NCBI GenBank assembly: GCA_032718475.1
Contig: JAUCBJ010006715.1
Location: forward strand, 1 to 41,884
Reading direction: 5' to 3'
Source of the DNA: Nemertoderma westbladi
Taxonomy: Eukaryota > Animalia > Xenacoelomorpha
DNA: 41,884 nucleotides
Shown: piece by piece, positions 1-41,884 of the stretch
How positions within the stretch are numbered: the stretch's first letter is position 1
Layout of the letters: the number at the start of each line of letters is the position of its first letter
Made by a program: the position numbers and the translations under genes
The notes under the pieces: generated by a model
The model's input: the letters and a program-made list of their open reading frames with translations, nothing else
Database searches by the model: none
Told to the model about the DNA's origin: nothing

Positions 1-962
1 TGTGTCTCTTGCAGATTCTCCAACTCCAGTTGAGCAGTCTGCTCAAATGCTCTCCTTTCTGCTTCTGCGACTGCCTTTGCCACCGCCTTTGCTGCTTTTC
101 TTTCTGCTTCTGCATCTGCAGCCGCTGCCTTTCTTTCTGCTTCTGCATCTGCCTTTGCCACCGCCTTTGCTGCTTTACTTTCTGCTTCGGCATCTGCTAT
201 AGCCGCCGCCATAGCCGCCGTTTTTTGTTCATCTATCCTTCTTTTCTTTATTTGTTCTTCTTGGACTCTAACGAGGCGGAGTTTTTCATCACATTTAGCT
301 TGTTCTGCAGCTAACATTTCCGCATCGATTGCGTCCAACACAAGCTTGGTTCCTTCACTATTAGGGCGAAGTCCAGACAGTCGTCTCCTCAACTCTTCGT
401 CTCCTATGAATCGCTGATAGTCTGACAGATATATGTCAATGGCGTCTCTAGTTCGCGGCTTCTCTGCTGCTGTTAATTCGCTTTCCACTTCGCTTTCCAC
501 TTCGCTTTCCACTTGGCTTTCCACTTCGCTTTCCACTTTGCTTTCCACTTGAGAAGAAGTGGCGTCGGTTGATTTTTCAAAGGTTGGCCGCTCATCATAA
601 ACCGTATCCGCCATCTTCGCTCCGCGTTCGGGCGTCCGCTCAACAGTCTCCGAACTACTGGAGCTATCGGGCCGCTGAGAACTAGGTTCTAGGCTAGGAT
701 GTTGCTGCTGTTTGACAGCGGCTTCTTGATCCCGCTTGACTTGGGCCCGAGTACCGATGATAGACCTATGTTGTTCTACCAGCCTAGGGTCTGACACTAC
801 TACTGTAGGGATGGCCTTTTTTACAATAGTAGGTGACTTAGACTTGGATCTAGGATGTTCTATACTTGGATCTGGGTCACTGATCTTTTTAAGGCACTGT
901 CTAACAGTCATTCTAACACTTTCTAAGAGACTATCCGACAGTGATTGGGTTGTGTCTGACAT
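1..962 (-). CDS. Gag-like ORF1 N-terminus of copy A (about 320 aa visible, open to the window edge)
   Basis: Manual translation from ATG at 962: MSDTTQSLSDSLLE...(VESE/K)n...DAIDIYLSDYQRFIGDEELRRRL... then an Ala/Glu/Lys coiled-coil, with no stop. Homologous to the ORF at 40114. Missing from the ORF track, apparently because it has no stop in the window. The gag label is inferred from position only. Confidence 0.75.
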   Translation of the reverse strand, partial: MSDTTQSLSDSLLESVRMTVRQCLKKISDPDPSIEHPRSKSKSPTIVKKAIPTVVVSDPRLVEQHRSIIGTRAQVKRDQEAAVKQQQHPSLEPSSQRPDSSSSSETVERTPERGAKMADTVYDERPTFEKSTDATSSQVESKVESEVESQVESEVESEVESELTAAEKPRTRDAIDIYLSDYQRFIGDEELRRRLSGLRPNSEGTKLVLDAIDAEMLAAEQAKCDEKLRLVRVQEEQIKKRRIDEQKTAAMAAAIADAEAESKAAKAVAKADAEAERKAAAADAEAERKAAKAVAKAVAEAERRAFEQTAQLELENLQET

Positions 963-2295
963 GTTTGTTTACACAGTTGAATGCCTACGGCTATAAATAC
1001 AGTTAAAGCAAGTCTAGCAATTTAGTATCACTGTTAGCCTAGTACCGGTAATTACAGTATTAGAATACCGGTATATACTTATAGTATGTATAAATATTGT
1101 AAACTAGTTTTGTCACAGAGTACCGGTATATAAATTTAGCACAAAGATATAAATATATAATAGGCCTATCGTGAATACCGGTATACAGCTGACACTTATA
1201 GTATATATAAGTATAATTATTACAAACTAGAATTAATTACAGAATACCGGTATGATTTTAACTCAAATTTATAGAAATAAATATAATAAGCCTATGGTAA
1301 ATACCGGTATGTCAATTATTTTAGAATAATTGAATTTCTGAATATTTTAGGGTTACTTGGTTACTTTAACTTACTTTGTTACCTTTATTTAAGCAGCAGT
1401 CCAACTGATATTGAGACCTAGTTGTTGTATGGCAGACCTACTATTTATAAATCGTTTGATTTGATTTATAATAGATATATACCCGTTTAAATGGGTTTTT
1501 GTCAATATTTGAAATAAATGTTATTATTTCTGGGGAAGTCACTACACAGAAGCTGAGCGCCCTCAGTGAAGTGTTATTTATTTGACACTAAAACTGATAA
1601 TTCTAATTTACCTAAGTTACTTAATACTACAAATTACTTACGATACGGGTGAGATTAATTCTCTAATTAAACACAACAAAATATTACGGACGAAATTTTT
1701 AGGGTAATTTTACAGGAAGTCTACAAACCAGCCTAACAAAGGGTTAGATTTCTGGCTATTACAAAGGACAGGGTACTACGGTATTTAAATAATAAGTAAT
1801 AGTAAATATACTGCGTTGTCCAGATAAGAAAATACCACCGCCTGACGACCTATAACCGTATCGCTATAGGTACTACGTTATGTATCACGGATTGTTCCTA
1901 CCCAGAAGCTAATAGAGCTAACGAATGTGCCTATCAACCACTTTACAACACAAATATACTGCCTACACTAATTACTTCGGAAGGCACTGCACACTAAACC
2001 CTAAATTAGGTACAAGTACCGGTATAACAAATAATCAGTAGTTAAATATACTTGAACAGTTAAAAGAACCACGGCATCTGCTGGAGTGACCGAAGCACAA
2101 AGTCGTCAGTCTTTACCTACGCCAAGCAGCCCTGATGTAGTACCGGGGTTAGTTTAACTATAACGGTATGTATAACAAGCACAATTACTGTAGGAATAAA
2201 CTTGGGGACATGAATGTTGCGAATAATCGCATAAACTCTGAATAATAAATATTACGCTACCCGTACAGAATACTCAAACAAATACAAACCAAACG

Positions 2296-2805
2296 CTGGC
2301 AGACTACTATCAAGCCTAAACAAACTACTGTATGTGCAGATTCTGAAACTGTTAGTTAGTATGCGTGCTAACACGGTAGTACGACTTACTCTTTAAGAGG
2401 GGATTGACCTTACAGTTATGACTGCCCCAACTTACTAACGGCACTTGATCAGACCAACTCTACACACGCAGCAATCCCTTCAGACCCAAAAATAGCTAGA
2501 CAACAATCCAGCCTACAAATATTTGAGTAATAACTATTACGGTACCTGAACAGACCACACAAACAAACACAGGCTAAAACACTGGCAGACTACGATCAAG
2601 CCTAAATAAACTACAGTATATGCAGACTCTGAAACTGTTAGTTAGTATGCGTGCTAACACGGTAGTACGACTTACTCTTTAAGAGGGGATTGACCTTACA
2701 GTTATGACTGCCCCAACTTACTAACGGCACTTTATCAGACAAACTCTACACACGCCGCAATCTCTCCAAACTCAACAACAGTCAGACAGCAGCTCAGCCT
2801 ACAAT
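2296..2805 (-). repeat. Tandem duplication (period 286 bp) of a structured leader domain, copy A
   Basis: TCTGAAACTGTTAGTTAGTATGCG starts at 2342 and 2628; the cores are nearly identical. Confidence 0.9.
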
Positions 2806-3177
2806 TATCTGAACAATCTGAGCAGGGTCACACGCCTTCTGCTCAATATTAGCCTACTAGTAAATAAAACTGACAGAAATAAGTAAGCTCCAAAAGAAAC
2901 AAGGGGTGTACAGTCCCTAATCTCTTAAACAGCCTACCGGTATACAATAATCAAAATCGAATAATACTAAATGTACTTGTACAGCAGTACCGGTACCGGT
3001 GATGACAGTTAGGCCTACTGACCTACAAAGTACCGGTTCAGTTTTACCGGTCACTACGGTATTTTGCAACCTTATTGCCTACTGCAATAAGATTGTAAAC
3101 TGTTACTGTTCGACAGAACAGTATTTTACTGTATTTAATGCCTACACTTGCAACCTTATTGCTTACTGCAATAAGAT

Positions 3178-3190
3178 TATAAACTGTTAC
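3178..3190 (-). promoter_or_regulatory. Non-tRNA primer-binding site of copy A (GTAACAGTTTATA on the element strand)
   Basis: Directly follows the LTR end, lacks TGG, and is a 13/13 complement of LTR positions 3954-3966. Confidence 0.75.
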
Positions 3191-4443
3191 TGTTCGCGCT
3201 TTTGAAGACCTTTAGCAGTTTAACCTGCCAAAATTTATATGTCTTTTAGTTAATTAAAACACCTTTAGCATACGACAACAATTTATGCTAATACACAAAA
3301 CATTAGCCGAAGTCAGCCCATGCGCGATCATTCACCCGATGGATCTACACCCGGGAGACTGAATTCGGATGCTTAAATTTTATTATTGCAGTGTAAGGTT
3401 GCAGCGTAAACTTACTGTATTATTCGATAGATCGTTAATAATTAATCTCTGACAGATATTATTGGCTTTCGGGAAATATTAACAGTTCCTTTAGGACGTG
3501 GCGCTTTATCTATTTAAACAGAACTAAGACTTATACTAAAACGCAACGATACTGCTTATGATTGAAGTATAAAGCGTATTCTTTAGGAAATACTTTGTTA
3601 CCAATCACAATCATACACACTATTCTGCCGACCGTCAGTATATTTGATCACACATAAAGAGAGCAGCGATTGACTCACGTAGGGTCTGCTAAATAACATT
3701 GGATTCAATACACACCACATTAATATAAATCGCAATTGTTATGTATAGCCGGTCTCTCTAACCTGTAGTGTATCAAGAAAATTGGGAATTTGGGTGATTT
3801 ATCCGTATTATCCAAAGAGCAATATTTCCATCAACAAATAGGTACAATTAATAACTGACGGTAAATAACAGTACAAACAATATGATTAATGCAATTAAAT
3901 TAAGTGAGCTAGTGAGTTCTTTCGATTCGATTGATTAATTCGTGAGTAGTTAGGTAACAGTTTATACTTTCGATAATTTAAGCAGTTTTACTAGAGTTTC
4001 TAGAGCCGGTGTTTCTGGCTTAGACAGCAATAACAACAAAGTATCAAGTAAAAACAGTAAGACTGAACACACTCCTTATGATCGGCCGAAAAGCTACACG
4101 TCGACAGGAAAAATCGCTCTGATTGGCTCAAGCCAAACAAAGAACCATGCGTCCAATGGCTGTTTCCATGTCAGCAACCAGCTGTTAGATGTCGTAATAT
4201 GAATCATCACGGCTAAGTTGTGAAAGGTAGTTGGTGCATTGCAGGTTTTTTGCCTTACCATGTCCGCCAAAACACGTATATAGCAGAATGACTTTTATGT
4301 CCGTTAAAACACCTGTAACGGTACCTTGCGGGCGAGGGGAATATATATACAGTTAGAGAACCTTTTTAGAGTATTCCAGCGCCTGGGGGGAAACTGGATT
4401 GCGAAGCAAAAGGGGCCAGTTATATCCCACAGAAGCTTTTACA
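3191..4443 (-). repeat. 5' LTR of copy A (1253 bp)
   Basis: Element strand begins TGTAAAAGCTTCTGTGGG and ends AAAGCGCGAACA, matching the termini of copy B and the solo LTR. CCAAT motifs near 4120 and 4153. Confidence 0.88.
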
Positions 4444-4800
4444 AGAGGTGTCACGAGATGGGGGGGGGGGGGGGGGGGGCGTTTGGATACAACTATTATT
4501 AATAAGCTGTTGCTTGGTTAAAGCTAATTGGGGGTCAAAGGTCAACGATAAAGCTGTCTGGATATAGATAAGAGTAATTAGTTACCAGTAAGGGAGCTGT
4601 ATACCCTATGGCTAAGTATAACGAGATGAAAGTCAATGAGGTAATTTAGAAACCAATATATAAAACTAATTATTGGTAAATCTAAAATTAAATACAAATA
4701 AATAAAGTAAAATTAAATACAAATAATTAATTAAAATAAAGTACAAATAAATAATTAATTTAAAATTAAATACAAATAGGCAAATAGGCAAATAGGCCTT

Positions 4801-5032
4801 CTCGGGCCTCTAGGCGACAGTTAGACAACACTGACACCATTGCGTATCGGATTGATTAATTAGGATAATCAATTAAACCCTAATTAGGAGTCGTAAGACA
4901 TCTATTAGGGTTTAATAGTACTAATTAATTGATGACACCTGTCAATTAGGGTCTAATTAGCCTAATTAGGAGGTGTCACCCAGACAGTCTGGCGCCAGTC
5001 AGTGGGGTCCAACTGTCGCCGAGCCGCCCAAG
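4801..5032. mobile_element. MITE-like foldback
   Basis: Imperfect inverted arms (GGCGACAGTTAGACAACACTGAC / GTCAGTGGGGTCCAACTGTCGCC) with internal CTAATTAGG repeats. No clear TSD. Confidence 0.55.
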
Positions 5033-5880
5033 ACCCTACTACTGTTGTGCGTGGTAGAACCGCCGTGACTCATCCTCAGAGGATGTGGTGATTGGCAGGT
5101 TGACGCCTGTAGCATTATATATATTATATATATATATTAGTTGAGTGCCTACTTACAGGGGTGTTTGAAAAAGGTGGACTGGACACAGAAAACATGGACA
5201 ATGGACAGACCAATCACGGGCGATTTGCGTTATAATACAGCATGTCCACCTTTTTTAAATTTGAATAAGGTGGACTGGGTTGAGAAAGAACAGGCAATGA
5301 ATTGACAAATGAGATTGATTTGCACATTATAGCAGTTCTGTCCACGTTTTTCAAAAATTTTCAGAAGGTTTTTATGGATTATTATTGTTATTATTATCCC
5401 ATACTTACTGTGACCAACCGAAGTTGTCGAAGTCGGCATGGCATAGTTCAATAATATGGGGCGAAATCTGTGAGCTGAGCCTTAAAGCCTTAGCATCAAT
5501 ATTGGAACGTCAAAATTCTAACGCATAACAGTATAAAGTTAATTATAATAACTATCTATTGTACTGTGAGGGAAATATACTTTGCTTTATTTACCGTTTA
5601 TCCCGAGATCTGTTATTAAACGACCGAGCGCAGCGAGGGAGTTAAATAAGTCCCCATATTTTGGGAGTGGCGGTCCGAAACCCTAATTCAAAGTGGAAAT
5701 GGAGACCCAAAGCCTTAATTATAAAACTGTCATGTAAACCCAACCTTTGTTTTATTATGATATTATATATGATATATGATAAATTATTTTATTTATGATA
5801 TTTTGGATCCTGAATTCCACAAAATTTCTTAGATTAGAGCATCATTACTTTAAGGTTGTAGGGTTACTAATGACAGTTTT

Positions 5881-6556
5881 TGTTCGCGCTTTTAGACCAT
5901 TTTAACAGTTTAACCTGATAATTTATATGTCTATTAATACCTGACAGCCCAATACAGATGAAGCCGAAGCCAGTCTAGCACGGCGTATGACCCACCGGAG
6001 GTGGGAGACTGGATCCGATGGCAGAAAGAGCCGTAGGACACTTTGTATTATTCAATTGATCTTTACTATAATCTCCAAAACTATGCTTATTTTCAGTTAA
6101 ATACTAACAGTTCCCTTCAGGTGCTGCGCTCTAAATACTACGCAGAGATATGACTTATACTATGTAATTAGTAATTACAACGGGTATGGGCATGAGATAA
6201 CGCAAATGTTTACATCCTTCAGGGATGTATTTATTAATTGAAGTGTATAAACACTCACACTGAAGGGCTGCAAGAATATTCTTGCCTCAAGTAGTCCACA
6301 AAGCATGAATCATATCGAACGCCGTAGAACGTATGGAACATGCAAGAACTCCCAATCAGGGACCAGTTACCATGCCATCAACCCGTAACCAGTTTCTGTG
6401 GGAATGTACGGGAAAGTGTTGTACTTAGAATAACCGCTGGAGAGAGTAAGTTTACATTAGTTCATAAAATACAAAGTTATTAAGAGTTTTTCAAGGGTTT
6501 AGAGTAACCAGCGCATTGTGTAAAATGGGGACATTTTGGCTGCAAAAGCTTTAACA
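5881..6556 (-). mobile_element. Solo LTR (676 bp) related to copies A and B
   Basis: Element strand TGTTAAAGCTTTTGC...AAAGCGCGAACA, flanked by a perfect 5-bp TSD GTTTT at 5876-5880 and 6557-6561. Confidence 0.88.
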
Positions 6557-6664
6557 GTTTTAATTAAGGTTTGGGCCTGACCAACTAAACCCAACCACAA
6601 AATTACACCAATAAATCCAAGTTAAAGTGCTGTACGGTACGCCAGACCTACTATTATTATACTG

Positions 6665-6710
6665 TTCTTAATGCAGCTGCTTCCAGCAGCATGCCGATTA
6701 TAGATAGACA
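6665..6710 (+). mobile_element. Very short 3'-tail fragment of the LINE family seen at 28331-28896 and 35945-36380
   Basis: TTCTTAATGCAGCTGC...GCAGCATGCCGATTATAGATAGA resembles 28852-28893 and 36337-36380. Confidence 0.5.
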
Positions 6711-7061
6711 ATTGAAAACTGAAAAAGGTGGACATTCCAATCACAGAATCACTACGAAATAGCACTGCTTTAATACGTTTCTGATTGGTCAGACTATCAT
6801 CTATATACTTTATGTGCCTGTGTCCAGTCCACCTTTTTCAAACGCACATCTTATTCCCAATTATGTAATTAAAAAAGAGAAAACTTAAAAAAGGTGGACA
6901 AACCAATCGCTACAAACTGCTTTGCTTAATACGTTTCTGATTGGTCTGTCCGTTTTTTGTGTCCGGTCCACCTTTTTCAAACACCCCTACTTACAGTGCA
7001 GTAGGTACCGGCGTAGTGCTGTAGTGAGGTTGTCTGGTACTGGCAGGGCAGTAGTAGTACT

Positions 7062-7436
7062 GACAGTGGTCAAATTAAGTTAATTATTTTTCCAGAAAAG
7101 ACAGTTTTTTCACGTGCTGCGCGAAGGGCACATCGTCCCCCGCAGCCATAAAATTTGCACCAAATTAAATACACTACCTAGGGTGTCTGTCTGTAGATTT
7201 TCCCGCAAATTGAAGGAAAATTGAGGAAATGGTGCACATTTAAAACAGGCAAAAATTGACTTTTCGAGAAAAAAGCCATAAACACATGATTTTCAATCGT
7301 GCTGCTCGAAGCGGAAAATCACCTAATTTAAAACTTGTTTTTCTATGAAGTTACACATAGGTCAGAGAGTGTCTGTGTGAAATTTCAGACAAATCGGTCC
7401 AAAAATGGCCACTGGGGAAAGGTGTTTGTCACTGTG
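7062..7436. mobile_element. Possible DNA-transposon relic with CACAGTG-like (Transib-type) ends
   Basis: GACAGTGGTCAAA ... TTTGTCACTGTG; no TSD found. Confidence 0.3.
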
Positions 7437-7845
7437 CCTCAAATGTGATAGAACCGGTATCGGAAATTAAATCGCCGACCACGAAAACCAGATTAGCGAA
7501 AATTCCAGCAGTGTACTTTCTTAATAACATTAACAACAACTTAATAACAGTCACAAATTACTATTTTAGTTATTTCATATTGACAGTAAGTCAGACTTAG
7601 AGAGGGACAGAGAGGGATGAGTACAAAACAAAGACCCAAGACTTTATAGCCCGTTCTGTACAAAACAAAGAGGTAAAGTCGCGTTAGGCCCCAAAGAGCG
7701 TTAGGTCTCATTGCCATTTAAAGGAGCAGGTTAGTAAAGGAGCAGGTTACAGAGACGTGTTGGGGGAACCAAAACAATAAACGAAAGTTAACACGTGTTA
7801 CTGTACAAGATTATGCAGGTCTTGGGTCTTTGTTTTGTACTCACC

Positions 7846-7869
7846 CAGAGAGAGAGAGAGAGAGAGAGA
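7846..7869. repeat. (AG)n microsatellite
   Basis: Read directly from the sequence. Confidence 0.9.
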
Positions 7870-7926
7870 CGATTCCTCCAGCGAATTTATTCTAAATTAT
7901 TATTGTTTGGTATTATTGGTAAATTA

Positions 7927-8973
7927 TTATTGTCTCGCCGTTATAGGTTCCTTCTCAGTAACATTCTCCAATGTTACGGTTTTGTGTACAGGTTTTCGTC
8001 TGTACGCAAACTCGAAGACACCGCAAAACAAAAGAGTCCCAGAGAAAACTAATACAGTAGCCACCCAATGCCACTCAGTAAAAGTGTTTCTGAAATACAC
8101 TATTGAGAACATTAGACTAATAAACTTTCTTAAAGTTATTACCAAAGTTACAAAGAGAGATGTGCACGTTGAGGTTAGAATAAACACACATCTTATACAA
8201 ATATATTGGGTGACAACGTTCGCAAACATCGACATCCACATTGTCGGTATTTGTATACCGAATAGTTGAAACAGAGGATCGGAGTCGTTGATTAGCGTCA
8301 AGTTTCGGTATAAATCTGGTAATATAAAGAGGAATGCCGGTAGCGGTAGCGCGTGGTTGTAAAATAAAGCTTCTCTTGGATATTTCCCGTAAGTTTCGAA
8401 TAAAACCTCTTGGTAAATACCAAGTCGAGCCGATAAAAACAGCGCGAATAACAACATGGAAAGTCCGATGAACCACCGTAATAACGGTTCCATGTCCTCC
8501 TTATCAGTAGGCGTAGCCGTAGACGTAACTGCTGTCGATGTTGTAGTCTTTGCTGATGCTATTGAAGCCATTGTAATCCCCAATGTTATCATAATAACTG
8601 CAAGGTATTTATCCAGGGCGTATTTTCTTTGTCTAAGATAAATTCCCAAAGCCATATTGGCAACCAAAGATCCAGATCGAATTATCATGTGAAGCGGCAT
8701 CGATATATTAAAGTTTAGCGCGTAATTGTTGAAAATACCCACTAGAAAGAAAGTTATAACGAGTTTGGTATATTGAAGAAGCGGAATTTTTGGTTTCTTG
8801 GTGAGGAATTTTGTTTCGAATACAAGTCCGTCCAGAGCAACAAATAGGAACTGCAGACAGGTTATAAGTGGGCCAGCCCCTGGGTCGTATCGGATCATAT
8901 GCTCCAAGAATATTACGTTAATCGTACACGCCAGTAAAACCATAGCAACAGCAAAAGTAACAGTCGCATCCAT
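7927..8973 (-). CDS. SLC35B4: UDP-xylose/UDP-GlcNAc transporter, SLC35B4/YEA4 family, single coding exon, 348 aa
   Basis: Family motifs NVIFLE, NNYALNFNISMPLHMIIRSGSL, SARLGIYQE..YGKYPREALFYNH, TLRKFISL, HWVAT.LVFSGT; multiple TM helices; uninterrupted ORF. Confidence 0.95.
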   Translation of the reverse strand: MDATVTFAVAMVLLACTINVIFLEHMIRYDPGAGPLITCLQFLFVALDGLVFETKFLTKKPKIPLLQYTKLVITFFLVGIFNNYALNFNISMPLHMIIRSGSLVANMALGIYLRQRKYALDKYLAVIMITLGITMASIASAKTTTSTAVTSTATPTDKEDMEPLLRWFIGLSMLLFALFLSARLGIYQEVLFETYGKYPREALFYNHALPLPAFLFILPDLYRNLTLINDSDPLFQLFGIQIPTMWMSMFANVVTQYICIRCVFILTSTCTSLFVTLVITLRKFISLMFSIVYFRNTFTEWHWVATVLVFSGTLLFCGVFEFAYRRKPVHKTVTLENVTEKEPITARQ

Positions 8974-9239
8974 TTATAATATTATTATATTTTTAGGCTA
9001 AAATACGATTTAGTTTACATGACCATGACAAATTGCAGTCTATTTTTGTCGTACGTCAAACAGTAGCATAATTTAGGTAGCGAAGGCCTAAATATATTGC
9101 CAGCCATTGCCTGTCATGGATATTGGATAGGCCTATAAATTTATGGTTTAATATATTATAAAACTACAATTATTTTTTTTTTTTCTGATTCAATAGGATA
9201 ATTATTTAGCACAATATTTACCACACTATTGCATTATAC

Positions 9240-9955
9240 AGTTCATTGAAGGATATAGTAAATGATTTAATTTCCGGGTAGGTAATACTGTTGTCATGAA
9301 TAATCCGACCAATACCCAACTGGCATCATTGAGGATTTCCCTAAAAGTTACCAAATTCTACACCGGGTCATGACTATATTTGCAAAAGCAATACGATTTT
9401 CGGACCTACAGGGGTGTGTTCCAGAACGTTTTTTACTCACTATTGTTCCAATGGGAACAGCCCCGGTTTCAAATTATAAAATGTAGGCCTTCTCTATCGT
9501 AACGATAATCAAGATTTGTTACAGTTTAATTTATTTTAAAAAATAATTTAATAAAATACCATTGCATCAATCCTAAATTCATGGCTATAGGTTAATATAT
9601 TTAAAAAAAACCTTTCCTAAATTAAAATAGATGTATTAATTTCAACTTCCAGCCAAAAAAAATAGAAAAACTAAATTTACATAAATATTTGACGCAACTG
9701 AAATGAAAATTGTCATAAAAGTTTACCATAAGATGGTGATTCCGGTGTTGTAAAGTTTAATTGTAATGGAATCATGTTGAATGAACAGGATGAATTATCT
9801 TAACCGTTCCTGGTGACAATTATTTAAATTGATAATTACACAAATTCCTCAATGATACAACCTAGGCATCAGTCGGAATATTGATCACAATAAAATTTCT
9901 TACCAAAATCACCCAAAACATTTACTATATACGCCGATGCAAAAAATTCAGTGAA
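9240..9955. mobile_element. Old foldback/TIR DNA-transposon relic
   Basis: Degenerate inverted arms, e.g. ATATAGTAAATG vs CATTTACTATAT and ATCATTGAGGA vs TCCTCAATGAT. Confidence 0.45.
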
Positions 9956-10654
9956 AAAACCGCATATATCTGCCGGACTACAGTGAACATTTTAGAAAAT
10001 CATAAGTGTAATTAAGTTGCAGACATTCTTTGGTGGAACAAAAATGAAAATGGAAAAATTTATTATATTTTTTATAAAAAAATTATTGATTTTCACAATT
10101 ACAATAACATGAAATTTCCACTATATTTACTATGTAATTTTGACCCTGATAGTAAGTTATCGAGTAAATTCCGGTTGTATGGCCGGCCTATAGTTTAGGA
10201 CACCTTGGCCACAGCGAATAGGGAATACACAAAAAATGTTCCAGAACTCGATTGTTTCTAAGATATTTATTATTATGCAGCGTTCCGACCTATAGGCTGT
10301 ACGTTCTTGGCAGCTACTGTATACGATGATAACAAAAGTAACAACGTAAGAATAAATTATTTAAAATCGGTTTGCAGAGCTGCAGCGGATAATGTGGTCT
10401 TGACACAGTGATTGTTCTGCCAGACTCGTGTAATCGAAAAACTCGAAAAATTTTATTAAGTAAAACCAATATTAGTTATTACAGGAATGTTTTATTTTAT
10501 TGCATTTTTGAAACACGTAGGCCTACACGTGTTAAATCAATTGCTTCGCATTTTATATTGCAGACTAGCAGCAGGGAATATAAGTACTTTATTTGGTTGG
10601 TGTAACAGATGTTTTGTCCGTCATCAAGAGATTTGCTGCGTTTTAATATCATCG

Positions 10655-13600
10655 TCAATTAATTATTTCTCCCATGTTGTTGTACCAAATAATTCTCGCG
10701 ATTTCAGCGAAAGCCGATGGGTGTTTGCGGATAGTTTCTGGCGTGTGATCACGAGTGTCATTATACGATTCCTTAAATGTAATAAAAACGTAGTTAATAA
10801 TCATACAATTCATACCGGTATTATATATATGGTAAGTACATTATTATATCTATTTGTTGTAAGTCACTTTTTTAGTCAAAGTCGTTAACAAGTTTGACAT
10901 AAAAAGTATAATATTTTTGTTCTAGAAAACTTTTCTTTGTTCTAGAACACATTTTATATTTTTTATACTAGCTAGTTTTTTCTACTTTTTTATAAATGTT
11001 AAATAACAAGTGTTAGTTATCAATTTTGATAAATATTTCTGTTCTAGAACACATTTTTTTCTAGAACATTTTTTGGAATAAAATCCCTTACTACTGTCAT
11101 AAGGTCAAAAAAAATTTTTCTAGAAAAGAAACCTAACGATAAAAGCCATTTTATATGAAAAAAATTGGTCAAACTATGGGTACCCACGGTGTAGTAATGC
11201 CCGTATTTCAATATGGAAGAAACTTCGATGGACGATATTTATGCTGAAATAGGCCAAGATAAAAGTGAGAGAAGACTTACAAAAAATAAAACGACGTAAG
11301 TGGTGGCAAAAAGTAACATTTTTTTTGTCTTGTTTTCTTATTTGTCTCGGTACGCTCGCCAAATAATAACGCTCGTCAAAAAAAGCCAACTTTTTTTTGC
11401 CACCGGACTTAAATAGTTATTTTGTTATTAATTGTAAATTTCGCAGATAACAGCGGTTGTTTCAAAGAGGGGTTTCTAAGATAGATTCCTCTTCCCCGTA
11501 CTTAGTTCCAATTTAAGCCTCAAGCGAATTTAGTTCCACTGGAAACGAATTTAGTTCCAATTTTGGCGAACTTACAGTAGTTCCAATAACTAGAGAAAAA
11601 CGAAAACGAATTTAGTTCCAATGCATGCGAATTTAGTTCCAATGGATGCGAACTTAGTTCCAATGGATGCGAATTTAGTTCCAATGGATGCGAACTTAGT
11701 TCCAATGCAGCGAATTTAGTTCCAATGGAAGCGAATTTAGTTCCAATGTTTCAGGTGTGGGGCGAGCCACGTAGTTGGCTAAGAATCTGTTTAATGCCAC
11801 TATTAGGTTGATGGGTAAATACTAATTGTAAATAACTAACCCAAACAACGCAATCAATTATATTTAATAATTTAAAATGATATTCATAGTAAAAAAAACA
11901 ACGCCCAAGCTCTTAACCCAAACAACGCCCAACCTCCTAACCCAAACAACGCCCATCCACCTAAACCGATACAACTGGTAAATATTGTATTTGGTGTGAT
12001 AATGGCACAATGTGCATGACCTGAGTATATAGGCCTACTGTACTACTACAGTATACCGGTATAGACTTACTGTAGTCAGTCAGTCAGGCAGTATCAGTAT
12101 ACTCGTGATTAATACAGTATATATTTCAAAATGTGTAATTATACTTTGAATTCACTCATTAATAATAAATTCGTATTTAAAAAATGACAGAATGGTTTTA
12201 CAATTATTGTTGACCCTGCCCCACCTCCAAATAGTGGCAATACGAAAAGGCGTCGCCTCCTACGTGGCTAGCCCACGATTGAAACATTGGAACTAAATTC
12301 GCTTGCATTGGAACTAAATTCGCTTCCATTGGAACTAAGTTCGTATCCATTGGAACTAAATTCGATTCCATTGGAACTAAATTCGCATGCATTGGAACTA
12401 AATTCGCATGAATTGGAACTAAGTTCGTTTTGATATTCTGGGATTGGAACTAAGTTCGCCTCGATTGGAACTAAGTTCGCTTTATAAAATTTATTTTGGA
12501 ACTAAATGCGTTTCAATTGGAACTACTGTAAGTTCGCCTTTGAAAATGTGCGATTGGAACTAAGTTCGTGCTACCTCTAAGATAAGAATACAACAGCAGT
12601 CCAATAAAATACTTTCAGTCTTACCGCAGTGAATGGATAGCTTATTATCAACCAACCACTCATACAGAATTCTAGAACTGCACGTAAATGAACTGGGAAA
12701 TATGGACAGGATAATTATGGAGAAAATTAGAGCACTGTCTTCGGCATATAAGATGAGCTTAAAATCGGGATCTATACTACTTATCATATAATTTAAAGCA
12801 TACAAAATGTAGAGGACCTAATACTACGTTGCGGTACACCACAGGTAATATCTTGTACAGTAGACTGCGATATGCTAATGACTAGGCCTACAGTTTGACC
12901 TCTATCTGACAGGTAGAACTGGAACCAGTCTATAGAACCTTCCCATCAGGCCTATCATAGACCCATCAGGCCTAACCTACCTAGCAGAATGTCATGATCT
13001 ACTGTACCAAATTCCTTTAACATTTCAGGCCCATACCCAAAGGCGAAGGCAGGTGCCCCACCGTAGGGTTTCGCCTATGAATTTTATGGAAGACAATTTT
13101 ACTTCATTAGTAATAATTTTACATTTTACACACCCATTTTCTGGTTCCATGCGTCTTCATTAAATATTGATTGTCCCACTGTCAATACTCTATGTAATGT
13201 ACTTGTAATAGGCTGCAGTACACAGTACTGTTATTGCACTGTTACAGTGTACACATCCTTGCAGTAATCAAACACCGGTACATATTAAACTCAGATTGGA
13301 ATTTACTTTCATTTTAACTACCTACTGTAGGCCAACACTGTTACTACAGTACAGTACTGTACCCTTACAGCAGTCATCGAACTATAACCGTAACATCGAA
13401 CAATACTCCAGTAAAGTGTACGTACCTGTAGATTGTTTTGTGTATTATTACCAAAAGGAATGTTCCTCTACACAACTCTCCCCCGCCTTTTATGTGTTGT
13501 GCTCTGTATACAAATGGTGAACGGATAGCGGACTGTACGGTACTGTTACTTTTGCTTTCTACTTACTGTCTTACTGTACACAATTAAATGTATTAATATG

Positions 13601-16108
13601 CATATAGCAGTATAGTGTCTGTCTAGTGCTAGTATGTTTTGTGTGCTGTTTAGTTGTAGTGTATCTTGAGTTGATGCTGGTAGAGTGGTAGTGTTAGTGT
13701 AGTCCTACGCTTTTTTTTAAGTTTTTCTATTTTTTTTTCAATTTCATAATTTTATAGGGTAAACGTCGAAACTGCGGAAGCATTCCGATGGAGGCATCAT
13801 CACTTATTTGCTTTGATTCTGGTTGTCTGGTATGATAGGTGCAGATGATTTTGACGGAATTATTGGCGTCTTCCGCTCACAGAATCCGTGGCGATTAAAT
13901 AATGTTGTAATAAAAATATATTAAAATATTCTATACTAGAGTAGGGTTGATTTTTTAAATTTACCCTGATTTTCCCTCGCCTAACCAACTAAAAAAATCC
14001 TGGCTACGGGCCCAATACAAGTATTATTCTGCGTATGTATATTAATTAAGTATCGCTACTCAGCTACTTGACAGCGTGAGTTAAAATCATTCAAGTATCG
14101 CAATGCTGTCAAGTTCTACACAAAACGAAAAATTTATTGGATATAACTGTTAACTGCAATTACCTTAGCCAACGACTCTCTCCAGTTGTAGAACAGATGT
14201 AGTGCGGTGTAGTTTCTCCAAAGATTCCACTTTGGCTTGGAAACTGCCGTGAAGAGTCTCCCACAGATGCCGAGAGAGACTCCGAATTGTGAATCGGGCA
14301 CAGCATTCACGAGTTCTGGGTGTGGCAGTATCAGGTCTACGGTGGGAACTTCGCCTAACACATAACAAAGAAGGAACATTTTACCTGCACTATAAAATTT
14401 ATGTATTTTTGCCACGAGGGTCTATTATTACAGGCTGCCACACCATCCATCCCCCATTTTGCTAAAATGCTAAAAATTCCTCACAATCTTCATGAATGGG
14501 GGGATTGGTGTGATAGCTTCAGATGATGGCCCTAGTTATATTATAATGATGAATAAATCTTTGTTGCAGGTGAGGATGTACTGGTTGATTATGTTTGTTA
14601 AAAATTGCTGGATAAAAAGAGAGCGACTATGATACGTATAATCATCATTAAATTTTTCCAATTGATAATTTCTTGCCATTGCTGAATGCTGCAAAATGAA
14701 CATTCCATACTTTCACAGACTCTTATTTTTATTGCTCTATTTCTAATATGAGCTCGTCATATTGTAATCATTACATTGTTGATAAGAAGCCGTTAGAAAA
14801 TATATAATAGCATTAGTTTTACTACTCACCCGCATTGTAGTACCACAAACTATCATCAAACTTCGATTCATACGTCGCCAAATATTGCCGCATAAATGAG
14901 TCACCGGGCGGGCACACCAATATCTGATTGCCAATGAATGCTTCAGGGTCTACATCCCTTGGCAACCCTATTGAACAGACATTGAGGGATCTGAACCTCT
15001 GGAAACTATTAACCACTAGTACGTCGTTATCCAGATAGATTCCCCCTTCCGCTATCAATAGCTGGATTCGGAATATATCAGAAGCGTGTTGCACAACCCC
15101 TACTGGTTTCCCCGATATTTCTGTTGGTTTTTTAGCCGCGACAACCTAAAAAGTGGAGTGAGATAAACTTTTAGAGCCAAACTACTCACTCTCCTCAACC
15201 GGTAGCCATAACTAAATGGGTACGGAGCAAACTTTGCCCACATCCAATCTTCGCCCGGAGCAATCTTCGCTATCAAAATGGGTGTTAACAACATCGTTTA
15301 TTGCTTTGGTTAGAAAAAGCCGTCTCTGTAACCTGATCCTTTCTCACAATCGGGTGAAGGATGGACGTGGGCGAAGATGGCACTCGATCTAACTAAGTTA
15401 CACAGTTGTAAAGTATATGAACGCCCTCATTAAAGTAGATGTGCTTGAAATTTATATTGCTTAAAATTACCTCACCAATATATATTTGCATTGATTATAT
15501 TGCGATTAATATGGCGTCCCTACATGTCCGTTGTCGTTGATATACTTTATCTACTTTGTACATTAAATATCCACTTATCAACAATATCAACTAAAGGCCG
15601 GTTTACACATGGCAACTTTTTGAGCAACTTTGTCGGCAACCTGGGTTTCTCTTGCTCTACAAGTTGCTTTAAACGTTGCCATGTGTGAATCGGCCGTTGC
15701 TTTTATCAAATATTATATTAAAGATAGGTAATAATTTTAAATATTAATGCTAACACTTATTCGCTTTCCAAGTCTGCGTGATGCCTCCATCCAATAAGGT
15801 CCAGTCAATTGCACATTGGTGTGAATTTTAATAACAGTAGGATTAATGTTTCGGGAGGCTGCCAGAATGCAGAGAGCCATAGGAAATGAAATATTCCCGT
15901 TATCGAACTGAACAAAGTGGACAACATTCGGGACGTAACCCTTGTCGTAAGTCATCCATAAGATGTTTAGGTTGAATGAGTCGTTAATGAGGCTTTTTGG
16001 TATTTTGATAATGACCAAGACGAACACGAGACTTATGAGGATAGTTTTAAGACCCAATCGTCTTTGCAAGCAATTTAATATTGATCTAATGATATTATTC
16101 ATCATCAT
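10655..16108 (-). CDS. GT32-family alpha-1,4-glycosyltransferase (A4GNT/A4GALT-like), 4 coding exons 16108-15755, 15145-14830, 14354-14164, 10771-10655, about 325 aa
   Basis: Type II TM anchor, VPNVVHF, HASDIFR, GGIYLDND (DXD motif), WYYNAG, C-terminal PETIRKHPSAFAEIARIIWY. All three introns are GT-AG with compatible phases 0/1/0, and the spliced frame is open to TGA. Confidence 0.88.
11495..12570. repeat. Foldback element with inverted arms of a 21-bp minisatellite (GAATTTAGTTCCAATGnnnnC), in GT32 intron 3
   Basis: Forward array at about 11495-11750 and reverse array at about 12280-12570. Inner unique inverted repeat AGCCACGTAG / CTACGTGGCT. Confidence 0.85.
12600..13030 (-). pseudogene. 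CR1/L2-type LINE reverse-transcriptase fragment
   Basis: Degenerate WF..YLSDR.Q, CGVPQ, LILYAEDSAL (YADD motif) and WLVDNKLSIH..KTESIL. Confidence 0.75.
15596..15695. mobile_element. 100-bp MITE (PIF/Harbinger-like GGCC ends) in GT32 intron 1
   Basis: GGCCGGTTTACACATGGCAAC / GTTGCCATGTGTGAATCGGCC near-perfect palindrome. Confidence 0.7.
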
Positions 16109-16715
16109 ACATATTTTAAGTAGATCATGACCTAACTCCTTCACTGTGTAATCTAAATATCTAATCACGCTGTGAATAATCTCCGATTTTGTTTGTTCAG
16201 TGGGATCATGTTTGCGTCTAACATGCACATGTTTTTTGTAATTAGGATTGAGACATATAGGTTGTCCTGTGGTGTCACGTTTGGTTTGCCCAACGCTGAT
16301 ACGTTTCTATTTGTGTTTTTTAGATCGAACCATAATATAGGTTGTGCACAGAGTGGTTTACTTGGAACAGTATGGGTGTACTAAGTACAATAATCTTGGC
16401 AACCTCATCGATTTATACTAAGCCTGTGTAGAAATGCATTACATAAGCCATTTATCATCACGACACCAGCTGTTATTGGTGTTATTAGGAACCGACAGGT
16501 TACTTTCTGTAAGAATTGTTCGATGATTGATTGATTGATTGACTGGCTGGCTGGCTGATCTACAGCGAAAACTACTTTAACGATTTTGATGTTTGGGTGG
16601 TCAAACGCTGATATGTTTGTAAGTCACATGACCCATGTCATCGACCCCCTGCCCCTGCCAGCCCATAGGTGCAATAGGATCGAAACGTAACTGTTTGTCC
16701 AACCAGTAGCTCCGA

Positions 16716-16791
16716 CCAATCAGGGACGAGCTATGACCAATCTGCATTCAGAGCGTTCCGATCCCGATTTGCATAATGTCTGGCTATAAAA
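16716..16791 (+). promoter_or_regulatory. Pol II promoter, probably the 5' LTR U3 of the BEL element
   Basis: CCAAT at 16716 and 16737, octamer ATTTGCAT at 16767, TATAAAA at 16785, upstream of the BEL gag remnant. Confidence 0.6.
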
Positions 16792-16999
16792 GGGCCTGTT
16801 TTCTCATTTTCCTTACCTTCTTGCATCTTCACCCTCTGCTTGCGGTAGCCCCTGACTTTTACAATAGTAAAAGTTTTTATATTTTTAACGGCATTTTTAT
16901 CTGTAAATAGTATTTATGTATTTTCTGCAATTTCTGTAATATATTTTAATTTATTACTGATTATAACAATATAATATATAGTTCCGGCAGTTCTCAATG

Positions 17000-19900
17000 A
17001 CTTCAACCTTGTTTTCTTCTCAACTCCCCATCCCATACAGTCCACTTCATCGCATGCTAACGGGAGGTGTCTAATCGCCCTCTCACTTGATAAGACCCGA
17101 CAGAAGAGGCGCATTCTCCCCCTCTCCTTCTCCCAACTCTGCGCCATTCCTTACACTAAGGACCGGATCTCAGACTTCGATAGGACACACTATGAAGAAC
17201 TAAACCGAATCTACCCTCAGAGGATGCAAGAGGTCAACAAAGGGCGCTCTAACTGCTCAGCTAAGGACATTCTAGCTCTAACCCTGGAAACCCCTGATCT
17301 ACAGGTTCATGTTCTGCTACACCTGGCCAGGTTGCAGCAACACAAGGCCATGCTCCTTGATGATTTCGATCTTCTCCTCTTGAAGACTGTTGACGAGGAA
17401 TCTGCTGAACTTCTCTCAGATGAGTTGGAATCTGAACACGACCGGATCCTTGACTTGGAACTCCAACTGGCTCATTTCCAGAAACTCGCCACCAATGCTG
17501 TCCCTTCGGTCCACCCCGACAACGAGTCCCTCGCAGCCTCGTCAGCCGTCGGTGTGAAAGCCCTGATCTCAGCTAGTACGCTGCTGAAACTCTCTCCCAA
17601 CCTTCTTGGGAGACCCATTGGACAGGCGCCAGTATCATGAACAGTTTACCATCTTGGTTGACTTCGACAATTGGACCATCCCGGCGGTCGCAAAGTTTGT
17701 TCACCTGTGCAACTCTCTTCGGGGGCCCACCCTTGCGGCTGTACAGGGGATCAAGTGTGGGAGTGGTGCCTATGTAGCAGCCACCAAGGAACTTGTCAGT
17801 CGATTCGGCGAGCCGAACGTCCTCATCACCCTCTACAGTCAGCATCTTATCAATGCACCCGCAGTCTCGGACATCCAGACCAGCTCCGCGCCTTGGTCGA
17901 CAGCTTCACATCCTCTGTTCGGGAGATGCAGTCACTCTTTGAGGAGATTGAGACTCATGGACTCAATGGAGAAATGGCCCCCAGCGCCTTCTCCACCAAA
18001 CTCACCAGACTGCTTCTAGCTCCTCAGCTTATGGCAAAGCTACCCAAGTCCATTGTCTTGTAGTGGAACCAGAGGAAAATGGACCGCACCCCATGATTCA
18101 TCACAACCCTGGCGCCCTTCTGGTCTTGGTGAAGACTGAACTGGAGGGCCTGGAATTTTACAAACAGTCTAGAGAGTGTCCCAAGCAGCCGGAGTCCAGA
18201 CCAGTGCTGCCGAGGCCTTCACCTCACAAGCCCTCGGTCACCTTTGCATCGAGGTGTGCGTGCCCCTTCTGATAGAGACGGCGGTCGATGCATAGCCGCA
18301 TTTCAGGAGCAGTGCCTCTGCATCAACTGCCTCTCTCCTGACCACTTCTCAGCCGCTTGTTCTCGTTGTCCTGGTTGTCGGTCGTGCTCCTCCAAGCACC
18401 ATGGTCTGCTCCATGGCGAACTCCACGCCCCTCAAGATGGATGCCGTAAAGTGACTAACCCCTCCCTGAACCCCACTGCTTCTGAGTTACGTCCACCACC
18501 AGTCAAGACGAACCCTAACTGCTCTCAACCCGGTGTTGCGCACCTACTGACTGCTGTGGCTACTGCTCACCATCCAAGGCGACCCACCGGCCAGTCGATC
18601 CATATTCTCTTCGATTCGGGCTCCAAAGAATCCTACGTTACTCAGGACCTCACCGAGTATCTCGGTCTCCCAACCCAGGAGGTTGCTTCTTTCGCCTCAG
18701 AGGCGTTCAGCAGTCTGATCTCACCAGTGACACAGTGGCAGAAGGTCCATATCGTGCTCTGCAAGGGGAGCTCCATTCTCAATGCCAGCCAGCGCTTGGG
18801 TGGTCGACACCATATGTTCTCCACTCAGCCCACAGAACCTCCAGGATTCCTACTGGCTGACCATCGACCTCACTGACCCAGACCCTTCGGTTCATCAACC
18901 CACCGATTTCCTCCTTGGTGCCGACCTTCTTCTGAAAACTCTTCTTCCCAGGATACAGGTTGAGGATGGAGTGTTGGCTCAGAACTCGATCTTCGGCTGG
19001 ACTCCACTCGGTCGACCCTCACCCAAGAACGCTGCTGTGTCATGCACCTTCCGGGTCCACACGCGAGGCCTGGAGTCACTTTGGGATTTAGACACCTTTG
19101 GCATCGGATCAGACTCTGACGACCAACCCGTCATAGTGTACATCTTGCCACCCTTGGTGGACAATCATTATGAGATTATGGATGCCCTGGATAGATGATC
19201 GCAGGACAGCTAACAACTACAACTGGGTTCCCCCATGCAGGTTGAGCCTCAATCACCTGGAAGGACTGGAACAGCTGGAGTAATTGGGGTATCTCGAGCG
19301 ACCTCATATCCTCCTCCCAATGCTTACTACCTCCCACACCATGCTATGGTGGAGCATGGCAATACTCGGGTGGTCTACGACTGTTCTAGGAAGTCTCCCA
19401 ACAGTCTCTCGATTAATGACTGTCTGAGGACTGGGCCCAACCTTGTATCCCTTCTGTTCAGCGTCTTGCTTGGTCATTGCCTTCGATTCTGCCTTCATCC
19501 CTGTGTGGCGATTGGGGATACCGTTAAGGCGTTTCACCAGATTTCAATCACTAACTTCGAACACTCCTCCCTCTGCGTTCAGTCAGTGGAAGCAGATACT
19601 GAAGAAGGTTTACAAACTCACAGATGACTGGGATGTGGAGGTCCCAAGAGAGATAAGTAAACTATGGGATAAGTGGAAGAGGGATCTGGAAGATATGGGA
19701 ACATTAGTATGTCACGGGTATACTTCCCAGATAGAGACATGACCAAGTTGGAACTACACATGTTATCCGATGCATCCCTAGAAGCATATGGTGCAGCGCT
19801 TTATTTGGTGCCGCAGAAGGTGACTCACAAGCCCAGACTAGCATTTAGCAAAGCGAGGTCAATACCGCCGGATTCAGCTTCAGTACCAAAGTTGGAACTT

Positions 19901-21543
19901 ACAGCTGCAAGGTTGGGGGTAAGAGTGACACCGTATTTGGAGGATGTTATACCAAGCATAGTAGAGACACACTATTGTTCAGATCCCATGGTGGTACTAG
20001 GATGGATACATAAGGAGAAGACGCACTATCCCATATTTGTAGCAAATCAAGTCGATGAGATAAGAGCAACAACAAACTTGGATAAGTAGCACTACTGCCC
20101 AACGGATGATAATCCAGCGCACTTGCTCTCGAGAGATGTAGTACGCCATGCTTTCTCAGGAAAGCAAGAGTTGTGGCAGCATGGTCCACACTTCCTCAAT
20201 GATAGGTCGAAATGGCCACCGATGAGGAAGATTGATCCAAAATGAGAAGAAACAATAACAATGGAGGTTGAGGGAAACGAATCGGAGGGTGAGGAGATAT
20301 TTAGCCAGTTGGTGAGGGAGATCAGTGAAGCGCCACTACATGTCACCAAGACAGACACAGATGAAAATCCAACAGATAAGTTGCTCAGTTACAGCTCTAG
20401 CTGGTATAAAATGAAGAATCTAGTAGCATACATGAGAGCCTTTGGCAAATTCGTTGGGGGAGCCGATACAAACGGGAAGCATAGACCGACCATTGATCTG
20501 GAGGGAGCAGCCAAAGCCGTAATATGTTACGAGCAGGGGAAGGCATACGGAGACGAGATCAAGTTGATTAACAACTGAGAACGACTCCGGTAGGACTTCA
20601 AGATACATACATTGTCGCTACAATTGGACAATGACAGCATCCTGGTGATGAATTCCAGGGTAGCCAATGACACCAGAGCCTTGGTCCCATCGGAACCGAT
20701 AATAATTACCCAAAAGTCAACCAGATCATATGTGACTCCCATAAAACCATAGTACACGGCGGATCCAACGCAACCCTTAACGAGATACAGAGGATGTATT
20801 GGGTCAACCAACTGAGGAAGATGGTGAAGTCAGTGGCAGGACAGTGTCAAACTTGTCAGCAGATGAGGAAGCCGAGGGTCATACAGGAGATGGCACCATT
20901 ACCGGAAACGAGGATGGCGCACCACATAACGCCATTCACATATAGCAGTGTGGATATGTTTGGTCCGATAAAGATCAAAGTGATGCGGCACACGGAGAAA
21001 CACTACAGGATAATCTTTGTTTGTAACAACTCAAGGGTGGTAGCGATAGAACTGGCGCAGGATGCAGTGACATCGTCGGCATTTATAAATGCATTGGAGC
21101 GATTCATAACCCAAAGGGGTGGAACTACAGTCACAGACACAGACTTTGCTCTATGGTGCTCTATTCAGACAATGGGACCAACCTCATTGGAGCGGAGAAT
21201 GAGTTGGTGGAGGCCTTTGACATTCTGGAGGAAGAAGATGTAAAGGGAGCAATGAGGAAACACCTTATAATGTGGGAAAGGGGGACACCACACACGCACC
21301 ACACATGCTGGGATGCATAGAATGCCTGGTCAGAAGCAGTAAGTGGCTAATGACGACGCTTCTCAACAACCACATGGTGATGGAGGATGTACTGAGGACA
21401 GTGCTGGCAACATGTGAAGGGGTAATCAACAGCCGACCACAATGTCCCTTGAATGATGATCCAGAGTCCATGGAGGCTCATACACCAGCGCACCTACTAA
21501 GGGAGAGGCCAGCAGAAGTAGACATGGAATACATTGACAAAGA
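17000..21543 (+). mobile_element. Degenerate BEL/Pao LTR retrotransposon gag-pol (left part)
   Basis: Gag, Zn knuckles CINCLSPDH..C / CRSC..KHHGLLH, protease LFDSGS, RT start YYLPHH..RVVYDCS..SINDCL.TGPNL, RNase H LHMLSDAS..AYGA / PKLEL.AA, integrase C..C, VDMFGP, SDNGTN. Many stops and frameshifts. Confidence 0.93.
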
Positions 21544-21920
21544 CAGGAGCCCTTAAAATTGCTAGAATCACTATTACCTGATTGGTTTTAAACTGGGTAC
21601 CTAGCAACGGCATCAGCTGGTTTCAAAATGCCATATTGCTGATATGGTGACAGGAAATAGTGCGGGTTTTGCGTCCAGTTTCCCCCCCTGTCTCTGAATA
21701 GAATACACAATTAAAATGATTTAATAGCTGTGCAGTATAACTTTATTAGTTTTGGGCATCGTGTTAAGGGTGGTAGGGAAATCCTAGCCTTTATATTTTT
21801 CGTAATTACGATCTAATTACTCTCCTCATCTCATGACATGGTTGCTCTGGCAATGGAATAAAACATCGACATCATCTGCATCCAAGAACATCGGATTTGT
21901 CATGAAGACACTGCCATGAA

Positions 21921-22278
21921 CATGCCCACTTTTTATATCTCACCACGTATCTTTTATTACAGTCGCTGCCATTTATTGCCTCTCAAAGTCTTCTATCCCA
22001 GAATGCTACTGCTACACTATTCGGCTGACCATCAATTATATCTTATACAATAAAGCTCAAAAACCAGACAAATTCTAGAGGAGCAGACACGCCCACCCAC
22101 ACCCCCCCCCCCCCCCACCCCACCTCCAACCCATCAATTTCCTGTCGGAGTAGCAGGCTATACTAGCTTCGCTATTGTCTGCTACTTCGTCATCACCATC
22201 ACCTTCATCCAATGTTTGTATTGATATGATTGTATAGGAAATTGTTGAAAGGAAAAATAAAATTGAATTGAATTGAAT
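21921..22278 (+). mobile_element. 5'-truncated LINE 3' end with AATAAA + (ATTGA)n tail, inside the RTE endonuclease
   Basis: Tail at 22255-22278 and short TGAA duplication; host reads EDTAM|KYNDIG after removal. Confidence 0.6.
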
Positions 22279-22587
22279 TGAAGTACAATGACATTGGAAA
22301 TGGATGGACGTTAGTAACAAGCTCAGCAGTAAGAATCTCGGCCAATGCATCAATTGGTGGAGTAGGAATTCTGCTAAGCCCATTTGCACTTAAGACCCTA
22401 AACAACATCGAATCTATAAATTCCAGGGTTATGATTGTGATTATTAAGTTTATGACTCACTTATTATCATTGCTGTACCGGTACTGCTGTATTATGTTGA
22501 TTGACTGACTCACCTATTATCGTTAACTATATTATATTTCACAATGGTTATTATTATTACAATATGATGTTATATAAATTTAAAACA

Positions 22588-22599
22588 TGGTAGCAGAGC
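22588..22599 (+). promoter_or_regulatory. tRNA-iMet primer-binding site
   Basis: TGGTAGCAGAGC immediately after the LTR; the known GalEa PBS. Confidence 0.9.
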
Positions 22600-22609
22600 G
22601 TAAACAATA

Positions 22610-25510
22610 ATGGTGATGGCTAGGGAAAATACCGGTACCGGTACCGGTAATCAGAAGATGCTAATAAAGAATCCACCGATTTTCAACTTTGAACGAGGTA
22701 AGTACCGTAATTGGAAAAAGGAACTAGCCTTGTGGTCGGCTGTTACAGATGTGGCGAAAAACAAGCATGGAGCTCTTGTGACTATGGGGTTAGTAGGCCG
22801 TGCGAAAGATAAAGCATTAGTATTAGATGTTTCCATTATAAATCATCAAAATGGTTTAGACAGAGTAATTGAAGTTTTAGATAAAATTTACCTGACTGCA
22901 GATGATGACTATGCTTACGAAACATATACCAAGTTTAAATTATTCATACGTTCAGCCGATTTAGGAATGCGTGAATATATCTTAGAATTTGAAAAGTTAT
23001 ATTCGGAAATGAATTCCTGCCAAATGAATTTGGGAGATGCTGTTTTGGGTGCTGAATTACTCATGAAGTCTGGTTTAGAGGAAAAAGAACGTCGCATTGT
23101 TATGGCGTCTAGTAAGCTTACTTTTGATAACATTAGGTCTACTTTGTTAAGAATTTACACATCAGCAGCCGTACACATGCCTTCTGTAATACCTGAAACT
23201 TACGGTAGTGAAAGGGAAATTAAAACTGAACCAACATTTTCGACACAGAATTACCGAGGCGGATACTTTGGTGGATATCGTGGTCCTGCATATAGAGGGC
23301 AAGGTGGACGACCTGCTTTGTTTAGAGGTAACTACTTCAATCGACGATATAACTTTAATTACAATTCAGGAAATAGGAATTCAACAATCTACAGTCCAGG
23401 TCGACAAGTTTCGGGATGGTCAGGTAGAGAACCTGGTTGGGAACAAGGTCGACAAGGTGGTTCAGGTCTGAATAGCGAACGTCGATGTTCGATTTGTGAT
23501 TCGACAATGCATTGGCGAAGGAATTGCCAACATGATATGGGTGCGGGCGCAAGCGCAAATTGGGCTACAGAGGTTAGGCCAATAGATGAAGAAAGCCATG
23601 AACCAGAAAATCGGAATTCGGGAAATTCATTGTATGCCATGTCATTAATTATCACAGGTGAGAATTATTTTAATAATCAGAACAACGGACCATATGGGTT
23701 GGCAGATACAGCCTGTAGTCGAAGTGTTGCCAGTCTTGAATGGTTTAACAGTTTTTGTAAATATTTGCCAGTGAAATTCCAGAATCTCGTGCAGAAACAT
23801 TCATCATCAGCTATTTTTGTTTTTGGTGGTGGTGAGAAAAGATATGCATTATTTGAAGTAACAATACCGATTTGGATCCAAGATAAACAATATAGTTTAA
23901 CACTTGATGTAATCAGAGGTAATCTTCCACTGCTGATTTCAATTGTGTCATTGAAACGGATGGAAGCCAGTATCGATTTAAGACAAAATGTGATTTCAGT
24001 TAAAAACATATCCGTTTTATTACATTATTTACCAAGAAGTGGTCATCCTATATTACCTCTATTTTCAAAAGATCAACAATATGTTTTAAATAAAGGGAGT
24101 GATTTCACCACATTACTCGCTCATGATGGAGAAATAAATAGGCCTAGAGAAAATAAAATACTAACAAATAATGAACTTATAAAGCTCCACAAGCAATTTG
24201 GTCATTCAAGTCCTGAAAAATTGCAAAAGTTGTGAACTAATGGAGGTTACAAAACAGATAGTAAGAAAATTCAAGATATTTGTAATTCTTGTGACAATTG
24301 TATAGTTCATAAGAAGCCTGTTGCTCGACCTATTGTTACTTATTGTCTTGGAAATTACTTTAATGAATTTTTGGCGGTTGATTTAACTGATATTTTTGAT
24401 AAATCATCGAATAAAAGTTTTAAGGCCCTACATGTGATTGATTTATTTTCTCGATATAGTGTTGTGGTTAGGGTTCGTAGTAAGGACACTGATGTTATTC
24501 AAGAATCATTTCTTCGAAATTGGATTTCTATATATGGCAACCCCAAAGAGGTTTTAGCTGATAATGGTGGTGAGTTTAGTGCAAATTCATTCACTCAAAT
24601 GTGTGATCAATTGAATATATATCACAGAACATCTCCCCCTTACTGCCCTTTTGCTAACGGCACAGTGGAGCGTCATAATGCGTTAATTAAGGAGACTTTT
24701 CAATGGGTTCAGATGGATCAACCCGAATTGTCTGTAGACACTGTTTTACAAATGTCTGTTTTTGCAAAGAATTGCACTTTAAATCATACTGGTTTTTCGC
24801 CATATCAATTGGTGTTTGGGTGCCAACCGATTATTAATTCAATTCTTACGGATCAATTGCCAGCTTTAGAAGAAACATATATGATTTCTATGGTTGGGAA
24901 ACATATTCAGGCTATAGTTTCTACTCGGAAAATTACGTTGCTGCTGAGTCTAGTGCAAGGATTAAACGTGCTTTACGATCGAATACCCGTCAGAATGGGC
25001 AGAGATATAATGCTGGAGATCAAGTATATTGTCGTCGAGCTAAGGATAAAGTTTGGGCTGGTCCAGCTGGGGTTGTTGGTCAGGATGGTGCCGAAGTTCT
25101 TGTTAAACATGGAAGTCGTTATTTGCGATGTCATCGAACTCAAATACTATTGCGTACAAAGCAGACATATTCCCAAGAACAAATAAAATCTGTTAATTCA
25201 CCTGAAAACACTTGCAATGAACTCTTGCAAGAACAAATAAAATCTGTTAATTCACCTGAAAACTCTTGCAATGAACTAAATAATAGTGCTGATATTCATG
25301 AAATAGAGTCTGATAGCGACATTGAAATTTCTAATGAAGAAGTGGAAAATAATATGCAGCCTGAGACAAATGCAACTATTGGAACTGATAACTTTCTCAG
25401 ACAAGAGCCAATTCCTAAAGTGAATGAGAAAGAAGGTAAAGTAGAACAATTGCGCCGATCGACCAGAGATAAACATAAACCTGATTACTTTTCATTTATC
25501 TCCGAATTTA
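22610..25510 (+). pseudogene. GalEa gag-protease-integrase polyprotein (in-frame stop at 24233, frameshift near 24930)
   Basis: CSICDSTMHWRRNC knuckle, ADTACS protease, H..H/C..C zinc finger, AVDL / DNGGEF / NGTVERHN catalytic DDE, W.GP..V.G.DG motif. Confidence 0.88.
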
Positions 25511-25519
25511 ATCAAGTTC

Positions 25520-27576
25520 TTTATGGTGGTTGGTTAGCTTTTTCGACCAGCAAGCAAGTTGATCGATCTCCATGCCTGGGATGATTACCTGCTGTCGTCA
25601 GCATCATTGATGGCATCAACCTGTTGGTTTATTAGCTACTGTAAATTAACAGAGTACTGCCTATTCAGGGACCTAGATGCAGCCTTAACTGCATTCTTGG
25701 CCGCTGTAGTCTGTTTGAGTCGGGACTCTTTCTGCGCCTTGTAGAGGTCATTTCGGCACTTCTGAATTTTGTTGTCAGTCCAGGGGGCCCGTTTTCTGTT
25801 TCGAGGGTATACAGGAACTGTTTCTGCAGCTGCTAACTTAACTGCCTCTGTGAAGGCAGTATAGCCCTCACAGTGATCTGCCACCTCAGAGGCAAGAACC
25901 TCATACCTGTTGCTCAGCTGTAGTGTGAAGCTGGATCTCACACTTGGCTGTTGCAACAGAGAGGACCAGTCATGCCGCGGCAAGGCAGATTTCGTTGTTC
26001 TGCTAGCACGCAGACTAAGTCTTACCTTGGCCACAATAAGGCGGTGATCACTGGAGAAGGGTCGTAGTGTAAATGCATTACAGTCTTGTATAGAGCTCCT
26101 GTATTTCCTACGAAACAGGATATGGTCTATCTGGGACTTGTCACCACTGGGCCCACTATGAGTCCATAGCTTTCCAGTTCGCTTCTTGAACTGGGTTCCA
26201 GCCGAAAACAATCCATTTCCAGAGATAAAATCCTGAAGATGGACGGAATTTCGGTTAACACTATTGCTATAGACCCAGGGCGATGTAGGTGATTGATGCA
26301 GACTTGCATTAAAGTCTCCCAGGAATGTTAAGAATGCATACTGATCCACTCCATCAGTAGCTGCTTGTAGATTCTAAAATTAGATATTCGATATTAGTAG
26401 ATTCTGGTAGAAATTTTCCACCTCTTCTACAGGGTAACACTAGTTGGAGAGTAGCACACAATCAGAACCACCTTAGGAAACTTCTTAGCCAGTCTTCCAG
26501 AACATGAGAAGTGGCAATGGATGATGCGGTTAGAGATTTGGTCTATTTTGTCCAATGCTGCATGTGCAGTTGGATTCATCAATAGACCAATTCCACCATT
26601 GCCACTATCATCTGCTGAAGCGAGGGCGAGTCGCCAACCGCCCCCCATGTCCTTAATCAGAACCTCATCAGTCTGTCCAGTCTGCATTCGGTGCTCTTGA
26701 ACACCCACTGCACTAAGAGAAAGCTTATCTGCCAAGGCAGTCAGCTCACCTTGTCGCATTGGGGACCCGAGTGTTAGGGTGTTTACTGAGGCTAGTCTAG
26801 TGACTTGCCTCAGATTCACCAATGGCTTTGTTGGTCGGGGTGGAACATGAGAGTAGCCTCCAACTCCAGAATCCCTCTCCCCCTCACAATCTGGCCTCCC
26901 TGGTGACCCAGGGTTTGGGCCAGAAAGGTCATCAGGAAAGGGACTCAAAGAATTGTTTGCCGCCCTCTCTCCAGTAGGGGGTGAGACAGGCAGCCGGTCA
27001 GGAGATAAATGACGCCTGTGAGGCCGATTGTGTCCAGTCATTCCACTGGCCTCTAGTGGCTGGACCTCCTCATTACAAATGTAATCCATAGTGGGGGTTG
27101 GGGGGTGCTTTTTGCCGAGTCAGCTCTCGGGGCAAATACCACACCCTGGTTTGCCATTCCACAGGGTCAGTGTCGCAGTGGAGTCAGATATGAGGCCCAT
27201 CACCCATATCTACTCTCGCGCACATGACCCACCATTGGCTGTGCAGCTCATCTGCTGGGTCATGCCCTGTACCCCTGTTGCCAGGTGCAGGTCGCAGTGA
27301 AGTGCACTCAGAGTGGACATGAGAACACTCTACTCCTGACCAGCCATTGGTAGATCACCATCTGCCTGGCCAGGCCATATACCCCTGCAGCCAAGTATAT
27401 GGGTCCTTAATCCAGAACCAAGGGCGCCCTTATCCCAGAACGAAGGGGGTCCTAGTTACAGGACCAGATTTGCCCTAGTAAGAGGGTCTATGCAGCTACA
27501 GGTGGCACCTCCTTTATGCTGCATGGAGGTGGCAAGTTTTCTTGATCAATGACCTAGAATACCTGACCTGACCTGA
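25520..27576 (-). mobile_element. 5' part of a second RTE-like LINE (5' UTR + endonuclease), antisense within GalEa
   Basis: ORFs 26427-27089 and 25636-26349: VQEHR, GGIGLL, CYSPT, GDFNA, IDHIL, SDHR. 5' end marked by (CAGGT)3. Confidence 0.88.
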
Positions 27577-28330
27577 ACTGTACCGTACTGCTGTATTATG
27601 TTGATTGACTGACTCACCTATTATCGTTAACTATATTATATTTCACAATGGTTATTATTATTACAATATGATGTTATATAAATTTAAAACAATGATCGCA
27701 ACATTTGATGGGAATCCCAAGGCAACAGTTATATGTTGCTACAGTCCAACCAATGCCTCTGAGCCAGAACAAGCAGTCAAGTTTTATGAAGAACTGACTG
27801 GACTTATAAAGGACATTCCGAAACACAATGTTAAAGTCATTGCTGGTGACCTGAATGCGCAAATTGGCCCAGAAAACATCAAGGGTTACACCTATAACAC
27901 CAGTTCTAACAGAAATGGGTACTTGCTTACTTTTAGACCTAATGGAAGAATGTGAATTGATACCAACAAACAACACATTCGAAAAGAGTAAGGGGAAGCT
28001 ATGGACCTTTCAATACCCTAATGGAACCAAAGCACAACTGGATTACATCCTTATAAACAAAAAGTGGAGAAACAGCATGATCAACTGCGAGACATACAGC
28101 TCGTTCAACCTAATTGGTTCGGACCACACAATTGTGACTGTAGAGATCGGACTCAGTTTGAGAGCCAGCAAACCCAGGGCAAATTAAATATGACTGGGAG
28201 AAACTCAGAACTGACAATGCTGTAAAGGATGTTTATACAGTAGAAGTTCAAAACCGCTTTGAAGCACTTCAGTCAATGGATGAAGACCAATCCACCAATT
28301 CAATATACCAGAATATAATAACAGCCCACA

Positions 28331-28896
28331 CACGTAAGGGAAAAGCATGGGCAGCCTTGAATAGGCTTTCCAGGATTTGGAAGTCACCGAGAATTAATCG
28401 GAAACTTAAGGTCCGATTATTTAGAGCAGCAGTAGTTCCAGTACTCCTCTACGGGAGTCCATGCTGGGCTCTAACTGCTGAGGACACCAAATCTCTGGAT
28501 GGCGGCACATTCACAAGAAAGCTACGCCGGGTTCATTTTGTCAAGTACAATGCACACATCTCCAACCTGACACTATATAACATTGGAGGTGTCTCATTGG
28601 TTCCCCCAAGCTTGACACTAGAACAAAATCGCCTCCGCTTTGCAGGACATTGCTTTCGCCGTGAGGACCAGCCAGTGCATAATCTTGTACTTTGGCAGCC
28701 TCATGGAGTGAATGAGCATGGTGGACAGCCCATGACTTTCTTGAGACGCATCTTAAAGGACACTGGCCTTGAAGATGCGGATGATCTAGCAAATGTCATG
28801 GGTTATAGGGAGTTGTGGCGGTGCAATTTTGTTGACAAGCCGGCACAGCATTCTTAAAAATGCAGCTGCAATGCAGCATGCCGATCCTAGTAGTTG
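28331..28896 (+). mobile_element. 5'-truncated RTE-like LINE inserted in the host LINE
   Basis: 12-bp TSD TAACAGCCCACA (28319-28330, 28897-28908); C-terminal LLYGS..W and RLRFAGHCFR. Confidence 0.9.
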
Positions 28897-30568
28897 TAAC
28901 AGCCCACAAGGAATCAGCTAAGAGGCATATCCCCCAGAAACCCAAACGAAAACAGTATGTGCCATGGCAAAACTCTGAGGTTACTTGTAAGAGAGAAGAT
29001 CTTAAGATAGCCTACAAAGTTAAAACCGAACAACCAACAACTGAAAACATTAACAAAGTTGAGAAAGCTAAGGACGATCTTAAATTGGCCTACAACATCA
29101 GCCAGGAAAAGTACATACAGGATAAAACTGAAGCAATTACAACTGCTCACATACAGCAACAATCAAGACTTACCTGGCAAACTGTAAATGAGGTATCTGG
29201 TCGGGAAAGTTGTGCAAAGGGGCGCCTCAAAGCCGATAGTCCTGAAGAACGTGTTGGGAAGTGGAAAAATCACTTCAGCAACTTGCTTGGGCAGCCACCA
29301 AACATAGAGGTCAGCCCTACAAGGAAAATATATGACAAGACACTACCTATAGAAACAGGGGACTTCACACCTGCCGAACTCCAAAGAAGCATTAAAAGCA
29401 TGTCCAATAATAAAGCGAGTGGATTAGATGAAATCCCAGTGGAGGTATGGAAAACCGGAGTGCTAAGCATACCATTATTGAATGTTTGCAACCGGATGTT
29501 AAAAGGGGAAAAGCCACCACCAATTTGGACTAAAGGTCAACTAAAGCCTCTCCCCAAGAAAGGAGACCTCGGCATACCAACAAACTATCGTGGGATCTGT
29601 CTGCGTGTGGTAGCTGCCAAAATATACAATAAAATGATTCCATATAGGATTAGGCCTCACATAGAGAAACTACTGCGTAAGAGCCAAAACGGATTTCGAC
29701 CAAGTAGATCAACAAAAGCTCAGATACTTGCACTACGGAGACTGATTGAAGGAATTAAGTCAAATAATCTCCCCGCTGTCATGACTTTTGTGGACTTCAA
29801 GAAGGCATTCGACTCCATCCATAGAGGTAAAATGCTTGAAATCCTAAGAGCTTATGGAATACCAGAAGTAATTGTTGCTGGCATTGGATTGTTAAATTGT
29901 GACACATAAGCGCAAGTACTCTCACCAGATGGTGAAACTGAGTTTTTCTCAATCCTGGCTGGTGTACTGCAAGGTGACACATTAGCACCATTACTATTTG
30001 TAATTGTGTTGGATTACGCAATGAGGACGGCCACAAAGGGTGAAGATCTGGGATTCACACTTTAAGAACGCAGAAGTAGTTGATATCCGGCAACTACAGT
30101 CACAGACACAGACTTTGCGGATGACATCGCCCTGCTCTCTAATACGCTAGCAGATGCACAGCTTCTACTAAATAAAGTGGAGAGGGCTGCTAAGGAGGTT
30201 GGATTGCATATAAATGCTACAAAGACAGAATTCATGACCTTTAATGTTGATGGAAACTTGACAACCATTGATAATAATCAACTAAGGAAGGCCGATGACT
30301 TCCAGTACCTTGGATCATGGATAGAGAGTAGCAAAAAGGACATAGACGTTAGGAAAGCAAAGGCTTGATAGCTCTATCAAAAATGGAAATCAGATCTCTC
30401 CAGGCACCTGAAGACTAAGTTATTTCGAGCCACAATGGAAAGTGTATATTTATACGGGGGTGAGACCTGGACACTGACTAAATCACTTGAACAACGAATT
30501 GATGGTTGCTACACAAGATTACTAAGGGCAGCCCTAAACATCAGCTGGAGACAACACATGACAAACGC

Positions 30569-30685
30569 CGATTCGATTCGATTTCTGGAAAAAAGCTTTC
30601 GATTCGATTTCGACCCATTGAAATTCGTTTGATTCGATTCGATTTTCGATTTGATTTCAATTCGATCCCAGTCCCTGATTCAAAA
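30569..30685. repeat. (ATTCG)n-rich degenerate repeat where the LINE ORF ends
   Basis: Read directly from the sequence. Confidence 0.7.
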
Positions 30686-31171
30686 TCAATGAAGTGGTTC
30701 AAAAGTTATTAAGACTTGACGAAGTGATATTTAGTACTTTCTAAACTTTTGACATACTACTTGTGTACCATGTTTGGTATAATTTCATCGCAAAGTTACT
30801 GTATTAGCATTCAAAGATTAGACGGACCGACCGACCGACCAACCGCCTGGCAGACCGACAGATAGACGCGAGGTTGAATTGGTACCTGTGTTCTAAGTTC
30901 ACGCTCTTTCGTGGCTCGCCCCACAGTGTTGTCAATTTAACGGGTGCTTGTCAGTTCTGTCACTAGCCTTGTGTGCCCGGATAGTGCCTATGGTTGTTTA
31001 AGGGTTTCCGAAATAGTGACTCTAGTATTGTAAAGGCCCTTAATAGTCCTTAAAATTACTATAATTACTAGTTCCTGTCGCCATATGCCATATCAGCAAT
31101 ATGGCATTTTGAAACCAGCTGATTTAAAACCAAACAGGAAATAGTGATTCTAGTAATTTTAACGGCTCCTG

Positions 31172-31550
31172 ACAAAGACAATTTATATATGCGAAAGAGT
31201 TGGAAGGTGGCTAATGCGATTGGAGCAGAGTATTGTGAGAGGTGGCTCCAAGAGTACCTACCGACGTTGCATACGAGGAGTAAGTGGAGGAATAATCAAC
31301 GAGAGCTAAAGAAAGGGGACTTAATAATAGTGATGGATGATACGGTCATTGACAATCAGTGGAGATTGGCCAGGGTTGTAGAATGTTACCCTGGAGAAGA
31401 TGGGAAAGTCAGATCCCTTCAATTCAGGATTGGCGGGAAGATTGGGGGTGAAAGACAGGAAGACTTACAAGAGGGCAGTAGGAAAGTGTTGCCTGCTGGA
31501 GGAATCGCCCTAAATTAATTGAATCGTCCAATAAATTTGACTGAGGGGGG
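31172..31550 (+). mobile_element. BEL/Pao integrase C-terminus and polypurine tract (right part)
   Basis: W.RWLQEYLPTL..RSKW, GDLII, WRLARV....G.DGKVR; GAGGGGGG followed by TG at 31551. Confidence 0.88.
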
Positions 31551-31599
31551 TGGGAATGAGGGCGATACACCCTACCCACAAAATAAAATAAAATAAATA

Positions 31600-31950
31600 A
31601 AGATATAATTAGGTTTAGATGAGTACATATTACGTACGTCTGATGAGTATATTCATACAATGTACATAATTAAGTACTACAGATAGAGTGTACTATATGA
31701 ATAGGATTAGAACTGGGTACATAAGTACAATATTAAGGAATAGATGAATGTAATTACATATGCTGATGAGTACATACGCACTACACATAGATCGCGTGTA
31801 CTATGGGAAACCTAGGAATAGACGGGTACATAGGTTCCATGTTTAGGATTAGATGAGTACATAAGTACTACCCCATAAAGCCCATAGATAGAGTGTACTA
31901 TGGGATGCCGGGTCAATGGGACCAATACTAGTACACAATACGTACTATTG
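31600..31950 (+). repeat. Imperfect tandem repeats (GATGAGTACATA / TAGAGTGTACTAT), possibly within the BEL 3' LTR
   Basis: Recurrent motifs downstream of the PPT; LTR end not defined. Confidence 0.5.
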
Positions 31951-32529
31951 TGGGTACTGAGGGCGTCACATGAGGGGTTGGAAGGGATATGTAGGGGTGG
32001 TGGGCTAGATGGTGTAGGCTGTACAAGCTAGACTACTATAGCGCATCACCTAGGGTGCAGACTTGTGGACTAGGGGCAGTATTGCTACAGACCAAGAAAG
32101 CTGTCTGGTGGAAATCTAGTATAACAATAGAAGAAGTTGTAGCTAGTCTTACGATTAGTAGGTTAGATATACAATAAGTAGTGAAGAATTACTTACAAAG
32201 TAATTGATGGAATTGATGAAGCATTACTTAAATGAGTAACGAAAATGTAGAAATTTATGATTACAGCTTTTAATGAAGAAAACGTAGAAACTAGAAAAAT
32301 AAAATTATATTTATTTAATATATTTATTTATTCTATTTATTCTAATAAAATTCTAGAAGTATAATTAAAAGTGCGAAATTAGGGAAACTTGACACATAAC
32401 TAAAACTAATTGTAAAATTAATTCTAGAATAAGGCGAAAAGGAGCGTAGGCCATCTCTGGTTATACTGATTGGAATAAAATTAGTTGTCTCTTGCCCTAC
32501 TGATCCTTTACAAGGCACCACCATCAGTT

Positions 32530-35330
32530 TGGTGAGAGAGAGATCGGGATGGTGGAGAAATGAGTCAAGAAGAGAAAGTCGGAGAAGAGCAAGAAGGACT
32601 GGTTAGTTGATTTCATCAGGAGGGAGTCGGAGAATAAGATGAGGAAGTACCACCAGCGACTCTGTAAAGAGCCAGAAAGCACACTGACTGCAGGATCACT
32701 ATCGGAGCCTGCTCGAGTGGCGGCTGGTGGGGACCTATGGGATGCCATCATTAGACACCGCGATCAATGAGCATCTCCACTATGTCGTGAAAGGGAAAGA
32801 AGCTTCCTTTGAGATCCCAACTCATAAGAGAGATTTACTAAGAGAGAAGGAATGGAAGTTTATGGAGTAGATAGAGAAGGAAGGCTACATGGTCTTAGAT
32901 GATGAGGGGACTATAGAGGATCACAAGGGTTTAATGGGGTCAGGTTGAACCATATTGCTGCCAATGGCAGCGCCGAACAGAGATATTTTTCTGTTCTTCA
33001 ATGGAAAGAAGGACGGGCCCAAACTAAACCATCTGCCAGAAGCCGTGCAGTTGTTAGTTAGGACCAAGTCGACAGTCAAGATCAGATCGGCAATCCGTGA
33101 TGATGCAGAACGGACCATTGGACAGAACACCTCGAGCCTTCTGGACATGCAGATAGTCTACACGGCTATGACGAAACCAGGTGGGCTGGGATTGGTGGAG
33201 AATATGGGACAATGCGGTGCCGTAGCAATGGGATAACTGATGGGACTCGTGCCTCATAAACCGATGGAGTGGAAGAAGTTCTGAGGATAATATGGAGCAG
33301 AACTGATAGACTCACTCAAGTGGGATGCAAGGCTGAGGAGGGAAGGGTTATATTAATTCCAAAAGGGGGTGATCAAGTTGTACCAGAAGAGGTACATCTT
33401 GTAGGGGGATTGGATAGTGATCGGGTTTGTGAACCTGTTCATGACGATGATCATCAGCAAGGAGCTGACGGCATTTCTACTTTTACGTCTACGGGTGGTC
33501 TTGCAGACCACCCGGGACAGAAAGGCGAGTCGGTATACTATAATATCCGGCATCTAGTGGATAGAGACATAGATACACCGTACCAACAATGGGAGAAGAA
33601 GGAGTCGGATCGGGAAGAAGAACAGAGGGAGGAAGAGGCCACTAGTAAAGAGAGAAGGGAAGCGGCGGGGAGAAAAGCAATAGAGAGATAATGGGAGGAT
33701 GAATATGAATTCAGGGCACCGGGTGAACCGGGTTTCGGTTTGAGGAGGAAGAGGAAAGGATGACGAGTTATCCAGAGGGATCACAGATTCAGTCGACGTC
33801 GGGATTGCAGAGGATGCCGATACCTGCAGGGTCCGAGATCGACTATGCAAGGAAGAGGTCGAGAGCGGATGATGGGTATGTCTCATATGGCCTGGAGAAA
33901 GATATCAGGAACTGGCCCGGAGAAAGATATCAGGAGCCTGGGCCTGGAACCACGCGCATTGGATAGGATGGAGGAGGATGAGTTTGGGGAGATGCCGAGT
34001 ATAGAATGGATCGGGCAGGCAGACATGGACTGGGTGGAAGGAAGAGTGGTGACGGCTAGCGGGGCGAGAAGTTTCTGGGACGTCCCAGGCAAACAAGCTT
34101 GGGAACGTGGAGGACCAGTAACCAACTACCCGGCGGCAGTGATCAGACTGGGGTAACAACATGGAATGGCACTGCAATTAGTATTCGGCGAGACACTGCC
34201 GAGGGAGGAACCTGAGATAGATATGGGTCACAATCCGTACGTTGAAATGTATGCATATCAATGACTCCACAAACCCAAACAGACGCATGGTGAGAAGTAC
34301 GATTTTGGGAGGCAAGCCGTAATAGATGGCTGCGACTACTGTGAGTTATTGGTGGTTGGTGTAAGGGAAAGCAGAGTTTAGGGGATATTTGGAAGAACAC
34401 ATTCCCCAAGAGATGAGGAACGTAATTTGAGATGCCACAAGGGGTAGACAAGAAGGGCATCTGAAAGGAACACCAGCAAAACGATATTGAGAGACGATAA
34501 TGGCCCCGCCCAGGGAACCAACCACAGGGATCAGCAGGGTCATGGTGGCACGCACAACCACAATGAAAAACCAGTGGGACAACAGGAAATGCCCAAGGCA
34601 GGATGATATCAGAGGTAAAGATCTGCGATGGTTTCCGAAAGGCACAGGAGGAAAGCTCTAGACTGATGGGATACCATCAGTATGCCTGGAAGGCATCATC
34701 AGGACTACAAACTAATGTCTAAAGAACACTCCCGCCTTAACTGTAAATAAATCAAATCAACATGTAGTGCAATAATTAATCATAGTGCAATATCGCTTAG
34801 ATCTAGATGCTATAATCAACGAGTATGACTATATAGTCAAGTATAACATTTATCAATCAGCTAATGGGACAGGGGACTCATTGACTGAAACAGAAGGACG
34901 AGACAACGAGCGGGATCCACTCATCATGCATAATGTACATATGCGAGATTGTGGAATCTGATAGGAGTGAGAAAATGGGAATAAGAGGGGTTGAGTAAAG
35001 GGGTATAACATATGAGAATATGAGGAGTAGAGTGAGGTTGAGTGAGGTGTATAACATCCGGGAAAGTGTGGGGGAGCGAGTTAAGGATAAGGATCCTTGG
35101 TGAGTCCTATGTGAGAGAAGTGCTGAAATTGGGGGACCGGCGGATCGGATCCAACGGTACCCAATTTAAAATTGAGTGAGGAGGGGTGATCGTCTAAATA
35201 GAGACGCCAAATGCCTTGGTGCAACTTAGTTAGCAGGTGTGCCAAGGATGGGTACTGAGACCAGACCCAGTGGGGCCAGATTGGGAGACTGGCCCCAGAG
35301 AAGATATTTCCACCCCACATCCAATGCTAG
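32530..35330 (+). pseudogene. Highly decayed purine-rich coding-like region, probably retroelement-derived
   Basis: A/G skew like 19600-21540 and fragmented charged ORFs; no diagnostic motif recognised. Confidence 0.35.
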
Positions 35331-35944
35331 ATTGATTGTATTCACTGGAATGGAGCACACTTTTCGGTTGATGCTATCTTCTGACTGATTTATCAATCAG
35401 TTGAGGTATGCAACCAATAACGCATACCAGAGTATGTATGTTGTAACAATGTTAGCCATGAGGTGGTTTAACAACACACCTCAGGGGATAGGGGCTAACA
35501 TAATTCCAAGGGGCATAGGAATTAATTGTGAGGATAGGATAAGCCGACCAATGGGAGGGCCACAGATGGCAATTACCAGATTATGTGTATCGATTGGTTA
35601 GCCAGCCATAAGTGTTGAGGCTGTATAATGCATTTTCCCCTATTTTCCATAATATACTGGTATCACATGCCTACTGATTCAGTTGGCTATCATTTATGTA
35701 GGATGTCGCATACTGTAATTTCCACCATCGTTCGTCGTCTGTAATATTATATTGATTTGTGCTGTAATCATACTAACGGTAAATTATGATATATTAACAG
35801 CGATAATTAACAACAGACTCTTTATTTACTCGGCCTTCAGCCATCGACAGTTTTCACGGCGACGCGTAGGAACTACAAAATCTGTCAATCCGGTCGGATT
35901 GACCGGATGGCTAGTGGTCAATTCCACAAGCCAACCAGGATCCC

Positions 35945-36380
35945 GTCACACTCACATCTCCAACCAGACCCTATACAACATTGGAGGTGTCGCATGTGTT
36001 CCCCCAAGCTTGACACTTGAACAAAGCTGCCTCCGCTTTGCAGGACATTGTTTTCGCCGTGAGGACCAGCCTAGCAGCCTGAGCACAATCTCGTGCTTTG
36101 GCAGCCCCATGGAGAAAATAGGCATGGTGGATATCCCATGACTGTCTTGAGACGCCTCTTAAAGGACACTTGCCTTGATGATGCGGATATTGTCGCGAAA
36201 GTGATGGGAGCTAGTTAGTTGTGGCATTGGAACTTTGTCGATATGCCGGCATAGCATTCTTAATGCACGCTGCATTGGGCTTGGCAATTGTGGATTGCAT
36301 GGTGGTGACAAAATATTTTTGTTAAGCTAGCATAGCATCTTAATGTGCAGCTTCAATGCAGCAGGATGATTATAGATAGA
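35945..36380 (+). mobile_element. LINE 3' fragment, same family as 28331-28896
   Basis: HISNQTLYNIGGV..VPPSLTLEQ..LRFAGHCFRREDQP matches 28555-28860. Confidence 0.88.
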
Positions 36381-36574
36381 TTTACCTCGTAAATAATAGG
36401 CCTATATTAATCGAAAATCTAACATTAATTAACTAAGTGAATATTGAGCCTAATATACAATAGAACGGTATACAGTAGTTAGGCGGGTATTTAGAGGGAA
36501 ATAGGCCTAGTTGGTAGAGTGGGTGTTTGCAATCATTGATTTATTTCGTTGTTTACTATAGATTGTAGGGCAAA

Positions 36575-36728
36575 GCAGGACCTTATCGCCCCTGGAACCT
36601 TATGGCCCCAATAAATTGCATTTTTGTTGGGAATTTCTCCCCCCCCCCCTGTTCTGAGTTTTTAAGAACTTATCGCCCAGGAGTCTTTCGCCCCCGAGTC
36701 GTTATCGCCCTGGTCCTTTATCGACCCT
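36575..36728. repeat. TTATCGCCC motif array (DNA-element subterminal repeats) interrupted by LTR B
   Basis: About 6 spaced copies ending at the LTR start. Confidence 0.5.
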
Positions 36729-37930
36729 TGTAAAAGCTTTTGTGGGATAACTGATTCGTTTGCCTTGTTGGCCAGTTCCCCCCCAGTCGCTAAGAATACT
36801 CTCAAAGTGATCTATAACTAAAAATAGTGCAAGTTACCAGCTTATTGGCTGATTTGCTGTACGCAGGCATCTGGGCTCTGTTTAATCGGCCAACAAGCCT
36901 AGGGAGGTTGCGTCATAGCCTTGTTTTGTATCTCCCAATAGAATTTGAGTTAGCCTTGATCTTGACCTATCACAGAGTACTGAACTGAAAATTTCCTATC
37001 TCACTGCTCTTTCTCTGTGTTGAACGGGAGCTTCGTGGAATAAGGGAGTTGGTATCCTCGTATAGAGCAGTAGTCACGAGTTTTTCAAAGCCACGAAAGA
37101 ACGGCTTTTTAGTGTTTTGTGCTTTCTGCTTTTTAGCTCAACACTAGTAGGTTTAATTATAAGGACATATATCCTTTAACTGGCTGCAATTACGCATCAA
37201 ACAACCTGGCTTTAAACTCTGTAAATATCAAAACAAACTGGCACGATTGATCTGTGAATACTGCATACTGCTTTTTGTTGTCGGTTATTCATTATATTTG
37301 TTGATGAATTATTATATTGGAATAACGAGAAATAACCCCGACACCCAATATTCTTGATATACCGAAGGTAAGAGAGAAAGGTTACCAATAACGATTGTGA
37401 CTTATGTTAAAGTGGTTTGAAGTGAATCTAATGTTATTTGATAGACCCTACATGAGTCAGTCTGTGTTCCTTTTATATGTGATTAAAATCAGTGAAGATT
37501 GGCAGATAAGTGTGCAGTATTGTGCAGCATTGCGTATGAGTGAGTCTGTTAAAGAAGCAATTCCTAAAGAATGCGCCATATATGTGAATTATAATTAAGC
37601 CATATCGTTGTGAGTAGTTTAAGTCATAACTCTGTTTATATAGATAAAGCGCCACGTCCTAAAGGAACTGTTAATATTCCCGAAGATAAATAATATTGTC
37701 AGAGATTATATAATACTGTCAGTCGAATAATACATTAGGCTTACATAGCAACAAAATTAAACCGTCGAACCCAATCTCCCGGGAATATCCAGCGGGTGAA
37801 TGGTCGCGCACGGATTGGTTTCGACTAGTGTAGTGAATCAAATACTTGTCATAGGCTAAAAAGCGATTTAATATCTAGAAGACATCTTAATTTGGCGGGT
37901 TAAACTGCCAAAGGTCTGAAAGCGCGAACA
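36729..37930 (+). repeat. 5' LTR of copy B (1202 bp)
   Basis: TGTAAAAGCTTTTGTGGG...AAAGCGCGAACA. Confidence 0.88.
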
Positions 37931-37942
37931 TTAAAGGATATA
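37931..37942 (+). promoter_or_regulatory. Non-tRNA primer-binding site of copy B (TTAAAGGATATA)
   Basis: 12/12 complement of LTR positions 37168-37179 (TATATCCTTTAA). Confidence 0.75.
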
Positions 37943-38225
37943 GCTTCTTTGTTGCAGTAAGCAATAAAGTTGAAAGTACCGGTCAACCGGTAAACCTGAA
38001 CGGTACACCTGTAGGTCAGTAGGCCCAACAGCTAGAACCGGTACTGCCGTATAAGTACACTAGTATTATTCGATTTGATTGTTGTATACCGGTAGGCTGT
38101 TTGAGGGATTAGGGATTGATCACCCCTTATACCTTTATATGGTTTACTTATTTCTGTCAAGTTTTATTTATTTGTAGGACAGTATTGAACAGAAGGCGTG
38201 TAAGCCTGATCAGATTGTACAGACG

Positions 38226-38785
38226 ATTTGTAGGCTGAGCTGTTGTCTGATTGCTGTTAGGTCCGAACGAATTGCAGTGTGTGTAGATCACCTGTCCGAT
38301 TAAGTACGGTTAGGAAGTAGGGGCAGCGAACGCTGTAAGGTAAACCCCCAACTAAAGAATAAGTCGCACTACTGGGTTAGAGCGCATACTCCCTAATCAT
38401 TTCGGAGTCTGCATGGCCTGTAGTTTATTTAGGCTTGAGAGTAGTCTGCCATCGTTTAGTCTGTACTTTGTTTGTGTAAGTCTGTACGGGTAGCGTATAA
38501 TTTTATTTAGATAATTTGTAGGCTGGATAGTTGTCTGGCTGTTATTAGGTCTGAACGGATTGCCGCGTGTGTAGATCATCTGTCCGATTAAGTACGGTTA
38601 GGCAGTAGGGGCAGCGAACGCTGTAAGGTAAACCCCCAACTAAAGAATAAGTCGCACTACTGGGTTAGAGCGCATACTCCCTAATCATTTCGGAGTCTGC
38701 ATATACCGTAGTTTGTTTAGGCTTGATAGTAGTCTGTCAGTGTTCGGTCTGTATTTTGTTTGAATAGTTTGTACGCGTAGCGTAA
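38226..38785 (+). repeat. Tandem duplication (period 288 bp) of the structured leader domain, copy B
   Basis: TCCGATTAAG at 38295 and 38583. Confidence 0.9.
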
Positions 38786-40113
38786 TATTTATTATTCAGA
38801 GTTTATGCGATTATCCGCAACATTCATTCCCCAAGTTTGTTCCTACAGTAATTGTGTTTGTTATACATACCGCTATAGTTAAATTAACCCCGGTACTACA
38901 CGGGCTGCTCGGCGTAGGTAAAGACTGGTGATTTTGTGCATCGGTCACTCCAGCAGATGCCGTGGTTCTTTTAGCTGTTCAAGTATATTTAACTACTGAT
39001 TATCTGTTGTACAAGTACTCGTACCTAATTTAGGGTTTAGTGTACAGTACTTTCCGAAGTAATTAGTGTAGGCATTATATTTGTGTTGTAAGGTGGTTGA
39101 TAGGCACATTCGATTAGCTCTATTAACTTCTAGGTAGGAACACTCCGTGATACATAACGTAGAACCTATAGCGATACGGCTATAGGTCGTCAGGCGGTGG
39201 TATTTTCCTATCTGGACAACGCAGTGTATTTACTACTACTTATTATTTCAAATACCGTAGTACCCTGTCCGTTGTAATAACCAGTTTTCTAACCCTTTGT
39301 TAGGCTGGTTTGTAGACTTCTTGTAAAATAATACCCTAAAAATTGCGTATTTTGTGTTTTTGTAAATTTTTGTGTTTATTTAGAGATTGTAATCTCACCC
39401 GAATTGTACGTAATTTGTAGTATTAAGTAACTTAGGTAAATTAGTATTATTTGTTTTAGTGTCCTATACGTAACACTTCACTAAAAGCGCACTGCTTTGT
39501 GTAGTGATTACCCCAGAAATAATAACATTTATTTCAAACATTGACTAAACCCATTAAAACGGGTATATATATATTATAAATCAAATCTAACGATTTATAA
39601 ATAGTAGGCCTACCATATAACAACTAGGTCTCCATATCAGTTGGACTACTGCTCAAATAACGGTAATAAAGTAAGTAAAGTAACAAAGTAACCCTAAAGT
39701 AACAGAAATTCAATTATTTGAAATAATTGATATACCGGTATTTACGATAGGCCTATTATCTTTATTTCTATAAATCTAGGCTGAAATTATACCGGTACTT
39801 GTAATTAATTCTATTTCAGAATTATATATCCTACAAACTGTAAGCTGTATACCGGTATTCCAGATAGGCCTATTATATATTATATATATTTGTGCTAAAT
39901 TTATACCGGTATTCTGTGATAAACCTAGTCTGTGATAATACTTATATAGTTATATATACTATAAGTATACCGGTATTCTAATATATTATATATATATCAC
40001 GCTACACTGAGTAGCCGTACCGGTAATTAATTATTAGGCTAACAGTTAATACTGAGTTACTAGACTTGCTCAGACTGTAATACAGCAGTAGACATTCAAC
40101 GGTATACATAGTC

Positions 40114-41884
40114 ATGTCTGATACTAAGCAGAACCTGTCAGACAGTATATTAGATGTAACTATCTGCGACTCAGATAGAGACGTACAACCGTCTGGTCGT
40201 AAATTCAGTTCACCCCCCACTGTGAGGAAGGTCATCCCTCCAGTAGTAATAACAGAACCTAGGCTAGTCCAACATCGTAGGTCTATCATAGGCACTCGAG
40301 CTCAGGTCAAGCGGGACCAACAAGCAGCGGAACAGCAACAACCCGCTAGTCAAGAACTTATTCCTCAGCGGCCCAGCAGCTCCAGTAGTGAGGATACTGT
40401 AGAGCTGACACCCGAGAGCGGAGCAGAGAGGACGGATGCGGTTTATACGGATCCCCTTCTCATCCTTCCTGCAGCCGTGCTCAGCTGGGTTATTGATCGC
40501 GGTGGAAGAACACCAGATCGATTGGGCGAGGAGTCAACGATCAACTAGAGATAGTTATGCGGGGTACACGAGGGAAGAATTGAAGTCTATTGTCGAGTCG
40601 CAATGGAACTTCCCCGGACCCGGACTCCCGTTTGATTTATCAGAAGCTGCCTGGGAAGACATACACCGGATGGGAGTAGCCAAGGAAACCATCGATCCAG
40701 CTGTATGGAAGAGGTCCGCAGCCGGATACGCACAGGGATTCTTCAGCTCTATGGAGCGAGTAGAAAGACAACTATTTAAACAACCTCAAGGACCTCAAGA
40801 GCAGGAACAGCTGCTTTATCAAGTTAGAGAAAGAGTTCTGCGAATTAGGCTAATCTTATCCGCCTTTGAGGAGGCTTCTAAAAGAAGACAAGACACGTCG
40901 TTGCAAGTTGCCGTAAAGACTTGGCTTCAAAGGGTGAGACGCCAGGTTCAAGGAGCAGCTCAGTGGAAAGTTCAGTTGGAGGAGCGCTCAACACAAGGAG
41001 AATCGACAGACGCTACTTTCTCCCAAGTGGAAAGTGAAGCGACGGCAGAGAAACCGCATAAGAAGGATGCCATTGATATCTATCTGTCAGACTATCAGCG
41101 TTTTGTGGGAGATGAAGAGTTGAGGAGAAGGCTAGAGGGACTTAGCCCTAATAGCGAAGGAGCCAAACTTGTGTTAGATGCGATTGATGTGGATAGGTTA
41201 GCGGCGAACCAAGCTAAATTCGATGAACAACTCCGCATCGCTAGAGAAAAGGAAGAGCAAGTAAGGAAAAAACGTATAGAAGATAGAAAGACAGCAGCAG
41301 CAGCAGTGGCAGCGGCAGAAGCGGAAGGAAAAGCGGCAGCGGCAGAAGCAGAAGGAAAAGCGGCAGCGGCAGAAGCGGAAAGAAAGGCAGCAGAGGCAGC
41401 GGCAGAAAAGAAAGCGGCAGCGGCAGAAGCACAAAGGAAAGCGGCAGCGGCAGAAGCGGAAAGAAAGATAGCAGTGGCAGAAGCAGAACGGAGGGCATCT
41501 GAAGAGACAACCCAACTAGAGCTGGAAAATCTTCAAGAGAGGCAAGATAACTTTAATAAACAGTTAACAGCTAGTAATATGCAGATGATGAATCGATCTA
41601 CTCCCAAACGACAAGGTTATACATCATCTGAGGAAGGCGATACCACCGACGCTGAAGGCGGAGGAAATCGATCCCGCCTAAGCAGACGTAAAAGAACATT
41701 CCACCGTCAGAAATTGCCTGATTTGCCTCCAGCTGTTAGAAGGCAACTAAATAATACCAACTTAGAGAGTACAGAACCCACAAATCAAATAATTACAATA
41801 GAAAGACTCCCTACTATAGTAGATGAGCCTGAAATAAGTAGGCCTGTTCTTGAAATCACCCCTTCGGTAATAGACACACCTGGG
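40114..41884 (+). CDS. Gag-like ORF1 of copy B with one +1 frameshift (probably near 40452); open to the window edge
   Basis: MSDTKQNLSDSIL... then, in the +1 frame, ...DAIDIYLSDYQRFVGDEELRRRL...(AAAAEAERK)n with no stop; homologous to the copy A ORF. Confidence 0.72.

Follow-up and report, generated by a model that had tools for sequence, protein, structure and literature searches.

How does an LTR retrotransposon begin reverse transcription when no tRNA primer-binding site follows its LTR? The question is raised by a window of 41,884 nucleotides from Nemertoderma westbladi (contig JAUCBJ010006715.1), in which a single LTR element is present as two 5' halves, copy A on the minus strand and copy B on the plus strand, alongside a solo LTR, copy C. 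The three LTRs are located as follows.

36729-37930, plus strand: 5' LTR of copy B, 1202 nt, TGT...ACA, with ends set by the other two copies and by where contigs end
3191-4443, minus strand: 5' LTR of copy A, 1253 nt
5881-6556, minus strand: solo LTR C of a sister family, 676 nt, TGT...ACA, with a 5-bp target duplication

The LTR end is fixed because a target duplication, AAAAC on both flanks, brackets solo LTR C, and the LTRs of A, B and C share the same final 12 letters. The sequence-only reading, made from the letters before our analysis, had relied on C in this way. The duplication bears this out, but C is only 76-82% identical to A and B across the ends and is, judging from this divergence, a sister belonging to another subfamily. 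The 3' LTRs of copies A and B fall outside the window, and the evidence from TG...CA ends and target duplication comes from this sister. Contig ends fit the LTR of B as well, with one piece starting at 36729 and long loose ends behind 37931 and 37934. The window itself starts and finishes inside ORF1 of the A/B family, on opposite strands (1-4443 and 36729-41884), which suggests that the assembly breaks at this high-copy repeat.

Directly behind its LTR, each copy carries a candidate primer-binding site (PBS) for which a complement is found within the LTR of the same copy.

37931-37942, plus strand: primer-binding site of B, abutting the LTR end, no TGG
37168-37179, plus strand: putative self-primer of B, exact reverse complement of 37931-37942
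3178-3190, minus strand: primer-binding site of A, abutting the LTR end, no TGG
3954-3966, minus strand: putative self-primer of A, exact reverse complement of 3190-3178

This complementarity had been pointed out in the sequence-only reading, and every coordinate was correct, with 12 of 12 letters pairing in B and 13 of 13 in A. We could also confirm that no TGG of a tRNA site is present at 0-5 nt after the LTR of A or B, that the complement is flush with the LTR edge (zero spacer in both copies), and that the LTR sites occupy equivalent positions, starting 763 nt (B) and 776 nt (A) before the LTR end. A local alignment treats the two LTR sites as homologous, with a shared CTAGTA...AATTAT motif preceding both. 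The 41-nt shared motif is by itself not significant (315 of 2000 shuffles reach its score), and a MAFFT alignment displaces the two sites by ~25 columns.

A coincidental match, or a single inverted duplication passed down to A and B, could also account for such a pair. The 12-mers are AT-rich and the two copies are related, their leaders being 80% identical, but the expectation is 3-5e-4 per copy: an order-2 Markov model of each LTR yields 4.8e-4 (B) and 2.9e-4 (A), and simulated LTRs gave such a match in 16 of 20000 (B) and 9 of 20000 (A) cases. Each 12/13-mer occurs once per strand across the window, and offset 0 gives the longest match among ~2170 (B) and ~2200 (A) leader start offsets. The sequence-only reading had further stated that the A and B sequences differ strongly. 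This was too strong, as 9 of the 13 columns are identical, but the four that differ (three substitutions and one indel) are all matched in the element's own LTR, and cross-matches of the B site in the A LTR, or of the A site in the B LTR, reach 5 nt only. An inherited duplicate would decay separately on each side, whereas 4 of 4 differences are matched here. Chance or duplication is thus very improbable. The primer:PBS pair is free of G-U and ends at the same TATA letters in A and B. The linkage between site and PBS was examined in these two pairs, contigs being too short to link both. We conclude that the PBS-LTR complementarity is real and selected.

Neither PBS matches solo LTR C beyond 5 nt, and a pattern scan of viral contigs for the signature returned 0 matches. 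Five pattern matches among metagenome contigs were dropped as chance, having no similarity to the window (E<=1e-4) and no PBS complement longer than 6 nt. In copy A, the LTR end, PBS and next hairpin are duplicated 84 nt downstream (3064-3112 versus 3148-3196, 96% identical), and 11 nt of the downstream duplicate still match the primer. The A primer region (3950-3975) and the region of the U5-end hairpin in solo C (5903-5926) are alike in 10 identical letters and 9 upstream; from this likeness, a common origin of the A primer site and the U5 end, or competition between them, is conceivable.

The surroundings of the LTR site were compared in public sequencing runs. Six runs contain the stretch, none of them recorded as RNA, and we compared four, from four studies, using contigs only, in which summed depth is no copy number. 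It is our guess that one of these, run X5, is RNA. The A/B family is abundant and varied, with 48313 contigs on 36600-41884 in run X1 alone. Two segments stand out.

37131-37182, plus strand: island common to many family variants, likely core promoter and primer, where depth peaks between flanking loose ends in 4 of 4 runs
37183-37265, plus strand: variable spacer between the primer and the conserved R-U5 block, with a depth drop of ~30-fold or more and an A/B identity of 48-56%

In all four runs, summed depth on 37090-37295 climbs from ~37131 to a maximum at 37153-37159, remains high at 37174-37180 and has collapsed by 37188. The values at the peak, at the still-high stretch and after the collapse are 527k, 209k and 6k in X1; 321k, 175k and 6k in X3; 5564, 3675 and 0 in X4; and 30, 23 and 0 in X5. 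Among the 19 of 30 loose ends listed, 9 of 9 behind the match, carrying unlike letters, fall at 37178-37186, and 6 of 10 loose ends before the match fall at 37130-37141, about -38 to -27 relative to the site. Two contigs jump the spacer and join 37178 to 37265 and to 37273. The ~45-nt island stops 0-7 nt past the putative primer, with variable DNA directly after it. If the site represents +1, the island would span about -38 to +15, as a core promoter followed by a primer.

TATA-like motifs in the same region count against priming from the RNA 5' end, as they would place the start ~30 nt downstream, past the site, and hence the site in U3. TATAA is found 10 nt upstream of the B site, where an extra A creates TATAAA in part of the contigs (2942 of 5429 depth, or 54%, in X4; 15 of 30, or about 49%, in X5; 8% in X3; 0.1% in X1), and the A site itself begins with TATAAA. 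Initiator-like letters of the TCA type are located ~31-34 nt past the site start in both A and B. The site would then be positioned between a TATA box and the start, and the primer would derive from the LTR copy at the RNA 3' end, or from an upstream or partner transcript. We consider this unlikely. The -10 motif of B is missing from A, so that the two motifs are at non-homologous places, and variability is highest in the DNA 30 nt downstream. A primer derived from the 3' end would moreover need two cuts to acquire a fixed 5' boundary, and a 3' copy of the B site would be masked by the preceding letters, which fold onto it through 5 bp. Priming by a poly(A)-signal sequence was discarded, with AATAAA and ATTAAA absent from both sites and candidates ~580 nt downstream, and a splice-junction primer is unnecessary, the site being contiguous. 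A splice-donor-like AG/GT(A/T)AG is found at the same place in the R-U5 block of both copies (37368, plus strand; 3762, minus strand) and is absent from C.

The R-U5 measures ~760 nt, a long way to be spanned by an AU-rich pair of 12 bp, and this counts against 5'-end self-priming. We folded a domain made up of the terminal 220-250 nt of the LTR with the adjoining 160-240 nt of leader. The predicted elements are listed below.

37723-37733, plus strand: U5 arm of the outer duplex in B, pairing with the leader arm 38063-38073 (P 0.99), same letters in A
38063-38073, plus strand: leader arm of the B outer duplex in the predicted fold
37739-37755, plus strand: U5 arms of the PBS-adjacent (3'-side) duplex, pairing with 37948-37962 (P 0.73-0.83)
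37948-37962, plus strand: leader arm beside the PBS, with an alternative local hairpin at 37948-37968
37804-37809, plus strand: U5 arm of the inner duplex, pairing with the LTR end at 37922-37927 (P 0.66 free, 0.39 with the PBS held open), B only
37891-37912, plus strand: U5-end hairpin with a GUUAAA loop, kept in A and weak in C
3140-3174, minus strand: leader arms of A, pairing with U5 3411-3383 (10+9+9 bp, P 0.94-0.99)
2956-2967, minus strand: leader arm of the A outer duplex, pairing with 3428-3417 (P 0.99)

The U5-leader domain is more stable than 100 of 100 shuffles, with z-scores of -3.6 (B) and -7.2 (A). An outer U5-leader duplex of 11-12 bp is predicted in A and B with P 0.99 and the same letters. 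The PBS-adjacent duplex begins 6 nt (B) and 4 nt (A) past the PBS, with partly different letters, and comprises 8+6 bp in B and 10+9+9 bp in A, the latter via a U5 insertion. Taken alone, both duplexes are modest: the outer one is reached by 54 (B) and 24 (A) of 3000 shuffles, and the PBS-adjacent one by 269 (B) and 51 (A) of 3000. The 5'-side inner duplex is predicted in B only and is absent from the best fold of A. RNAalifold, run on the two rows A and B, misaligned the PBS and reported local hairpins only.

A U5 stretch in A (3286-3276) competes for the PBS with P 0.71. To open the PBS takes 1.1 kcal/mol in B and 2.5 kcal/mol in A, whereas the duplex yields -11.6 and -13.9 kcal/mol, a comparison that ignores loop geometry. 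Of 16 transcript models, 3 retained the primer:PBS pair under nested folding. Cofolding of the primer with the U5-leader domain revealed no binding, by a method that cannot model pairing into a closed loop. Insertion of the primer into an enclosed PBS loop would generate a pseudoknot, which explains both the 3 of 16 nested models and the empty cofolding. Because both methods forbid pseudoknots, their failures are weak evidence against pairing.

That the region is rich in long-range duplexes also suits a structural role for the pairing, in packaging, as a dimer or as a translation switch, with priming left to a host RNA such as half a tRNA. The last seven letters of the A primer are presumably shaped like an anticodon loop, which counts for a host tRNA. 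Half-tRNA sites without TGG are described for some Copia lineages in PMC6317226. A structural role combined with a host primer nevertheless seems quite doubtful to us, since A and B would require two different tRNAs, and since the primer:PBS pair is perfect and flush with the LTR end, whereas other helices in the region tolerate G-U and bulges. No tRNA gene was found, and Rfam gave no match at E<=1 over 36700-40200.

Returning to self-priming, we judge it probable that the A/B family primes reverse transcription from its own RNA 5' end, in a Tf1-like manner and across the ~760-nt R-U5. Here, transcription would start at the first or second letter of the LTR site, and the RNA 5' end would span the R-U5 and thread into the PBS. 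The U5-leader duplexes would hold the PBS in a loop, forming a pseudoknot like the Tf1 'pretzel'. A cut just 3' of the primer would follow, probably made by the RNase H of the element, and the primer 3' end, flush with the LTR CA, would be extended into U5 in minus-strand synthesis. Retroviral plus strands acquire their PBS by copying the primer, and plus-strand synthesis here would likewise later copy the primer back into the PBS. Such copying would explain why every change is matched, the indel included, why G-U pairs are missing and why the 5' boundary is fixed at the TATA letters. The self-priming proposed in the sequence-only reading is well supported by the compensated changes, the island ending at the site and the predicted duplexes flanking the PBS.

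The coding part of the element was examined next to its leader.

37943-40113, plus strand: non-coding leader of B, 2.2 kb, with a 288-nt tandem duplication at 38221-38762, 80% identical to A
40114-41884, plus strand: ORF1 of B, in overlapping frames 40114-40548 and 40409-41884, open at the window end
3-962, minus strand: ORF1 of A, one frame, ~470 nt shorter than B in mid-ORF, running off the window

ORF1 encodes a helical, Ala-rich coil, and a low-confidence single-sequence fold of its residues is all helix with a mean pLDDT of 49.6. Its description as a coiled-coil gag holds for the coil, but no homologue was found and the gag identity is without support. The part of ORF1 present up to the window end has no match in Pfam, and no DUF1759. 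Two word-indexed searches and the Atlas returned no match, PDB sequences none at E<0.3, and viral and prokaryote contigs none. Two matches among 1.84 billion representatives were discarded as low-complexity artefacts. Within the window, which ends in ORF1, the A/B family has no pol (RT, RNase H or integrase). The family may belong to BEL/Pao or Gypsy; a choice of BEL/Pao would be a guess, and ORF1 shows no likeness to the N-terminal ORF of a neighboring BEL remnant. Contigs skip 550-880 nt of ORF1 (40155-41036, 41067-41620), and internally deleted, non-autonomous copies are likely common.

That remnant is a decayed BEL/Pao element at 16975-21556, with DUF1759, an integrase zinc finger and many stops and frame breaks, for which no LTR pair was found. 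A second LTR element at 22474-27691 has two identical 107-nt repeats, an integrase core at 24236-25186 and LINE pieces inside. Its PBS, TGGTAGCAGAGC, corresponds to the metazoan GalEa tRNA-Met site given in PMC5445492 and provides a tRNA-primed control in the same window; with a normal TGG site in this neighbor, tRNA priming is recognizable in this genome. The window further contains a single-exon gene for an SLC35B4-like nucleotide-sugar transporter (7927-8973, minus strand), whose protein is only 47-55% identical to its best 120 matches, from sponges, annelids, echinoderms, a crustacean and vertebrates. This points to an animal with no near kin in the protein collection, probably an invertebrate. 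A host gene resembling a DXD glycosyltransferase (Gly_transf_sug) is represented by exons at 14822-16306 on the minus strand, and 11521-12556 contains inverted arrays of a 21-nt repeat ~600 nt apart, which are MITE- or foldback-like.

We compared the A/B family to other elements for which self-priming has been reported. In Tf1, the first 11 nt of the transcript prime from the PBS following RNase H cleavage (PMC7175516, PMC5341516), and a central duplex is flanked by two further duplexes, in which sequence beside the PBS pairs with LTR sequence downstream (PMC10085805). In the A/B family, the 3'-side duplex of this pretzel is predicted in A and B and the 5'-side one in B only. The criterion applied to self-priming in PMC6317226 is a complement to the LTR of at least 10 bp that starts 0-5 bp after it; the 12 and 13 nt of B and A, flush with the LTR, agree with this and with the length and position seen in Tf1. 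Tf1, Tf2, Tj1, Tosmo and the Tf1/sushi chromoviruses (Ty3/gypsy) share with our family the lack of a tRNA site, a PBS of 11-13 nt flush with CA and a complement in the LTR, as far as these sources describe them. Extra duplexes beside the PBS and in U5 are a further likeness to Tf1/sushi (PMC7175516, PMC10085805, PMC4600332, PMC5341516), predicted in the case of our copies. By its sequence signature, the A/B family would work like Tf1. It differs from Tf1 in its 1.2-kb LTR, in the ~760 nt from primer to PBS, in its 2.2-kb leader and in its orphan ORF1; the LTR and leader of Tf1 are much shorter.

Self-priming in print extends to Tf1/sushi elements of fungi, vertebrates and non-seed plants, to Tcn1 and to the plant Copia TAR lineage (PMC6317226, PMC4600332, PMC10085805, PMC3601003). 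For Copia TAR (Houba, Osr-1) and the moss Tcn1 clade, it was likewise predicted from PBS-LTR complementarity alone, according to PMC6317226; these elements differ in having plant hosts, and the A/B family is without a shown sequence link to them. Elements with the Conserved Hairpin Site, fungal GalEa and a bivalve TRIM, have no tRNA PBS and form a hairpin right after the LTR (PMC5445492, PMC6934838). The A/B family likewise can form a hairpin right after its PBS. No LTR-internal complement is described for Conserved Hairpin Site elements, whereas that of the A/B family is exact. In the open literature, we found no report of self-priming in invertebrates, and none in BEL/Pao, as the sequence-only reading had supposed; subscription papers and repeat databases lie outside this scope, and supplements may list some cases.

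The self-priming mechanism itself is thus already known, and what marks the A/B family is its extended R-U5, together with the island and an orphan ORF1. That 5'-end self-priming arose independently in an invertebrate lineage outside Tf1/sushi, with an unrelated ORF1, a convergent U5-leader scaffold and a PBS rewritten in each cycle, is a possibility that we put forward tentatively. Self-priming is experimentally established for fission-yeast Tf1; in its clade and in a single Copia lineage of plants it is a prediction. If the A/B family primes itself, a high-copy animal family with a far longer R-U5 would join them, the mechanism would be more widespread and would probably have arisen again. 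The element may then no longer depend on tRNAs from the host and may escape silencing mediated by tRNA fragments, and the genome-wide expansion of the family would represent a natural mutational scan of the rules that govern the primer.

Follow-up and report, generated by a model that had tools for sequence, protein, structure and literature searches.

How do ribosomes reach the first open reading frame of a retrotransposon when a long RNA leader, nearly free of start codons, lies in between? This question is raised by a locus of Nemertoderma westbladi, for which the whole 41,884-nt stretch of DNA that was analysed is called the window. A first-pass annotation had noticed a 2.2-kb segment with very few ATG triplets between a long terminal repeat (LTR) and a putative gag gene. 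It had ascribed their scarcity to selection in an RNA whose ribosomes avoid the LTR by internal entry or shunting, and then scan over a long distance to the gag start codon.

Copies of the element in the window

The leader is part of a high-copy LTR retrotransposon, characterised by TG...CA ends, a target-site duplication around one LTR, a primer-binding site (PBS) adjoining the 5' LTR and dispersed copies. The window contains two copies, A and B, which can be aligned from the LTR into the ORF, and a solo LTR, C:

36729..37930, plus strand: 5' LTR of copy B, 1202 bp, TGT...ACA, its ends common to A and C
36729..37167, plus strand: predicted U3 of B, divergent from A
37168..37930, plus strand: predicted R-U5 of B
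37931..40113, plus strand: AUG-purged leader of B
40114..40548, plus strand: start of ORF1 of B, with a purine at -3; the frame stops after 144 codons
40409..41884, plus strand: a second open reading frame in B; homologous to the later portion of ORF1 in A, and still open at the window end
3191..4443, minus strand: 5' LTR of copy A, 1253 bp
963..3190, minus strand: AUG-purged leader of A
1..962, minus strand: ORF1 of A; 320 codons up to the window end, where it is still open; no Pfam match
5881..6556, minus strand: diverged solo LTR C, 676 bp, with 5 identical bases on both flanks (target-site duplication)

As C has both ends and the 5-bp duplication of a solo LTR, it fixes the LTR ends of A and B, and the end at 37930 is the one given by the first-pass annotation. 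All three LTRs begin with TGT and end with ACA. Both A and B are cut by the window ends, with pol, the polypurine tract and the 3' LTR lying beyond. In four sequencing runs the summed depth of the family lies, in qualitative terms, far above that of single-copy flanks. Summed contig depth amounts to about 1e5-1e6 on the LTR, leader and ORF against 30-240 on the single-copy flank in runs X1 and X3, values that do not represent a copy number. Joined forms in DNA runs skip 40155-41036 and 41067-41620 of ORF1, and internally deleted derivatives are therefore common in the family. Copy A lacks about 570 nt that B has.

ORF1 is coding, as shown by the third-position bias between the two copies (79 of 156 differences). 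In-frame stops occur shortly upstream of its start (40114 in B, 962 in A), which has a purine at -3. In B it is interrupted, since the second frame matches the later part of A's ORF1. A Pfam scan of 30 ORFs, including A's ORF1 and B's first frame and leaving out B's second, found no match to ORF1. Homologue searches that covered 1.84 billion representative sequences, longer homologues and the Atlas yielded nothing usable. The single match among the representatives, 23 residues of a repeat protein with no likeness beyond them, was rejected. A single-sequence structure model of ORF1 had a pLDDT of 48.7, too poor for a fold search. The name gag would therefore come from position, ORF1 being without a homologue, and the superfamily would likewise be assigned from position, with pol outside the window. 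A search of a viral sequence collection for a related locus gave 0 matches, and a 22-nt leader motif found in two metagenome contigs was dismissed as chance matches in unrelated coding DNA.

AUG codons are purged from the sense strand of the leader

The leader of B (2183 nt) contains four ATG triplets, at 38139, 38413, 38805 and 38957, and none in its final 1154 nt. That of A, read from 3190 to 963 on the minus strand, contains three (2232, 2211 and 2077) and none over 2074-963. These counts are those of the first-pass annotation, whose estimate of about 40 expected ATGs also agrees with the 43.1 that we computed from base composition. Dinucleotide content predicts 34.6 (B) and 34.9 (A), and 2000 dinucleotide shuffles of each leader never came near the observed numbers (minimum 21 for B and 19 for A). 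ATG is the most depleted of the 64 trimers in both leaders, with observed/expected ratios of 0.12 and 0.09 and the next trimer at 0.49, whereas its reverse complement CAT occurs at about the chance level (22 vs 27.5 and 23 vs 30.0 expected). Equal depletion in other DNA, which the first-pass annotation had named as a possible objection, does not occur within this stretch: among 699 control windows of 2183 nt, taken from the rest of the window on both strands, the lowest ATG ratio was 0.50 and the median 0.89.

The comparison of A and B indicates that the process has continued since the two copies separated. Over 2008 aligned triplets, and given the A/B substitution spectrum, only 2 ATGs are private to one copy vs 29.6 expected; for CAT the numbers are 15 vs 24.1. 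Similarly, 1 of 736 one-step neighbours of ATG has become ATG, and 10 of 550 neighbours of CAT have become CAT. All seven leader ATGs (four in B, three in A) have a pyrimidine at -3. The evidence comes from two copies with a common ancestry; in these, the loss of AUGs is genuine and stems from selection acting on the sense RNA, with a purge that was still ongoing after the split. The AT-richness of the leader, its repeats and its enrichment in CTG and CCG/CGG could have pointed to composition or mutational bias instead of selection. However, the loss of ATG is strand-specific, persists under dinucleotide control, is ongoing between the copies, depends on the base at -3 and is absent from the 699 control windows, and we reject this hardly credible explanation.

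The leader is non-coding, as the first-pass annotation had supposed: its longest stop-free frame is 55 codons in B, and none exceeds 58 codons. It was also correctly described as better conserved than much of the LTR, with A/B identities of 86.5% for the leader, 76.5% for R-U5 and 75.1% for the N-terminus of ORF1. A block at 38801-39330 is 93% identical in the two copies. Several features stand out:

38226..38800, plus strand: two tandem 288-nt units, 88% alike within a copy and 77-82% across copies
38805..38882, plus strand: uORF whose AUG is common with A, with unconserved length and frame (25 vs 15 codons)
38957..38974, plus strand: conserved 5-codon uORF (MPWFF), ending with TAG in B and with TAA in A; its AUG is the last one ahead of ORF1
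39164..39187, plus strand: conserved hairpin of 9 bp, in both A and B, with one G-C/G-U change

The hairpin is the one that had been noticed near 39164. Apart from a few such structures the leader is weakly folded (-14 to -34 kcal/mol in 120-nt windows). The TAA form of the 5-codon uORF is also present in run X5, and about 1,140 AUG-free nucleotides separate this uORF from ORF1. At position 38416, B differs from nearly all aligned contigs of the sequencing runs, among the best-supported ones listed. The counterpart of the tandem units in A lies at 2237-2816. That the units are closer within than across copies suggests homogenisation, which may have taken place during replication. The palindrome ACCGGT occurs 10 times in the leader of B (37978-40024) and 12 times in that of A (1044-3051), and only 9 times in the 32 kb between the two elements; these repeats are possible dimerisation, Gag-binding or transcription-factor sites.

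A predicted self-primer at the start of the RNA

No tRNA-type PBS, which would start with TGG, is found in the first bases past the LTR of A or B. Instead, the first bases of each leader are complementary to a stretch inside the LTR of the same copy:

37168..37179, plus strand: predicted self-primer of B, which would form the first 12 nt of the RNA; reverse-complementary to 37931-37942 without a mismatch
37931..37942, plus strand: PBS of B, adjoining the LTR, without likeness to a tRNA site
3954..3966, minus strand: 13-nt predicted self-primer of A, matching the reverse complement of A's PBS at every base
3178..3190, minus strand: PBS of A, at offset 0 from the LTR
37891..37912, plus strand: U5 hairpin just before the LTR end, its loop kept in A, B and C
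37947..37969, plus strand: hairpin that follows the PBS immediately and is conserved in A (window z -3.7)

The two primer sites align together, 776 (A) and 763 nt (B) before the LTR end, but their sequences differ, and each PBS is complementary only to its own LTR, cross-copy matches being at most 8 nt long. Shuffled LTRs reached the observed complementarity in 2 of 3000 cases for the 12 nt of B and in none of 3000 for the 13 nt of A. Leader positions with a 12-mer complementary to the LTR number one in B and three in A; A has a second, near-identical block of LTR end, PBS and hairpin at 3064-3112. The predicted fold of the 830-nt 5' region contains the primer/PBS duplex in both copies, flanked by the U5 and post-PBS hairpins, and in B the predicted pairing probability of primer nucleotides 2-10 is 0.96-0.99. 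We also considered a resemblance of the U5 hairpin to a ribozyme, and dropped the idea as Rfam gave no match.

In Tf1, the RNA's initial 11 bases anneal to the PBS and become the primer through cleavage (PMC7175516; PMC4600332, available text). By the same logic, we predict that the present element primes itself without a tRNA and that its RNA starts at 37168; the true leader would therefore be about 2,950 nt long. The first-pass annotation had overlooked this duplex, which shifts the predicted RNA start upstream by 763 nt. Neither copy has a TATA box at -30 of the predicted start.

Strong AUGs are largely missing from R-U5 as well

The first-pass annotation rested its idea of a bypass on the many AUGs of the LTR, which would block cap-dependent scanning. 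The LTRs do contain ATGs, 14 in A and 9 in B, but those of B all lie within 37304-37800, none being found in its first 439 nt, and 17 of the 18 R-U5 ATGs (nine per copy) are in a weak context, with a pyrimidine at -3. A purine at this position is the rule for start contexts (PMC5902531, available text). In R-U5, B has a single ATG with a purine at -3 where 11.1 are expected, and A has none where 8.1 are expected; none of 1000 shuffles gave so low a count, while ATGs with a pyrimidine are at chance (8 vs 9.8 in B and 9 vs 8.3 in A). All R-U5 uORFs, the nine of B among them, end before the LTR end. Elsewhere the purine share is 566/1121 in the background, 4/5 in the U3 of A and 6/12 in the solo LTR. 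The bias is restricted to -3, and among 62 trimers it is ATG that ranks first in this respect. With shared R-U5 sites counted once, 1 of 13 has a purine (p 0.0015); in copy A there is no purine(-3) ATG over the 3,207 nt up to ORF1. On the antisense strand of R-U5, 2 of 9 ATGs of A have a purine (28/1000 shuffles), leaning likewise, and 7 of 13 in B, with no lean. The test of position -3 was chosen post hoc, after the contexts had been viewed.

A purge of strong AUGs is expected only where RNA is scanned, and we infer that ribosomes pass through R-U5. This argues against the proposed bypass, all the more so as shunted leaders keep their AUGs (PMC3542737, available text). In contrast, the long scanning to the first ORF that had been proposed along with it is supported by the AUG purge and the weak contexts.

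How ribosomes might reach ORF1

Our preferred reading, to which we assign a probability of about 0.6, is that the RNA starts at the self-primer, 763 nt upstream of the LTR end, and that ribosomes load at its capped end and scan some 2,950 nt to ORF1. The RNA would be capped at the predicted start, 37168, where 40S subunits would load. They would pass the weak AUGs of R-U5 by leaky scanning and resume scanning (reinitiation) after short uORFs, of which the conserved 5-codon uORF would be the last, and the AUG-free 1.1 kb would then be scanned to ORF1. The first 12-13 nt of the same RNA would pair with the PBS and be cleaved off to prime reverse transcription, like those of Tf1. A toy scanning model with assumed capture rates, which speaks to feasibility only, brought 2-34% of ribosomes to ORF1; with shuffled leaders the fraction was no higher than 2.5e-7. 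The leader was likely kept long for packaging or dimerisation signals, selection having cleared its AUGs rather than shortened it.

Two observations do not follow from pure scanning. Firstly, weak AUGs have persisted upstream of the PBS but been purged downstream of it. The stricter purge past the PBS likely reflects a larger number of ribosomes crossing there, for instance on a second, shorter or spliced, mRNA. Secondly, the predicted U3 of B has no ATG (0 vs 5.3 expected in 439 nt), which the scanning model does not predict. The ATG-free stretch on the plus strand of B is 702 nt long in all (36602-37304) and spans the whole U3; the U3 of A has five ATGs. Given its interrupted ORF1, B may be a defective copy with an inherited AUG signal.

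The two-tier purge would be explained if most ORF1 protein came from a spliced mRNA lacking an intron that begins in the LTR, or from a trans-spliced leader joined at the same acceptor, trans-splicing being known from some LTR-rich animals (PMC9911081, available text):

37368..37957, plus strand: candidate intron, with a GT donor conserved in A and an AG acceptor just past the PBS

The spliced form would serve for translation only and the unspliced form as genome, similar to the separate RNA pools of BARE (PMC3735527, available text), and this scheme can coexist with the preferred reading. By generic splice weights, the donor ranks highest among the GT sites of B and is retained in A; the acceptor comes second among the candidates of B, and its aligned counterpart in A scores lower, at 0.6. 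The intron contains the PBS and, in both copies, eight of the nine R-U5 ATGs. Private ATGs are near the neutral total rate within it (9 vs 11.5 expected in 37369-37930), a point that also weighs against the preferred reading, and absent from the would-be first exon (0 vs 3.7). However, purine(-3) AUGs are purged within the candidate intron too (1 vs 8.1 in B), and unspliced RNA must therefore also be scanned. Run X5, which we guess to be RNA, has contigs in each of the 30 bins of LTR and leader, and these reveal neither start nor strand, nor the absence of splicing; they include two joints, neither at the intron sites, and one contig (37317-37646) that crosses the donor unspliced. We consider splicing as the main source of ORF1 protein unlikely.

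Internal entry or a shunt would account for the stricter downstream purge in another way. The primer/PBS duplex would bring the cap beside 37943, and ribosomes would cross the base of the loop or enter near the PBS, bypassing the 763-nt loop, and then scan 2.2 kb. The duplex, predicted with high probability, does put nucleotide 1 beside the leader start, and the complete purge begins near the LTR end, with change points 697 nt (A) and 416 nt (B) past the predicted start, both with wide intervals. Rice tungro bacilliform virus (RTBV) moreover combines shunting with AUG-free scanning (PMC5902531, available text). This route nevertheless appears rather improbable. Strong AUGs are purged in the very part that would be bypassed, whereas shunted regions retain AUGs (PMC3542737); no short 5' uORF ends before a large stem, and the duplex is short and AU-rich. 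As for internal entry, Rfam gave no IRES match at the gathering score and one chance match (E 3.6).

Alternatively, an additional promoter, located in U5 or close to the PBS, might produce a shorter capped mRNA without the primer, which would be the main scanned RNA, as in Tf2, where a downstream start yields an RNA that cannot be reverse-transcribed (PMC5341516, available text). The best-kept part of all three LTRs, at 37615-37681, contains a TATA-like run, and such a promoter would explain the stricter purge downstream. However, it leaves the purge of strong AUGs upstream of this block unexplained, and a poly(A) element would be an equally good reading of the block. We regard a second promoter as distinctly improbable.

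Under scanning from the capped end, it is tempting to speculate that the 12 primer bases act as a switch in a mass-amplified, self-priming element with a single genomic RNA that is scanned cap-dependently over 3 kb. While paired to the PBS, the primer would mask the cap and send the RNA into reverse transcription; when unpaired, it would admit ribosomes. In another version, the PBS overlies a predicted branch point, and the unpaired primer would allow a splice that removes the PBS. We hold this idea tentatively and with some doubt.

Comparison with known systems

We view the leader as a variant on two known mechanisms, self-priming and long scanning, its entry route being deduced from sequence features. 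By analogy, priming would work as in Tf1 and scanning as in RTBV. Like Tf1 and Tf2 of S. pombe, which belong to the Tf1/sushi Ty3/gypsy chromoviruses, the element has no tRNA site and a PBS that adjoins the LTR. The complementary stretch at the RNA start has 11 nt in Tf1 (PMC7175516) and 12-13 nt here, counted from a predicted start. Hairpins flank the PBS as in the Tf1/sushi group, and the 5-bp target duplication is shared with Tj1 (PMC4600332). In contrast to Tf1 and Tf2, the LTRs are 1.2 kb long, the primer-PBS loop has 763 nt and a further 2.2-kb leader follows; in Tf2 the downstream start is found some 600 bp from the LTR 5' end, immediately ahead of the start codon (PMC5341516). The Tf1/sushi group is known from fungi, vertebrates, mosses and club-mosses (PMC6317226, available text). 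Regarding the sushi LTR end motifs TGTYANR and CNTNACA (PMC3601003, Table 3), a weak feature drawn mainly from fish elements, A, B and C all miss the 3' motif, and at the 5' motif A and B deviate at the fourth base while C fits. Self-priming does not fix the superfamily, since it is also predicted for the TAR lineage of Ty1/copia (Houba, Osr-1), whose hosts are plants; the available text of PMC6317226 reports no comparable leader for these elements.

The pregenomic RNAs of RTBV and badnaviruses similarly have a long AUG-free stretch that is scanned, with weak AUGs and short uORFs tolerated (PMC5902531). In RTBV this stretch has about 900 nt, consists of the coding ORFs I and II and is reached after a shunt (PMC5902531, PMC3542737), unlike the approximately 3 kb of non-coding RNA with signs of scanning from the 5' end described here. 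The shunt leader of CaMV has about 480 nt with eight AUGs (PMC3542737), whereas the present leader is weakly folded and purged of strong AUGs throughout. In BARE1 of barley and in Tf2, translation and reverse transcription, which would otherwise compete for one RNA, use separate transcripts (PMC3735527, PMC5341516). These are the model for the spliced mRNA and the second promoter discussed above; in the present element a second transcript would be hypothetical. In the literature that we could search, with subscription papers and Repbase mostly outside its scope, we found no report of an AUG-purged multi-kilobase leader in a self-priming element.

If the preferred reading is correct, the element would offer a natural test of 40S scanning distance on a native RNA. 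The 3 kb to be scanned would be roughly three times the stretch known from RTBV, and thousands of copies would record selection on each AUG and its context. Self-priming would extend to a new animal lineage and to very long leaders, and the choice between translation and reverse transcription would be tied to a 12-bp duplex. AUG-context purging could also be used as a sequence-only map of transcript starts in LTRs.

Other elements in the window

A copia-like element on the plus strand (22473-27691) has 115-bp direct repeats that are 99% alike and an integrase core at 24236-25186. Unlike A and B, it has a TGG-type PBS, with an ORF about 20 nt later. A minus-strand fragment of a LINE endonuclease (25636-26373) lies inside it. 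A tRNA scan gave 0 hits. A decayed Bel/Pao element on the plus strand (16975-21556 and 31088-31518), split by later insertions, encodes DUF1759, Peptidase_A17, an integrase zinc finger and DUF5641. A LINE-type reverse transcriptase with DUF6451 is found at 28162-29909 on the plus strand, and a fragment of the same high-copy LINE family at 35953-36277, just upstream of copy B. An uninterrupted ORF for an SLC35B4-like nucleotide-sugar transporter (7927-8973, minus strand) is at most 55% identical to any match, and in a tree of 34 of the 62 matches, one trimmed to 330 aa, it forms a long branch without a clear placement. The bases at -3 and +4 of its first ATG are T and G. Finally, inverted arrays of a 21-nt unit form a foldback or MITE-like element at 11497-12569.

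Follow-up and report, generated by a model that had tools for sequence, protein, structure and literature searches.

Structured Leaders of Reverse-transcribing Elements

Structured leader signals of reverse-transcribing elements are already known, and the leader of the caulimoviruses is the closest precedent, by analogy, for the hairpin units described below. In accounts of CaMV, the packaging signal sits atop a long leader stem of which the sequence is exchangeable, while the top is virus-specific and not exchangeable, likely owing to the need for a matching coat protein (PMC5902531, PMC2241666). For Ty1, packaging signals are placed near the 5′ end, and the same source states that, even for yeast, the signals by which LTR retrotransposon RNA is packaged and recognised are poorly defined (PMC4974528). 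The locus presented here combines tandem G·U stalks, homogenised heads and an AUG-poor leader of 2.5 kb, a variant of which we could not find a description. A keyword search of the open literature, which cannot prove absence, returned no description of the element that carries it.

Two Copies of a Putative LTR Retrotransposon

The window, i.e., the whole stretch of 41,884 nt from Nemertoderma westbladi that was analyzed, is rich in mobile elements. Two diverged copies of one element, A and B, face outward at its opposite ends, and much of the sequence between them is made up of fragments of Pao, LINE and integrase type. The parts of the element and its third relative are:

36729..41884, + strand: 5′ part of element copy B, beginning with TGTAAAAGCTT, a putative LTR-type start; cut by the window end
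1..4443, − strand (starting at 4443): 5′ part of element copy A, with the same start motif as B; cut by the window end
40114..41884, + strand: ORF1 of B, with its start at 40114, a frame change in the 40436-40548 overlap and an Ala/Glu-rich coiled-coil-like part
3..962, − strand: ORF1 of A, still open where the window ends and without a block of ~150 residues found in B
5879..6162, − strand: fragment C, a third, more distant relative that covers only B ~37615-37935 and has no hairpin units

Both copies open with TGTAAAAGCTT between flanks that are unrelated to each other. A TG at the 5′ end and the same start in independent copies, as looked for in an LTR retrotransposon, are thus found in A and B, and the match of fragment C to the element ends at GCGCGAACA near 37935. 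After the 5′ start, each copy runs for ~3.4 kb without a long ORF (the longest has 84 codons) before ORF1 begins. From the TG start, the two intact 5′ ends and the layout, the element is likely an LTR retrotransposon; A and B are each truncated at a window end, and pol would fall outside. A 3′ LTR end was not identified in A or B, nor was a primer-binding site, as none of the 10 conserved TGG sites resembles a tRNA 3′ complement by eye; the window holds no tRNA genes. ORF1 is gag-like by position and composition. No homologues and no family match were detected for it, its single-sequence structure model is poor (pLDDT 52) without a fold match, and the sole representative match, a fibronectin-repeat protein, is unrelated. 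No Rev-like ORF was seen in the part of the element inside the window.

The element family is abundant and varied, since thousands of short contigs match the repeat (7973 and 1584 in two DNA runs, which is not a copy number). Within the window there is no copy of the hairpin unit beyond the four described below. Pattern scans returned 0 and 13 loci in viral contigs and 0 and 57 in metagenome contigs, and none of these 70 loci held more than the seed; no relatives of the units outside this genome were thus found in the contigs scanned. Four marginal protein matches in viral contigs (37% over 45 residues) come without the RNA domain and were taken as chance.

Several other features share the window. 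Inverted terminal repeats at 5157-6988 enclose 1.8 kb in which fragment C lies; this is likely a DNA transposon that carries a piece of the element or into which such a piece inserted. At 22473-27691, 115-bp direct repeats of 99% identity surround two ORFs, one of 541 residues and one for an integrase, together with a LINE fragment, and likely belong to a separate element with short LTRs. Remnants of decayed BEL/Pao and LINE elements lie at 17224-21243, 31123-31518 and 28162-29909 (Pfam Peptidase_A17, DUF5641, RVT_1), and two 21-nt minisatellite arrays of opposite orientation at 11497-11832 and 12197-12569 are foldback-like. An intronless nucleotide-sugar transporter gene (SLC35B4-like; 7927-8973, − strand) has its best matches in animals, with only 47-55% identity to all the relatives listed.

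Predicted Tandem Hairpin Units and Their Heads

Each element carries a ~288-nt tandem duplication, which gives four copies of a hairpin unit. All folds listed are predicted:

38214..38481, + strand: hairpin unit B1, a 64-pair G·U-rich stem with a branched head
38288..38407, + strand: head of B1, with an internal loop, a three-way junction and a bulged GGGG/CCCC arm
38502..38768, + strand: hairpin unit B2
38576..38695, + strand: head of B2
2554..2817, − strand: hairpin unit A1, head 2627-2744
2269..2531, − strand: hairpin unit A2, head 2341-2458

An earlier note, made from the letters of this stretch, had described a duplicated multibranch domain of ~140 nt. The duplication stands, with B1 and B2 on the + strand and A1 and A2 on the − strand, but the size does not, as the closing stem runs ~55 pairs further and the unit measures ~265 nt. 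In all four units the predicted fold is a hairpin of this length, in which a 64-pair stem bears a 120-nt three-way-junction head on top. The long stem, the retroelement context and the homogenisation of heads within an element were absent from that note.

The stem is unusual in composition: G·U pairs make up 38% of its cells (97/256), and the longest runs of pure Watson-Crick pairs span only 3-7 bp. Nevertheless, the hairpins are predicted at −80 to −97 kcal/mol. Over the four copies, 97.6% of the 372 cells formed by 93 pairs do pair, against 35-41% for slid partners. The consensus fold of the whole unit reaches −81.5 kcal/mol on the sense strand (z −11.4) and −27.1 on the antisense strand (z −3.4), which, together with the pairing-keeping substitutions, bears out the earlier view that the sense RNA is favored. 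When pairs from one copy were scored on another, 10-22 changes kept the pair and 1-6 broke it in 12/12 comparisons (null keep rate 0.39, p 1e-2 to 2e-7), these comparisons sharing sequences and hence not being independent. Six pairs of the whole unit changed on both sides; these double changes alone are not decisive, because 35/500 shuffles also reach six.

Sequencing variants carry little independent weight, as they are unphased and for the most part reproduce repeat states of the copies in the window. Of 78 variants, 40 were considered and 30 mapped, 10 being left out (unpaired bulge, linker or downstream). Among the mapped ones, 17 fall at paired positions: 11 keep the pair alone and 4 with a listed partner change, the pairing outcome of the remaining 2 being ambiguous. 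DNA folding of the units is weak and symmetric across both strands, which rules against a DNA cruciform. Altogether, a structure of the whole ~265-nt unit at the RNA level is strongly supported by these predictions. Rfam, which the earlier note, recognising no known family in the fold, had proposed to search, gives 0 matches in the window at gathering score; at E up to 10, scores are 13-19 bits, far below the cut-offs.

For the heads, four helices with compensatory changes had been proposed. TCCGA/TCGGA against TCTGA/TCAGA, CAGC/GCTG against CAGT/ACTG and CGC..GCG against CGT..ACG all occur where they had been placed, as do the invariant GGGG/CCCC helix and the unpaired motifs named with it. 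GTTAGG/CCTAAT against GTTAGT/ACTAAC is also present, but consists of one double and one single change. The four compensatory changes are real, but they amount to a single comparison of A with B, as B1 equals B2 and A1 equals A2 at these columns. At least four head double changes were reached in 11/300 column shuffles with four rows and in 12/300 with two rows (p about 0.04), and the consensus energy in 0/300 (z −5.3 and −5.8, respectively). Folded singly, the 140-nt heads do not exceed shuffles in stability (z +0.1 to −1.3), and for two of the head helices the pair probability predicted in A1 and A2 is as low as 0.14-0.45. The head fold taken alone is thus moderately supported by these models.

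In the head, 35 of the 62 unpaired positions are invariant, and the conserved residues lie in unpaired purine-rich stretches. The loops vary, and the heads share no palindromic hexamer, no complementary unpaired stretches of 4 or more and no conserved stretches capable of forming a pseudoknot. Kissing-loop dimerisation via the head loops, which requires a shared palindrome or complementary stretches, is disfavored.

An AUG-depleted Leader

The hairpins lie in the leader, on the same strand as ORF1 and inside a zone that is depleted of AUG, as is the case for packaging signals of the 5′-leader type. The leader features are:

37631..40113, + strand: AUG-depleted leader of B, 5 ATG vs 40.0 expected; the start of the zone is approximate
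963-3519, − strand: equivalent leader of A, 7 ATG vs 40.6 expected
38957..38974, + strand, and 2077, − strand: upstream ORF of five codons, retained in A and B; its stop codon is TAG in B and TAA in A
39734..40024, + strand (A: 1044-1308): ACCGGT palindrome cluster before the start codon
37978-38093, + strand (A: 2936-3051): second ACCGGT palindrome cluster
37765..37824, + strand, 3300-3375, − strand, and 5960-6025, − strand: second, smaller conserved structure upstream of the hairpins, shared with the distant third relative

None of 300 shuffles gave ATG counts as low as those of A and B. ATG is the most depleted of the 64 trinucleotides in the leader (0.15) and is not depleted on the antisense strand or in two control regions. 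The depletion is found upstream of the first hairpin (2 vs 9.5 and 4 vs 10.8 expected), inside the hairpins (1 ATG in four units vs ~3.8 expected per unit) and downstream, where 39001-40113 has 0 ATG vs 16.4 expected. As the first 0.9 kb of the element is also somewhat depleted (8 vs 19.9 and 10 vs 17.7), the test does not fix the transcript start. From its sequence, the stretch of ~2.5 kb ahead of the gag-like ORF points to a scanned 5′ UTR. Confined to the sense strand and seen both upstream of and inside the hairpins, the depletion makes the leader look scanned and speaks against both an IRES and a ribozyme. Neither an intron nor a hairpin skipped by shunting, nor sequence ahead of an IRES, would need to be free of AUG, and IRES leaders often contain many AUGs.

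Short upstream ORFs are conserved at 38805 and 38957, the latter being the five-codon ORF listed above. Between 37800 and 38805 no AUG is conserved, nor does a conserved short ORF terminate shortly ahead of either stem. The ACCGGT palindromes number 10 in B and 12 in A, where about 0.5 would be expected, and form clusters that flank the hairpin region; they could be transcription-factor sites or RNA dimer contacts. In the smaller upstream structure, 4 of 16 predicted pairs show double changes over the three relatives. Another long hairpin is predicted at 39060-39270 (+ strand; z −5.7, 150-column window), in a part of the leader that is 93% identical.

Divergence of Heads and Stems

Heads and stems differ in the way they have diverged. 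Within an element, the heads show 2/120 differences (B1/B2) or 3/118 (A1/A2), against 31-33/118 (26-28%) between elements, whereas the stems differ by 13-22% in every pair, within elements too. In the head, 31 columns are element-specific and 0 position-specific; in the stem the counts are 2 and 9 (Fisher p 1e-7). This pattern indicates that the duplication predates the split of A and B and that the later homogenisation touched the heads alone. Such homogenisation requires gene conversion in any case, which could have brought it about without selection. That the converted tract coincides with the head suggests that an identical pair of heads is selected for in each element.

The ORF1 proteins of A and B share 52-72% amino-acid identity and the downstream leader 86-93%. 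In its divergence the head resembles ORF1 more than the downstream leader, a single observation on two lineages. Identity varies along the element: A and B are unalignable at 36890-37260, the repeats are only 76-79% identical, and 38729-39908 (+ strand) is 86-93% identical. This points to a mosaic history of A and B, and the 91% identity of the downstream leader suggests that the two types recombine, in which case recognition would not be exclusive.

A Candidate Recognition Signal and its Alternatives

Among the functions offered in the earlier note, a packaging-type signal fits best, and an IRES, a ribozyme and kissing-loop dimerisation are disfavored. We tentatively favor the reading that the twin heads are a subfamily-specific binding site for the Gag-like ORF1 protein of the element itself, marking its RNA for packaging; among the explanations considered it is the best, though short of probable. 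As long as no protein is bound, the G·U stems would melt easily and let scanning ribosomes pass. Once protein occupies the unpaired purine-rich motifs of the heads, the hairpins would be held closed and the RNA redirected from translation into the assembly of particles. The stem would serve as a sequence-tolerant scaffold, which its G·U pairs may also make less readily recognised as double-stranded RNA. Two hairpins of −80 to −97 kcal/mol are not easy to scan through.

A bolder form of this reading, rather doubtful as it stands, takes the twin domains as locks on meltable G·U stalks that form a self-recognition code. The heads, identical per subfamily, would co-evolve with their own capsid-like protein and switch the scanned 2.5-kb leader from translation to packaging, so that competing subfamilies sort their own RNA. 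By what means a retroelement protein singles out its own RNA from many related copies is an open question in the field. The natural subfamilies provide matched head variants for a direct head-swap binding test, and an AUG-poor leader of 2.5 kb with two very stable predicted hairpins bears on the scanning reach of ribosomes. Even if the function is ordinary export or packaging, the units are an RNA family absent from Rfam.

Five other explanations were weighed. The hairpins may be a nuclear export or localisation element of the HIV RRE or musD transport element type, bound by a host or element protein, which we consider unlikely. The RRE is described as having a long stem I under a multi-stem junction (PMC5767303), and the predicted fold has this plan, as a plan only and without a sequence match. 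The invariant residues in unpaired purine-rich stretches also suit a protein-bound element, and the duplication would add avidity. Nevertheless, binding by an export factor of the host would leave unexplained that heads 26-28% apart between elements are homogenised within one, and Rfam gives no match to any export element. Moreover, export elements of this type mostly lie in env or 3′ regions.

Direct control of translation by the hairpins, as an IRES, a shunt or a translation enhancer, is distinctly less likely still. It is in line with their position in a structured 2.5-kb leader, the conserved short ORFs at 38805 and 38957 and the lack of AUG in 39001-40113. Neither an IRES nor a shunt requires the depletion upstream of and inside the hairpins, and the conserved short ORF just before the stem that is described for the CaMV shunt (PMC2241666) has no counterpart here.

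It is quite improbable that the stems act as decoys or substrates for the host machinery that handles double-stranded RNA, with the head being secondary. The 64-pair stems, with their short Watson-Crick runs, lend themselves to such a role, and the CaMV leader structure has been tied to silencing evasion (PMC5902531). This would leave the conservation and homogenisation of the heads unexplained. Private stem changes show no A-to-G excess (4/35), so the G·U content is no evident editing scar, and an origin of these pairs by ADAR was rejected.

The last two explanations are highly improbable. A new self-cleaving ribozyme in the head would suit the compact junction with invariant unpaired residues, and retroelements are reported to carry ribozymes frequently (PMC6765202), but no ribozyme family in Rfam matches the units even at E 10, conserved pseudoknot-capable stretches are absent, and a cut ~600 nt into a leader with AUG depletion further upstream would deprive the message of its cap. 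Just as remote is a repeat acting as DNA, through enhancer or chromatin-protein sites, with the fold as a relic of an old inverted duplication: the 2.3 repeats of 307 bp in the ZAM 5′ UTR are reported to bind HP1a (PMC5408687), but a function at the DNA level does not predict G·U-inclusive pairing kept on one strand only.

Comparison with Known Systems

The candidate packaging signal shares features with four described systems. The pregenomic RNA leader of caulimoviruses (CaMV, RTBV) is likewise described as a sequence-tolerant long stem with a purine-rich, lineage-specific top ahead of the first ORF (PMC5902531, PMC2241666). In CaMV a single hairpin with numerous short ORFs is skipped by shunting, whereas here two tandem hairpins occur with nearly no AUG and no shunt ORF, in an animal host and without a sequence match. 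Secondly, the Rev response element of HIV-1 and the musD transport element are described as protein-binding platforms built of a long basal stem and a multi-stem junction (PMC5767303). The present units differ by their place in the 5′ leader, their duplication, the lack of an Rfam match and the lack of a Rev-like ORF in the part of the element inside the window.

Thirdly, the 5′ packaging signals of retroviruses and Ty1/Ty3, as far as they are described (PMC4974528), resemble the units in being structured, lying between the LTR (putative here) and the first ORF and having palindromes nearby. The units have a much longer stem, a tandem duplication, no palindromic head loop and no primer-binding site that was found. 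Lastly, the LTR element ZAM carries tandem repeats of comparable size in its 5′ UTR, described as DNA or chromatin sites (PMC5408687), whereas the repeats of this element show strand-specific RNA pairing.
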